60,198 nucleotides of DNA from an uncultured Nitrososphaerota archaeon (GCA_964618805.1 CAZUBM010000006.1:22831-83028); one strand, 5' to 3'; shown: positions 1-60,198, counted from the first letter of the stretch. Translations and numbers: made by a program. The notes: a model not told the origin generated them from the letters alone.

Positions 1-18
1 GCGCTGGCTACGACGAAG

Positions 19-3000
19 GAAGCAATCCTGAACTCCTGAAGAAGGAGATTGAGAGATGTGGCCACCCTCCGTTTCACAAGCGATTTTAATGATGAAGCAA
101 TCCTGAACTCCTGAAGAAGGAGATTGAGAGAAGGCCATCTTTGCCCTCATCACCAGGGGGTTGGAGCCGGAAGCAATCCTGAACTCCTGAAGAAGGAGAT
201 TGAGAGCGTTTCGATTTCTACCTTTTGGGCTATCATCCAAACACGAAGCAATCCTGAACTCCTGAAGAAGGAGATTGAGAGTAGAGCAATTTGTAACTCT
301 TCTCAGGCAGTCTCGATTTGAAGCAATCCTGAACTCCTGAAGAAGGAGATTGAGAGTATCGCAGACCTCCGCATCGTTGCTGATGCGGAGCTTGGAAGCA
401 ATCCTGAACTCCTGAAGAAGGAGATTGAGAGTTCACGGCTGTTTGGATAATGCCTTCTTCCTCCCACTTCGAAGCAATCCTGAACTCCTGAAGAAGGAGA
501 TTGAGAGCCAGAGCCAAGATCACCAAGCTGATACCGGAAGAGTGCAGAAGCAATCCTGAACTCCTGAAGAAGGAGATTGAGAGTAAGTTTGTTGTGTAAG
601 AAAGCTTTCCTCTTTCCTCGAAGCAATCCTGAACTCCTGAAGAAGGAGATTGAGAGTCCTACTTCGCTCTCAAGTTTAGCGGTTTTAACCAGATGAAGCA
701 ATCCTGAACTCCTGAAGAAGGAGATTGAGAGAAAATTGAAGGCTTTTTAGTGGTCTTAAAGTATTCGTCTGAAGCAATCCTGAACTCCTGAAGAAGGAGA
801 TTGAGAGTCATAAAGAAAAAAGGCTTCAGAAAAATGAAAAAATTAGAAGCAATCCTGAACTCCTGAAGAAGGAGATTGAGAGTGACAGAGGAATTCGCCC
901 TACCCTCGGGAGGGCGACTAGGAAGCAATCCTGAACTCCTGAAGAAGGAGATTGAGAGAAAATTGAAGGCTTTTTAGTGGTCTTAAAGTATTCGTCTGAA
1001 GCAATCCTGAACTCCTGAAGAAGGAGATTGAGAGTCATAAAGAAAAAAGGCTTCAGAAAAATGAAAAAATTAGAAGCAATCCTGAACTCCTGAAGAAGGA
1101 GATTGAGAGTGACAGAGGAATTCGCCCTACCCTCGGGAGGGCGACTAGGAAGCAATCCTGAACTCCTGAAGAAGGAGATTGAGAGTTTTTCTTTCAGATG
1201 GTCATAAGCATCCTCAAAATGGAGAAGCAATCCTGAACTCCTGAAGAAGGAGATTGAGAGGTAACCTCTTTCTCCTTTTCTATTTTTTATTTCCTAGTGG
1301 AAGCAATCCTGAACTCCTGAAGAAGGAGATTGAGAGTGCCATAAGAGGGCAGGAATGGTGAAGGTGACTGGGTCGGAAGCAATCCTGAACTCCTGAAGAA
1401 GGAGATTGAGAGATATGCGGAAATTCCCCAAGCAGGAAAACCGCCCATTCTTGAAGCAATCCTGAACTCCTGAAGAAGGAGATTGAGAGTTGGTAGCCTT
1501 TATGGTTTCCTCACCTTCGATAAAAGGGGAAGCAATCCTGAACTCCTGAAGAAGGAGATTGAGAGTGGTTATTTTATGACAGAGAAGGAAATAAAGTATA
1601 GGAAGCAATCCTGAACTCCTGAAGAAGGAGATTGAGAGAAGTCAAAAAGAAAAAAGGAAGGATTGAGGTTTAAGGTTTGAAGCAATCCTGAACTCCTGAA
1701 GAAGGAGATTGAGAGATGTATATTTCCTCAGCATCATAAGCATCCTTTCGCTCGAAGCAATCCTGAACTCCTGAAGAAGGAGATTGAGAGGATATCTGAC
1801 TTCCACAATTCAGCGATTAGGTGGTCGTTGAAGCAATCCTGAACTCCTGAAGAAGGAGATTGAGAGTTGATCTCCTTAATTTCCATCATAGGAGAATAGG
1901 CTTTGAAGCAATCCTGAACTCCTGAAGAAGGAGATTGAGAGTTATTCTCTTCTCAGTTCCACTGGGGATTACGAAAACGGAAGCAATCCTGAACTCCTGA
2001 AGAAGGAGATTGAGAGTACTTCGTCGAGGAACTCTGCTAGGAGCTCCCTTAGCTCTGAAGCAATCCTGAACTCCTGAAGAAGGAGATTGAGAGTCTTCAT
2101 CTTGGTTTTAGTAATCTTGTGCATTTACTTGCGAAGCAATCCTGAACTCCTGAAGAAGGAGATTGAGAGGAGAAATGGAGCACTATGCAGAAAGTGAATC
2201 TTCCGAGGAAGCAATCCTGAACTCCTGAAGAAGGAGATTGAGAGATTATGTTGGCTATTATGCTGGGCTCCTCAAGTTCTGCTAGAAGCAATCCTGAACT
2301 CCTGAAGAAGGAGATTGAGAGTCATACTCTGTCTTAGCCACTTCCTGACCCTGAGAGGAAGCAATCCTGAACTCCTGAAGAAGGAGATTGAGAGGAGCTT
2401 CTGGATAAGAGCCTTAGCCCCTTCTTCGCTTCTGAAGCAATCCTGAACTCCTGAAGAAGGAGATTGAGAGATTAACGACCCTTACGCAAGAAAAAAGCTT
2501 AAGAGAAGCAATCCTGAACTCCTGAAGAAGGAGATTGAGAGTATAGACCTTCAACCCGCATAAGCCGTTTTGAAGCAAGAGAAGCAATCCTGAACTCCTG
2601 AAGAAGGAGATTGAGAGATTATCAGCCACCAGTTAATTTGACTATACCAATTATCGAAGCAATCCTGAACTCCTGAAGAAGGAGATTGAGAGCAGTTTTG
2701 CTCCCTTCCCTGCGGGCAAGGGAGATATAAGAAGCAATCCTGAACTCCTGAAGAAGGAGATTGAGAGTCCTTCACATTTCTTGCAAGCCAATACACTTTT
2801 GAGAAGCAATCCTGAACTCCTGAAGAAGGAGATTGAGAGCTGAAGACCAAATTTCTATGATAATCATGGAAATGGAGAAGCAATCCTGAACTCCTGAAGA
2901 AGGAGATTGAGAGATTGTAAATGGTGACCCTTGAGCGTGGAGGTCTGTAAATTTTTGAAGCAATCCTGAACTCCTGAAGAAGGAGATTGAGAGGCCCTTG

Positions 3001-4576
3001 CAAGCCTTATGGGAAATATCTCGGGAGTGATGAAGCAATCCTGAACTCCTGAAGAAGGAGATTGAGAGTACCTCGAAAGCGTCGATAATAGCGGTGGCGC
3101 TGTACCTGAAGCAATCCTGAACTCCTGAAGAAGGAGATTGAGAGAAGATAAGGAAGCAATCAGAACAGGACGGAGCCTTATTGCAAGGAAGCAATCCTGA
3201 ACTCCTGAAGAAGGAGATTGAGAGGAAGATCCGCGTTGCTGAAGCATATCACGAGACATCCGTGAAGCAATCCTGAACTCCTGAAGAAGGAGATTGAGAG
3301 GCTGTTGATTACCAATTTACCGCACAATTTACACCGAAGCAATCCTGAACTCCTGAAGAAGGAGATTGAGAGGGAAACACAATTCGCATAGATCAAACTC
3401 CTTAACAAATGAAGCAATCCTGAACTCCTGAAGAAGGAGATTGAGAGAAAAAGTTAAGGCGTTCGGAAAATAAAAAAGGAAGGAGGAAGCAATCCTGAAC
3501 TCCTGAAGAAGGAGATTGAGAGTTTCCAATACAACTCGCCCCCCTTCGGTTCCTTCGGGAAGCAATCCTGAACTCCTGAAGAAGGAGATTGAGAGTTTCC
3601 AATACAACTCGCCCCCCTTCGGTTCCTTCGGGAAGCAATCCTGAACTCCTGAAGAAGGAGATTGAGAGATCAAGGACATGAGGGGGGGCCATAAGGAGAG
3701 GACGAGGAAGCAATCCTGAACTCCTGAAGAAGGAGATTGAGAGACTCTTCACTTTTTTCTTCTCTCTAACTTCAGCCTTCTCGAAGCAATCCTGAACTCC
3801 TGAAGAAGGAGATTGAGAGGACAGAGGCGTTTGTACTTCCTTGCCAAATCTCTCCCTTTGAAGCAATCCTGAACTCCTGAAGAAGGAGATTGAGAGGTAA
3901 ACTGTCCTCTTATGAGACCTTACAGTATGTTGCTTGAAGCAATCCTGAACTCCTGAAGAAGGAGATTGAGAGTTCTCAGGCACTTCCTCTGGAACTTCTA
4001 TGTACTTGTGAAGCAATCCTGAACTCCTGAAGAAGGAGATTGAGAGTTGGTTGTAATGAAGGTACCAAGTTTCTTGAGCCCCGAAGCAATCCTGAACTCC
4101 TGAAGAAGGAGATTGAGAGGATAACCGATTTTATTCAAAGGTCTCTAACAGCGTGATGAAGCAATCCTGAACTCCTGAAGAAGGAGATTGAGAGTTTTTC
4201 TTGAGAAACCGAGCCGCCTCATGGCCCTTCCTGAAGCAATCCTGAACTCCTGAAGAAGGAGATTGAGAGAAGAAAGTGGTAAAGTAATGTTTATGCTGGC
4301 CTTTGGCTGAAGCAATCCTGAACTCCTGAAGAAGGAGATTGAGAGTTGAGAGCTTGTCTAGGCACTCGAGCATCTGATCCCCCTGAAGCAATCCTGAACT
4401 CCTGAAGAAGGAGATTGAGAGTCGAATATTGGGAATTAAGCCAAATAGATCAAGTCCCTAGGAAGCAATCCTGAACTCCTGAAGAAGGAGATTGAGAGAA
4501 GCCTCGTTCTCCTTTGATTCCATACATACTTATCATTATGAAGCAATCCTGAACTCCTGAAGAAGGAGATTGAGAC
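19..4576 (+). CRISPR. CRISPR array, 61 repeats (GAAGCAATCCTGAACTCCTGAAGAAGGAGATTGAGAG, 37 bp), 60 spacers of ~34-43 bp; continues off the left edge
   Basis: Exact repeats counted by eye from 19 to 4540. The repeat has a CTCCT/AGGAG stem followed by ATTGAGAG (an ATTGAAAG-like 8-nt handle). The last repeat ends in C instead of G, marking the trailer end and supporting + orientation. Confidence 0.99.
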
Positions 4577-4882
4577 GAACTTGTGTGCCTTTAGTTTCCT
4601 CATGGCCGTTTCAATCAGTCTTTTCATATCTGATAAAAGAAGCTGGCCATCTCGTCCTTTATGAGAAATCAGAAGAAGTCAATAGAGAAATAGAGGTCTT
4701 CTTAAGATCCTTAGCATAGCAAAGCGAACAAGCTTTACTCATCCTTACGGCTTCCCAAGCCTCCCTAGCGCTTTAAGCATTTGACACGTTCTCAGAGCAA
4801 CCCCATTATTTCTGATGCTCTTATGCTGTGGCGATGATCCATTCAGGAGCCGCATGGCATTGTTTTTATCTAAAAAGTACTT

Positions 4883-5506
4883 CTAATATCTCTGCCATTC
4901 CCTCTTTTCATCTCTTATCTCTAGCCTCATCCAACAAAGAGTTCTTTACCCTACCTTAACTTCCTTATCTATGAAGTAACCTCCTTTAAATAGAGGTTGA
5001 AGGCTGGTGTGTCACGATCTGCAAACGAAGATTATTCCACTATACCCCCCTTCTTCCGCCTTTCTCCTTAAGAAGCGCAACACTTTACTGCCGAGTCCCC
5101 GTCTCTTGTATGCTGGTCGAGTGCGAGGACAATAAGCTCTAGAACTCTTTCTTTATAGCTAGGCTCCTCCTTATGAATCTCCTCAAGCATCTTTTGCTGC
5201 CTTCCAACCTAGAACCCTGATGAGAGTGAAAATGAACTTTAACAGGGCGAAGGCTGATGGCTCTTCTTTTGAGTCCACCGAGAGAGATATGCAAGCCATC
5301 TTCTCATCCTTACTTATCCCATAGAGGTAGGATCTCTTAGAACTGCCAAAGAAATCGAGAAAAGCCTTCATCACTGCTCTTGTGGTTTTCTTGCTTGCTC
5401 CTAAAGAAGGAATTAAGGGATCGCCTTCCTCGAAGGCCTCTGTTAGGACATCTAAGACCTCTTCGCTCTCAGATTCAAGAAGTTCTATCCTTGTCTTGTT
5501 TACCAT
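4883..5506 (-). pseudogene. GNAT-family acetyltransferase, frameshifted
   Basis: ORF 5183-5506 stops early. Downstream frames give pieces reading approximately LEL..TRPAYKRRGLGSKVLRFL and DRDTPAFNLYLKE (acetyl-CoA-binding motif A and C-terminal LY motif). Confidence 0.6.
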
Positions 5507-5540
5507 GGAACCTCGCTCATCTTTTCCCTGATTTTCGGCC

Positions 5541-5714
5541 CCAATAGGACCGGTGAAGGGCCAGGTTGTTGAGTTAGAAATGATGCTTGATAAATACTAC
5601 GAGCTGAGAGGATGGGACAAGGAAACAGGCCTGCCAAAGAAGGAAACGTTGCTTAGGATCGGCTTGCAGGATGTTGCTGAGGACCTAGAGGCTAGGGGAA
5701 TTAAACTCCTATGA
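5541..5714 (+). pseudogene. C-terminal remnant of an aldehyde:ferredoxin oxidoreductase
   Basis: Translates as [49 protein letters not shown], closely matching the C-termini of the AORs at 29841 and 33620. Confidence 0.85.
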
Positions 5715-5899
5715 GATGAGATATGCCGATCTCAAAACCTGGTTAACGGGAAGCTAAGTTTCTCCTAAGGTCGCTTTGATGTCTTCTTCGGTTACCCTTG
5801 GGTAGTTCTAGATGGGGGTTGATCGCCTATTTTTAGCTTTGCATTGGTTAACTAAGAAGTTTTAAATCGGCAGAAATTACTCCAATTTGAGGTATTAAA

Positions 5900-6226
5900 A
5901 TGACGCGGACCAAATCCTTACCTAAGGAGCTTATGAGGAGAGGAATAGAAGAGAAATTGGTCGAAATATGTGAGAAAAATAATATAATTTTCATGGCTGT
6001 CTTTGGTTCCCTTATCAGAGGTGAGCATAAGAAGAGCAGCGACATCGACATCGCAATTGAGTTCGAGGAACGTAAGAGAAAAAGTCTTCTAGATCTAGTT
6101 AGAATTGAAAGGGAGTTAAGCAAATTATTCAAAAGAAAAGTGGATCTCGGAATTTTTAGCAGTTTAAGTCCTTACATAATAGAAAATGTGAGAAAGGAGA
6201 TGGTCATCATTTATGAAAAGAGATGA
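5900..6226 (+). CDS. Minimal nucleotidyltransferase (MNT) antitoxin
   Basis: VFGSLIRGEHKKSSDIDI motif, 108 aa, overlaps the downstream HEPN gene. Confidence 0.92.
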   Translation: MTRTKSLPKELMRRGIEEKLVEICEKNNIIFMAVFGSLIRGEHKKSSDIDIAIEFEERKRKSLLDLVRIERELSKLFKRKVDLGIFSSLSPYIIENVRKEMVIIYEKR

Positions 6227-6566
6227 AGCTTATTTAAGGCATATCTTAGAGGCAATATCTGATATACGACAATTTATTGAAGGCATATCAGAGGAGGCCT
6301 TCATGAAAAATAAGGAGAAGCAATACGCTGTTTTAAGGGCACTTGAAATAATAGGAGAAGCAACAAAGAATCTAAGTGAGAAGTTGAAGGTGGAACATCC
6401 AGAAATCCCTTGGAAAGATATCGCTGGTATGAGAAATAAGCTCATTCATCAGTATTTCGGTGTAAAGATGGAGCTGGTTTGGGAAACAGTCAAGAGTAAA
6501 CTACCTGAGCTTGAAAGACAAATTCTTAAAATTCTAGAGGAAATTGAGAGGCGAGAGGATCGATAA
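6213..6566 (+). CDS. HEPN/DUF86 (HepT-like) ribonuclease toxin
   Basis: IIGEA and IPWKDIAGMRNKLIHQYF (RX4HXY) motifs. Confidence 0.93.
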   Translation: MKRDEAYLRHILEAISDIRQFIEGISEEAFMKNKEKQYAVLRALEIIGEATKNLSEKLKVEHPEIPWKDIAGMRNKLIHQYFGVKMELVWETVKSKLPELERQILKILEEIERREDR

Positions 6567-6901
6567 CAGCCCTATTAAGCTTCTCAAGCAGCTTAAAGCT
6601 GCCTCCGAAAGTCTATTTCCACCATGCTCGAAAGTTCTCTTTTCTAAGTTCATCTAGAAATTCGCTTTTAGTCCAAAGCATTGCTATTATGTTTCTTTCG
6701 ATCTCCTGATCCTTATTTCATCTAGCTCTTAGTTCCTTTAAGGGAATGCGGAAGTAGATAGCATATCTTCCTCAAGCAAGTGTTCCTCTAAGCTCGTGAA
6801 CTCATCTTGTACAAGATTCCTCCTTCCCTCACTTTCGCCCCGCTCTTCCTTCATCATCTTCACCATTCTCAGGATTTGCATGGCCTATGAGTCCTAACAT
6901 A

Positions 6902-7040
6902 TCAGGTACGGGAAGGAATTTTGAATTCCTTCCTCTTTACGACATTTGAGGGCTCGAGCCTTGGTATATCTAGCCCATCAAAGTGTTTATCATAAGAAAT
7001 TATGGCCGTTACTCCCAATTTCTTTGCAACCGTGTACTGG
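6902..7040 (-). pseudogene. C-terminal fragment of a PIN/VapC protein
   Basis: TVAKKLGVTAIISYDKHFDGLDIPRLEP is a typical PIN C-terminus. The upstream part of ORF 6902-7201 is not PIN-like. Confidence 0.65.
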
Positions 7041-7375
7041 ATGCAAAGTACACGGCTTCTCCCTGGCTTCGCTTGTTGATCAATCTTTGTAGCCTTGCCA
7101 TCGGGAGCCATTACCTTATCACCTAGAATCCATGCCTCCCTTTCCTGGTAACTATGAATCCAGGGCTTAAGGCATTCGACTGGCTTAAAATTGGATTCCA
7201 CTCATCCGCGCGATGGATGTATGAGTGATAATTTGTGATGTTGAAAGGCGCATGTGATGTGTATAGGGGTAGGGGATGTGAAGGTTAACGTCCTGTTTCT
7301 AGCGTTGTTGTTGATTTTGTTGGCGCGCGCTAACGTTGAAGATATGCCTAAAGTTATATTTGCATTAGACCTATC

Positions 7376-7410
7376 CTTTCAATCTCTCTCTGAGGGACTC
7401 TTATTGTAAC
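7376..7410 (-). repeat. Solitary CRISPR-like repeat GTTACAATAAGAGTCCCTCAGAGAGAGATTGAAAG
   Basis: GTTACAATAAGA 5' end and ATTGAAAG 3' end typical of archaeal repeats; single copy in the window. Confidence 0.7.
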
Positions 7411-7420
7411 GGAATCTCAC

Positions 7421-7574
7421 ATAAACCATCTTGAGGGATAGCGCGCTACATGGGTAAGGACGGGGCTGAATTGACAGCCCTTAACTCCACATGAAGGCTG
7501 GGTGTGGCTTGTAGCCTCCAAACATCCACACCAGAAAGTGGAGAAGCTCCCAACTTAAGTTGGGAGAGTGTCAA
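7421..7574 (+). mobile_element. IS200/IS605-family (tnpB) 3'-end and right-end remnant, omega/reRNA-like
   Basis: Three hairpins: GGGCTG/CAGCCC at ~7462-7480, GGTGTGG/CCACACC at 7501-7532 and the perfect palindrome CTCCCAACTTAAGTTGGGAG at 7547-7566. The last is preceded by GAAG and followed by GTCA, the usual layout of IS605/IS1341 right ends. Confidence 0.65.
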
Positions 7575-8782
7575 GTTATAACCGCTAAGAAAAGATGGAT
7601 ATTATCCTCATCTAAGATCTTCACACCCCTTGGGTAGCGGCGATGCGGCTTCCCAACCTTAATCTCTATCCTCAGATCGTTCGCTAGGACGTCAACCTCA
7701 TATGAGTCCCTATAGTAAAAAACCTCACCGTATCTCCTGAGGAGGTGTGCCTGGACCACCCACTCGTAAAGGGCAGCATCCAAGAACTTTGTGAGTGTCC
7801 ATAGCGAAAGGGATCTGGCCGTAAAAGGATCCAAGAAGAAGAATTTGCTCTCTTTCCTCCAGAAGACTTTCTTCCCCCTCCTGTACATGGCTCGGTCGAG
7901 CACCATGAGAGCTCTGAAAATTTCCAAGTATTCCCTAACTGTCCTGTGTGAGACAGAGAGTTCTGAGCCTATTGAGGCATAGGATAAGGGAGACGGTGCC
8001 TTCCTCAGGATGGAAGACACCAACCCTCTTGCAAGGTGGGGATCTCTCCCAGCCCTTAGCAGCTCGCCCTCTAGCGACCTTATGGTGTACTCTGCAGCCC
8101 TTGGATCCTTATTAACTGATAGAGGGAACCCTCCGACCTCTAGGTATTCGTGGAAAAGCTCCATTATTGCTCTGGACTTCGGAAGGAGCCTGGACATATC
8201 CATTTCAATGTCACCACTAACCTTAACATCCACACCTTTGACATGGAGAAACTCCTTGAAGGAGAGTGGTTGCGCGATGACCTCCCTGCCCCGCCCCATC
8301 CTGCCGGGGAAGAGCTCAACCTCACCTCTTAACCTTAGAGAAGAGGAACCCGTTAAAACCAAGACGTCCTTGGCGAAGAAACCAGCATCCACATAGCCCT
8401 TTATCACCTTCCACCAGCCCTTAAGGCTGGTCACCTCATCCAAGAACACGTAGCTCATCTTAACTTCAGATGCCCTTCTAAATGAATCGTAGTCTTCCAG
8501 CATGATTCGGAGGGATTCAGGATCCGGAGCCACATCCAAGTTGAGGTACAATATTGCTTCGGGCCTCACTTTTTTAAGCAGCTCTTCTATCAGCAGATGG
8601 ATGCCTGTAGTTTTTCCTACGAGCCTTGGTCCTATGACAAAGTTGAGAGAGAAGGGCTCCAGGCTCAGCTTTTCTATCCAGCTCGGCCTCCATCTGACCT
8701 CCTTATTGGCCCATTCTGCGACGACTGGGCTGCCCTTGCCCTCCCACCACGGGTTATAAAGGGACAACAGGTCTTTCGACAT
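7571..8782 (-). CDS. AAA+ ATPase (AAA_14 + DUF4143, COG1373-like)
   Basis: YNPWW N-terminus, Walker A GPRLVGKTT, Walker B VFLDEV, LTGSS, GGFP and C-terminal EVD motifs. Confidence 0.9.
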   Translation of the reverse strand: MSKDLLSLYNPWWEGKGSPVVAEWANKEVRWRPSWIEKLSLEPFSLNFVIGPRLVGKTTGIHLLIEELLKKVRPEAILYLNLDVAPDPESLRIMLEDYDSFRRASEVKMSYVFLDEVTSLKGWWKVIKGYVDAGFFAKDVLVLTGSSSLRLRGEVELFPGRMGRGREVIAQPLSFKEFLHVKGVDVKVSGDIEMDMSRLLPKSRAIMELFHEYLEVGGFPLSVNKDPRAAEYTIRSLEGELLRAGRDPHLARGLVSSILRKAPSPLSYASIGSELSVSHRTVREYLEIFRALMVLDRAMYRRGKKVFWRKESKFFFLDPFTARSLSLWTLTKFLDAALYEWVVQAHLLRRYGEVFYYRDSYEVDVLANDLRIEIKVGKPHRRYPRGVKILDEDNIHLFLAVIT

Positions 8783-8997
8783 CTTGATACTCTAACTATC
8801 AATGTGTATATAAAGATTTGATATTTATGATAACATAATGAACATAGGCAGCCCTCATAAGTCATGATGTAAACACCCTGAAGGGGCAGTTTGGATGATT
8901 ACAAAGAATTTTTTAGCTAGGTTTCTCATTCTTCCATGTTTTACACGAAGAAAGCCACTTGATGAGTAATCTGGCATGTCAGATTCGAATTTGTCAG

Positions 8998-9166
8998 GAG
9001 TCCCTTTTATCAAGGATTGAAAGTGTTTGGCTGAAGTATTTTCTAAACTATCTTCAGTTCCTACCGAATCCCAGTAAAGGGGATTGAAAGTTTTGCACAT
9101 AAGAACTCCCTATAATGATGATAAAACCACGTTTCAATCAGATTCTCCGAGAAAGGAGGTTGAAAG
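8998..9166 (+). CRISPR. Degenerate mixed mini-array (3 repeat-like units, 2 spacers)
   Basis: GAGTCCCTTTTATCAAGGATTGAAAG (8998-9023), GAATCCCAGTAAAGGGGATTGAAAG (9066-9090) and GTTTCAATCAGATTCTCCGAGAAAGGAGGTTGAAAG (9131-9166), separated by 42 and 40 nt. Confidence 0.7.
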
Positions 9167-9610
9167 TGTTACTGTAACGCTTTGCTGTTCGACTTAGGTC
9201 TGAGGAACTCATGACTTTAACTACTCCAACCCTCTCCTGGAACTCTTTACTTCTAACTTTCTTAGGAAGTTCCTCATCATCTGTGATCAGAGGAACGCCC
9301 ATTTTCAAGGCAGTAGCTACATAAGAAGCATCATAAAAAGTGATGTGCTCTCCAACCGCAATCTTAAGCACTTGCACCCTTGAAGGGGGATCTACTAATC
9401 TCATCTTACTGTAAAGGAGATCCATCGTCTCTTGAAGCTCCATAGCCTCCTCCAAAGTGATCCTTCCCAAGAGCTTTGCCTCCTTCCAGAGAGCATTCCC
9501 AACTTCGTAAGGGTTAAGGTTAGAAGAGCGTTTCCCTCCAAAAGATCCAAGGCAAGCTCTTTGCCAGTTCTCACCAATTTAAGGAGAGCAGAAGCGTCCA
9601 TCAGCATCAT
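9138..9610 (-). pseudogene. vapC: PIN/VapC toxin, frameshifted
   Basis: N-terminus MDASALLKL in ORF 9401-9610, C-terminus ITFYDASYV..LITDD in ORF 9138-9470. The frames switch near 9500-9510. Confidence 0.85.
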
Positions 9611-9828
9611 CTTTCCCTGTCATCCCTGATTAGCCTAGCTATCTCTTCTTCAGGGATCTTCCTTAAGATCTCTCCTGCTCTCTTAAGCTTCTTAAGGAGC
9701 TCTTCCCTCTCTCTTCTCTCTACTTCTCTTTTTAGGGCCTCCTTCATCACTTCGCTTATGTTTATCCCGTATTTTTTGGCCTTCTCTACGACCATCCTGT
9801 CGACCTTAGCAGAAACGGTAATACTCAT
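9607..9828 (-). CDS. CcdA/RHH-like antitoxin (VapB)
   Basis: MSITVSAKVD..KAKKYGINISEV..EAL, small charged protein overlapping the PIN start. Confidence 0.85.
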   Translation of the reverse strand: MSITVSAKVDRMVVEKAKKYGINISEVMKEALKREVERREREELLKKLKRAGEILRKIPEEEIARLIRDDRER

Positions 9829-9979
9829 TTTGTAAACCAAGAAAGTTATACGGATAGAGTAGTCATATAAGTCTTGACAAAATTGAAAATAGCGAATATC
9901 GTATTAATGCAATCTCTGAAGGGATTGATTTTGATTGAACTACATACTCGTGTAGAGGGAAGAGAGACTTTATGGTAGT

Positions 9980-10031
9980 AAAGGAGTTCTAGAAGAGACA
10001 GATCCAAAGGAGTTCTAGAAGAGACAGATCC
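9980..10031. repeat. Perfect 26-bp tandem duplication
   Basis: AAAGGAGTTCTAGAAGAGACAGATCC at 9980-10005 and 10006-10031. Confidence 0.95.
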
Positions 10032-10164
10032 CTACTAAAGTGACAAATTATGTTTTCCTATCAAACAATCTTTGCACTCAATGGATATCAGACGAATATT
10101 GATCTAAATGCTTTACGATCCAGTAGTTCCTAGTTATCTCTCCCCCTATATATGCTAGACCTCT

Positions 10165-10647
10165 TTAGCGGCTCCAAACCACCTCGATCTCATCAAGTTC
10201 GATTATGTGATTCGAATTCTTATCAACCCAATGGAGTAACAGTGTTGTTACGGCAGAAACTTCGTGCTGAAGATAGAAGTATCCTGCTGTTGTGCCAAAT
10301 CGATGGGTTCCCATGACAAACAACTCGGTTCCTTCTCCAGACAGGTGCACTAGACAGTAGTCCTCAGCGCCCCAAGAGCTCTCATAGGTCGTCCCGTTCA
10401 CAATCATGGTATCCCTACTTGGGAAGCTAACACCCAACTCCTGGCACTTGTCGACGACATTTGGATTTGCTTTCGGCCCTTCAAGCAGCAGGCATGGCCT
10501 GCCTTCAACCAATGCAGTGAAAACCTCTCTCCCTGGAGTGAGAGCTCTGGGGATCTTCTCATTGAAGGAGTTCTTTCCGACGACAATAGCGTAGCGAAGC
10601 TCCATGAAATTCCATACATCGTTTGCCCTCCTAGACCTGAAACTCAT
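10165..10647 (-). CDS. Hypothetical protein, possibly a truncated C-terminal domain of a surface protein
   Basis: 160-aa ORF with LEGPKANP and VMGTHRFGTTA segments resembling archaeal surface-protein domains. The frame is open a little upstream without a start. Confidence 0.45.
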   Translation of the reverse strand: MSFRSRRANDVWNFMELRYAIVVGKNSFNEKIPRALTPGREVFTALVEGRPCLLLEGPKANPNVVDKCQELGVSFPSRDTMIVNGTTYESSWGAEDYCLVHLSGEGTELFVMGTHRFGTTAGYFYLQHEVSAVTTLLLHWVDKNSNHIIELDEIEVVWSR

Positions 10648-10757
10648 CGTTTCAATGTGATTGAAACTGAAAATCGGCCCTTGTTGCTTTATTTTAAATT
10701 GATCAGATTTTTTTACTATTCAGAAATTTTATATTGTCAGAAATATTGTTAAATCTG

Positions 10758-11006
10758 ATGATTGAGGCAAACGTCAGGATTGGTAAGAGGAGAACCTTGG
10801 TGATCCCAAAGAAGATAGCAGAGAATCTAGGGATAGAGGAAGGTATGAGGGTCAACCTTAGGGTTGAGGGCGACAAGATGATAATTGAGCCCATTAGGGA
10901 TGCTATTTGGCTTGCTCTCCATGGCAAGAAGGTTGCGAAGGTCACCCTTAAGGAGCTGGAGGAGGAGAGCTTTGAGAGACAGAAAGAGCTTGCAGGTACT
11001 AGTTGA
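10758..11006 (+). CDS. AbrB/MazE-family antitoxin
   Basis: VRIGKRRTLVIPKKIAENLGIEEG..KMIIEP. Confidence 0.9.
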   Translation: MIEANVRIGKRRTLVIPKKIAENLGIEEGMRVNLRVEGDKMIIEPIRDAIWLALHGKKVAKVTLKELEEESFERQKELAGTS

Positions 11007-11424
11007 CACGACATTCCTCCTACCAACATTGGGAATAGAGGTTGAGGAGCATGCTCAGGAGGTAATACCCTTATTTAGAAGGGTTCAGGTCTACTACCTT
11101 GAGGCAAGTATCTTGGAGGCTCTCTGGAAGCTAGTTAAGCTGAAGATCGATCCCTCTACCCTTGAGTCAGGAGTAGAAGCCATAAGGAGCACCTACAATG
11201 AGTTGCTTCCTAAAGCTAGTGCCTTCAGGATAGCTTTAGCCCTCTACGAACTCGGACACAGGGACCTTATAGACAACCTGCTTTACGCTTCCTCCTTCAA
11301 ATCGGGGATGCTCTTCCTTACAATAGATGAGGATTTCGTAGACTTCCTTAGAACCAAGAAACAGCCGCTGTCTCACGTGTTGACGCCGCTTTCTTTTAAA
11401 AAGGCAGTTAAAAGGGTTAGTTAA
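10990..11424 (+). CDS. vapC: PIN/VapC toxin
   Basis: VLVDTTFLLP, EA, DLIDNLLYA and LTIDED acidic residues; a TTG start overlaps the antitoxin stop. Confidence 0.88.
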   Translation: MQVLVDTTFLLPTLGIEVEEHAQEVIPLFRRVQVYYLEASILEALWKLVKLKIDPSTLESGVEAIRSTYNELLPKASAFRIALALYELGHRDLIDNLLYASSFKSGMLFLTIDEDFVDFLRTKKQPLSHVLTPLSFKKAVKRVS

Positions 11425-11904
11425 CTCTACCAATGTTTCTCTAAGGTTATTGTACCTGCAACTTTAACGACTGTAATCAGAGTCTCTGAGAGCCATAGGA
11501 TACTTGCCTAGATAAATGAAGAGAAATCGATATCTTCTCTACCGCTAACTTAAATTTCGTCTGATGGAAATAATATGAGGTTAAGAGGCTTGTTTGCACA
11601 TCTGGTTGCCTGAGGTAAAGGTGACAACCGAGCATTTTGAAGGTTTTATGGAAAAACAATCATGGGAGAGCAATGTTTGAGAAGGACGTGGTGAAAATCC
11701 TTTTATTGTAATTAACGCGTGGATTCAAGGCAATTTGCCGGAATCTCAAAGCTCTCCCTTGGTCAATATTTCTTTTTTGAAGCTCTCAGATAGATATTCA
11801 CGTTTTTCAAATGAAAGATTTATTTCTTCTTTAAGAAAGAGAAGTGGTGATTATCTCAGAAAGGCCTTCTCTTTTTAAGAGGAAGGACCTGAGGGGAAGG
11901 AGAG

Positions 11905-12586
11905 ATGATAGAGAAAATCACTGAGTGGTTAACTATCATTTTCTTCATCTGGTTTGTCCTTACATTATTCCTTGGGCGAAATGGCCCAATCTTTTAGGTC
12001 TTAGGCAGAGCCCGTTTCTCGCTACAACGAGATCGTAGGTGACTACAACAAGGAATACTACAGGAAGTACCTGATCTTTCCATGCAACATCTTCGGTAAA
12101 AGAGTGATCGGGATAGGTGATATCCTCAATGTCACTTTCCCGTCAGGCCGGAAGTCCTTGAAAAAGCACTATGCTCTTGAGAACGTCGTATTCTTACCGT
12201 CAGACCCATCGCTCAGTCCTTGGAGGTGCAAAGACAAGCCACGTGAATGGGGAGACACAATTTCGGACCACATGAAAAAATTCGACGTGACCGTTTAGAT
12301 TCCGATACCCTACATACCCAGACTGGAAGGAACAACAATCAATGGAACGCTTGAAATGGATCTAATTTATCCTGAGGAGACACGCTCGATTGCATTCTGG
12401 GGTAAGTTCGTCAATCGGTACGAACACTTGGAGAAAAGCCTTAGCATCCACATCTTCACTAGCACGGAAATCGAAGAACTCTCTGACCTCGAGAGTCAAA
12501 TAGGTTCCCTATGGAAGAGGTCCGTTTTGTTCTCCTTCTTGGGGACCGTCGTGTTCTTCATCCTATGGCGCAGGAGTGTGGCATAA
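11905..12586 (+). pseudogene. Fragmented membrane protein gene
   Basis: Hydrophobic N-terminal piece from 11905, followed by short ORFs 12104-12298 and 12356-12586 ending in a TM helix. Confidence 0.45.
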
Positions 12587-12702
12587 ACACACAGTTGCTT
12601 CGGTGCTCACGCAGTTGTGCCTTGGTATGTTAAGGAAGAATCATCAGGAAGGTACAAGATTTATGTTTACAACTGCGACGGTGAGTATGGATATAATGTT
12701 CC

Positions 12703-13455
12703 TTAACCAAGCTCAATAGCTCCTCTCAAGAGGGGCTGATACACCAAGTTTGCTACGGTCCCCTTTAGAATGAAGTCCAAAGCTATTGTCAGGATGGCTA
12801 GATATAGTTGCCTCTTAACCTGCCTTTCATCGAACTCTACTTTAAGAATCTTGGAAAATATGGGTACTGAGAGGACTATCCCTAGGTTCACGTACCCAAC
12901 AACTCTGAGTATTGCGTAAATCGGCCAGCCAAAGATAAGGGGGACCCAAAGCTTCCCCGGCCTTGCATGGATTATGATACATCCAACATAGTAGTTCATG
13001 TAATTAAGCAGGAAGGAGCCAAGGAAGAGGCCTAAGAACCCGGCTGAAAACAGGCACAGAACTGAAAAGATTGCAATTTCTCTCAGCTTCGGCACGATAA
13101 AGAGCCTAGGATCTCCTTCAGGACCTTTTCCCGTTTTTATCCAATCTAACATCTCCTGCTTGTACGATGTCCCGTGGAGTATAAGCTCACCTATTCCTTC
13201 CCCTAGCAAAGCAGTGAGGAGTATTAATGTTATTGAGGAGGAGAGAGCCCATAAAAGGACATGCTTTGAGGCCTCCCAGCTTCTGCCTTGCCTAAGGTCT
13301 AGGTAGTAGATTGGATATATCGCAATGGTCATCACGAGGGGAAAGGCGAACTTTGAGATATTTGAAAGAAGAAGCCCTACAAGGGTGGAAATAACACCTG
13401 TTGCAAGGGAAAGGAGGCAGCCCTTGACGCCCTTAAGAGGAAGGTCCGGTCGCAA
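12703..13455 (-). CDS. Multi-pass membrane protein of unknown function
   Basis: 250 aa with several hydrophobic helices. Confidence 0.75.
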   Translation of the reverse strand: MRPDLPLKGVKGCLLSLATGVISTLVGLLLSNISKFAFPLVMTIAIYPIYYLDLRQGRSWEASKHVLLWALSSSITLILLTALLGEGIGELILHGTSYKQEMLDWIKTGKGPEGDPRLFIVPKLREIAIFSVLCLFSAGFLGLFLGSFLLNYMNYYVGCIIIHARPGKLWVPLIFGWPIYAILRVVGYVNLGIVLSVPIFSKILKVEFDERQVKRQLYLAILTIALDFILKGTVANLVYQPLLRGAIELG

Positions 13456-13746
13456 GACGATCCCCTCTCAAGAAGAGAGCTTACCTTATAAAGGTAAGAT
13501 ATCAAGCCCCTCGATGGACATTTATTCATAGAAGAGGTATAGAAGGTCATCAAATCCTATTTAGAAAAGCTCCAAGGAAATAGGTCGAATGAGCCTTGAA
13601 ATTAGTGAGGAGCAAAGAAATGACTTCTTAATACCCCTAGCTAAAGAAGAATTCTTAAGCAAACCTGGGATTCAAGAAATTGCACAAATTTTCCAACTTC
13701 GCCTGGTCAAAACGGGTTATCAGATGGGGCGTGATAGACCTTTTTT

Positions 13747-14022
13747 ATGCCCGTTGCTTATTCCTATAGGTTGGAGAGAAAAAAGTTCGTCATAGCCGGT
13801 CCAAGAGTTCATGGGGTTGGCTACAGGATTCTTCTAATAAACATAGCCCTAGAAATCGCCATGGATAAGATGGCAGCTTACAACACTTTCGTGGAGGATA
13901 AAGAGGCAGCAAGTGCCATAATAGAGGGAGATAAGAAAAATAGAGTCTTTTTCAAAGTTAGTCAGGGAGAGGGACGGGGACATAATATCCAGCAACTTCA
14001 TGTGGATAATGCAGTACATTGA
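13747..14022 (+). pseudogene. Acylphosphatase-like domain fragment
   Basis: GPRVHGVGYR resembles the acylphosphatase VQGVGFR loop; the C-terminus looks frameshifted. Confidence 0.5.
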
Positions 14023-14101
14023 GAGTGGACCGGGCTCACCCTTTTTGCTAACGGGCCTTTACCTCACATGGTACGAAGCCTGCACGATCGGTTACTCGAG
14101 C

Positions 14102-14557
14102 TTATCCCTCCTCAACGGATCTGAGGTAGATCTCCAGCTCGCTGCCCTTCACCTTCTCCTCTTTTCTAACTAAATAGCACTTCATCCTTACGACAAGGCC
14201 AGGTGGCGTGTCAGCGACCCAGCCAGTTGAGATGCAATATCCATTCTCGTCAACTACGCCGTACCCTCCGCACTCCCTTCCCTTTAGTGGGTGACCTTGG
14301 GTGAAATTAATTGAATCGCAGAAGCACACGATCCTGTACCTGGCATACCTAGGGGAGGTCTTGAATGTTATGTTGAAGTGTTCCCAATGCCTCACTTCTA
14401 CGATTATTTTCCCATCGTGCTCGCTAATTTCCCCTTTGCTCACGCCTACTACTTCTATTTTTGGGCGAGACCAGTAAATCGTGTAGAACGCAGCCGCTAG
14501 AACCGCAAGCAATAGCAGGGCTACGATTAATGCAAGCCTCCTCATCTTCATATCCAT
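14102..14557 (-). CDS. Membrane-anchored or secreted hypothetical protein
   Basis: Basic N-terminus plus hydrophobic helix, Cys-containing soluble domain. Confidence 0.7.
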   Translation of the reverse strand: MDMKMRRLALIVALLLLAVLAAAFYTIYWSRPKIEVVGVSKGEISEHDGKIIVEVRHWEHFNITFKTSPRYARYRIVCFCDSINFTQGHPLKGRECGGYGVVDENGYCISTGWVADTPPGLVVRMKCYLVRKEEKVKGSELEIYLRSVEEG

Positions 14558-14654
14558 AAACCAATTGACTCCTCCATTTAAGAATAATCAACGTCTTCTC
14601 TCCAGAGATGAGGGAGGGAAATTGTCTCCGCAGGAGAAAGGACAGTCGGCGCGC

Positions 14655-14741
14655 GCTTCAATCAGAATCTCCGGGAGGGGGAGATCGAAAGTATAATACC
14701 GCCAGAGTTCCAGAGGCCCTGTGTTAGCGTTTCAATCAGAA
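14655..14741 (+). CRISPR. Repeat-spacer-truncated repeat unit
   Basis: GCTTCAATCAGAATCTCCGGGAGGGGGAGATCGAAAG (14655-14691), a 37-nt spacer, then GTTTCAATCAGAA (14729-14741), cut off. Confidence 0.75.
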
Positions 14742-14834
14742 GGGCCTTATCATAAACTTATTCGGAATACCTAGGGCTAGGATGGAACTAGAGCCTGCTA
14801 ATTTTCGTTTTGAAGAAGGACGAGGATGTTTTAT

Positions 14835-14866
14835 AGATTTAAATAATACATGTATTACTTAAATCT
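14835..14866. promoter_or_regulatory. 32-bp palindromic operator upstream of TA operon
   Basis: AGATTTAAATAATACATGTATTACTTAAATCT, one mismatched pair, ending 2 bp before the ATG. Confidence 0.7.
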
Positions 14867-14868
14867 CG

Positions 14869-15150
14869 ATGACTATGAAGGATAAGATCACCAGCATCAG
14901 GATAAGGGAGGACCTTTGGAAAGATGCTAAGATCTTAGCTATTGAGGAAGGAATTACTTTGAGGGCGCTTATTGAAGAATTGTTGGGTTCTGCTGTTCAG
15001 GGAGCTAGATTAGCCAAGAAATTTCAGTTAGGGATACAGGATGATGTTCTAGAGGTGCTTAGATCCAAGAGAAAGACGAAGGAGATTCCCTTCACGATAG
15101 TTCATGAGAAGACCGCTGTTGAACTCGTGAGAGAGGGCAGGGGTGAGTAG
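14869..15150 (+). CDS. Ribbon-helix-helix antitoxin
   Basis: ITSIRIREDLWKDAKILAIEEGITLRALIEELL and C-terminal TAVELVREGR. Confidence 0.85.
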   Translation: MTMKDKITSIRIREDLWKDAKILAIEEGITLRALIEELLGSAVQGARLAKKFQLGIQDDVLEVLRSKRKTKEIPFTIVHEKTAVELVREGRGE

Positions 15151-15155
15151 ACTAG

Positions 15156-15665
15156 GTGGTTGAGCTTAATGCTTTATACTTAGATACTAACGTTATTATA
15201 GCCAGGTATAAGCCATCCGATCCCCTTTACGGAGACTCGAATAAATTATTTACCAGAAGCTTCAGATTTTTTATTTCGCCAGTAACCTTGTTTGAGCTAT
15301 ATTCTGTCATTTCGAGACTACGACCTGGTTTGGTTTTACCTAAGGAGGCTAAACACGCATCGGTGAATACAATAGTTCGCTTCATGATGGAAGATTGTGG
15401 CCTAAAGCTCGTATCCAAAACCTTTTTGGCTGCAGCTTTTTTCCTCGGTGAGAAAGCTAGGTTGCCTTTAGAGTACTGGTTGTCGGTGATATTGGCTGAA
15501 AAGTTGAGGTTAAGAGCTTTAGACTTACTTCACATTGCTTATGCTGCTATGTTAAGGGATAAAGTACAGATATTTGTAACAGGAGATGATGAGATCTTAG
15601 AGCGAAGGGATTCTATAAAAGAGACCGTTGAGCTTGAGGTAAGACATCCTAGAGAGCTATTTTGA
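15156..15665 (+). CDS. vapC: PIN/VapC toxin
   Basis: LYLDTNVII, TLFEL, LRALDLLHIAYA and FVTGD motifs. Confidence 0.9.
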   Translation: MVELNALYLDTNVIIARYKPSDPLYGDSNKLFTRSFRFFISPVTLFELYSVISRLRPGLVLPKEAKHASVNTIVRFMMEDCGLKLVSKTFLAAAFFLGEKARLPLEYWLSVILAEKLRLRALDLLHIAYAAMLRDKVQIFVTGDDEILERRDSIKETVELEVRHPRELF

Positions 15666-15821
15666 GTAGGAGAATATGAAGAGAGCTCCACGATAGCGAT
15701 AAATCCATATGAATATAACATTGGTCATGGTTAGAGAAAATCTGCTGTAAACAAGCCTACAAATGCATAAAATAATCGAACTGGCTTTTTGCATGTGGAT
15801 GTGTGGATCTCCCAACTTGAT

Positions 15822-15857
15822 GCTTTAATCAGAATCTCCGAGAAAGGAGATTGAAAG
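15822..15857 (+). repeat. Solitary CRISPR-like repeat GCTTTAATCAGAATCTCCGAGAAAGGAGATTGAAAG
   Basis: 32/36 identical to the unit at 9131-9166. Confidence 0.8.
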
Positions 15858-16030
15858 TTTAATAGATATCCCAGTTTTCTCCTGCTCCTTTGCTCTAACC
15901 GTCTGGAGCCAAGGTTCTCCATTCCCAAAGCAGTTAGGCCTTGAGTTTGAAATATCTATCTCTATAAATTAGATTATTCAAAAAGAACAGTGGATTTATG
16001 TGGCTTTTAGTCTAGTTCTCCTAATAGGGA

Positions 16031-16630
16031 TTATAAAGTCTCTCTATCCATTAGCTTAGGAACCCAGAGATACCTAACTACATAGGGCACATCCTTCATG
16101 TCTAGGAAACGTGTCACATCCGTCGTCTTATTATAAGGGACAATAAAGCTCCCCCTGCCCACTCTAAAGCCTCTAAGCTTCTCGACAATTCCTACATACC
16201 TTCGTTTTCCTTTTCTGCCGTAGAGCCTATGTAGGATCTTTACCTTTTCAACTGGATCTAGGCCCTTTAGATCGTAGCTGATTAATGCTATGGGAGAGAA
16301 GCCGATCAACTTCCCTAGGTCAAAGTCCCCTTTTCTGAAGAGGGTTATCCCGTCTCTAAGGACCGACGTTAGCAGTGGAGATGATTTTATTTCTTCTATG
16401 GTCATTGATATTACCTGTACGAAAGCTTCTGACTTAGAAGCCAGTTTCCAGACTTCTTTTCTTCCCAGTTTGAGGGTTTCGCCATCCAAAAATAGGACGA
16501 GGAGATCCACATCGCTTCCTTCGTCGAACTCCCCTCTGGCGTAGCTTCCGAACATTATCACCGCTAGAACCCCTTTTATCTTTCCGATTTTTGAGACTAG
16601 CTCCTTTATCTCTTTAGGAACTTGACTCAA
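16031..16630 (-). CDS. MNT nucleotidyltransferase with extra C-terminal domain (Cas2/VapD/PaaX-middle-like)
   Basis: MFGSYARGEFDEGSDVDL in the N-terminal half; the C-terminal ~85 aa begin ALISYDLKGL. Confidence 0.8.
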   Translation of the reverse strand: MSQVPKEIKELVSKIGKIKGVLAVIMFGSYARGEFDEGSDVDLLVLFLDGETLKLGRKEVWKLASKSEAFVQVISMTIEEIKSSPLLTSVLRDGITLFRKGDFDLGKLIGFSPIALISYDLKGLDPVEKVKILHRLYGRKGKRRYVGIVEKLRGFRVGRGSFIVPYNKTTDVTRFLDMKDVPYVVRYLWVPKLMDRETL

Positions 16631-16985
16631 TACACTCCCTCCTTAAAACTTCTAGAATTTCCTCCAAAGTCCTCAATGCCAGCTCCGCCCTTTCCTCATC
16701 CTCTCCTCCATATCCAAGCTCTGCATATATGGACCAAAGGGTTTCCCAAGCCTCCGATAGCTCTGGAAAATTTGATCTTAGCCAATTTCTCCTCATTTTA
16801 TGAGCTCTTCTGGAATCTTCATGAAAGTGGAGATCCTTTCTAGCTGCACAGGCCTCTATAGCCTGTTCTAGTGACCTGATAGAGAGTATCCCGACGTTTG
16901 AGTATCTTTTTGCCCTAAACTCACTTCTAGCTCCGTCTCTGTTTTCAATAGCGAGCTTCCAATGGTAGAGTGGATCTCCCATCAT
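16614..16985 (-). CDS. HEPN-superfamily protein
   Basis: All-helical ~123 aa with SLEQAIEA and HEDSRRAH; overlaps the MNT gene. Confidence 0.65.
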   Translation of the reverse strand: MMGDPLYHWKLAIENRDGARSEFRAKRYSNVGILSIRSLEQAIEACAARKDLHFHEDSRRAHKMRRNWLRSNFPELSEAWETLWSIYAELGYGGEDEERAELALRTLEEILEVLRRECIESSS

Positions 16986-17156
16986 GTTAATAATTAACAT
17001 AGATATAAAAATCTTCTTCAGATACGATCTTTTCCTACGTTGAGAGAGCTAAGTGCAGAATGAGTAGCATTGCTTCCTAACTTATCTACCTCCCAATCGA
17101 AACCCTCAAAGTGGAGTTGGCACAGGAAATCTTCCTTTTGCGTTGGTTTTCTTATT

Positions 17157-17501
17157 TCATTCCAACTTTAGTCCCAGCTTCTCAAGCCTCTTGAAGTGTT
17201 GGTCCCCGCTTTTCAGCCTTAGATTATGGGTTATGGCTGTTGCCCCTATTAGAAGATCTACATCCGGTATCAGTATGCCTTTCCTTTTGAGATCTTGATA
17301 CAACCTACAATAGGTTTCTATCACCTTATTGTCTAAGGTTAAGACGTCAAAGCTCTCTTCGAGAAGCCTTTTTACTTCTCGCCTTTTTTCAGCCTTTACT
17401 CCTCTAAGAACCTCTATTAGGGTTATTATCGATATGGCCCCGGCTTCATACCTTTTCCTTCGCAGCAACTCAACTATGGCATCCGTGTCTAGGAGCCTCA
17501 T
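17157..17501 (-). CDS. vapC: PIN/VapC toxin
   Basis: LLDTD, ITLIEV, DVDLLIGATA and GDQHF motifs. Confidence 0.92.
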   Translation of the reverse strand: MRLLDTDAIVELLRRKRYEAGAISIITLIEVLRGVKAEKRREVKRLLEESFDVLTLDNKVIETYCRLYQDLKRKGILIPDVDLLIGATAITHNLRLKSGDQHFKRLEKLGLKLE

Positions 17502-17725
17502 CTCAACTTGAACCTTTTCCTGAACTCTTTTCTGGATTTGAGTATGCTTTCTATCTCCTCCTCTGTTAACTTCTCAGCAAGCTTCTCAAATGATTCTTTG
17601 GCTTTCAATCTCTTAGCTTCCATATAGAGCTTTAGAAGGAAATCTCCCCATTCTTCTTCTCCCTTAGCCTCTTCCAAAATTCTCTTGACCTCGGCTGGGA
17701 CTGAAATAGTTGTGTACCTGTTCAT
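17498..17725 (-). CDS. vapB: VapB-type antitoxin
   Basis: YTTISVPAEVKRILEEAKG; ATGA overlap with the PIN gene. Confidence 0.85.
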   Translation of the reverse strand: MNRYTTISVPAEVKRILEEAKGEEEWGDFLLKLYMEAKRLKAKESFEKLAEKLTEEEIESILKSRKEFRKRFKLR

Positions 17726-17754
17726 ATATAACTACATAATTATGTAGTTATATA
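17725..17754. promoter_or_regulatory. Perfect 30-bp palindromic operator
   Basis: TATATAACTACATAATTATGTAGTTATATA abuts the antitoxin start codon. Confidence 0.8.
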
Positions 17755-17836
17755 ATTAAATATTTCTGCTGGGTTATGTCCAATGACATGATTATCAGAA
17801 AGGAAGATATGAAAGGTTTTGGTCCCTATTAGTTTC

Positions 17837-19229
17837 TTAGGTGAGTTCAAGTCTTTTTAAAACTCTTACAGCTATTAAGAAAAATACTAGAAGGAGTATG
17901 GCTGCTATGATGAATGGGTTTGTGAGGAACTCCAGGATCGGAGATTTAACAGGTTCTGAAGACCATACTGCTGTCAGCTTGATGGGTCCTTTGACTTCTA
18001 TCTCAAGTGATAGATCTGTGGAGATACTATTTCCCTGCTGATCTTCCCATTCGACAAACCTATATCTTGTATCATCCTGCACGAACTCAGCCCGATCCAG
18101 TGAAATGTGAGCGATTTCCCCCTTTGGGTACCAGCCTTCACCTGAAACTTGTCCGAAGGGGCTCTCTACCTCTACTAGGTATTCCTCTCTCCACTTTGCG
18201 TATATTACGACGTGTTCTTTGTCCAATTTTAATTGAATAGTGCTTTGTGATGACAAGAAGTTACCCTGTTCATCTACCCAGCCTGTAAAGACGTATCTAA
18301 CCCTGCGACTGGTTTGGTGCACGGTGGGACTCAGGGACACTGTTACCACTTCCCCGAGCAGGTAGACACCAGCTCCTTGAAACCGTTCCATGCTCTGACA
18401 TCACCTCCAGCGTAGAAGTCCCTTTCTCTTCAAATTCGACGACGAGAGGGAACTTTTCGGTTCCGTAGAAGTACTTGTTAAAGAATTCTGTGAAATCGTG
18501 ACCAGTTACCAGGTTAACTGCTTCAATGAAATCGTTTGAAGTGACCTCCTTCCCTTTTAATGCATAGTTCTCGTACAAGTAATGAATGACATCGTTCACG
18601 CCTTTTTCGCCATTTGTAACCCTCCTTATCTCTTGGTCGAGGGTGTAGCTAAACAACCGAATCTTCTTCTCATTGTTTACAACAGCATCTCTGTATATGG
18701 GTAGTATTTCCTTCCCCTTGTTTGCCTCCTCGTATGCAAGCCATGTGTGATACAGGCTCATTCTGTACTCATCTTCGCTCCAATTGAAGATGTCCACCAT
18801 TGCTCTGCCCCCATAATAGAACCTCCAAGGATTGCAGAGCCAAGACATTGCGTTTTCCTCGATAGGACCAGGCTCAAATTCTGCAAACCAAGTGCTCGGT
18901 ACATGAAGTGGGAAGTCCATCATAGCCTCTGGAAAACTCGCTCTTTTCCTCTCATTTGCTGGAATTATTTCGAAGAAAGACGCATATTCTCCCATTCCCA
19001 CTAATTCGCCCAATCCCTCAATGTCTCGAGCTTGAGCTGGTAGCACTATTCCTAGCAGGGTTTCAGGTTGGTAATCGCCAATAACTTCCTGGAAGTACTC
19101 TACTAACTTTAAAACGTAGTTTGCCTCTGCTGCCAGAACAGGGATTTGTAGAATCCCAATTGCTAGGTTGCAGAGAAGTAGCATGCTTCCTAAAAGCTTA
19201 AGCCGATTTTGAAACATCCTATTCGCCAC
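17837..19229 (-). pseudogene. Secreted metallopeptidase-like surface protein with repeat domains and C-terminal TM, split by frameshift
   Basis: ORF 18297-19229 has a signal peptide and an M1/M61-like C-terminal region (LDQEIRRVT..DFTEFFNKY) but no HEXXH. ORF 17837-18391 continues with G.G.Y..GE.V / YxFxxW repeats and a TM anchor. Confidence 0.6.
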
Positions 19230-19449
19230 TAAAGTTGTTTCAATCTTAGTCTTAGCTGTCCGAGCCTATTGAATGCTGATTTCAGCTTTAAACCTTTAAA
19301 TTGTTGGCCTTGAACGTTGTTGCTATCAAAGGAATATTTTTCTTCTTTAACTCTTGACTATGTCCTCATAGCTTAGCATCCTTGCGCCAAAACCGGTTAT
19401 AGGGGTATTAAGTTAAGTTAAAAATCTAGGTCTTTAAGGGGTGAGCTAA

Positions 19450-20163
19450 ATGTATGGCTGGAGAGCCAGGATAGGCTTGCTAATTCCATCTTCGAACACT
19501 ACAATGGAGCCGGAATTCTATAAAATGGCCCCGGAAGGGGTATCAATTCATACAACTAGAATGAAGCTTAGAGAAGTAACGGCAGAAGCACTAGTTGAAA
19601 TGGAGGAGTATGCTGAAAATGCTGCAGAGCTGCTCAAGGACGCTAAAGTCGACATAATTGTATATGGCTGCACGACTGGTAGCTTAGTAAAGGGAGTAGG
19701 ACATGACCTCAAGCTTTCAGCTAAGCTTGAAGAAGTGTCCGGAAAGCCGGTAGTAGCAACTGCTACAGCTGTAGTAAACGCTTTAAAAGAGCTTAAAGTG
19801 GAGAAAATTTGCGTCGCAACACCCTATATAGATGAGCTAGATAAGAGAGAAAAAGCCTTTCTAGAGGGAAGCGGCTTTCAAATCTTGAAGATAAAAGGAT
19901 TAGGGATAAAAGATAATACTGAGATAGGAAAACTATCGCCTACGGTAGCATACAGGCTTGCCAGAGATGTCTTTACACCTGATGCGGACTGCATGTTTAT
20001 CTCGTGCACAAACTTCAGAACGATAGAAATAATTCAAATGCTAGAGAAGGACTTAGGTATACCCGTCGTCACAAGCAATCAAGCATCAATGTGGGCAGCG
20101 TTAAAGAAATTGGGTATTTCTCAGCGGAGAAAGGGTTTTGGTAAACTGCTCGATGAGCATTAG
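19450..20163 (+). CDS. Maleate cis-trans isomerase / arylmalonate decarboxylase family
   Basis: IGLLIPSSNTTMEPE, YGCTTGS, ISCTNF and VTSNQA motifs. Confidence 0.9.
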   Translation: MYGWRARIGLLIPSSNTTMEPEFYKMAPEGVSIHTTRMKLREVTAEALVEMEEYAENAAELLKDAKVDIIVYGCTTGSLVKGVGHDLKLSAKLEEVSGKPVVATATAVVNALKELKVEKICVATPYIDELDKREKAFLEGSGFQILKIKGLGIKDNTEIGKLSPTVAYRLARDVFTPDADCMFISCTNFRTIEIIQMLEKDLGIPVVTSNQASMWAALKKLGISQRRKGFGKLLDEH

Positions 20164-20310
20164 AACATGCCACATCAGATTCTATCCTCTACAAAGATCT
20201 CGAGTTTTGAGATTAAATCATTAGATCTAGAGATCCAGAAGCTATTTAGACTTCGCTATGTTTTCCAAACAAATTCTCAATAGAGAGGTTCGCTGATAAC
20301 AGGCTACTGA

Positions 20311-21612
20311 TCATTCTTCAACAGTATACTCCTTCGCTAAAATTTGAAGGTTGATGAAGGCAATAAACCAAATAAAAGCAGCTATACAGAACGGGATGGC
20401 TGGATTTATCTCGTATAGAAAACCAGCTAAGGCAGCTGAACTCATCTGAGCTATTGTTCGAAGAATAAATCTTAACGTAGAGATTCTTGCCCTCTTACTG
20501 CTTTCAATCGTGTCGGTCCATAATGCCTCGTAGGAAGCATACCAAAGCGCATCTGGAATCGCCCAGATCATCCAAACAATAAAGGCCATCTTGAAACCCC
20601 TAGATATCACTAGTAGGAGATATAGAAGAGAGAATAGACCAGGAGAGAATCTCATAACCTTAATTCTTCCCCTTCTGTCCGATAGTATCCCTGCAATCGG
20701 CACAAGCGCGATGTAAATGAAGTTCCAGGATGCTTCAAGCACTCCCCACTCGAAACGAGTGACCCCAATCACATCAAGAGCGAAGAGAAGCCAGAAGCTG
20801 TTTGTCAAACCCCAATCCATGCCAGAAAGTACATCCAGCGCCATCATCCTTGCAAGGGAGCCCTTAAGCCATGAAATCCCCTCTGATATTCCCTTAAATG
20901 ATTCGTTTATCCCTGATAAAACGTTTCTTAGGTCTAAAGGCTCATTAGCTTTAATAGCACGATTTTTCAGGGTTTCTCTTAGGCCAAACCTTAAGGCAGC
21001 TGATATCAAATAAACAGCGCCAGTAGCAGCTAAAGTCCACCTGAGAGCAATAACTCCGAAATTTTGGTAAAGATACCCTCCGATCAATGAGCTAAATATG
21101 CCGGGGACGGACCAGCATAGGACATCTACTATTGAAAAGGTAAATGCCCTCGCTCTTTCAGGAATGGAGTCCTGAAATAAGGCATGCAATGCTGGCTGAT
21201 AAACGCGTTCGAATCCTGTCCCAATTACTGTCGCAAGGAAGTAAGGCTGCCAGCTTGTAGCCATAGCCCTTGCAAAGTAGGGAAAAGCGGCTAAGAGCGT
21301 TCCCCAAGCTACCAGGCCTTTTCTGCCCCTTTTATCAGCTATGTTTCCACCAAGTATCATGACAAGCATGCTGATCAGCGCAATCGTTGAGTTCAAAAGA
21401 CCTATTATCCTTGGAGAAGCTCCAAGCTTTCTCATGTAATCCGAACTGAACGCCCAGAAAAGTTGGCCAACGATGCCTAGTAGGATCCAGGTCGTCATTA
21501 TAACGGCTATATTATGAGATTGGAATATCTCCCGGAGAATTTCCTTCAGTTGAAACTCTTCCATGCTTTGAGCAGAGCTCAAGCTAGGCTGTGGTTTATC
21601 TTCTTGGTCCAT
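20311..21612 (-). CDS. MFS transporter
   Basis: GGNIADKRGRK and GILSDRRGRIK MFS loop motifs, ~12 TM. Confidence 0.92.
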   Translation of the reverse strand: MDQEDKPQPSLSSAQSMEEFQLKEILREIFQSHNIAVIMTTWILLGIVGQLFWAFSSDYMRKLGASPRIIGLLNSTIALISMLVMILGGNIADKRGRKGLVAWGTLLAAFPYFARAMATSWQPYFLATVIGTGFERVYQPALHALFQDSIPERARAFTFSIVDVLCWSVPGIFSSLIGGYLYQNFGVIALRWTLAATGAVYLISAALRFGLRETLKNRAIKANEPLDLRNVLSGINESFKGISEGISWLKGSLARMMALDVLSGMDWGLTNSFWLLFALDVIGVTRFEWGVLEASWNFIYIALVPIAGILSDRRGRIKVMRFSPGLFSLLYLLLVISRGFKMAFIVWMIWAIPDALWYASYEALWTDTIESSKRARISTLRFILRTIAQMSSAALAGFLYEINPAIPFCIAAFIWFIAFINLQILAKEYTVEE

Positions 21613-21897
21613 CCCTGAATCAGCCCTTAGCCAGCACAAGAAATTGTGCTTTTATAAGATTTTTCCTTTTTAAAGGGATTTTAGAATGTTGTCTCTGCTC
21701 AATCGTGTGCTCCTTATCTAATCATCATAAAAACGAGGTTTTACAAACAGTTTTTCAAGTAAAACATGCTAAGAATTTGGCTCATGAAACGAAGTTAATC
21801 TAAAGCCATATGCTTGCTTGTTTAAGTAGTAATACTTTTATGATAATAAGGTAACACGATATACATCGCTTTTGAGAAGCTTCAGAGGGGAAGTGAG

Positions 21898-22212
21898 ATG
21901 CCAAGCGATTTCGAGGTTGAGGTTAGGAAGTTTGAGGCAAGGCTTGAGAGGTTTCTTAGCAGGGATAAGGATCTAGCTGAGTCTCTGAACAGCTTCGTCA
22001 GAGAGTTAAAAGACATCTGCAATGAGCTGAATAAGATCAGGTCTGAAGCTGGTCATAAAGGACAAAAAATCGTTGAACTTAGGTTGAGGGTACTGAAGGC
22101 CCTTAATGATGCCTTCTTGAAAGAATCGGAGGTAGAACACGAAAGGAGTCATCTGCTAGAATCTTATGGCTCCCTTCTTCTTGCATTAGAGGATACACTT
22201 AAGCAAGACTAA
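21898..22212 (+). CDS. Small coiled-coil hypothetical protein
   Basis: 104-aa helical ORF with a purine-rich RBS. Confidence 0.7.
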   Translation: MPSDFEVEVRKFEARLERFLSRDKDLAESLNSFVRELKDICNELNKIRSEAGHKGQKIVELRLRVLKALNDAFLKESEVEHERSHLLESYGSLLLALEDTLKQD

Positions 22213-22366
22213 CAGATTTTCAGATAAGAAACATCTATTTCGTTTAGATATGGGATATTTGCCTCATGACTCTTCGATCTAATTCCATCGAAAATTAAGG
22301 AAAGAGGTAAATTTAAATGAGCAGAAATGCAATTTCAAGCGATTCGTCAGAAGGCAGTGATGTTGA

Positions 22367-22561
22367 ATGTGCCTACTAAAAGCTTATGTCGAAAGAGATG
22401 GAAAGAGAGAGCTTATAGCCTCAGATGTTGCATTCATATACGTTAAGGATGGAGAGGTTAGGCTAAAGAAACTGAAAGACTTGGAGGAATTAGTCCTTAA
22501 GAATGTTAGGCTCTCCGCTTTGGATGCACTTAATTCCATTGTAATCTTTGAGAGCAAGTAA
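22367..22561 (+). CDS. cooT: CooT-family nickel-binding protein
   Basis: 64 aa, N-terminal MC motif, directly upstream of CooC. Confidence 0.8.
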   Translation: MCLLKAYVERDGKRELIASDVAFIYVKDGEVRLKKLKDLEELVLKNVRLSALDALNSIVIFESK

Positions 22562-22609
22562 TGAGATCAAATTAAATACATTTTCGTTCGAAGGTACAAT
22601 GAACTTGGA

Positions 22610-23371
22610 ATGAAAATAATGGTTTGTGGGAAGGGTGGAACGGGAAAGTCTGCCCTATCAGTGCTGATGGCTCGCCTTCTTTCTGATAAGTACAAGGTTT
22701 ATCTCATCGATTCGGATGAGTCAAATGAACTGCTTCCAAAGATGCTTGGAACGAGCTCTCCAAGACCCCTAGCGGAATACCTTGGCGGGAAACAGAAAAT
22801 ATTCAAGATCGGAGAGATAAACATAGTAAAGGCCTTAGAAACTGCTAGTGGTGGGATAAAACCAGGTGCTCTCCCAGAAGAATATGTTTCAAGATCTTCT
22901 GAGGGAATTGGGCTATTAACCATCGGAAAAGTCAGGAAGCTTGGAGAAGGTTGTGCCTGCCCTTTCAATTTCCTCACAAAGGTTTTCCTGAAGAATCTCA
23001 GGCTAGATCAAGGAGAAATAGTGTTAGTGGACACAGATGCTGGTATAGAGCACATCGGAAGGGGAGTAGAGGAGGGATCCGATGGAGTTCTGGCTGTTGC
23101 AGACCCTACCGTTGAGTCTCTAACTTTAGCTAAAATCCTTAAAGATAACTGTGAGGCCGGGGCTAAAGATTTCTGGCTTGTTCTTAACAAAGTGACTCCA
23201 GAAATTTCAGATATTTTGAAAAAGATGGCGAAAAGAATGGGTCTTGAAGTTACTGGCGTCGTGAGGTATGATCCCCAAATCTTCAGATCTTCCCTTGAAG
23301 GGAGCAAGCTTAAGGCTGGAGAAGCATTAAATGATGTCAAGCTTTTGTTAGAACACATGAATCTCCTTTAA
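22610..23371 (+). CDS. cooC: CooC-family nickel-insertion ATPase
   Basis: GKGGTGKS, GCACP (CXC) and VDTDAGIEHIGRG motifs. Confidence 0.9.
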   Translation: MKIMVCGKGGTGKSALSVLMARLLSDKYKVYLIDSDESNELLPKMLGTSSPRPLAEYLGGKQKIFKIGEINIVKALETASGGIKPGALPEEYVSRSSEGIGLLTIGKVRKLGEGCACPFNFLTKVFLKNLRLDQGEIVLVDTDAGIEHIGRGVEEGSDGVLAVADPTVESLTLAKILKDNCEAGAKDFWLVLNKVTPEISDILKKMAKRMGLEVTGVVRYDPQIFRSSLEGSKLKAGEALNDVKLLLEHMNLL

Positions 23372-23460
23372 TAGCAATTTAAGCATTGCTTAGAAGGCTT
23401 CTAATGAGGATCCAAAGAATAGAATGAAGGAAGAAGTATTGGTCTGTTTAGGTTACGAAG

Positions 23461-24585
23461 TTACAGCGAAAGTAGGTTATCTAGCTCTTTCATGAACTTC
23501 TTCTCTATTCTCTTCTTTAACCAGTAGGGGAGCCTCCCCAGAAATGAAAACTTAGGCCCATAGGTCATGATAGCCATGCCTCCGCCTAAGGAAACTAGAC
23601 ATTTAGGACTATCAGTGCTGAACCTAATCTTATGAGGTCTCAGATCCTTTCCTACTAGGTCCCTCCATATGTTCTCAGCGATGGTCTCACCCTGATACAT
23701 CGCTTCCTCAGCCATTTTAGCTGCCCATTTTCCCTCTATCTCTAGGTGAATGCAGTCCCCAGCCGCATACATGTTCTCTGCCTCTGCAACCCTAAGGAAG
23801 CTATCCACTGCCAAAAATCTCGCTCTTCTGTGTTTCTTTGAAAGGATCTTCACAGGTCCTGGAGGGACTACCCCTGCTGTCCAAGCTGCTGCAGAGAACT
23901 CAATTCTATCCCCTCCCTCAAGCTGAGCTACGCCTTCTTCTATCTCCTTAACACCTTTTCCCAGAAGAAACTTAACTCCTCTTCTCTCTAAGAATGATCT
24001 TGCTTTCTCTCCAGCAGATCTGTTGTTCATGCAAGGAGCAGGCCTCTGAAGCTTCTCTACTATCACTATATCTAAGTCCTGCCCGGATCTTAGAGAAAAA
24101 TCCACGACCTCACCAGCAACCTCAACTCCAGTCAAACCAGCTCCAACAATTAGTATAGTCCCAGAAGCTTCCTTTAGCAGTTCCCTAAATCTCATGGTGT
24201 CCCAAATCCTGTAAGTTGTAGATGCGTTCTTCGGAAGCTCTCCAGGAGTCCAAGGTTCTGCTCCCAGGCATACTGCAAGATAATCGTACTTTATCCTTTC
24301 ACCGCTATCTAATGCTATGCTCATGGAGCTTGGATCTATGCTACTGACACTAGCTTTAACAAAGTCTATGCCAAGAGAACGAAGAGGGTCTCTAAGATCT
24401 CTCATTATGTGTTCAGGTTTTACCTTATCTGACACCAGTTCGGGAGCTGAGGGCAGATATTCGAATATGCCGGTCTTAGAGATGAATGTCGTCTCAAGCT
24501 GGTTTAACAGATCATGTTTAATGAGTCCTTTGAGGACTCCAATGCCAGCAAAACCGGTCCCAAGAACGACTAGGTGTTTCTTCAT
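23461..24585 (-). CDS. FAD-dependent oxidoreductase (NDH-2/SQR-like)
   Basis: VVLGTGFAG, IVGAGLTGVEVAGE, WTAG and YAAGD motifs. Confidence 0.85.
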   Translation of the reverse strand: MKKHLVVLGTGFAGIGVLKGLIKHDLLNQLETTFISKTGIFEYLPSAPELVSDKVKPEHIMRDLRDPLRSLGIDFVKASVSSIDPSSMSIALDSGERIKYDYLAVCLGAEPWTPGELPKNASTTYRIWDTMRFRELLKEASGTILIVGAGLTGVEVAGEVVDFSLRSGQDLDIVIVEKLQRPAPCMNNRSAGEKARSFLERRGVKFLLGKGVKEIEEGVAQLEGGDRIEFSAAAWTAGVVPPGPVKILSKKHRRARFLAVDSFLRVAEAENMYAAGDCIHLEIEGKWAAKMAEEAMYQGETIAENIWRDLVGKDLRPHKIRFSTDSPKCLVSLGGGMAIMTYGPKFSFLGRLPYWLKKRIEKKFMKELDNLLSL

Positions 24586-24880
24586 CGATCTTTCACCCTT
24601 CGGGCAGAGTTAAAAATCTTAATTTTTAGATCACTCCGCAAGGAGCAAGCAGTTTCATCCATAAAGCAAGATGTAGAAGATCTTTCAACCAAATAATCCC
24701 ATTAAATCGAGTGAAATGCCCCTTTACGCTAAATATATGGAATGGGAAAAAAGGAATTTTTAGGGCTAATACATCGTTAGAAGAAAAACTGGTTTTAAGG
24801 ATGAAATCGAAGGCTTGGAGCCTGAGGTAGATTTGAAAGAGTTAAAGACTAGGGAGCATTTTAGTTAGGAAAGGGAGGCT

Positions 24881-25495
24881 TTGTGCTGCTTGATGATGAG
24901 ATGGAAGGAGGATGATTTACTCGTTGGAGGAAAGGCCCTTATTGAATCGCCTGAGGAGATGGACTTATCCTACCTCATGAAATCACGCATATTATACGTT
25001 AGAGAAGCTTATCCTTCAGTAGTGCTTGATTCCATCGGTTTAGCTAGAAAAGGCGGGATTTCTTTAATCTCAAATCTTGGCGTGAACTTAAGCTTATTTG
25101 GCCGTGAGGCCTTGAAGATAGCTGCAATGAGCGATCTTGTTTTAGTGGGTTCAAGGGAGCTTTCCTTGCTGGGTGACGACATAGTGGGAGAAGCGATATC
25201 TATCCTAAAGCGGGGCCCAAAGGCAATTATTGTGACAATGGGATCAAAAGGTTCTATGCTTGTTAAAGAAGATGGGATTAAGAAGGTTTCAGCGTTCAAA
25301 ACGAAGGTTATAGACACAACAGGGGCAGGAGATGTCTTTACAGCTGGTTTTATTTTCGGGCTTCTCAAGGGTTGGGACCTCTTAACCTGCATGAGATTTG
25401 GAAGCGCAGCAGCTGCCATTAAAGTAGGTAGCTTCGGCGCTAGGAGTGGTCTTCCGACAGAGAAAGAGGTCATGGGGTTCCTATCTCGTCATTGA
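24881..25495 (+). pseudogene. N-terminally truncated PfkB kinase (paralogue of 36913-37848)
   Basis: Aligns from GGKAL onward with the full PfkB gene; DTTGAGD present, N-terminal ~115 aa absent. Confidence 0.8.
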
Positions 25496-25617
25496 TATCG
25501 ATACCCGATTCTTAGGAGATAATTTCATCTTAAAAGCATTGTTTTGAGTTGTTAGGAAGTCTCATCATCCAGAAGAAAAACAGAAATATTATCAGCATCC
25601 AATTGTTAAGTTTGAAG

Positions 25618-28104
25618 ATGCGTCGTCTAGCATTGCTATTTATCCTGCTTCTAATTCCGGTTCAAGTGAGCTTATCATCTCCAGAGACGGGCTGGTGGGA
25701 CAAAAGTTGGTACTACAGGATTCCAGTGATCGTGACATCGGATACAGACTTAGATGGCCTTGTATCTGTTAAGATCAATCTCACCCACCTTATGAAGGAA
25801 CTAAAGGTCAATGAGGAAGTAGATCTGGGTTCGTTAAGAGTTATCTATGAATCTAAAGAAGTTCCATTCCTCATATCGTTTAAAGAGGAGACTAAAATCG
25901 ATGATATGGAGGGTTCCCTCGATAACTGGGAGTTATCAGGACAGATAGTTTCTGAGAAATCAGAAGACTCTGCTGAAGGATCTTACTCCCTTAAATTTAG
26001 AAAGGGGACTTTAAAGGATGCTCACAATGTTTTGAGACTTGATCAGCATGTCTTGAGAGGAAGTAACGTGATATCCTTCTTAGCAAAAGGGAAGTTTGTG
26101 GTGGTGTTAAGGGATAAGAGCTTTCCGATAGAGATATCAAGGGTAGAGGTATCGTCAGATGAGTACAGAAGATATTTTCTCCAATATAACCCGGACCTGC
26201 TGCTCAGCGGAAGGGAGTATGCTCTCTTCTTCATTCCGAGGGATTATCTCACCCATAACTACGTAGATGATGTAAAGTTTGCTTCTGGGAACGCCGTAGT
26301 TAAGTGGAGAGCATCTGTTTCAGCTGGACAGAAGAAGGTCTTTCACATTTACTTTGACACGTTAGAAAGAGGGCCGAAATCAATTTCCTTCTACGCTGTT
26401 CAGGGAACAGAAAGAGAATTTTCGGTTAAATTGGGAGATCCAGAAGGTTTTAGAACAATAATCAAATTAAAGGAAGGGTCGGTTTTTTCAGGTAACGTCG
26501 AGATAAGGGCTTTAGTTCTTGAAAACCTGTCGAACATAGTTAAGGTTCAGTACAGGATAGATTACACAGAGAACTTGAGCTGGGATTCAAGTTTGGGATT
26601 GATGGGCGAGATGCATTTCAAACAAGGTGAGTGGGTAGGAGAATTCGATACCACAAGAACTTATGATGGGTTGCACTTCATTACGGTTAAGGCGTTTGAG
26701 GAGGGGGGTAGGGTCGCCACCGCGAGGGTTAAGATTTACGTCAGAAATGTTCAGTATGAAGAGCCAGTAAATCTAAATCCTGAAGCAGAGGAGTTTACTT
26801 TTTGCGTTCTGGGAGATAATAGACCGGGTTCTTCAAAGAGCCCAATGCCTCAGATATTCTGGCAAATTACTCAGGCCATTTGTGAGGAAAATCCCGACAT
26901 GGTCTTCAATACCGGCGACATAGTTTATGCGGGGGAGTTCAAGGAATATGTTAGGTTTAGGGAGGTTGTCAGTCAGTTAAATTGCCCACTTTTCATAGCT
27001 AGAGGAAATCATGAGGTTTCGATAGGAAAGGCTGGAGAGAATAACTTCAGGTATTTCTTTGATGTTCCAGGCTTTTCTTACAATTCTTATTATTCATTTG
27101 ACTACGGAAAATCTCATTTCATCATCCTTAACGCCAACATACAGGAACACAAGTACTCGGTGAACGAGCCCCAACTTACGTGGTTCATAAATGACATAAG
27201 GGCAAACAGGGATGCAGAGCACGTATTCATATTCATTCATCAGCCGATATATGAGTACGCCCATGGACTTGAGAATGAGACATCCGAGAGGATCCTTGAG
27301 GAGACCATTGAGGAAAATGCCTTCTATCCCGGCAGAATTTACGTATTTCAGGGTCATGAGCACATGTACTATTGCAGCACGTCTAATAACGTCACATCAT
27401 ACATAACTGGTGGTGGAGGAGCTGAGCTAGATCCCCAATATCCAAAAGAGACCTTGTTCTTCCACTTCTTGAAGGTGAGGGTGAAAGGTCCTAGGGTGAG
27501 CATCGAAGTTGTCAAGCCCCTGGTCCTTGAGATAAATGATCCAAAAACTAGCGAGGTTCACTCTCCTGAGCCTTACTTGAGGATTAGAGGGAGAACCCAG
27601 ACCGAATGCAAGCTGACGATAAATGGAAAAGAGGTCGAAATCTCCCCTACAGGGGTTTTTGAAACGAGGTTCAAGCTCTCGGCTGGAAAGAATGAGATAT
27701 CGATTAAGGTCGAAGATCCAAGAACTGGGGAGAGCCTTTCAAAGGAGATAACTGCTTTTTACGAACCTCCTCTAGAAATCAACCTTCCAGATACTCTGAA
27801 GTCGGATTCTGAGGTAGAGGTTAAGGTTACATCAGCTGGAAGACCAGTGGAGGGAGTTGTTCTCATAATTGATGACCAAAGGGCTACTACTGATTCCTCG
27901 GGCCTTGCTAAGATTCGTGTTCCAAAAGTAGCTGAAGAGAAGAAGCTAGTCTTAGTAGCTTCGAAAGAGGGATACACTGACTTTGTCAAGATAGTTTCGG
28001 TAACTTCAGGGATTTCGTTGCCCAGCGCGTGGAAACTGGTGATCTTAGGAATCATTTTAGCGCTTCTTCTGGTACTATCTTTCATAATAAAAAGGAGAAA
28101 GTAG
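25618..28104 (+). CDS. Cell-surface calcineurin-like metallophosphoesterase with Ig-like domains
   Basis: Signal peptide, WW..W.YR N-terminal motif, GDNR / TGDIV / GNHE / H / GHEH metal motifs, C-terminal TM plus KRRK. Confidence 0.88.
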   Translation: MRRLALLFILLLIPVQVSLSSPETGWWDKSWYYRIPVIVTSDTDLDGLVSVKINLTHLMKELKVNEEVDLGSLRVIYESKEVPFLISFKEETKIDDMEGSLDNWELSGQIVSEKSEDSAEGSYSLKFRKGTLKDAHNVLRLDQHVLRGSNVISFLAKGKFVVVLRDKSFPIEISRVEVSSDEYRRYFLQYNPDLLLSGREYALFFIPRDYLTHNYVDDVKFASGNAVVKWRASVSAGQKKVFHIYFDTLERGPKSISFYAVQGTEREFSVKLGDPEGFRTIIKLKEGSVFSGNVEIRALVLENLSNIVKVQYRIDYTENLSWDSSLGLMGEMHFKQGEWVGEFDTTRTYDGLHFITVKAFEEGGRVATARVKIYVRNVQYEEPVNLNPEAEEFTFCVLGDNRPGSSKSPMPQIFWQITQAICEENPDMVFNTGDIVYAGEFKEYVRFREVVSQLNCPLFIARGNHEVSIGKAGENNFRYFFDVPGFSYNSYYSFDYGKSHFIILNANIQEHKYSVNEPQLTWFINDIRANRDAEHVFIFIHQPIYEYAHGLENETSERILEETIEENAFYPGRIYVFQGHEHMYYCSTSNNVTSYITGGGGAELDPQYPKETLFFHFLKVRVKGPRVSIEVVKPLVLEINDPKTSEVHSPEPYLRIRGRTQTECKLTINGKEVEISPTGVFETRFKLSAGKNEISIKVEDPRTGESLSKEITAFYEPPLEINLPDTLKSDSEVEVKVTSAGRPVEGVVLIIDDQRATTDSSGLAKIRVPKVAEEKKLVLVASKEGYTDFVKIVSVTSGISLPSAWKLVILGIILALLLVLSFIIKRRK

Positions 28105-28337
28105 AGAATTCATCAGTTGTCTAGGGCTTGCGAATGAAATAAGATGAGAAGGAATAATCTTTCAAGAAGTAAAATAGGTTAAGCTAAAGCCGAAAAGCTC
28201 GTATAGGTTTGAAATTCTCATACTATGAGTAAGGGGAGAGATCCTATGCCTTTTTGTTCAAAGATTGAAGAAGTGCGTTTGAAGTTTTGGGTGATAGCCT
28301 TTTGAAAGGAAAAATATAGTTGCAGCTGTCGTATTAC

Positions 28338-28482
28338 GGCGCTTGTTGTAATAGGAGGATTTTACACTTATATGCAAATGACTAAGCCAAAACATCCTAC
28401 AGGAGAAGTTGTTTTAGTAGTTAAAGGCAAAATAACTAGGACAAATTTAGGAAACGAATATCACTTCGACCTTGCTATGCTC
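28338..28482 (+). pseudogene. 5' remnant of a paralogue of the 51233-51772 gene
   Basis: ALVVIGGFYTYMQMTKPKHPTGEVVLVVKGKITRTNLGNEYHFDLAML versus ILVAIGGFYSYQQMTKPKSPTGEVVLKVKGKITRTNVGNEYHFDLAML. Confidence 0.88.
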
Positions 28483-28730
28483 CTTTTTATTTCGCCTCCT
28501 TGCTTCTACTTTCGAATGATTAGCAAGGAGTCTAGGAACTAAACGTCTCAGGCACTAGTAAGAAAATGTTAGAGGTATTCTCTTGCCTAAGTTGCATAGG
28601 ATTCAGCTTCAGAGTACTCAAGGGAGTATAGCCAAAATACAGCACGAATATCTTACAAGACCAGATCTTAGAAGCTCCTTGAGCTACTCATAAACTTTTA
28701 GAATTTTAGATATTCTAGTGCTTGAGTCCC

Positions 28731-29840
28731 ATGTCCTCCCTTCTTAGCACCTCAATAGGAGAACTTGAACTGTCAAGCCCTGTAATAGTCGCTTCAGGCC
28801 CGTTGACCTCCAGCCCTGAGAGCGTTAAAAGGTTAATTCCATACAAACCAGCCGCAATCGTGACTAAGACCATAGCAATAAGACCTGCTAGACCACCAAA
28901 GCCTAATATACTCAGGTTATCCAGATTTTCTCTCCTCAATTGCGAGGATTGGTCCGATAGAAGTCCAGATTACTGGGCTGAGGAGGGGATTCCCAAGATA
29001 AAGAAGCTTGGTACTACAGTAATAGCCAGCATCGTTAGCCTGTCTAGGAAAGGGGAGGAGATGGGTTATCTGGCTAGGAGGATGACGGAAGCTGGAGCTG
29101 ATGCAATAGAGGTGACCTGTCTCTACGACCCCGCTTACCTACCAGATCACCTAAGGGCAGTTAGATCAGAATCTGATCTCCCAATACTTGCTAAGATATC
29201 AATCCCTGAACTTAGAGACGAGTACGTTCTGAGAATGGGGAGGAGAATAATGGAAACTGGCATCGATGCCATAGTTGTCAGCGACACATATGGTCCGTGC
29301 CTCCATGTGGACATAACGACAGGAGAACCCTTCTTAGGCAAGAAGGATGGATCTGGGAGGCTTTCAGGCCCAGCGATAAAACCCTTTACCATGTACTTTA
29401 CCGCTTTACTGGCTAGAGAACTCAAAGCAACTGTGATTTCTTGTGGAGGGATCTCCAGATGGGAGGACGTGATAGAAGCCGTGTTGCTTGGAGCTTCGGC
29501 CACAGAGATATGCACTGCAATTCTATTGGAAGGAATTGAGGTTATTGGAAGGATCTTAGAAGGTCTCTCAGAATATCTCAATAGAAGGGGGGAATCCATC
29601 CAAGAACTCAAAGGAAAAGCGCTTGAGAGAATTAAAAATAGGTTGCAACTCCCAGAACCAATAAGAGTGGGTCCTCCGAAGATAGATGTATCATCCTGTA
29701 CTGGATGTGGTCTCTGTGCGAAATCCTGTCCTGTAGGAGCCATATATATGGAGAAGGAAAAGGCATTTATAGGAAAATCCTGTGAAGCCTGTGGTTTGTG
29801 CGTTTCTGTTTGTCCAGCGAAGGCAATAGGGTGGTCCTAA
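28731..29840 (+). CDS. Dihydropyrimidine/dihydroorotate dehydrogenase-like FMN protein with C-terminal 2x[4Fe-4S] (PreA-like)
   Basis: VASGPLT, IVTKT, LSGPAIKP and GGI..WED motifs, plus two CxxCxxCxxxCP motifs. Confidence 0.85.
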   Translation: MSSLLSTSIGELELSSPVIVASGPLTSSPESVKRLIPYKPAAIVTKTIAIRPARPPKPNILRLSRFSLLNCEDWSDRSPDYWAEEGIPKIKKLGTTVIASIVSLSRKGEEMGYLARRMTEAGADAIEVTCLYDPAYLPDHLRAVRSESDLPILAKISIPELRDEYVLRMGRRIMETGIDAIVVSDTYGPCLHVDITTGEPFLGKKDGSGRLSGPAIKPFTMYFTALLARELKATVISCGGISRWEDVIEAVLLGASATEICTAILLEGIEVIGRILEGLSEYLNRRGESIQELKGKALERIKNRLQLPEPIRVGPPKIDVSSCTGCGLCAKSCPVGAIYMEKEKAFIGKSCEACGLCVSVCPAKAIGWS

Positions 29841-31727
29841 ATGTTCGGGTACATGGGGAAGATCCTGAGGGTGAATCTATCCAACGCTAAGGTAAGTGAG
29901 CAGGAGCTAGATGGATCTCTAGCCAGAGAATATCTAGGAGGAATTGGGTTCTGCATTAAGTGGCTTTATGACATGACCGGTCCCGAGACAGATCCATTAG
30001 GCCTGGAGAACTTGCTCATTTTCGCTGCTGGCCCAATATCCGGGACTATGTGGCCAGGTAGCGGTAGATTGGAGGTCGCAGGGAAATCTCCTGAGACTGA
30101 ACTTATAGGGTATAGCAATTCCGGTGGACACTTTGCTCCCTACATCAAGTACGCTGGGTATGATGCCATAATAATAGAGGGTAGATCCGATAAGCCAGTC
30201 TATCTATATGTTGAGGATGAGAGAGTCGAGATAAAGGATGCTTCACATCTCTGGGGGCTAAATACTTGGGAGACTGAGGACTCCATTAGGGATGAGTTGG
30301 GAGAGGACGTCAAAGTAGCTTGTATCGGACAGGCTGGGGAAAATCTGGTTAAAATGGCCTCCATAGTAACTGGAAAGTGCAGAGTAGCAGCTAGAACTGG
30401 ACTTGGGGCTGTAATGGGGAGCAAGAGGTTGAAAGCTGTTGTCCTAAGGGGGACAAAGGGAGTGAGAGTAGCAAAGCCTGAACTCTTCATGAAACTCCTA
30501 GAAAGAGGGATAGAGAGCATAGAAGGGAGTCCTTTCTCCGAGCACTATATGGAGTTCGGAACAACGCTCCTTGTTGCACCTATGAATAGCATCGGAAGGC
30601 TTCCGACCAAAAATCATTGGAGTGGGGTTTTTTCTAAGGCTGATAGGCTTAGTGGCGAGTACCTAGTTGAGCATTACAGGGTTGCGAAGAGGGCTTGCTT
30701 CTCTTGCATGTTTCACTGCAAAAACGTCCTTAAATTAGGTAATGAGATAGGAGATCACCCGGAATATGAGACTTTGTGTTCTTTTGGATCCAATCTTATG
30801 ATAGATGATCCAGAGTTCGTAATAAGGGCGAACTGGCTTTGTGATAAGTACGGCATCGACACCATTTCTCTAGGAGCCACCATAGCCTGGGCAATGGAGT
30901 GCTACGAGAAGGGGCTTCTGACAAAGGAGGATACGGGTATCGAGCTCGAGTGGGGGAACCCCGATGTGGTCGAGAGGCTCATTCACATGACAGCTTTCAG
31001 AGAGGGCTTCGGAGACCTATTAGCCGAAGGGGTAAAGAGGGCATCACAGAAGGTAGGTAGAGGGACTGAGAGGTATGCCATGCACGTAAAAGGTCTTGAA
31101 ATCCCAGCTCAGGATGGAAGAGCCCAGAAGTCCATGGGAGTTGCTCACGCAACAGCTGCAAGAGGAGCAGACCATCTAACGCATTGTACCTTTCTAGACG
31201 AAGTCGGATTCGAGGAGGCCATAGCCGAGAGGTTTGGTAGCAAGTACCTGCCAGAAATGGCCAACAGGATGAGTGCCAAGTATAAGGGCATAATGGCGAA
31301 AGAATGCGAGGACTTCACAGCCGCAGTTAACTGCATGGTGATTTGTGTTTCTGCGGGCTTTCTTTTCCCACCCCTCTTCTGGTGGGGAGAGCTTACTCAG
31401 ATCTACTCATTGGTTACCGGAATTGATATGAAAGTCCATGAACTTAAGATGGCTGCTGAAAGGATCGTGAATCTTAGGAGAGCATATCTAATAAGACATG
31501 GAATATCCAGAGCTGATGACAAACTTCCTGAAAGGTTTACCAAGGAACCAGCGCCAGAAGGGCCTTGTAAGGGCCAAATAGTAGAGATAGAGCAGATGCT
31601 GGACGAATACTATGAGGCAAGGGGATGGGATAAGAGGACTGGGTGGATTCCAGAGAAGAAGCTCCTGGAACTTGGGCTGAAAAATGTTGCATCACAACTG
31701 AGGGATTTAGGGAGGTTGCCGAGGTGA
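29841..31727 (+). CDS. aor: Tungsten aldehyde:ferredoxin oxidoreductase family protein
   Basis: GYMGKILRVNL, KSPET, AARTGLGAVMGSKRLKA, CxxCxxxC, EYET, DKYGIDT and YYEARGWD motifs. Confidence 0.93.
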   Translation: MFGYMGKILRVNLSNAKVSEQELDGSLAREYLGGIGFCIKWLYDMTGPETDPLGLENLLIFAAGPISGTMWPGSGRLEVAGKSPETELIGYSNSGGHFAPYIKYAGYDAIIIEGRSDKPVYLYVEDERVEIKDASHLWGLNTWETEDSIRDELGEDVKVACIGQAGENLVKMASIVTGKCRVAARTGLGAVMGSKRLKAVVLRGTKGVRVAKPELFMKLLERGIESIEGSPFSEHYMEFGTTLLVAPMNSIGRLPTKNHWSGVFSKADRLSGEYLVEHYRVAKRACFSCMFHCKNVLKLGNEIGDHPEYETLCSFGSNLMIDDPEFVIRANWLCDKYGIDTISLGATIAWAMECYEKGLLTKEDTGIELEWGNPDVVERLIHMTAFREGFGDLLAEGVKRASQKVGRGTERYAMHVKGLEIPAQDGRAQKSMGVAHATAARGADHLTHCTFLDEVGFEEAIAERFGSKYLPEMANRMSAKYKGIMAKECEDFTAAVNCMVICVSAGFLFPPLFWWGELTQIYSLVTGIDMKVHELKMAAERIVNLRRAYLIRHGISRADDKLPERFTKEPAPEGPCKGQIVEIEQMLDEYYEARGWDKRTGWIPEKKLLELGLKNVASQLRDLGRLPR

Positions 31728-31731
31728 GTTA

Positions 31732-32172
31732 ATGCTTTCCGTCGACCCGAAGAAATGCTGTTATTGCTATATCTGTGTGTTAGCCTGTTCTTTCTTCAAT
31801 GTGGGAGAGTTTTCCCCAGCCAGGGCTAAGATAAGGGTTTTAGAATCCAAAGAAGGTCATGGGATTCCTCTGCTTTGTCTTCAGTGTCCCACCCATCCTT
31901 GCGTTGATGTCTGCCCGACCGAAGCTCTCAGACTTGAAGATGGAGTAGTGAAGGTGGAAGAGGAGATTTGCATAGGATGCGGGAATTGCCAACAAGCCTG
32001 TCCCATAGGAGCTATCTGGATTTTCGAGGGAAAAGCTGTTAAGTGCGAATTGTGCTCGTTAAACCCTCCATGCGCCAGATACTGTCCTACAGGGGCCATA
32101 GAAATGACTAATTCGCTTGAAAAGGTGGAAGAGTCTATGAGGTTGATCAAGGCTCTGAGACGAATTTCCTAG
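31732..32172 (+). CDS. 4x[4Fe-4S] ferredoxin-like subunit (DmsB/HydN-like AOR partner)
   Basis: Four Cys clusters; directly follows the AOR. Confidence 0.9.
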   Translation: MLSVDPKKCCYCYICVLACSFFNVGEFSPARAKIRVLESKEGHGIPLLCLQCPTHPCVDVCPTEALRLEDGVVKVEEEICIGCGNCQQACPIGAIWIFEGKAVKCELCSLNPPCARYCPTGAIEMTNSLEKVEESMRLIKALRRIS

Positions 32173-33508
32173 GGATGAACTTCCCATATCCTGGCCTCAC
32201 GAGGATAGATCCCTCTTCTGCCACTATTTCTCCACGTACTATCGTCATCGCAACCTTTCCACTAACCTTATAGCCTTCAAACGGCGTGTAATCAGCTATG
32301 CATACCATATCTTCTTTCCCTATCTTCCACTCAGCTTTTTGATCGATTACAGTGAGATCAGCATCTAATCCAAGAGCTATCGCACCTTTCCTTGGATAAA
32401 TCCCCAGGATCTGAGCAGGCCTTAGGGAGGTAGCTTCTACAAACCTGCGCAGGGAAATCCTCCCTTTTCTGACTCCCTCGCTCCAGAGCAGTGGTATCAT
32501 TGTCTCTAATCCCGGGATTCCGGGTGGGATGCTCCAAATGCTCTCAGCTTCCTCCTTCTCCCTTCTGCTGAAGGCACAGTGATCAGATGCCACTGCATCT
32601 ATTAGCCCAGAAGAAAGGGCTTCCCAAAGGGCTAAGAGGTCATTCTTTTCTCTAACAGGAGGCGTTGCTATTATTAAAGGACCTAGCTTCTGATAGTCCT
32701 CAGAGCTTAACAAGAGGTGATGGGGCGTAGTCTCCGCTGTGACGCCAGAAATCCTCTTTGCAGTCCTTAACGCCTCAACTCCCTTCTCACTAGAGAGATG
32801 ACATATGTGGACCCGGCAATTAGCCTCAGAAGAGAGTATTGCGGCATCAAGCACTGCCTTGGCTTCAGCTATATCAGGCCTTGATTCTGTAAAAGCTTTG
32901 GGATCATGCCTTCCTCTCTTTCTCATTAATTCAACGCTTTTTTGAATGATCTCTCTGTCCTCTGCATGCAGCGCAATGAACGCCCTTTCTCTGGAGGCTA
33001 TCCTCATAGCCTCCAGGAGGACCATGCTGTCTGGTATCGGGTCCGGTTCGCACATCATGATCTCCCCTAAGCCTACAGCGCCCATCCTCAGGATCTCTGG
33101 GATCTCTTCCAAGTCCTCTTCCTTGTAGATCTCACCACAGTATAGGGAAAAATCCACTACAGCTTCTTTTTCTGTCCTTTCAAGCTTTTTCTTGAAGATC
33201 TCGACTTTTACAGTCTGCCACTCTCCCACAGAGGACATATCAGCTATCGTAGTAACTCCTCCAACAGCAGCGGCTTTTGTTCCCGTCCCAAAGGTTTCCC
33301 TTATCCAGCCAGGAGAGAAAATATGGACATGAGCATCTATGGCTCCGGGAACTACGACTTTTCCTCCAAGGTCTATTGTCTTATCTGCCCTCGGCATTGA
33401 CGGCTCAAGACCTATACAGGCTATCTTTCCCCGATTTACACCTAAACAGACCTCAAAAATCCCCTCTGTAAGTACTACCTTGCAGTTCTTGAGGAGAAGA
33501 TCTATCAA
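32147..33508 (-). CDS. Cyclic amidohydrolase (dihydropyrimidinase/allantoinase/dihydroorotase family)
   Basis: PGAIDAHVH, GTKAAAVGGVTT, LHAED, CHLS, ETTPHHL and SDH motifs. A TTG start at 33508 follows a GAGGTG RBS. Confidence 0.9.
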   Translation of the reverse strand: MIDLLLKNCKVVLTEGIFEVCLGVNRGKIACIGLEPSMPRADKTIDLGGKVVVPGAIDAHVHIFSPGWIRETFGTGTKAAAVGGVTTIADMSSVGEWQTVKVEIFKKKLERTEKEAVVDFSLYCGEIYKEEDLEEIPEILRMGAVGLGEIMMCEPDPIPDSMVLLEAMRIASRERAFIALHAEDREIIQKSVELMRKRGRHDPKAFTESRPDIAEAKAVLDAAILSSEANCRVHICHLSSEKGVEALRTAKRISGVTAETTPHHLLLSSEDYQKLGPLIIATPPVREKNDLLALWEALSSGLIDAVASDHCAFSRREKEEAESIWSIPPGIPGLETMIPLLWSEGVRKGRISLRRFVEATSLRPAQILGIYPRKGAIALGLDADLTVIDQKAEWKIGKEDMVCIADYTPFEGYKVSGKVAMTIVRGEIVAEEGSILVRPGYGKFIPRKFVSEP

Positions 33509-33619
33509 CGCACCTCTAATGCTAAAGTCCAAGAAATCTTTTAAGAATGCTGAAGGGAGCATAAAAGAAAGAGGTGGCAGCAGCCAGACAATGTTGAACT
33601 CGGCCTACGAGGGAGCAAA

Positions 33620-35503
33620 ATGGTTGGTTTTGAGGGGAGGATCGTAGTTGTCGATTTGGAGAAGGGTTCTATAAAAAGAGTTCTCGCGAACAAACTTCAT
33701 TTAAATCTCTTCCTCGGAGGGAGAGGATATGCCTCCTTCCTCCTGTATCATATGGTTAGGAAGGGAATAGATGCCTTTTCCCCGGATAATCCCCTTATCT
33801 TCGGAATTGGACCATTTACAGGCGCTATCTGGCCATCTTCAAGTAGATTTGTAGTTGCCGCTAAATCACCAGCAACAGGAGGGCTCGGGTATGCAAATGC
33901 CGGGGGCTTCTTTGGGCCCTACATGAGGTTTGCCGGCGCTGATTTCTTGGTGCTTAAAGGAAAGGCCAGTTCTCCCGTGTTCATTTCAGTATGTGATGGA
34001 AAAGTTGAGATCAGATCAGCAGTCGATCTGTGGGGTAACACAGTTTACGAGACGGAGAAAATCCTGAGGGAGGAGGTTGGGAGTAAGAGAGCAAGTTTAG
34101 CTTGTATAGGGCCTGCGGGAGAGAGGATGGTGAGATTCGCTTCCATAATCTGCGATGAGGGCAGAGCAGCAGCTAGAACAGGTATGGGAGCTGTTATGGG
34201 GTCAAAGCTGGTTAAGGGGATCGTTGTCGTTGGAGAAGGTAAGGTGGAGCCAAAAGAGCCAGAAAAATTTGAAAAAGCTTCTAGGGAGGCATTTTCTAGG
34301 ATCGCAGATAATCCAATCCTCAGGGGATATGGAGAATACGGGACATCTATTATAATTTCTCCCAAAAATGATGTGGGAGATCTCCCCACAAGAAATCACT
34401 ATGATGGAACTTTTGGGGATGCCCACAACATCTCAGCGGAGAGAATCCACCAACTCCTGGGTATAGTGCCATCTTCGTGTTTCTCCTGCCCAGTTAGATG
34501 TGGGAGGAAGGTTAAGTTAGAGATAAATGGAGAGAAGGAGTTTGAGGGCATGGAATACGAGACCATAGCTTCCCTAGGATCAAACTGCGGGAACTCAGAT
34601 GCGAAGTCTATAGCTGAGATGAACTACATGTGCAACGACTTAGGTCTCGATACCATATCTACGGGCGTAGTCATAGCCTGGGCAATGGAGTGCTACGAGA
34701 AGAGGCTTCTGACAAAGGAAGATACGGGTATCAAGCTTGAGTGGGGGGATGTTGAGGCGATGAAGGAAATGATAAGGCAGATAGCTTTCAGAGAGGGCTT
34801 TGGAGACCTACTAGCTGAAGGGGTAAGGAGGGCATCCCAGAAGATAGGTAGGGGAACTGAGAGGTATGCCATGCACGTAAAAGGTCTTGAAATCCCTATG
34901 CAACAGCCAAGAACTGTAAAGATGTTTGCACTAGGCCATGCAACATCGAACAGAGGTGCTGACCATCTATATGCTCTACCTACTATCTGCTACCCATGGC
35001 TAAGGGAGATAGCAAAGGAATGGCTTGGGCTCTCAGATAAGGAGCTGGATCAGCTGAACGATCTGGATTCTTGGAGGCAGAAGGCAAAAGCCGTAGTTTT
35101 CTCGGAAAACCTGTGTGCTGTTGCAGATTCTCTCGGCCTTTGCAAATTTCCATTGGTTGAGTCCTATGCTGTTCCACTCAGCGTATTGGTTAAGGGATAT
35201 AACGCCTTAGTTGGCTCAAATGTCACGCCGATGGACCTCCTGAAAGCTGGGGAGAGGATCGTTAACTTAGAAAGGATGTTTAACGTGAGAGAGAGTTTCT
35301 CCAGAAAGGACGATTCATTACCTGAGAGGTTCTTAGTAGATCCTATGCCAAGTGGGCCCTCAAAGGGCTCTGTTGTTGAGCTAAGCAAAATGCTGGAGGA
35401 GTATTACGAGATCAGAGGTTGGGATCCTGTATCTGGTATTCCAAGAAAGGAGAAGATCAAAGAGCTTAGTCTTGAGATTAGCCAGGGAATGAACACAAGT
35501 TGA
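33620..35503 (+). CDS. aor: Tungsten aldehyde:ferredoxin oxidoreductase family protein (second paralogue)
   Basis: AKSPATG, AAARTGMGAVMGSK, CFSCPVRC, EYETI and DLGLDTIS motifs. Confidence 0.93.
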   Translation: MVGFEGRIVVVDLEKGSIKRVLANKLHLNLFLGGRGYASFLLYHMVRKGIDAFSPDNPLIFGIGPFTGAIWPSSSRFVVAAKSPATGGLGYANAGGFFGPYMRFAGADFLVLKGKASSPVFISVCDGKVEIRSAVDLWGNTVYETEKILREEVGSKRASLACIGPAGERMVRFASIICDEGRAAARTGMGAVMGSKLVKGIVVVGEGKVEPKEPEKFEKASREAFSRIADNPILRGYGEYGTSIIISPKNDVGDLPTRNHYDGTFGDAHNISAERIHQLLGIVPSSCFSCPVRCGRKVKLEINGEKEFEGMEYETIASLGSNCGNSDAKSIAEMNYMCNDLGLDTISTGVVIAWAMECYEKRLLTKEDTGIKLEWGDVEAMKEMIRQIAFREGFGDLLAEGVRRASQKIGRGTERYAMHVKGLEIPMQQPRTVKMFALGHATSNRGADHLYALPTICYPWLREIAKEWLGLSDKELDQLNDLDSWRQKAKAVVFSENLCAVADSLGLCKFPLVESYAVPLSVLVKGYNALVGSNVTPMDLLKAGERIVNLERMFNVRESFSRKDDSLPERFLVDPMPSGPSKGSVVELSKMLEEYYEIRGWDPVSGIPRKEKIKELSLEISQGMNTS

Positions 35504-35564
35504 CCCCTCACTTTATTCTGAATGTTTATAGAAAAATTCCGAGGTATAATTCTACCGATTTCTC

Positions 35565-36899
35565 ATGAGATCGCTTGCAATTCTCCATGGATTAGTTGTT
35601 ACAATGGATAAAGAAAGGAGGGTTATAGAGAACGGTGGTATTTACATTGAGGGGAACAGGATCGTTGACGTATCAACTGCTTTGGAGATAAAGAGATCCT
35701 ATCATTTCGATGAAGAGATAGATGCTAAAGGAAAGGTAGTAATTCCTGGCCTTATAGACTCACATAGGCATCTATATGGCATCCTGACAAGAGGTATGCC
35801 CATCAAGAAGCTTCCAACCTCCTTTATAAGCTTCTTAGAGGACTTTTGGTGGCCATACGTGGAAAATCAGTTGGATAAGGAGATGATAAGGGCCTCTGCG
35901 ATGGCCTCAGGAGTTGAAGCCTTGAAGAACGGAACTACCTGTGTTGTGGATATATTAGAAGCTCCAAATGCCATTCCAGGAGCACTTAAAGTTGAGGCAG
36001 AAGCTCTAGAAAAATTGGGATTAAGATCCTTTCTCTCCTTCGAGGCTACAGAGCGAGTAAGCGAGGAAAACGGAGAACTTGGCCTAAAGGAAAACGAGTA
36101 CTTCATTAGAAGTAAGAAAGAGGATCCTCTTATCAGAGGAATGATGTGCATTCATACTACCTTCACGTGCAGCCCAGATTTCCTGTCAGAGGCTAGAAGA
36201 ATAGCGGACAGACTTAATTCTGGGATACATATTCACCTGGAGGAAGGGAAGTACGAGACAATGTACTGCCTTGTCAATTACAGAAAGCTCCCCGTTCAGT
36301 TGTACGAGGAAATCGGATTCCTAAAGTCCGATGTATTAGCTGCCCAATGCGTTCACCTTTCTCCAAAAGAGATGGAGATAATGAAGAGGAAGGGTGTGAA
36401 AGTTAGTCATGAACCTCTAAGCAACTGTGAGGTTGGGGGAGGCATTGCCCCAATTCCAGATTTGCTTGAGATGGGACTAACTGTCGGCTTAGGGACAGAT
36501 GGATTTGTTATTGATGAATTTGAGGTAATGAGAGCGGCTTTTCTGATACACAAGGGGTATAGAAGGGATCCTACGGTCATGCCTCCCAACGAGGTCTTCG
36601 AAATGGCAACCGTGAAGAACGCAGAAGCCATAGGAATGGGCGAAAGGATAGGATCAATAGAGCCCGGGAAAGAAGCTGACATAGTCATCCTGAAGCCTAA
36701 GACTTACACGAGACTTTCCAGAGATAACGTAATAGAGCAGCTCGTTGGATTCGGTACTGGATCCTGGGTTGATAAGGTCCTTGTAGGAGGAAGAACCGTA
36801 GTTTCCGATGGAAAAATGATTGCTGTTGAGGAAGAGGAAGTTATGAGAAGGGCTAAAGAGGAAAGCATTAGGCTTTGGGAGAAGAGTAAGAAGAAGTGA
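35565..36899 (+). CDS. Amidohydrolase, nucleoside/nucleobase deaminase-like (SsnA/MtaD family)
   Basis: PGLIDSHRHLY, HIHLEE, CVHL and LGTDG motifs. Confidence 0.88.
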   Translation: MRSLAILHGLVVTMDKERRVIENGGIYIEGNRIVDVSTALEIKRSYHFDEEIDAKGKVVIPGLIDSHRHLYGILTRGMPIKKLPTSFISFLEDFWWPYVENQLDKEMIRASAMASGVEALKNGTTCVVDILEAPNAIPGALKVEAEALEKLGLRSFLSFEATERVSEENGELGLKENEYFIRSKKEDPLIRGMMCIHTTFTCSPDFLSEARRIADRLNSGIHIHLEEGKYETMYCLVNYRKLPVQLYEEIGFLKSDVLAAQCVHLSPKEMEIMKRKGVKVSHEPLSNCEVGGGIAPIPDLLEMGLTVGLGTDGFVIDEFEVMRAAFLIHKGYRRDPTVMPPNEVFEMATVKNAEAIGMGERIGSIEPGKEADIVILKPKTYTRLSRDNVIEQLVGFGTGSWVDKVLVGGRTVVSDGKMIAVEEEEVMRRAKEESIRLWEKSKKK

Positions 36900-36912
36900 G
36901 AGCTTACTAGAG

Positions 36913-37848
36913 GTGCTCATAGTGCAAACATGGAACTTAGATGTCCTAACTATAGGAGCTGCTGCGGTTGACTTAGTTGTGAGGGTAAAGAGACATCCAG
37001 AACCTGATCAGATGGTATTTGCAGAGGAATTCGGCGTGTTTCCAGGAGGGTCTACTGCTAACATAGCGGTAGCCCTAGCAAAACTCGGGGCCAGAGTGGG
37101 ATTCCTCGGAAAGGTAGGGAAGGATCATTACGGAGAACTACTACTTGATGACTTTAGAAGGTCTGGAGTTGACATAAGCAAGGTGATAGTTGAAGAATCC
37201 GCTAGAACAGCATGCACCTTCATAGCAGTTGATAAGGAAGGAAGGAGAGTAATTTACTCTCTGGGAGGAAAGGCCTTACTTGAGTCCTCAGACGAGATAG
37301 ACCTCTCTTACTTAACGAGCTCACGGATAATATACGTAGGAGAGGCCTACCCTAAGGTAGTGTCTAACGCCCTTCTACATGCAAAGAGGAAGGGGATTAC
37401 TATAGTCTCTAATCCTGGAGTAAACTTCTCTCTATTCGGTGATGAAGCTTTTGATATAATTAGAGTAAGTGATCTCATTGTGATCAGTTCTAAGGAGCTA
37501 TTTTCCATAAACCGAGACATTAGGGAGGGAGCAAGATATCTCCTTAAGGAGGGTCCAAAAGCTGTCATCGTTACAATGGGATCAGAGGGTTCCTTCCTTA
37601 TCAACAAGGAGGGAGCTAAACTTATCCCTGCTTTCAGAACTAAGGTCGTAGATACTACGGGGGCTGGAGATGCGTTCACAGCTGGGCTGATTTTTGGTAA
37701 ACTGAGAGGATGGGATCTCTTGAAGTGTGTGAGGTTCGGAAATGCTGTTGCTGTGATTAAGATATCCCATCTTGGCGCAAGAAGCGGTCTTCCTACTACA
37801 GAGGAGGTCTTGAACTTCATGGCAAGAAGTAGAACTGATACTTCCTAA
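36913..37848 (+). CDS. PfkB/ribokinase-family carbohydrate kinase
   Basis: PGGSTANIAVALAKLG and VVDTTGAGDAF signatures. Confidence 0.93.
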   Translation: MLIVQTWNLDVLTIGAAAVDLVVRVKRHPEPDQMVFAEEFGVFPGGSTANIAVALAKLGARVGFLGKVGKDHYGELLLDDFRRSGVDISKVIVEESARTACTFIAVDKEGRRVIYSLGGKALLESSDEIDLSYLTSSRIIYVGEAYPKVVSNALLHAKRKGITIVSNPGVNFSLFGDEAFDIIRVSDLIVISSKELFSINRDIREGARYLLKEGPKAVIVTMGSEGSFLINKEGAKLIPAFRTKVVDTTGAGDAFTAGLIFGKLRGWDLLKCVRFGNAVAVIKISHLGARSGLPTTEEVLNFMARSRTDTS

Positions 37849-37851
37849 ACC

Positions 37852-37929
37852 TCTGAACTTATTCTTCTCAATCGCTCAGAACATGGACACTATGCCTGAA
37901 GAGTGGGTAGGTCTCTTAGAGACATCAAG
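37852..37929 (+). repeat. Imperfect direct repeat, copy 1 (partner 48155-48281)
   Basis: TCTGAACTTATTCTTCTCAATCGCTCAGAACATGGAC..GCCTGAAGA..GTCTCTTAGAGACATCAAG. Confidence 0.85.
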
Positions 37930-37969
37930 AGAGGAAAGCACAATAAATTTTAGCTTTAGGCCCTTTTTT

Positions 37970-38716
37970 CTAGCGCGCTAAATTAGGCTTGTTGCTCTTT
38001 CTATGTATAAGTTTAATTAATAACCTGACAATGGCTTCTGGATCTTCTCTTTGCCAGATATTCCTTCCGAACACAACACCACAAGCTCCAGCATCAAGGG
38101 CGTCTCTTACCATTGAGAATAATTTCTCATCGCTCTCGATTTTCGGTCCGCCAAGTATGACAACAGGTATTGGGCATGACTCAACTACCTTGCTGAAAGA
38201 CATCTTATCTCCAGTGTAGAAGGTCTTGACGAAGTCAGCTCCAGCTTCAGCTGCTATACGTGCGACTCTTGCTATCACTTCAGCGTCATATCTTTTCTCA
38301 GTTTTAGGGTACATCTCAGCCATAAGAGGAATTCCCCATTCCTCACATACCATAGCCAGCTCGCACAACGAGTTGATATTCTCAGCCTCTTCAGGTACGT
38401 GTGTAAATACCATTACCTTAATAGCGTCCGCTCCAAGTCTAATAGCCTCCTTAACCACTTCTTTGTAGTCCATCAGTCCGCTTTTAACGTTCATAATTAT
38501 GGAGGCCTTGCCTGTAAGTTCTCTATATGCTATTCTTAGAATCCCGGGGTTTAACAAAAGAGCGTCTGGGCCTCCTCTTATCACTCTCCTAATAGTCTTT
38601 AAAGGATCTTCTATTCCAGAAAGAGGGCCCAGGGCTATGCCATGATCCATGGCTACTATTAGTGTCCTTCTGTCCTCCTTGAAGATCCTCCTAAGTCTGA
38701 TTTTCTTGCCTATCAT
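37970..38716 (-). CDS. Class I aldolase (DhnA/FbaB/LsrF family)
   Basis: IVAMDHG, GADFVKT (Schiff-base Lys), ILGGPK and FGRNIWQ motifs. Confidence 0.9.
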   Translation of the reverse strand: MIGKKIRLRRIFKEDRRTLIVAMDHGIALGPLSGIEDPLKTIRRVIRGGPDALLLNPGILRIAYRELTGKASIIMNVKSGLMDYKEVVKEAIRLGADAIKVMVFTHVPEEAENINSLCELAMVCEEWGIPLMAEMYPKTEKRYDAEVIARVARIAAEAGADFVKTFYTGDKMSFSKVVESCPIPVVILGGPKIESDEKLFSMVRDALDAGACGVVFGRNIWQREDPEAIVRLLIKLIHRKSNKPNLAR

Positions 38717-38883
38717 CTCATCAGAGTAGGTGAAGCTTAGTGCATTTTAAGTCTTTTCAAGGATAGGATAGGAGTTGGGGCGCTTTTTCAGCTTATATAG
38801 TACGTATTCATATGGGAAAGCAATTGTAAATAATTCAACGTTTTTAACCTTCTTTCATATAAAAATCAAGATTTCATGTAGAT

Positions 38884-39921
38884 TTATGGTCTAACCAGTA
38901 TTTTAAATCCACTTCTCTTCTCTATCATTTTGAATCCTTCTTCGATATCCTCTAGCGGTAAAACTTTAGATATTAAAGGTCTCACCCTTACTTTTCCTTC
39001 CACTATAAGTTTTAGTGCCCTATAAAACTGATCTAGAGTCCTTGATTCGCTACCTTTTATGGATATCTCATTGTAATGTATCAAATTAGGGTCTATTTGA
39101 ATCTTAGAAGGAGGCCAAACAGCACCAAACAGGACAACTGTTCCTCCCTTTCTTGCCATCCTAATTCCCTGCTCAATAGCTAAGATGTTTCCTACAGCTA
39201 TTATGACACCATGAGCTCCTTTACCATCAGTCAACTTTCTAACTTTTTCGACAGGATCTTCCTTAAGGGGATTTATTATTTCATCAGCACCTAATTTCAT
39301 TGCCATATCTAACCTTTCCTGAATGGGATCGCTTACAATGACCCTTGCCCCACTCAAATTAGCTAGTTGGAGATGCATCAATCCTATAGGACCAGCACCT
39401 AAGATTACGACATCCTGTCCAGGGAGGAGGTTTAACTTCTCTATCCCATTAATACAGCATGCTAGAGGCTCAGCAAATGATGCCTCTTCAAAGGATAAGC
39501 TTTTAGGAATTCGAAAAACGTTTGTTTCAGGAGCTTTTGTGTACTCACAAAAAGCGCCAGGGCAAGGCGCTGGGTGAATGCAAAGGTTTCCCTTTCCCTC
39601 TAAACATAGATAACATTTTCCACATCTCATGAGTAGATCTACAGCCACTCTGTCTCCTTCTTTAACACGCTCGACATTTTCTCCAACTGCTGCAACTACC
39701 CCACTAGGTTCATGTCCTAGAATTATTGGACCTCTTTGATATATGTTGGTGCCTCTAGCACCAATATACTTCTGAAAATCGGCTGCACACACTCCACAAA
39801 CTTTTACTCGGATCAAGACCTCTCCCGAACTTATCCTAGGTATTGGAATTTCCTCAATCCTAATATCCCTCGGGCCATAAGCAAGAGCGGCCTTCATTTT
39901 TCCCGTTATTCTTAGTTTCAT
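38884..39921 (-). CDS. Zn-dependent polyol/sugar dehydrogenase (MDR family)
   Basis: CGVCAAD, LGHEPSG, CGKCYLC..C and GAGPIG motifs. Confidence 0.92.
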   Translation of the reverse strand: MKLRITGKMKAALAYGPRDIRIEEIPIPRISSGEVLIRVKVCGVCAADFQKYIGARGTNIYQRGPIILGHEPSGVVAAVGENVERVKEGDRVAVDLLMRCGKCYLCLEGKGNLCIHPAPCPGAFCEYTKAPETNVFRIPKSLSFEEASFAEPLACCINGIEKLNLLPGQDVVILGAGPIGLMHLQLANLSGARVIVSDPIQERLDMAMKLGADEIINPLKEDPVEKVRKLTDGKGAHGVIIAVGNILAIEQGIRMARKGGTVVLFGAVWPPSKIQIDPNLIHYNEISIKGSESRTLDQFYRALKLIVEGKVRVRPLISKVLPLEDIEEGFKMIEKRSGFKILVRP

Positions 39922-40004
39922 AATTAACCACGAAGCTGGAGACTCACTTAAATTTTTATTTTAAATTTTCTATCAACACCCTCTATTACTGGAGGACCAA
40001 TAAA

Positions 40005-41486
40005 ATGAGTGAGAGGTTTATTTTGTCAGTCGATATCGGAACAACTGTTTGCAAAGCTGCGATCTTTGACTTATATGGGCATGAAATCGCTTATACACAT
40101 AGTGAGTATGACATTTTATCTCCTGTTCAAGGTTGGGCTGAACAAGATCCACTCTTATGGTGGAAAACTGTGCAGAAAGTTGTAAGAGAATGTTTGGATA
40201 AGTCTAGAATATCCTCGAATAAAATAATAGGTATAGGCGTCACTGGCCAAGATCCAGCTGTAGTTCCGATAGATGAGAGAGGGAATCCTCTTAGACACTC
40301 CATAATTTGGATGGATCAGAGGGCATCAACCCAATCAATTTTCATAGAAAGAGAAACTGGAAAGAAGTTCAGTCCATCTTCATTTGTCTCAAAGCTTTTG
40401 TGGATTAAAGAGGTCGAACCTCAAGTATATCGAGCTGCCTTCAAATTTTTGAAATCTGCATCAGATTTCATAACGTATCTACTAAGCCAAAATCCCACTC
40501 GTGCTATACATAAGCCCGAAAAAGCAGTTTATGAAGTTCTTGAGTTAATAGGATTCGATATTTCCAAGCTTCCTGAACCCATACTTGCTAATAGGGTAGC
40601 TGGTAATCTCACTAGTTATGCTGCAAAAGCCCTGGGATTGCCTGAGGATATACCTGTGATTAATGGAGGTGTTGATGGTGTCTGTGCTACTTATGGTGTT
40701 GGTGTCAGTAATCCTGGAGAAGCATCTGCTATTTTAGGTACGTCGACCTGCCTAAATGTTTGCTCGGAGAAGGAGATAATTGACCCAAAAAACAGAATTT
40801 GGACAGGTTTTAATCTTATACTTGAGAAATGGTTTGCATCTGGGTGCACAAATACATCTGGTGCATCTTATAGATGGTTCAAAGATAATTTTTGCCAAAT
40901 AGAAGCTAAACAGGCCAAGAGTGTCGGTCTAAATCCATATAAGTACTTAGATAAGCAAGCTGAGACCGTGAAGCCAGGATGTGATGGTCTTATATTCCTC
41001 CCATATCTGCGGGGAGAGAGAAGTCCCATTTGGGATCCAAATGCAAGAGGGGTTTTCTTTGGAATAACTCTATCTCATAAGAAGCCTCACTTTATAAGAG
41101 CTATCCTTGAGGGATGCGCTTTTTCACTATATGATATAGCCCGTGCTATAGAAGAAACTAGTTTAAATATTAAGGAAGTAAGGGTATGTGGTGGTGGAGC
41201 AAAAAGTACTTTATGGAGGCAAATACACGCAGATATACTTGGAAAGCGAGTACTATTACCTGAAGTCACTAATGCAACCTTGTTGGGTGCATCTATTTTA
41301 GTTGCTTGTGCTACTGGCATATTTAAGAACATATATGAGGCCATTAGAGGCATGGTCAGGATATCAGAGTGTAACGAGCCCAACCTGGAACTTCACAAGC
41401 ACTATATGGAGATTTACAAAACCTATAAAGAACTCTATCTTAGTCTAAGAGGCCTATTCAAGTCTAATAGCCGGATTTCTGGCTAA
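40005..41486 (+). CDS. FGGY-family (xylulokinase-like) kinase
   Basis: DIGTT, AEQDP, WMDQR, LPYLRGERSP and GGGAKS motifs. Confidence 0.92.
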   Translation: MSERFILSVDIGTTVCKAAIFDLYGHEIAYTHSEYDILSPVQGWAEQDPLLWWKTVQKVVRECLDKSRISSNKIIGIGVTGQDPAVVPIDERGNPLRHSIIWMDQRASTQSIFIERETGKKFSPSSFVSKLLWIKEVEPQVYRAAFKFLKSASDFITYLLSQNPTRAIHKPEKAVYEVLELIGFDISKLPEPILANRVAGNLTSYAAKALGLPEDIPVINGGVDGVCATYGVGVSNPGEASAILGTSTCLNVCSEKEIIDPKNRIWTGFNLILEKWFASGCTNTSGASYRWFKDNFCQIEAKQAKSVGLNPYKYLDKQAETVKPGCDGLIFLPYLRGERSPIWDPNARGVFFGITLSHKKPHFIRAILEGCAFSLYDIARAIEETSLNIKEVRVCGGGAKSTLWRQIHADILGKRVLLPEVTNATLLGASILVACATGIFKNIYEAIRGMVRISECNEPNLELHKHYMEIYKTYKELYLSLRGLFKSNSRISG

Positions 41487-42306
41487 CTTCTTTTTTATAA
41501 AGGTCCATAGTGTTCAATTCTTCTAAAAATTGTAGAAGAGTATGCACGACTTCCTCTATTATTGTTTTTCCTATAGATTGAGATGCGAATGTCGGGTCTC
41601 CTACAGTCCCAGTATCTGTAAAGATTTCTCGGACATGAAACCATCCGAATGATATAATAGAGGGTATTCTAGTGTCTATCTTCAAAAATTTTGACTTTAT
41701 AAATTTCTTAGGATATTGAGCAATTGCCTTATCCATTTTCACAAGTTCTGGACGAATTGCGAGCATACATGAGGTCATCAGCTCACCTGCATGGGCTACA
41801 CCACCTTCACTGGATGTGAGATGTCTAGTTACATTGGAGAAGAAAGGGGTTGTATGAAAAACGAAAACTCCGAAGTCTCTCCCTATGTTCCTGCTAACCA
41901 CATCCAAGAGACCTTTGTTTCCTCCATGTCCATTTAATATGAGAATCCTTTTTGCTCCGTGTTGGATAAGACTTGCACAAATGTCATATAGAACGGAAAT
42001 TAACGTTTCGGCTCTAAGTGAAATCGTACCTGGATAATCCATGTGTTCCTGTGAATATCCGTAATAGAGAGGAGGAGTCACGACGACATCTAATCCTTTC
42101 TCTAGGGCTTTTTCCGCAAGCTTTATTGCTATATGATAGACAACCTCTGAATCTGCACCCAGAGGTAGATGCAGTCCCTGCTGTTCAATGGATCCTATAG
42201 GCACAATAACAATACATGCCCTTTTGATTGCATCCTCTGCTTCCGGCCAAGTTAATTCATGAAGCAGAAATCTCTTATTCTTGGCACTTCCCATATTTTC
42301 AATCAC
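41464..42306 (-). CDS. Creatininase-family amidohydrolase
   Basis: PIGSIEQQGLHLPLGAD, EHMDYPGT, NGHGGN and HAGELMTS motifs. Confidence 0.9.
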   Translation of the reverse strand: MIENMGSAKNKRFLLHELTWPEAEDAIKRACIVIVPIGSIEQQGLHLPLGADSEVVYHIAIKLAEKALEKGLDVVVTPPLYYGYSQEHMDYPGTISLRAETLISVLYDICASLIQHGAKRILILNGHGGNKGLLDVVSRNIGRDFGVFVFHTTPFFSNVTRHLTSSEGGVAHAGELMTSCMLAIRPELVKMDKAIAQYPKKFIKSKFLKIDTRIPSIISFGWFHVREIFTDTGTVGDPTFASQSIGKTIIEEVVHTLLQFLEELNTMDLYKKEVSQKSGY

Positions 42307-42309
42307 CCC

Positions 42310-43140
42310 TTAGATTAAACCTTTTCCGTATACTATCAAGAAATACATGCTCACAGCAAAGTGCAATATACTCAGGACAACAAGGGTTAAATCTAAAGCT
42401 GAGAGTTTGATTTTCCATGGGCACCTAACGCTATATGCCCCAAATCCTCTAATTAAAGCGCTTACTGTAACTCTGTCTACGTAATTAATTGTTTGTCTTG
42501 TAAGGGGAATTACAGCTGGTGCTGCTCTCTTAACCAAGACAATTGGATTTTTCGACCGGAGATTCCACCCTCTGAGTTTTTGAGCAATTATAGTAGTAGA
42601 GAAGGCTCTATATATGTCAGGAATAAACTTGTATGCTACTGTTACTATATAGATAATCTGATGCGGCACTCGCAGAGCCCAGAGCGTTTTTATCAGATCG
42701 TTAATAGACGTCGTATATAGAAACGTGAAAGTGAGCAAAATTATTATGGGAATTCGGAACGTTGCCGATACGGCCCATAGAAAGCCCCCTACAGTTAAGC
42801 GAATATCCCCAATAAACGGGATAGATGCGCTCAAAAGAACTTTTCCTGCTATCTCTGGGGGAAGTACCTTATATAAGCTAGGATTTGATTGAGCGACTCC
42901 AAAAACAAGGTTTTGAGCGAACTGGTATATTACTATAGGCAGGATAGGAAGAATCCATCTCTTTGGAACTCGTGCTATGGTAAACATCGTAGTACCCATC
43001 GCTGCAATAATTAACAGATATATCGGATCAAAATAAAACGTTGCAAGAAGAGACAACACTATTAATATGACAAATTTGGTGAATGGATGTAGCTTATGAA
43101 TGGGTGTATCTTTAAACTCGTATTCTAACCATACAGGCAT
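42310..43140 (-). CDS. ecfT: ECF transporter T component
   Basis: IHKLHPFTK, AQKLRG and LIRGF motifs. Confidence 0.88.
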   Translation of the reverse strand: MPVWLEYEFKDTPIHKLHPFTKFVILIVLSLLATFYFDPIYLLIIAAMGTTMFTIARVPKRWILPILPIVIYQFAQNLVFGVAQSNPSLYKVLPPEIAGKVLLSASIPFIGDIRLTVGGFLWAVSATFRIPIIILLTFTFLYTTSINDLIKTLWALRVPHQIIYIVTVAYKFIPDIYRAFSTTIIAQKLRGWNLRSKNPIVLVKRAAPAVIPLTRQTINYVDRVTVSALIRGFGAYSVRCPWKIKLSALDLTLVVLSILHFAVSMYFLIVYGKGLI

Positions 43141-44903
43141 TATGCTTCACCCATCATCTCCTTAATAATTGGAATAACTACTTCTGGAGTCAATACATTA
43201 TCAGGAATTGCTTTTATCTTGCGAGCTAATAATACAGTAGGTGGAGGAGTTAGAGCCGCTTCCTCAAGCTCTTTTTCATGCATAAATACTTCATGTACTG
43301 GACCATCTAGCAAAATCTTCCCATCCTTCATCACTATAACTCTGTCGCAATATTTCGCGATAAGCTTCATGTGATGCATAATTACAATTATAGTATGTCC
43401 CTCCCTCCTAAGTTCACTTAATACATTCATAACATGAATTGCTCCTTGATAATCTAAACCGTTAGTTGGTTCATCAACGATGAGCACTTTGGGTTTCAAG
43501 ACTAGCAAGCTTGCTATAGCTACTAATGTCTTCAAATCTTTAGTAAGATTTATTATCATATCATTCTCATGTCCCTCCAAATCAAGGGTTTTTAACACTT
43601 CAGAGATTCTTTCTTTAATATCACTAGTAGCAAGACCCTTCATTTTCAATCCGAAGGAGAGCTCTTCTACTACGTTTTTACTAAAAAGCTGATGGTCTGG
43701 ATTCTGAAATACATAATTTATGTGGCTACAGAGATCTTCTACTTGACTCTTGACTACATCGATCCCATTTACAATAATTTTAGCATCTGGATTAGTTGGC
43801 TTCAGCACACCTACAAGATTAAGTGCAAGCGTAGTCTTACCAGATCCGTTTTGTCCGATCAATCCAACCATCTCTCCCTCGTAAATATCAAGATTTACAT
43901 TATCTAGTGCCTTTACCCCATTAGGATAGACAAAAGTTAGGTTTCTTACTGATATCACAGGTCTCCTTCTAATATGGTTATCCTGAATTTCCCTTGAGAT
44001 ACTAGCATATTTAGATGCCTCTTTCTTACCCCTGTAATACTCTACTGGAAATTTCTCTAAAAATTTCTCCAAGAGTTCTGCAGCCTCATCTATAGTAAGA
44101 GGGATATGAATGTTCTCTTCTTGTTTGATACATTCTGCAAAAATTTTAACTAATTCGGGTAATCCAACACCGATTTTATCGAATATTTCATAATTATACG
44201 TGAAAGCGTTCGCAGGTGAGTCATCCAGTAAGACTCTACCCTTATCTATAAGCACAACTCTATCTAAGATGCCTATCACGCTTTCTAGATCTGTTCCTGA
44301 CTCTGTAATTATACAGGTGAGTCCATGCTTATCTCGCAATTCCTGAATAGCTGAGAGTACAGAACGTTTACCTATCGGATCTAACATAGAGATTGGTTCA
44401 TCTAACGCTAAGATTTTAGGTCTCATTGCAAGTAAACCAGCTATTGCTAATCTTTGTTGCTGTCCACCAGATAATTCTCTGGGATTTCTAAACTCTAAAC
44501 CATCTAATCCCGTAACTTTAAGAGCCCATTTGACTCTTTCTTCAATTTTCTCAGGGGGAAGGCCCATGTTTAGTGGTCCAAAAGAAACATCATCAAAAAC
44601 ACTCAATGAAAATATTTGTGCGGTCGGATCACTTAGTACTATTCCTACATGGCGAACCAATTCGTTTATTGTGTGCTCCCTGACATCTAGCCCATCAACT
44701 ATGATTCTTCCCTTTAGTTCTCCAGGAAACTCATAGGGTATAAGTCCATTCAAACATCTCAGGAGAGAGGTCTTACCGGCACCGATAGGACCAAAAATCC
44801 CAACTATTTCACCCTGCTTAATTCTTAGGTTAAGGTTCCTTAATGCTGGTTCTTTTGCTCCCAAGTAATTGAATGTAACATTTTCTAATATAACAGCATC
44901 CAT
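43140..44903 (-). CDS. ecfA: ECF transporter fused double ATPase (A-A')
   Basis: Two Walker A motifs (GPIGAGKT, GQNGSGKT), LSGGQQQR and DEP. Confidence 0.92.
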   Translation of the reverse strand: MDAVILENVTFNYLGAKEPALRNLNLRIKQGEIVGIFGPIGAGKTSLLRCLNGLIPYEFPGELKGRIIVDGLDVREHTINELVRHVGIVLSDPTAQIFSLSVFDDVSFGPLNMGLPPEKIEERVKWALKVTGLDGLEFRNPRELSGGQQQRLAIAGLLAMRPKILALDEPISMLDPIGKRSVLSAIQELRDKHGLTCIITESGTDLESVIGILDRVVLIDKGRVLLDDSPANAFTYNYEIFDKIGVGLPELVKIFAECIKQEENIHIPLTIDEAAELLEKFLEKFPVEYYRGKKEASKYASISREIQDNHIRRRPVISVRNLTFVYPNGVKALDNVNLDIYEGEMVGLIGQNGSGKTTLALNLVGVLKPTNPDAKIIVNGIDVVKSQVEDLCSHINYVFQNPDHQLFSKNVVEELSFGLKMKGLATSDIKERISEVLKTLDLEGHENDMIINLTKDLKTLVAIASLLVLKPKVLIVDEPTNGLDYQGAIHVMNVLSELRREGHTIIVIMHHMKLIAKYCDRVIVMKDGKILLDGPVHEVFMHEKELEEAALTPPPTVLLARKIKAIPDNVLTPEVVIPIIKEMMGEA

Positions 44904-44930
44904 CCTATATCTCTATGCCTCCATAAATCA

Positions 44931-45728
44931 TTATCTTTCCAAAGCTCTAGCTTTATATGCCTCCTCCCCTATAACCGCCCCTATTATTACAAATGCCACA
45001 CAAGTTGGGTACCATGTTGTTATCACTCTAATTATCCCTAATAGGCTTGCTGGCCATGGATTTCTCAATATTTGACTATATATCCCCCATCCGAAATAGT
45101 GGATTGCAATCATGGCAACTACACATAGAACTTTAGCTATCGTTCTCTTTCTACCTGTAAATTTACCATCTCTTAGAAAATACCAGTAAATGTAGGAGCC
45201 AAGAGCCCATATAGAAGCATCAAGCATCCCAAAGAATGGAACTAATGCAGGCAACGCCCAGGGCATGCCTCCTATAAGCCATCGGAAGGGAGCACCAACA
45301 ATGAATGTTACAAAAACGACTAGAGGGCCATAGAAAACGGAAGCAAAAGAAGCTACAATTGCTGGAACATCTATATTTACGCCAGTAGGTAGGCCTGATA
45401 CAGCATATAGAGCTATTAGAATAGCGATAGCTGTTAATGTGCGGGGGGAAAAGACCTTATACTTTGCACCAGCAACATATTTTCCAGGTGGTGCAAGCCA
45501 TTTCGGATTCCTTGTAGAGAGATAAGTAGCGATTAGAGCAGGGATTAACCATACAAATATTGATGCAAGGTAGATAACCATGATTCTAGCGGGCGCATCG
45601 GCATATCCCAGGGCTTCACTCCAAGGAGCTTTTATTACTATTATGGCGGCACCTATTATCCAACTTGCTACCATACCAACAACTGCTGATGAATACCTAA
45701 CTCTTGTACTTGTAATAGATCCCATCAA
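44931..45728 (-). CDS. Putative ECF substrate-specific (S) component
   Basis: Polytopic membrane protein directly upstream of ecfA-ecfT, with a YGP helix motif. Confidence 0.65.
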   Translation of the reverse strand: MMGSITSTRVRYSSAVVGMVASWIIGAAIIVIKAPWSEALGYADAPARIMVIYLASIFVWLIPALIATYLSTRNPKWLAPPGKYVAGAKYKVFSPRTLTAIAILIALYAVSGLPTGVNIDVPAIVASFASVFYGPLVVFVTFIVGAPFRWLIGGMPWALPALVPFFGMLDASIWALGSYIYWYFLRDGKFTGRKRTIAKVLCVVAMIAIHYFGWGIYSQILRNPWPASLLGIIRVITTWYPTCVAFVIIGAVIGEEAYKARALER

Positions 45729-45849
45729 TTAAATAGGTCCAATCCAAAATCTTTTAAATCTTCGCTTGCATTTTATGTACATATAATAAAAGCGAAGATT
45801 AAGGTAAGCAATAAGTGGTTTCCTCTAAAAACTTCCACCAAGAAGCAAT

Positions 45850-46047
45850 TTACCTTATTAAATATGGAAGGACTAAAGTTATAGCTCCTTTTGGACATTC
45901 TATTACGCAGGAACCACAATACCAACACTCGTCAGCGTACTTAAGAAAGGCTTTTTTCGAATTCTCATCTATTCGAATCACATCACATGGGCATATATTG
46001 ACACATTTTCCGCAGCCATCACATTTATGAACATCTATTTTTATCAT
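45850..46047 (-). CDS. 2x[4Fe-4S] ferredoxin (AprB/AsfB-like)
   Basis: CDGCGKCVNICP and ECWYCGSCVIECP..LPYLIR. Confidence 0.9.
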   Translation of the reverse strand: MIKIDVHKCDGCGKCVNICPCDVIRIDENSKKAFLKYADECWYCGSCVIECPKGAITLVLPYLIR

Positions 46048-47699
46048 TCTAGAACACCCCTTTTCAACTTTATGGGCGCAGGTTTTGTGAGAATCTGTAT
46101 CTTTTTCGTTTTTTTATCTAATTTGAGGATGAGGAATTTCTGCCAGTTTCTGTCATCTCTGGACGGGTAATCAATCCGGTAGTGAAAGATGCCCCATCGA
46201 CTTTCTTGTCTTGCCAACGAAGCTAGAGCACTCATTTCTGCGCAATCTAGTATAAAATGAACCTCTAATGCTCTCATAAGTTGATGAGGATCGTCTGCCT
46301 TTAATCTCAAAAGATCTTTCTTAAATCTACTTATATAGTAGAGTGCTGTTTTCAACTTCCTTTCCGATTTCGGACTATCAATATACTCGTTAATGATCCT
46401 CCTAAGCTTGAATTCTAGTAGCCTAGGAGGAATATCTCCCTTTGATTCAAGAGGCATAAAGACCCTATTTCTCTCCGATTCTATTTGTTTCTTATCAATC
46501 TCGGGCATGGGAACGGAAGAAGCATATTTTGCTGCGTTCCTTCCTGCTATTTCGCCAAATATAAGGGCACCAGGTAGACAACCACCTAGAGCAACAACAT
46601 CGCCTGCAGCATAAAGACCAACTAAGGAAGTTTCAGCTTTTTCATTAATTACCAAACCTGAAAAACCATGACCACCGCAAAGCACAGGACCGCTTAGAGT
46701 TATCTCGACATCATCCCTTTTGAGGTCAATTCCTCTAGAACTAAAGAATTCTTTAATAGTTGGTCGCTCTACCGTAAACATCCCGTTCATAATTCTCTCC
46801 AGAACCTCGTCTGGTAAGTGACTAAATCTCATGTAAATCGGTGCTCTTCCCTCACTCATTTCTCTCCACATAGCCCATAATGTTAAGTAACTTGGTTCCT
46901 CCTTTCCTCCATATCTCTCCATAAATCTTTCGCCTAGTGCATTTATCAGATGACATCCGTAGTGCAGAAAAGAATAGGCCGGACCCGCGAAGTCTTTTAT
47001 CATAAACATTTTTCGAGTGCATTCCATGTTCATTAATTCAGCTCCAGCCCTAAAAGCGAGCGAGTATCCATCTCCAGCGCATGAGGGACAATCAAATGTA
47101 CCAAAAAGATATCCTGTTTTGGGTAATCCAAAGCGTGCTGCTGAACCAGCAGTCAAAACAGTAGCTTTTGCCTTATATACGAAAAATTCTCCAGAGCGTA
47201 CATTTAGAGCAGTTGCTCCAACAACCCTATTTCCCTGGGTCAATAAGCTAGTTGCCATGGTTCTTTCTATAACTTTAACACCATGGCTTAGAACTTTCTG
47301 AAATAGGATAGATTTGAGATCTCCGCGCATTTCAACAAAAAACTTCCCCCGTACTAAATAATTCCCTTTTTCATCTTTTGGAAAGATCACTCCCCAATTC
47401 TCTAACTTTTTTAGTAAATTAAAACTTTCTTTTCCCAATATATATATAAGATTTTGATCTAAAATTTTTTCTGTCATTACATTAAAAAAATCAATATATT
47501 CTCGTAATGTACCGATTCCTGGTACTACAACATAATTTAAATGATCCATCCCTCTTCCAACCGAGCCACCCCTTTTTACACATGTCTTTTCTAAGAGGGT
47601 AACATCTAATTCAGGATTCTTATTTTTAGCTGCTATACTGGCCATACACCCTGCCGCACCACCACCTATAACAAGTATATCTGTCTCTATAATTTCCAA
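46044..47699 (-). CDS. APS reductase alpha / succinate dehydrogenase-superfamily flavoprotein (AsfA-like)
   Basis: LVIGGGAAG, GMDHLN, RFGLPKTGYLFGTFD..AGDG, LCGGHGFSG and RQESRWG.FHYR.DYP motifs. Confidence 0.82.
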   Translation of the reverse strand: MEIIETDILVIGGGAAGCMASIAAKNKNPELDVTLLEKTCVKRGGSVGRGMDHLNYVVVPGIGTLREYIDFFNVMTEKILDQNLIYILGKESFNLLKKLENWGVIFPKDEKGNYLVRGKFFVEMRGDLKSILFQKVLSHGVKVIERTMATSLLTQGNRVVGATALNVRSGEFFVYKAKATVLTAGSAARFGLPKTGYLFGTFDCPSCAGDGYSLAFRAGAELMNMECTRKMFMIKDFAGPAYSFLHYGCHLINALGERFMERYGGKEEPSYLTLWAMWREMSEGRAPIYMRFSHLPDEVLERIMNGMFTVERPTIKEFFSSRGIDLKRDDVEITLSGPVLCGGHGFSGLVINEKAETSLVGLYAAGDVVALGGCLPGALIFGEIAGRNAAKYASSVPMPEIDKKQIESERNRVFMPLESKGDIPPRLLEFKLRRIINEYIDSPKSERKLKTALYYISRFKKDLLRLKADDPHQLMRALEVHFILDCAEMSALASLARQESRWGIFHYRIDYPSRDDRNWQKFLILKLDKKTKKIQILTKPAPIKLKRGVLE

Positions 47700-48154
47700 T
47701 GTAAAAACCCTGCTCCTAGAGTATTTTCTATTTTTTAACCATTACTCTAAACAGAATCAAGATATGTTTCCGTTATAAAAGAATCTCCTTTGGGCAGGGC
47801 GCCAAAGGCTCCTTCCAAAATGCCGGAAAATTTTAACTCAGCCAATTAACCGCTCACAAGTCCAGAGAATTTCCTAGAGGATAAGCCGCTAACTTGGTAA
47901 CAGCTTTAGCCAAACTTGGATCTAAGTAAGGTTTCCGAGAAAAGTTGGAGGGGATAGCTTTGGGAGAATGCTCTTAAAGAGACAGATATTATTACCCTTA
48001 TTACCTTGGTTCTCTTCATCTTTATGAACCATGTTAATGCCTTGCATAACAGACAATCGCTTTTTCTAGAAGAGAGTGTTTATGATTACGAAAGCAGAGT
48101 TTAGAGCTAAAGTAAAGTGCGTGCTATACGTGAAAGTACAATGTCAGCATTACT

Positions 48155-48281
48155 TCTGAACTTATTCTTCTCAATCACTCAGAACAATCCCCTTGCTCAG
48201 ATTGAGAAGAGCGATTGAGCGGTCGCTCAGAACATGGACCATCGTGCCTGAAGAATGAGTAAGTCTCTTAGAGGCATCAAG
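48155..48281 (+). repeat. Imperfect direct repeat, copy 2, with ~50-bp insert forming an 11-bp stem
   Basis: Matches 37852-37929; TCTTCTCAATC (48166-48176) pairs with GATTGAGAAGA (48200-48210). Confidence 0.85.
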
Positions 48282-48312
48282 GCTTTATATTTCCCAGAGA
48301 TCTCTCAAATAG

Positions 48313-49347
48313 GTGCAGATCTTGAAGTGTCTAGTTTATCGCGGTCGAATGGATGTAAGGGTGGAGGAGTGCCCGAAACCAGAGATAAGCTCTAAAGAGG
48401 TGTTAGTTAAGGTTCTTGCCTGTGGACTTTGCACGACAGATGTCAAAACGATAAGAAAGGGCCACAGATACATAAAGCCTCCTTGTGTTTTAGGACATGA
48501 GATAGCAGGGAAGATAGTTGAGATAGGGGAGGATGTGAAGGGATTTAGGGAGGGGGATCCTGTAGTAGTGGCCCCCTACGTCCCTTGCGACTCCTGTTAC
48601 TTCTGCTTAAAGAGCCAGTATTCTCTATGTAGCAGGCTCTTCGAGCAATTTCCTAGACCAGGAGGCTTTGCAGAATTCGTTGCTGTACCAGAAAGAATTG
48701 TGAAAAAGGGACTCATAAGAATGGAAGGAGTTAAGCCGGAAGAAGCGTGTCTCACAGAACCCCTCGCATGTTGTCTTCATGGAATGAGGAACTTAAACCT
48801 ACAGCCTCTAGATACCGTTCTTATCATCGGATCAGGTCCAATGGGTCTCATGCTTCTGCAGGTAGCCAAGCTCTTTGGTTCTTCTGAGGTTATTGTAAGC
48901 GATTTGCTGGACGAAAGGTTGGATGTTGCGTCAAGGCTAGGAGCTGACATTACACTTAACCCAGCGAAAGAAAAGGTTTCTACGCGAGTGAAAGATCTAA
49001 CAGGAGGAAGAGGGGTGGATAAGGTTATTGTAGCTGTTGGCTCTCCTGAAGCAATTTCTCAAGGGATGTCATGCGTTAGGAAAGGTGGTACTGTTCTGTT
49101 ATTTGGAGGTTGTCCTCCAGGAACCGCAATGGAAATAGATCCCAACTTCTTGCACTATGGTGAGGTAAATCTAGTTGGAAGCTTTGGTTTTAGTCCTTCT
49201 GACTTCTTTTCCGCTGCTCTCATAATAAGGAGGGGGATTATAAGGTTTAAGGAGATAATATCTGAGAAAGTGGGATTTGATCGCGTTTTAGAGGCGGTTA
49301 AGCTGGTTTCAGAGGCGAAACGTTTGAAGGTGGTGGTTTTACCTTGA
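48313..49347 (+). CDS. Zn-dependent polyol/sugar dehydrogenase (MDR family), second copy
   Basis: CGLCTTD, LGHEIAG, CDSCYFC..C and GSGPMG motifs. Confidence 0.92.
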   Translation: MQILKCLVYRGRMDVRVEECPKPEISSKEVLVKVLACGLCTTDVKTIRKGHRYIKPPCVLGHEIAGKIVEIGEDVKGFREGDPVVVAPYVPCDSCYFCLKSQYSLCSRLFEQFPRPGGFAEFVAVPERIVKKGLIRMEGVKPEEACLTEPLACCLHGMRNLNLQPLDTVLIIGSGPMGLMLLQVAKLFGSSEVIVSDLLDERLDVASRLGADITLNPAKEKVSTRVKDLTGGRGVDKVIVAVGSPEAISQGMSCVRKGGTVLLFGGCPPGTAMEIDPNFLHYGEVNLVGSFGFSPSDFFSAALIIRRGIIRFKEIISEKVGFDRVLEAVKLVSEAKRLKVVVLP

Positions 49348-50816
49348 CTTGCGTTTTAGCAGTGGACATAGGAACCAGCGGATGTAAGCTAGCCTTAGTA
49401 GATCCATACGGAAGGGTAACCGCAAAAACTGCAGTTAGATACGAAGTTATACGTCCTAACTCGATTTGCGCTGAACAAAACCCTCATACCTGGTGGGAAG
49501 CCTTTAAAGAGGGGCTCTCCACGTTAATAGCGTCAAAAGATTCGGATGAAATAGTAGCTGTAGGGATCTCTGGCCAGTCTCCGGTTATTTTACCCGTTGA
49601 CTCGAGAGGGGATGTCCTCCACAATGCTCTTCTCTGGATGGACAGAAGAGCTGTTTCACAGGCCAAGAAACTTGCCGAGATCTTCGGGATTAGAGAGGAT
49701 CCATCCAATGCCTTGGCTAAGATCTTATGGTTTAGAGATGAGATGCCTCATTTATTCGCTAAAACTTACAAGTTCCTTCAAGCCTCCGATTACATAGCAT
49801 TTAGGCTTACTGGCACATGCGTCACGGACAAGTTCACAGCTATGACAGCTTTCTTCAATCCACATGAGTGGAAATGGCCGAAGGAAGTGGAAGACATGGG
49901 CATTATGGAGAAACTACCCGAAGTGGTAGAGCCAGGCTCTCCCATTGGACATGTCTCAAGATCTGCGTCAAAAGAGATAGGTTTAAGAGAGGATACCATA
50001 GTTACAGCTGGTTCTATAGACGCTTACCTTGCTTTGCTTGGCTCTGGGGCTGTAAAGCCTGGATCTGCATGTGATATTAGTGGTACATCGACCTGCCTCA
50101 TGATCACTTCATCTAAACCCGTTCATGATCCAAAGGAAAGGGTATTTTGCACTCCACACTTCTTGAATGATCTGTTTATAGTCTCTGGGGTTTTATCAAC
50201 AACTGGAGCTTCAATTAGCTGGTTTCTTGAAGAGTTTGGAAGAGAGGAAATGTTAAAGGCTTCAGAGATAGGGGAGGATCCTTTCAACCTGCTAATCTCA
50301 AGAGCCTCGAAAGTCCCACAAGGAGCTGAAGGACTTATATTCCTTCCCTACCTTGCAGGGGAGAGGAGCCCTATCTGGGATCCCTTTGCTAAGGGAGCGA
50401 TAATTGGACTAACCCTCAAGCATGGAAAAGGTCATGTCATAAGAGCCATATTGGAGGGATGTGCCTTTGGATTAAGACATGTCCTCGAAACCGCAGAGGA
50501 ATTAGGAGCTAATGTGAAAGAAATAAGAACTTGTGGAGGAGCTTCTAAAAGCGACTTGTTGTGTCAAATAAAGGCAAACGTAATTGGGAAACCCATTCTT
50601 ACATTGAGTGAGCCAGATGCATCATTAATTGGTGCCGCCATCCTAGCCTTCATTGGAAGCGGGATCTATAAGAAAGTCTTAGAAGCTATTGATTCTATTG
50701 TCAAGGTTAAGAAAGTCTTCATTCCAGAAGAGGAATCTAGAAGAGTATATGACCATTTATTTCACCTCTACAAGCGATCCTATGATGTTCTCAAAGAGAT
50801 ACTCCACAGTCTATGA
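49344..50816 (+). CDS. FGGY-family (xylulokinase-like) kinase, second copy
   Basis: DIGTS, AEQNP, WMDRR and LPYLAGERSP motifs. Confidence 0.92.
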   Translation: MTCVLAVDIGTSGCKLALVDPYGRVTAKTAVRYEVIRPNSICAEQNPHTWWEAFKEGLSTLIASKDSDEIVAVGISGQSPVILPVDSRGDVLHNALLWMDRRAVSQAKKLAEIFGIREDPSNALAKILWFRDEMPHLFAKTYKFLQASDYIAFRLTGTCVTDKFTAMTAFFNPHEWKWPKEVEDMGIMEKLPEVVEPGSPIGHVSRSASKEIGLREDTIVTAGSIDAYLALLGSGAVKPGSACDISGTSTCLMITSSKPVHDPKERVFCTPHFLNDLFIVSGVLSTTGASISWFLEEFGREEMLKASEIGEDPFNLLISRASKVPQGAEGLIFLPYLAGERSPIWDPFAKGAIIGLTLKHGKGHVIRAILEGCAFGLRHVLETAEELGANVKEIRTCGGASKSDLLCQIKANVIGKPILTLSEPDASLIGAAILAFIGSGIYKKVLEAIDSIVKVKKVFIPEEESRRVYDHLFHLYKRSYDVLKEILHSL

Positions 50817-51232
50817 TCCTTTTGAATGTCTAACCCCTTTTCTCAGAGAATCTCTTACCTATTATTGGCAGAGTTCCGAACGATCCCTATGAGATGAGAA
50901 TTTTCACGAACAATCTTTATCGTACTAGTTCAGCACTCTATGGAGAGGAAATCCTACCATATGCAATCTTTCATGGGAAAACAAGATTGTGGTCCATACA
51001 AGAGGTTACTCATAGAATCGGATTGACAATGGTCCTAATTCTAGTCTTCATGCCTAAAAAGAAAAGATCTTGAGGTCTTGAGTTATTTGATGAGTGGTTT
51101 TGTACGGAGCAGATTAAGATGCAGTTATCCGATATTAGATTTATCTAAAGTAATAAATCAGGAGAGAGGAGAACAGTCTAGATCTTTTATACAAATTTTT
51201 AAGTTATAAAAAGAAAAGAGAAGTTAGCTAAG

Positions 51233-51772
51233 GTGGGAAAAGTGGGAAAGTCGACTCTTATTGCTGTTGTCATAATAATCATCCTTGTTGCCATAGGCGG
51301 GTTTTACAGCTATCAACAGATGACTAAACCTAAGAGTCCAACCGGGGAAGTTGTTCTGAAGGTTAAGGGGAAGATAACGAGAACCAATGTAGGTAATGAG
51401 TATCACTTTGATCTAGCCATGCTTGAGAAGATGATAGACACAGAGTTTGATTGGGAATGTCCGTGGTTTGGCAAATATCATTGGGAAGGAATATCTCTAG
51501 TTACACTTCTTAAGGAATTGGGTGTTCCTGATGACGCTAGGTACATCAAGTTCACTGCTAAGGACGGAGTAACTGCTGAATATCCGATAAGCATGCTGAA
51601 AGAGCATCCCAACATAATTCTAGCAATAAAAATGGACGGTGAATACATACCTGACGATAAAGTTGGTCCTCTGAGGGTTGTAATCCCTTATGATCAGTAT
51701 CCAGAACTTGAAGAGGATTATCCTCCATTCCCCTTCACAGTTGGATGGATTATAGAGGCAGAGGTTGGCTAA
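51233..51772 (+). CDS. Membrane-anchored small molybdopterin-binding (sulfite oxidase-fold) domain protein
   Basis: N-terminal TM, WEGISL..LL, F.AKDG, ILAIKMDG and GPLRVVIP motifs. Confidence 0.72.
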   Translation: MGKVGKSTLIAVVIIIILVAIGGFYSYQQMTKPKSPTGEVVLKVKGKITRTNVGNEYHFDLAMLEKMIDTEFDWECPWFGKYHWEGISLVTLLKELGVPDDARYIKFTAKDGVTAEYPISMLKEHPNIILAIKMDGEYIPDDKVGPLRVVIPYDQYPELEEDYPPFPFTVGWIIEAEVG

Positions 51773-51996
51773 TCTTTTCCTCCTTCTATTTTTTCTTTTT
51801 AACTTCTATCTAGTCTAGGACTCATAGAGGTTAGATCTTATTTTTACCGGGATTTATGTGTAATCTGATGCATCTCCAGTCTAACTCTTCGTTATATCAC
51901 TACAATATTCTCCTAGAGCGAGGGTTTGCATTAAACCCATAAAAATTTATCATTTGCCTGTGGTGTTGCCTATCGTAGGATCAAGTTATCTTCTTT

Positions 51997-53733
51997 ATGG
52001 AGGGGTTGGGGCTGGCAAAGGATGTGATTGTCGTTGATAAACTCACCTACTATTATCCTCATTCAGAGGAGCCAGCTCTCAAAGGAATTAATCTAAAGGT
52101 GAAACAAGGAGAAATAGTTACCATAATGGGACATACTGGGTGTGGGAAGAGTACTTTATGTCTGACCTTCAACGGGGTAATCCCTCACGCTATTGGAGGG
52201 GATCTTGAGGGAAAAGTGGTTATTGACGGTCTAGATGTTATGGAGCATGACATACCAGAGCTAGCTAGGAGGGTGGGCATGGTCTTCCAAGATCCAGAAA
52301 CCCAGTTATTTTCTGTTACAGTCAAGTCTGAAGTGGCGTTTGGTCCTGAGAACTTGATGCTCCCAAGGGAGGAAATAATAGAAAGGGTTGACTGGGCTCT
52401 TGAGGCTACAAGACTTAAAGGTTATGAGGAAAGAGCTCCCACAAAGCTTTCTGGAGGGGAAAAACAGCAAGTTGCCCTAGCAGCCGCCATGGCGATGAGG
52501 CCCAAGATATTAGTTTTAGATGAGCCTACATCAGAGCTTGATCCTGCAGGGACCAGGAAGATCTTCTCACTAATAAAGGAATTGAACGAGAGGTATGGAA
52601 TTACATTCGTCATAATAGAGCATAAAGAAGAAGCAGTTAGGCTCTCAGATAGGATAATTTTGATGAAGGATGGAAAAGTAATAGGAGAAGGAAGACCTCC
52701 AAGGGTTTTTTCTGAAATAGACTCTGTGAAAGAATCAAGGGTGAGGGTTCCTCAGATATCTCAGCTATTTTACAAACTGAAGGAAAGGGGTCTGGACATT
52801 GGAAGGCTTCCCTTATCAACAGAGGAAGCATATCGTATCCTGAAAGATCTTCTTAATAAAGAGAAGACAGAGGATCTCCCTGTAGAAGCAAGTAAAAAAG
52901 ATATTGAATCTCAACCAGTGATAAAAACCAAAGATCTGTTTTTTCAGTACAAAAACGGACCTGTAGCCCTTAAAAGGATAAATTTAGAGGTATATCAAGG
53001 GGAGTTTACTGCTATAATAGGTCAGAACGGGGCCGGGAAGACTACTCTCGCAAAACACTTCAATGGGCTCCTTAAACCAACGAAGGGAGAAGTAATAATA
53101 GACGGTATGAATACGAAAGACGCCCTCATCACGGATTTAGCTAAGACCGTTGGTTTCGTTTTTCAGAATCCAGATCATCAATTTTTCTCGTTTACCGTAG
53201 AGGAGGAAGTGGCATTTGGGCCAAGAAACTTAGGACTTAGTGAAGAGGAGGTTAAGAGCAGGGTTGATGAAGCTCTAAGGATGGCAGGGTTAGAGCAAAT
53301 GCGAAACAGACATCCATTCACCCTTAGCAGAGGGCAAAGGCAGAGATTGGCAGTAGCATCGGTTCTAGCGATGCATCCTAAGATCATAGTGCTCGATGAG
53401 CCCACCACAGGGCAAGATGAGGTTGCAATAAACCAGATTATGACCTTAGTAAACAAGTTGAGGAGAGAAGGAAGGACGATTCTGATGATAACCCATGATA
53501 TGTCTATAGTGACTAAATATGCAGAAAGGACGATTGTGCTATGCCAGGGAGAGGTGCTCTTAGATGGTCCGACTAGGGAAGTTTTTTCCCATCCAGAGAT
53601 ACTAGAGAAAAGCCACATTGAAATCCCTCCGATAATGAAGCTAGCTAGGATGTTGTCCGATTATGGAATTCCTAGCAATGTCCTTACGGTGGAGGAGATG
53701 TGTGATATAATAATGAGAAAGGCAGGTGGATGA
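51997..53733 (+). CDS. ecfA: ECF transporter fused double ATPase
   Basis: GHTGCGKST, GQNGAGKTT, LSGGEKQQ, LSRGQRQR and FQDP/FQNP motifs. Confidence 0.93.
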   Translation: MEGLGLAKDVIVVDKLTYYYPHSEEPALKGINLKVKQGEIVTIMGHTGCGKSTLCLTFNGVIPHAIGGDLEGKVVIDGLDVMEHDIPELARRVGMVFQDPETQLFSVTVKSEVAFGPENLMLPREEIIERVDWALEATRLKGYEERAPTKLSGGEKQQVALAAAMAMRPKILVLDEPTSELDPAGTRKIFSLIKELNERYGITFVIIEHKEEAVRLSDRIILMKDGKVIGEGRPPRVFSEIDSVKESRVRVPQISQLFYKLKERGLDIGRLPLSTEEAYRILKDLLNKEKTEDLPVEASKKDIESQPVIKTKDLFFQYKNGPVALKRINLEVYQGEFTAIIGQNGAGKTTLAKHFNGLLKPTKGEVIIDGMNTKDALITDLAKTVGFVFQNPDHQFFSFTVEEEVAFGPRNLGLSEEEVKSRVDEALRMAGLEQMRNRHPFTLSRGQRQRLAVASVLAMHPKIIVLDEPTTGQDEVAINQIMTLVNKLRREGRTILMITHDMSIVTKYAERTIVLCQGEVLLDGPTREVFSHPEILEKSHIEIPPIMKLARMLSDYGIPSNVLTVEEMCDIIMRKAGG

Positions 53734-54556
53734 GATGTCTCTTGTTCACTATTATCCCGGGGATTCTTTTTTTCACAAGTTAGATCCTAGAGTGAAGATG
53801 CTCTGGCTAGCCTGCATGTTCGTTTTATCCTTCATCTTCAACCATCCGTTACATCTAGGAGTTCTCTTCATTAGCGTCCTTTTCCTCTGGATATACATGA
53901 AGATCCCCTTCTCAGAGTTAAAGCTCTTCTTCAAGGCTCTTACAATAGTGGCGATAGTTACCTTCTTCTTTCAACTTCTCTTCTACCCAGGAGAACACGC
54001 TATCGTATCCTTCTCCATCCCTAGGTGGATTCCTTACTTCGGAGGAGTCACCGCTATAACGGTTGAGGGTCTTGTAAACGGAATAGCCATGGTCCTGAGG
54101 CTATTCATAATCGTACTTACAATGCCAGTGATAACGATGTCCACCTCCCTAGAGCATCTCATCATAGGCCTGATAAGGATGGGAATGCCCTATGAAATAG
54201 CCTTTGCAGCTACAACCGCCTTAAACCTAGTTCCAGTACTTCAGTCAGATGCTCTGAAGATAATAGATGCCCAGAAGGCTAGGGCTTTTACAGCATTGGA
54301 GAGGGGGAGTTTTAAAGATAAAATAAAGGCTTACGTCCCGCTAATTGTCCCTCTTATGGTTGGCTCCCTTAAGAAGGGTCAACAACTTGAGGTTGCCATG
54401 GAGTCAAGGGCATTTGGAGCGTATGAGAGTAGGACCTACCTAACAGAGATAAGAATGCGATCCATAGATTATGTTTTTGCCGCATTCTTCGTTATTATTA
54501 CGATTCTCTGCCTTGCCTTGAGAATCTTGAAAGGATTCGGGGCTTTCAGATTGTAA
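53726..54556 (+). CDS. ecfT: ECF transporter T component
   Basis: HKLDPRVK, DAQKAR and AMESRAF motifs. Confidence 0.92.
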   Translation: MDEMSLVHYYPGDSFFHKLDPRVKMLWLACMFVLSFIFNHPLHLGVLFISVLFLWIYMKIPFSELKLFFKALTIVAIVTFFFQLLFYPGEHAIVSFSIPRWIPYFGGVTAITVEGLVNGIAMVLRLFIIVLTMPVITMSTSLEHLIIGLIRMGMPYEIAFAATTALNLVPVLQSDALKIIDAQKARAFTALERGSFKDKIKAYVPLIVPLMVGSLKKGQQLEVAMESRAFGAYESRTYLTEIRMRSIDYVFAAFFVIITILCLALRILKGFGAFRL

Positions 54557-54596
54557 GACTTATTAGTTTTCGCTTGGTTCCTCTATAGGTGACTGA

Positions 54597-55337
54597 ATGG
54601 TTAAAAGAAGAGGTAGAATAGCGGGAGTTCATGTGGCTTACATAGCGATTTCGGCAGCTGTTGTCACTGCTGCCGCTTACATACCGATGTTTCCGGTTAT
54701 AGGAGCTGGCTCTATGATGAGCGCTGGTATGATAGTCGTTCCGTTGGTCGGGATATTGTTAGGCCCGACAGCAGGAACTTTGGCGGTAGCGATAGGGGCT
54801 TTTCTGGGGCAGATAGTGGCTCCTTATGGAGCCATCTTTGGCTTAATAACGTTCTTGTGCCCTATGACTAACGCCTTTGTAGCCAGCCTGTTAGCATTTA
54901 GGAAGTGGAAAGAGGGAGTTTGCGCATTAGGGCTTACGATATTGATGTGGTATGTGATTACCAGCATTAAATGGGCTGGAGATCCTTACGCCTCAGTAAG
55001 GTGGTATTTTCCCTTCTTACATCTGGCCTCGTTTGCTTCCCTTCTGATCATGAGGGGTAAGATTGGTGAGTGGATTGAAGGCCTTGATCCAAAGAAAGTT
55101 CCTATAGGAATATTTCTGTCCGCGTTGGCCGGTTTATTGGCTGAGCACATGGTTGGAAACGCTATATATGTGGGAATATATTCAGGCCCAGCCAGGGTAT
55201 ATGCGTTTGTCCTTTCCATCTATTGGATTGAGAGGCTACTCGGAGCTATTGGAGCGACGCTTGTCGGAACCCCCTTGCTTATAGCTCTATACAAGGCTAG
55301 GGTAGAAATTGGGCCCTGGTCCCTAAGAGAAGGTTGA
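54597..55337 (+). CDS. ECF S component
   Basis: PLVGILLGP..G..A..IG helix pattern, in an operon with ecfA/ecfT. Confidence 0.8.
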   Translation: MVKRRGRIAGVHVAYIAISAAVVTAAAYIPMFPVIGAGSMMSAGMIVVPLVGILLGPTAGTLAVAIGAFLGQIVAPYGAIFGLITFLCPMTNAFVASLLAFRKWKEGVCALGLTILMWYVITSIKWAGDPYASVRWYFPFLHLASFASLLIMRGKIGEWIEGLDPKKVPIGIFLSALAGLLAEHMVGNAIYVGIYSGPARVYAFVLSIYWIERLLGAIGATLVGTPLLIALYKARVEIGPWSLREG

Positions 55338-55358
55338 GTTGTGGCAGGTTAAACTAAA

Positions 55359-56378
55359 TTGGATGTTATAAAGGGCATTTACGAGAAAGCTCTCGGTAGT
55401 CTCGCTGCCTTAGCGATAGGAGATGCAATGGGCATGCCAGTTGAAATGCTTTCATTGGAGGAGATAAAGGAGATATTTGGTGTAATAGAGGGGCTCGAGA
55501 AACCTCCTTCATGGCACATCCACAGTTCGTTTCCGCCTGGAAGGGTTACCGACGACACAGAGTTAACTCTGCTCCTAGCAAATGCAATCATTAGAACAGG
55601 TGGAGATTTAAAGGCTGAAGACTTCGCCGTTGAGCTGCGAAAGTGGGCAAAAAGTGGGGCATTCAACCTTGACTACATCGGACCAGCCACTAGAAAAGCT
55701 CTGAAGAAGTTAGTCAGGGGGGTTCCCCCAAGAGAGTCTGGAGGGAGGGGGAGTACTTGTGGAGCGGCAATTAGGGTATCTCCCGTAGGCATAGTAAACG
55801 CGTGCAATTTTAAGGCTGCTGCTTTGATGGCTGTTGAATCATCTCTTCCTACTCATGGAGGTAAACCTGCGTTAGCAGGGGCCTCAGCAATAGCCTCGGC
55901 CATAGCTGAAGCTATGAGAGAAGGAAGTACAGTGGATTCTATCGTCAGAGCTGCTATTTTAGGATCTAAAATTGGAGAGAAGTTTGGAAGACCAGTTCCT
56001 TCAGCATCAGTATCAAAGAGAATTGAGCTTGCTGCAAGTATCTCTAATAAAATAGATGATCCTGAAAAAGCTTCCCTAGAAATACGGGATATAATAGGCA
56101 CAGGTATGGAAACCGCAGAGGCTGTACCAGCTGCTATTGGGATCTTCATCGCCAGCAGAGGAGATCCAATGAAGGCCATACACCTAGCGGTGAACTTAGG
56201 AGGGGACACTGATTCCGTGGCATCTATGGCTGGAGCGATCTCTGGTGCGTGGAAAGGGATTCAAGCAGTGGACAGGAAGATACTTAAAGAAGTTGAGGAT
56301 GTAAATGGTCTTAATCTGGATGATTTGGCAATGAAACTAACGAATATAGCTTTAAAAAAAGCTAAAGAAGTGATCTAA
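55359..56378 (+). CDS. ADP-ribosylglycohydrolase-family protein (DraG/YegU-like)
   Basis: AIGDAMGMP, TDDTE, GAAIR, PTH and GGDTDSVASMAGA motifs. Confidence 0.92.
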   Translation: MDVIKGIYEKALGSLAALAIGDAMGMPVEMLSLEEIKEIFGVIEGLEKPPSWHIHSSFPPGRVTDDTELTLLLANAIIRTGGDLKAEDFAVELRKWAKSGAFNLDYIGPATRKALKKLVRGVPPRESGGRGSTCGAAIRVSPVGIVNACNFKAAALMAVESSLPTHGGKPALAGASAIASAIAEAMREGSTVDSIVRAAILGSKIGEKFGRPVPSASVSKRIELAASISNKIDDPEKASLEIRDIIGTGMETAEAVPAAIGIFIASRGDPMKAIHLAVNLGGDTDSVASMAGAISGAWKGIQAVDRKILKEVEDVNGLNLDDLAMKLTNIALKKAKEVI

Positions 56379-56392
56379 AGTAGAATACTCTG

Positions 56393-57118
56393 TTAACTTT
56401 TCCCATGTATGAGTTTAGCTAACGATTTAACGACAGTTTCTGGATTCTCCCTCTGCCAAATGTTCCTTCCAAATGCTATTCCTCGAGCTCCAGCATCAAG
56501 CGCTTCCTTTACCATCGAAAAGAGTTTTTCATCGCTTTCGATCTTCGGACCGCCAAGTATGACAATCGGTATTGGGCAAGATTCCACCACTTTAGCGAAG
56601 GATCTCTTATCTCCTGTGTAGAATGTCTTAACGAAGTCTGCTCCAGCTTCAGCTGCTATACGTGAGACTTTTGCAATTATCTCTGCGTTATACCTATCCT
56701 TTGTCTTTGGGTACATCTCGGCCATGAGTGGAAGACCCCATTCCTCGCATATTATGGCCAACTCGCACAAGGAGTTGATGTTCTCAACTTCTTCGGGCAC
56801 ATGCGTGAATACCATAATCTTGATCGCATCCGCTCCAAGTCTAATGGCCTCCTTCACAACTTCCTCATAATCAACTAGTCCACTACTAATGCTCATTATA
56901 GTCGAGACCTTACCTGCCACTTCTGAGGACGCCATCCTTAGAATTCCTGGGTTTAGCATGAGGGCATCTGCTCCTCCTTTTATCACCCTTCCAATAGTTC
57001 TTATAGGATTCTCTATGCCAGGTAAAGGACCAAGCGCTATGCCGTGATCCATGGCTACTATTAGAGTTCTTCCATCCTCCCTAAAGATCCTCCCTAACCT
57101 TATCTCTTTTCCCGCCAA
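56393..57118 (-). CDS. Class I aldolase (close paralogue of 37970-38716)
   Basis: Same motifs, with long identical peptide stretches. Confidence 0.9.
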   Translation of the reverse strand: MAGKEIRLGRIFREDGRTLIVAMDHGIALGPLPGIENPIRTIGRVIKGGADALMLNPGILRMASSEVAGKVSTIMSISSGLVDYEEVVKEAIRLGADAIKIMVFTHVPEEVENINSLCELAIICEEWGLPLMAEMYPKTKDRYNAEIIAKVSRIAAEAGADFVKTFYTGDKRSFAKVVESCPIPIVILGGPKIESDEKLFSMVKEALDAGARGIAFGRNIWQRENPETVVKSLAKLIHGKS

Positions 57119-57232
57119 CCTATCACCTGAATAGTTAAGCCTTAGTTATTTTTAGCCTTCGCCCTCTCCTTCTGGATAGTCAAGAAAAGCCCTGGGGCTA
57201 TTTTTAGTTTACAGTTCATAGTACAATCTTAA

Positions 57233-58633
57233 CTAAGAAAGAGCTTGTAGATCTGATTCTTTTATAGGTTCTCTAGGCTTCCTGTACTCATCGAGTTTGC
57301 TTAATTTCTCCTCAGCGATCTTCATTACCTTCCTTAGGAGTTCTTCCTCATCTATTGTTAGAAGCTTGCCATGACTCATGACAATCCTTCCACCTACAAT
57401 TACGGTGTCGACATCGCTTCCCTTTGCACAATAAACTAGTGTTCGGAATATGTCTGATAATGGCTGAATGTGAGGTTTCATAAGATTCACGAGAATGATA
57501 TCTGCCTTTTTTCCAGGCTCTATTGATCCTATTTCCTTGTCCATACCGAGAACCTTGGCTCCTAACTTAGTTGCCATCATCATCACGTCAGTGGCTGAGA
57601 TCATCGAGGGATCAAGGGAAGAGACTTTGTGGAGGAGTGCGGCCGTTCTCATCTCCTCAAACATGTCCAGGTTGTCGTTGCTAGCTGGTCCATCTGTTGC
57701 TAAGCCAACTGGGATTTTAAGATTGAGCATTTTCTTGACAGGAGCGACTCCAGATGCTAATTTCATGTTGCTCTCTGGATTATGGGATACTCCTGCATTT
57801 TTCTCCTTTAGGATCCTGATCTCCTTATCGTCAAGCCAAATACAATGGACAGCAACGAATGGATGGACATCTAATAGGCCTAAGCTATTTATATACTCAA
57901 GAGGGCCCATGCCAGCCCTTTGCTTTATGTAATCGACTTCGTATCTTGTCTCACCCACATGAATGTGAATGCCAACTCCGTGCTTTTCTGCGATCTCCAC
58001 TATCTTTTTAAGCAAGCCCCTCGAGCAGCAGAAAGGCGTGGAAGGAGCTAGCATGAAAGATATCTTATCTTTCTCTCCATATTTTTTAATGAGATTCTCA
58101 CTTCTCTTAAGAGCCCACTCAGTGGGCAATATTATGTCCCTTCTTATCCATTTATCAGCCAAAGTCAGGGCATATACTCCCCTTATTCCTGCATTTTTCA
58201 AGGCCCTTATCACAGCAGGACCCTGAATAACTCCTTCCATAGCTACTATGGTCGTAGTTCCGGATTTTAGGGCTTCAACACAGGAGAGCAAGGTGCTGTA
58301 ATAAACCAGCCTATCATCTCCTCCTATAGCGTCTTCTAAGGCCATCCTGCAAAAGGGGTACAGCACCTCTTCACACCAATCGACTAGAGGAGCCGTGTCA
58401 ACCATCCCCCTCAGAAAGCTCTGGTAAAGATGGGAATGTGTGTTTATTAGGCCCGGAAGGACCGCCATCCCAGATGCATCTATCACTTTTTCTGGAGAGC
58501 ATTCTTCCTCAACTTCCTTGCTCTTACCAATTAGCCTTATCCTATTCCCTTCAATATAGACCGCACCATTGGAGATAACGCCATACTTACTCATGGTTAC
58601 GAGCAGACCATTTTTTATTAGGATATTGTTCAT
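57233..58633 (-). CDS. MTA/SAH-deaminase-like amidohydrolase (MtaD family)
   Basis: PGLINTHSH, HIHVGET, HNPESNMKLASG and TDGPASND motifs. Confidence 0.9.
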   Translation of the reverse strand: MNNILIKNGLLVTMSKYGVISNGAVYIEGNRIRLIGKSKEVEEECSPEKVIDASGMAVLPGLINTHSHLYQSFLRGMVDTAPLVDWCEEVLYPFCRMALEDAIGGDDRLVYYSTLLSCVEALKSGTTTIVAMEGVIQGPAVIRALKNAGIRGVYALTLADKWIRRDIILPTEWALKRSENLIKKYGEKDKISFMLAPSTPFCCSRGLLKKIVEIAEKHGVGIHIHVGETRYEVDYIKQRAGMGPLEYINSLGLLDVHPFVAVHCIWLDDKEIRILKEKNAGVSHNPESNMKLASGVAPVKKMLNLKIPVGLATDGPASNDNLDMFEEMRTAALLHKVSSLDPSMISATDVMMMATKLGAKVLGMDKEIGSIEPGKKADIILVNLMKPHIQPLSDIFRTLVYCAKGSDVDTVIVGGRIVMSHGKLLTIDEEELLRKVMKIAEEKLSKLDEYRKPREPIKESDLQALS

Positions 58634-58862
58634 CTTCCCCTCAAAATCGTGAAAAGACAAATATTTATCCCTTAGGAAAATTGCTATGTAGCGTTTCTTA
58701 TACGAATCATCATTATGAATTGGTAAGAATTATGTTGGAAGGCAGATTAGCTGAAAAGATCGGAGACGATGTTGTCAGAATCCAGAGGAGCTGGATAAGA
58801 ATAGTTGAAGAGAATAGAGGTAAGAATACGATGTGATAAACAGATATTCTGAATCCAATTTT

Positions 58863-59909
58863 TTACCATGGGCTTGAAAGCAATTTTTCTAAAATGTTGT
58901 CGTGAACTCTCCCAGCTCTGTACATCCTTCCAGTCCTAGTATCATACAAGCATACCTCGGCCATAATGAAGCCGTAACCCTCTTTTGCAAGTCTTATCAG
59001 GTCATATTCTGGATCTATGTACTTCTTCTCAACAACTGCTAGTTGATAGAATGATTTGCCGAAGGAATTTGGGTTATTTTCAATAACTGTTTCCTCCACA
59101 ATCTTCTGAAGATCCTCTCCCTCTCTTGAACTAATCCAAGCATGCAATACACCACCATGCCTTATCATATCATCAGCCCAAGGGCAAGGTTCTGTAAATA
59201 CTCTAGGTGATACAGGGGCTATCGGTGTTATCGTCATCATAGCTTCTATTCTATCGTAGGAGATGCCGTAATACTCAGTCAATCTCCAAAATCCATCTTC
59301 CATCGTCCGAGCAGAGACCTGTACGGAGCCTACTATCGAGTTTGTAGGTGTGACTATGAGATAGAGATTCTCTGGACTCACTCCACAGGCGCTTGCTAAT
59401 TTTTCTGTAACAGCTTCATCTGGGAGATCTTTGCCACGAGGCTGGACTAATAGCACGGCAACGTTCCCCTCATCTTTATAGTCCAGCTTGGCATATACTT
59501 TCTCTGGCTTCTGCCTTAAGGCCTTTCCAGGTCCCGATACCCATGCAGTATACTCATTCACTTCCACATGAGGCGGATGTACTACCTCGGGCCAAACGTA
59601 GTAAGATATTCCGATTATAGCAGGAAGATCAGTGTAGGCAACGATAGCTGGCAGATATATGCTACCGTACTTAGCCATGATTACTTTTGCTTCACCAAAT
59701 CCGCATAGTGCAGCCCTTGTCACATACTCTGCTGCCTTAAATCCTCCTTTCACATTAACTCCAGTATCTATAACTGTTACGTGATTCCTAAGTTCGAGAA
59801 CATCTATATCTAGTGAATCCTTCTTTTTCATCATTTCCTTGACCACTTTGAGGGATTGCTCGTTAACACTTATTCCTCTTAGACGCCTGATTAAGACTTT
59901 TTCAGACAT
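58863..59909 (-). CDS. mch: Methenyl-H4MPT cyclohydrolase-like protein (divergent)
   Basis: ISVNE, IDTGVNVKGG, SGPGKAL..KP, PTNSIVGSVQVSAR..E, PIAP and D.RTG..Y.AG motifs. Confidence 0.75.
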   Translation of the reverse strand: MSEKVLIRRLRGISVNEQSLKVVKEMMKKKDSLDIDVLELRNHVTVIDTGVNVKGGFKAAEYVTRAALCGFGEAKVIMAKYGSIYLPAIVAYTDLPAIIGISYYVWPEVVHPPHVEVNEYTAWVSGPGKALRQKPEKVYAKLDYKDEGNVAVLLVQPRGKDLPDEAVTEKLASACGVSPENLYLIVTPTNSIVGSVQVSARTMEDGFWRLTEYYGISYDRIEAMMTITPIAPVSPRVFTEPCPWADDMIRHGGVLHAWISSREGEDLQKIVEETVIENNPNSFGKSFYQLAVVEKKYIDPEYDLIRLAKEGYGFIMAEVCLYDTRTGRMYRAGRVHDNILEKLLSSPW

Positions 59910-60057
59910 ATCACCACCTGAACCAACTACAAAATGAATAACTTTAACCTTTTGTTAGATTTAGAGATCTGTAATTGTTCAAATCCCTTCAGGCCATGTG
60001 TATATCTGACATCTATCTTGATTAACACTCTCCTAGTCGCTCGAAACTCTGTCATAC

Positions 60058-60120
60058 CTCGGTAAAGTCTAGTCCTATCCCAACACGATTTACTCCTACT
60101 AAGTTAACCACATAGTCAAT
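60058..60120 (-). pseudogene. Fragment of a membrane dipeptidase (peptidase M19)
   Basis: IDYVVNLVGVNRVGIGLDFTE, followed shortly by a stop. Confidence 0.65.
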
Positions 60121-60198
60121 CGGTCGAGGATTGCAGTGAGAGACCATAACTGGGTGTTTGAGAGTTCTATAGCCTTATTGCGGAGTTAATTATATTAA

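Follow-up and report, generated by a model that had tools for sequence, protein, structure and literature searches.

Repeat units resembling those of CRISPR arrays are scattered among toxin-antitoxin (TA) genes in the 60,198-nucleotide stretch of DNA analysed here (the window), and in all likelihood they are fossil fragments of CRISPR arrays of this lineage, lying in a rearranging, TA-rich region that adjoins the trailer of a live array. Two repeat types, R2 and R4, which related populations still use, would have been superseded here by the current repeat R1, and the old array stretches would have been broken apart through deletion, rearrangement and the arrival of gene cassettes, a good number of which are type II TA pairs. 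The survivors would be an R2-type stub behind live array B, a vestige composed of a degenerate R4, an R4 and an R2, a one-spacer vestige of R2 plus truncated R2, a solitary R2 and a solitary R3 on the minus strand. We infer an order of events with R2-type repeats first and R1 last. Judging from sequence, the units most likely do not give rise to functional guides, exert no effect on the TA genes and are probably without function.

All seven repeat-like units that a preliminary description had reported between 7376 and 15857 are present at their coordinates, and they are distinct from the main-array repeat R1, as it had proposed. They do not, however, represent the one repeat type assumed there, since they fall into three families, R2, R4 and R3, each different from R1. 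The R2 set consists of three full copies, which are those previously recognised by their shared consensus (9131-9166, 14655-14691 and 15822-15857, all on the plus strand), together with one 13-nt half and one 11-nt stub. The stub, an eighth unit that had been overlooked, is a 5' fragment of R2 type at 4608-4618 (+) (GTTTCAATCAG), 31 nt beyond the last R1 repeat of array B (4540-4576, terminal letters GAGAC). The copy at 14655-14691 is degenerate, 37 nt long, with a changed loop and the handle ATCGAAAG; 37 nt further on, past the spacer 14692-14728, the first 13 nt of R2 recur at 14729-14741 (+) as the shortened last repeat of a vestige with a single spacer. R4 is a 25-nt repeat with one good copy at 9066-9090 (+) (GAATCCCAGTAAAGGGGATTGAAAG) and one degenerate copy at 8997-9023 (+) that kept the tail ATTGAAAG, and these two, with the R2 at 9131-9166 as last unit, form a vestigial mini-array. 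R3 occurs as a single, solitary copy on the minus strand at 7376-7410 (GTTACAATAAGAGTCCCTCAGAGAGAGATTGAAAG), where the hairpin is weakened because its 3' arm is 2 nt shorter (-3.9 kcal/mol, compared with -12 kcal/mol for the copy in the metagenome contig L009); against Rfam it gave a weak CRISPR-DR6 match of 26.4 bits, under the 39-bit gathering score.

Folding of the good R2 and R4 copies gave a hairpin of 6-7 bp abutting a TTGAAAG tail, like that of R1, and the hairpin together with the 8-nt tail AUUGAAAG is intact at 9066-9090, 9131-9166 (GUUGAAAG) and 15822-15857. The architecture said to be shared with the main repeat is borne out for the good copies only, the hairpin being lost in the window at 8997, 14655 and 7376, and the main repeat does not share the handle ATTGAAAG as had been thought: R1 ends in ATTGAGAG. 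When the repeat variants were aligned, 89.6% of cells were paired and three of six pairs had changed on both sides, with a covariation score of 0.524 (0.375 in shuffles; matched by 3 of 500 shuffles), so that the hairpin is maintained across the variants through compensatory changes. Adjacent units also have array-like spacing, with tail-to-tail distances of 67 and 76 nt within 8997-9166 (live-array period 70-80 nt) and 37 nt for the spacer at 14692-14728. The copies at 9131 and 15822, with a perfect hairpin and tail, show only two differences each from the R2 of relatives (L010), which counts against a pure relic reading and means that they are either young relics or under some constraint.

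The 36-nt R2 unit is absent elsewhere in the 2.18-Mb assembly. When as many as three mismatches were allowed, a 33-nt R2 pattern matched two places in 2,176,148 bases, both in the window (reversed control, 0). The R2 3' half, at a limit of four mismatches, matched four (control, 0), the best two being the window copies, and the 5' half, at a limit of one mismatch, matched nine (control, 1), five of them on the same contig. The genome-wide search suggested earlier for arrays and for cas6 and effector types thus placed R2 in the window only and yielded a type III-B locus and two cas6 genes. This locus, located on the same contig at C6:3021-21975, consists of a type III-B (Cmr) system plus an adaptation module, with cas1, cas2, cas4 and cas6, and is flanked by two diverging live R1 arrays; the type assignment is based on NCBIfam matches over cut-offs for cas10/cmr2, cmr1, cmr3-6 and cas6, and on the presence of arrays. 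Array A (C6:391-2603, minus strand) has 30 R1 repeats and array B (19-4576 in the window, plus strand) has 63 on the contig (GAAGCAATCCTGAACTCCTGAAGAAGGAGATTGAGAG), 61 of which start inside the window, with its leader and the cas6 gene immediately upstream of the window. Three further units lie behind array A, two of them full R2-like repeats and one degenerate, so that R2-like repeats terminate both live arrays at their trailer ends. The stub at 4608-4618 thus probably marks an old trailer end of array B that mirrors the end of array A, and the region of the units lies on the trailer side of array B, which is its oldest side. An 18-nt motif common to the leaders of both arrays had no further match in the genome and none at the window units, and the units, leaderless and with signs of decay, have the features by which a vestigial array is recognised.

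In relatives, R2 and R4 are genuine CRISPR array repeats with varied spacers. The counts are lower bounds because arrays are often absent from metagenome assemblies: L009 carries at least six copies of R4, the first of them incomplete at the contig end, along with one R2 and one truncated R2, and L010, likewise a metagenome contig, at least two R2 copies and a truncated R2, with spacers that differ from those of L009, both arrays lying immediately upstream of the homolog of window position 6744. In contigs from other sequencing runs, R2-spacer-R2 occurs with at least three different spacers (two in X4, one in X6) and R4-spacer-R4 with at least six (X5; two shared with X6). Furthermore, a live array in a genome of the same genus (G034) is built of a repeat with 83% identity to R2 and 89% identity to the repeat in the trailer of array A, and a live array of G035 has a repeat resembling the R4 3' half by eye, at a global identity of 62%. 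Decay is visible here as well, as the R4 unit at 9066-9090, whose hairpin is intact in the window, carries three changes in L010 and four in G035 within 26 nt, and the stem is destroyed in both.

The genes beside the units are, as previously described, PIN and HEPN/MNT genes, which Pfam confirmed. As adjacent small genes with above-cut-off Pfam matches to PIN, HepT-like, NTP_transf_2, MazE_antitoxin, CcdA and VAPB_antitox, they are predicted type II TA pairs (VapBC, HepT/MNT). On the plus strand these are an MNT (5900-6226) and HepT (6213-6566) pair (Polbeta/NTP_transf_2, E 8.7e-19; HepT-like, E 1.6e-32), a MazE/AbrB antitoxin with PIN toxin (10734-11424) and an RHH antitoxin with PIN toxin (14869-15665) behind a palindromic promoter region (14835-14866). 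On the minus strand they are a PIN (9138-9610) with a CcdA/RHH antitoxin (9607-9840), an MNT (16031-16630) with a HEPN (16614-17000) whose match is weak (E 0.0081), and a PIN (17157-17501) with VapB (17498-17725). Type II TA pairs are very numerous throughout this genome, with 43 PIN matches, four of them in the island.

Several genes around the units are broken. An AFOR C-terminal fragment (Pfam) lies at 5553-5714, and at 6902-7201 (-) the N-terminus of an upstream gene is joined to a PIN C-terminus after a 639-bp deletion; this region is intact in L010, and X5 and X6 have 639 letters between the two sides of the joint (7042->7054). The PIN at 9138-9610 is frameshifted near 9527-9554, and its frame extends about 45 nt beyond the end of its homologs, into R2. 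The R2 at 15822-15857 is abutted by the 5' fragment of a secreted-protein gene (15858-15930, minus strand), which is homologous to the N-terminal part of an open frame of 549 aa in G037:C24. An AAA_14/DUF4143 ATPase gene (7571-8782, minus strand) is the core of the block 6744-9106 common to relatives. Homology to the window ends at 9106 both when L010 and G035 are aligned and in contigs of the runs X3, X4, X5 and X6, which places the R2 at 9131 outside the shared block, and one X4 contig lacks 8848-9421, keeping part of the PIN/antitoxin region and no mini-array. The RHH-PIN cassette has an 82%-identical homolog in G036 with no adjacent repeats. A conserved linkage of repeats and TA genes, for which a comparison with relatives had been suggested, is thus not found, as homology ends before the R2 and cassettes occur without repeats.

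Cas-guided control of the TA genes, one of the two readings in the preliminary description, is not supported: no flank matched above shuffles, the effector is of type III-B, and neither position nor hairpin is conserved. Of the seven guide-like flanks compared with the genome, none matched above 20 shuffles each, apart from one 17-nt match (34.2 bits, shuffle maximum 32.2) that is explained as a gene fragment, and six guides compared with the local 15 kb gave nothing above 30 shuffles; these shuffle tests cannot separate a seed-only match of about 11 nt from chance, and about 11 nt of seed pairing suffices for CreA-type regulatory guides. The only effector found was of type III-B, an RNA-targeting complex and not a Cascade that binds promoters, and cas3, the Cascade-associated gene searched individually, had no match above cut-off in the assembly (93.7% complete). 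In an RNA-targeting version, Cas6 would cut the units and Cmr would load the tagged RNAs and act on TA transcripts, the clearest candidate being R2 9131-9166: the sequence downstream of it matches exactly, in antisense, the 3' end of the convergent PIN gene, whose open frame overlaps this R2 on the opposite strand, so that a tag-plus-guide RNA could be directed against the PIN mRNA, with anti-tag pairing preventing immune activation. Three units with hairpin and tail intact, two cas6 genes and the proposal that type I-D mini-arrays regulate cargo TA genes (PMC10120712) would fit such regulators. We nevertheless consider them quite improbable, given that the PIN gene in question is frameshifted, that homology in L010, G035, X3, X5 and X6 ends ahead of the R2 and its cassette, and that the X4 contig has part of the PIN/antitoxin region with no mini-array. 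Moreover, no leader or promoter motif accompanies the units, the other guide-like flanks are without matches, what flanks 15822 is part of a broken gene and not a spacer, and the published survey, as far as its type III-adjacent mini-arrays are described, found no targets for them (PMC10120712).

The other earlier reading, recombination scars through which TA cassettes build up at CRISPR loci, holds insofar as the units are pieces of former arrays in a TA-rich, rearranging region on the trailer side; capture of the cassettes by the repeats is less likely, and the homologs examined are free of repeats at the flanks covered. In its strongest form the repeats would be active, integron-like recombination sites that capture, excise and shuffle TA cassettes and so cause the TA island. 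R2 copies do border unrelated blocks at the junctions 9166/9167, 14741/14742 and 15857/15858, a placement that pure decay does not require, and three truncated R2 copies of which only the 5' part is kept (window 4618, window 14741, and L009/L010) each give way to DNA that is not array, close to a TA cassette. Furthermore, an orphan R4-like unit at C11:49995-50018 lies between two vapBC cassettes (two of the genome's PIN matches flank it), so the link between repeats and TA genes recurs once outside the locus. However, a 3'-truncated terminal repeat is a normal array end, seen in the live array of G034 beside a housekeeping-looking gene; no common motif was visible by eye behind the three R2 breaks; the G036 homolog of the RHH-PIN cassette is repeat-free at the flanks examined, as are the homologs of the C11 AbrB-PIN cassette in G037 and G035 (no repeat-like unit within 250 nt beyond the side of the C11 orphan); and contig C22 and C2:1-8500, which include the two largest other PIN clusters, yielded no repeat-like units. 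We regard a causal role of the repeats in cassette capture as unlikely. Carriage of the units by a mobile element or virus against the host CRISPR, as Racr-like elements or virus-borne mini-arrays, appears highly improbable. Solitary repeats with an intact hairpin do resemble RNA anti-CRISPRs in form (PMC10651486), but R1 and R2 are only 76% identical, so that the units are poor mimics of the host's current repeat, a viral contig collection had no match to the R2 pattern, the window has no tRNA gene, none of the 26 annotated open frames between 5183 and 19229 matches an integrase or virus-type family, and relatives carry ordinary arrays of these repeat types.

The closest known systems each differ from the present locus in some respects. 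Racrs share with these units the solitary repeat and its hairpin, but they are virus-borne and mimic the host's current repeat (PMC10651486), whereas the units here sit in the chromosome, belong to an older repeat type and are in decay; membership among Racrs or virus-borne mini-arrays was rejected for want of a viral match, of mimicry of the current repeat and of any mobile hallmark among the annotated open frames. In haloarchaeal type I-B systems, the spacer of CreA pairs in part with the promoter of the toxin; CreA acts through a DNA-binding Cascade, guards an RNA toxin and lies between cas genes (PMC10120712). Both CreTA and the present locus have a degenerate unit of two repeats and one spacer beside toxin genes in a CRISPR locus, but here no complementarity was found, the effector is of type III-B, the toxins are PIN and HEPN proteins and none of the units is located within the cas operon. 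A CreTA-like system was rejected because matches did not exceed shuffles, the cas locus is of type III-B with no cas3 match above cut-off, and position is not conserved. In Acidianus hospitalis (Sulfolobales), many diverse vapBC pairs are concentrated in variable parts of the genome, inside CRISPR and cmr modules or beside them, and a leaderless orphan array without cas genes is also present (PMC3119797). The interspersion of vapBC with CRISPR/Cas/Cmr modules is common to both, and TA cassettes between fragments of older-type arrays are a feature of the present locus that does not figure in that description of the genome (PMC3119797). A published survey of repeats that stand alone also came across mini-arrays close to type III arrays, with no conservation of position and no targets, and judged them to be degraded repeats (PMC10120712). 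The present units likewise form mini-arrays of two to three units near an array, with a partly degraded distal repeat, an unconserved position and no targets; here, however, they are spread across 11 kb among TA cassettes and are relics not of the current repeat but of two or three older families that related populations still use.

The repeat-like units scattered through the window are most probably fossil fragments of CRISPR arrays. All seven units of the preliminary description were recovered at the same positions, and they sort into three families, R2, R4 and R3, other than R1, the repeat of the two live arrays A and B. R2 is a 36-nt repeat (GTTTCAATCAGAATCTCCGAGAAAGGAGATTGAAAG in relatives) represented by two copies with two differences each from the relatives' R2 (9131-9166 and 15822-15857), a more degenerate 37-nt copy (14655-14691) and a partial copy comprising the first 13 nt only (14729-14741), while R4 is present as a good 25-nt copy (9066-9090) and a degenerate one (8997-9023), and R3 as one minus-strand unit (7376-7410). 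An eighth unit, previously overlooked, is the stub GTTTCAATCAG at 4608-4618, located 31 nt past the last R1 repeat and about where the next repeat of array B would begin. The architecture shared with the main repeat was likewise confirmed, as the good copies form a 6-7 bp hairpin directly before a TTGAAAG tail, like R1, and Pfam matches bore out the toxin-antitoxin (TA) neighbours. Within the genome, full-length R2 is confined to the window copies (reversed-pattern controls gave 0-1 matches). Four matches to the R2 5' half with at most one mismatch on other contigs were attributed to chance, having no hairpin or tail after them, and a possible degenerate R2 3' half at 14622-14648 was too weak to claim. 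Hairpins with TTGAAAG directly after them were sought across the genome, giving 30 matches outside the arrays versus 23-28 for three control motifs, so there is no general dispersal of repeat-like units; the sole Rfam match was a sub-threshold one of CRISPR-DR6 to R3.

The surrounding locus on contig C6, whose cas genes are of archaeal kinds, is a type III-B system with an adaptation module, in a 2.18-Mb assembly of 62 contigs (93.7% complete) whose source DNA runs are labelled hydrothermal-vent metagenomes. Array A (C6:391-2603, minus strand) lies at the contig start with 30 copies of the 37-nt R1 ending in the tail ATTGAAAG, and is followed by csa1, cas1, cas2, cas4, a csx14-like gene, cas10/cmr2, cmr3, cmr4, cmr5, a second cmr4, cmr1, cmr6, a crn1-like ring nuclease, a CARF protein and cas6, and then by the plus-strand array B, which ends at window position 4576 and holds 63 R1 copies with the tail ATTGAGAG, the final copy ending in GAGAC. 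This layout places the scattered units, and with them the TA-rich island, on the trailer side of live array B. Both leaders share an 18-nt motif, TAGCACATCTTTATAAAT (C6:2694-2711 and C6:22511-22528), about 90 nt before the first repeat, which contains a TATA-like box and is probably the array promoter; it has no other match across the genome, and the relic units have no such motif. The repeat tail is the portion that the Cmr complex would retain as crRNA tag, and its 8 nt differ by one base between array B (window 19-4576) and array A. Array B also contains an exact 227-nt tandem duplication at 695-1148, with three repeat-spacer units present twice (family D4), and is broken immediately before the window start by a run of about 100 Ns (C6:22731-22830). 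A second cas6 on contig C3 (G000:C3:10820-11647, L029) was rejected as a further cas locus, since it is solitary amid housekeeping genes, adjacent to a gene for RNA 2',3'-cyclic phosphodiesterase, and no array was found within C3's first 20 kb.

Several lines of evidence identify R2 and R4 as genuine CRISPR repeats belonging to this lineage. A metagenome-contig scan made with R2 recovered two contigs, of which L009 carries six R4 copies separated by spacers of about 38-44 nt (the contig end cuts the first copy), after which come a full R2, another spacer and an R2 truncated to its first 23 nt, and L010 carries two R2 copies plus the same truncated R2, with spacers that differ from those of L009. 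Past the truncated repeat, the DNA of both contigs is 92-97% identical to window 6744-9106. Aligning the contigs of four further sequencing runs (X3-X6) to the region revealed R2-spacer-R2 joints with three different spacers (two in X4, one in X6) and R4-spacer-R4 joints with six (found in X5, two recurring in X6). Among the genus's four other species, G034 has a live array with a repeat 83% identical to R2, and G035 has one with a repeat whose 3' half visually resembles that of R4, at a scored global identity of only 62%. In the order, R2 had no match in the 37 other genomes (38 searched including this one) and R3 none beyond the window itself; the order's sole R4 match falls within a coding sequence of G002 and was considered chance. 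One 23-nt R2 pattern had no match in the genome collection, and a less stringent one produced two single matches to assemblies that are, by record title, from unrelated bacteria, again treated as chance.

R2-type repeats also lie behind array A, where its trailer (L003:185-352, corresponding to C6:185-352, minus strand, outside the window) contains two full R2-like repeats and then a degenerate third, the first of these being 89% identical to the G034 repeat. Compared with R2, these trailer repeats show compensatory stem changes (TCTCTC/GAGAGA and TTCTTT/AAAGAA), and in the alignment of eight repeat variants the hairpin is maintained through such changes, with 89.6% of cells paired, both sides changed in three of six pairs and a covariation score of 0.524 versus 0.375 in shuffles, attained by 3 of 500 shuffles. 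CRISPR adaptation inserts new repeats at the leader end of an array, and R2-type repeats are found at both trailer ends; therefore, R2-type arrays would have come first and R1 later. A transition from R4 to R2 inside one array was seen twice, in L009:1-300 and at window 8997-9166, with differing junction spacers, suggesting that two arrays underwent the same change of repeat type.

Conservation of the units themselves is poor in the relatives aligned. The R4 unit at 9066-9090 carries 3-4 changes in 26 nt in L010 and G035, which destroy its stem, within a block diverging by about 3-5%, and the R3 unit of the window is missing 2 nt in the 3' arm (-3.9 kcal/mol versus -12 for the L009 copy). Homology to the window ends at 9106, 16 nt past the R4 unit, in the alignments of both L010 and G035 as well as in contigs of all four further runs, so that the R2 at 9131 falls outside the shared block, and one X4 contig joins 8847 to 9422, meaning that the mini-array is absent there. 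A simple deletion from 9107 to about 19100 in the relatives was considered and set aside, the junction gene there matching the window gene in the signal-peptide region only. Genes around the units are broken as well: 5553-5714 encodes a 53-aa C-terminal piece of aldehyde ferredoxin oxidoreductase, a 639-bp deletion at 7042/7054 fuses two genes that are both intact in L010, X5 and X6, compared with two homologs, the PIN gene at 9138-9610 carries a frameshift and stays open for about 45 nt beyond their end into R2, and a gene fragment directly adjoins R2 at 15858. Elsewhere in the window, stretches of 70-92% identity (families D6-D10; 24926-25024 and 37264-37362, 30316-31105 and 34098-34896, 37995-38294 and 56397-56696) are presumably paralogous genes.

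One proposal of the preliminary description was that the units guide Cas-mediated control of the TA genes, which the searches for targets did not bear out. Seven guide-like flanks, compared with the whole genome, gave nothing above 20 shuffles each except a 17-nt match of the 15822 flank (34.2 bits versus a shuffle maximum of 32.2), and that flank was rejected as a spacer, being the 5' end of a secreted-protein gene with an intact homolog in G037. Neither did six guides exceed 30 shuffles against the local 15 kb on both strands, and the 90 live R1 spacers, searched against the genome, had no match in the island and two weak partial matches outside the arrays. No cas3 match passed the cut-off in the genome, leaving no Cascade-type repressor in sight, and with the missing leader and the poor conservation added, guided control is not supported. 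A regulatory role can still be drawn for the orphan R2 at 9131-9166, although we regard it as very improbable: transcribed on the mini-array strand and cut by Cas6, it would yield a AUUGAAAG-type tag plus a guide against the PIN mRNA, and Cmr would cleave the toxin mRNA while leaving the immune response untriggered, so that type III would serve as an RNA-level antitoxin on which the cell depends, in a locus of three successive repeat-type generations whose relics were recruited for self-regulation. Here the guide may pair perfectly with the 3' end of the mRNA from the convergent PIN gene, and the anti-tag that this mRNA may carry, facing a tagged guide, is what would keep the cleavage silent. 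Such a system would be striking if true; the evidence favours relics.

The other proposal, that the units are recombination scars by which TA cassettes accumulate, holds in part. Array pieces do lie in a variable TA-rich region, and R2 copies are placed exactly at block junctions, which keeps alive the idea that repeats are a means of cassette capture. Cassettes also occur without repeats. The genome is very TA-rich, with 43 PIN and 31 MNT-type matches and clusters on contigs C22, C2, C11 and C6, and this 11.5-kb island accounts for four PIN and two MNT matches; outside it, the two biggest PIN clusters lie at C22:14-32 kb and at C2:0.5-8.4 kb, and no repeat-like unit was found along contig C22 or within C2:1-8500. 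The RHH-PIN cassette at 14834-15661 has a counterpart in G036 with 82% identity, beside which no repeats lie. A near-perfect palindrome right upstream of this cassette (14835-14866), retained in the G036 homolog, is probably the antitoxin's operator. On contig C11, an orphan R4-like unit, AATCCCAGTAGAAGGATTGAAAG (G000:C11:49995-50018; L028:1996-2019), sits in the 160 bp that separate two vapBC cassettes, close to an MNT/HEPN pair, and the homologous cassette in G037 and G035 has no repeat-like unit within 250 nt beyond the orphan's side. Moreover, the live array of G034 likewise ends in a truncated repeat retaining its 5' part, which is an ordinary array end. On these grounds, the repeats are more plausibly bystanders of a variable region rich in TA genes than agents of cassette capture.

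As fossil fragments, the units make this locus a legible archive of CRISPR turnover in a single archaeal genus sampled by hydrothermal-vent metagenomes, which is of modest interest. R2 and R4 are still live in sister populations, and fragments of them persist behind and beyond arrays of the newer R1, a pattern that fits replacement of the central cas-leader-array module, in which the old trailers would remain. The trailer side of an array thereby appears to turn into a dumping ground for TA cassettes and gene fragments, and genome scans should treat repeat-like units beside TA genes at type III loci with caution, as mostly decay products.

The present locus is consistent with two published cases, as far as these sources describe them. 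A survey of standalone repeats reports mini-arrays near arrays in 10-14% of type III systems and, in its account of these, finds their position not conserved and no targets, judging them probably degraded repeats, while mini-array control of cargo TA genes is proposed there for type I-D loci (PMC10120712). In Acidianus hospitalis, five vapBC pairs are interspersed with CRISPR/Cas/Cmr modules, and the genome also has an array lacking both a leader and cas genes (PMC3119797). To the degraded type III mini-arrays of the survey (PMC10120712) and the vapBC/Cmr modules of A. hospitalis (PMC3119797), as portrayed in these accounts, the locus studied here adds relics that derive from older repeat families still used by sister populations.
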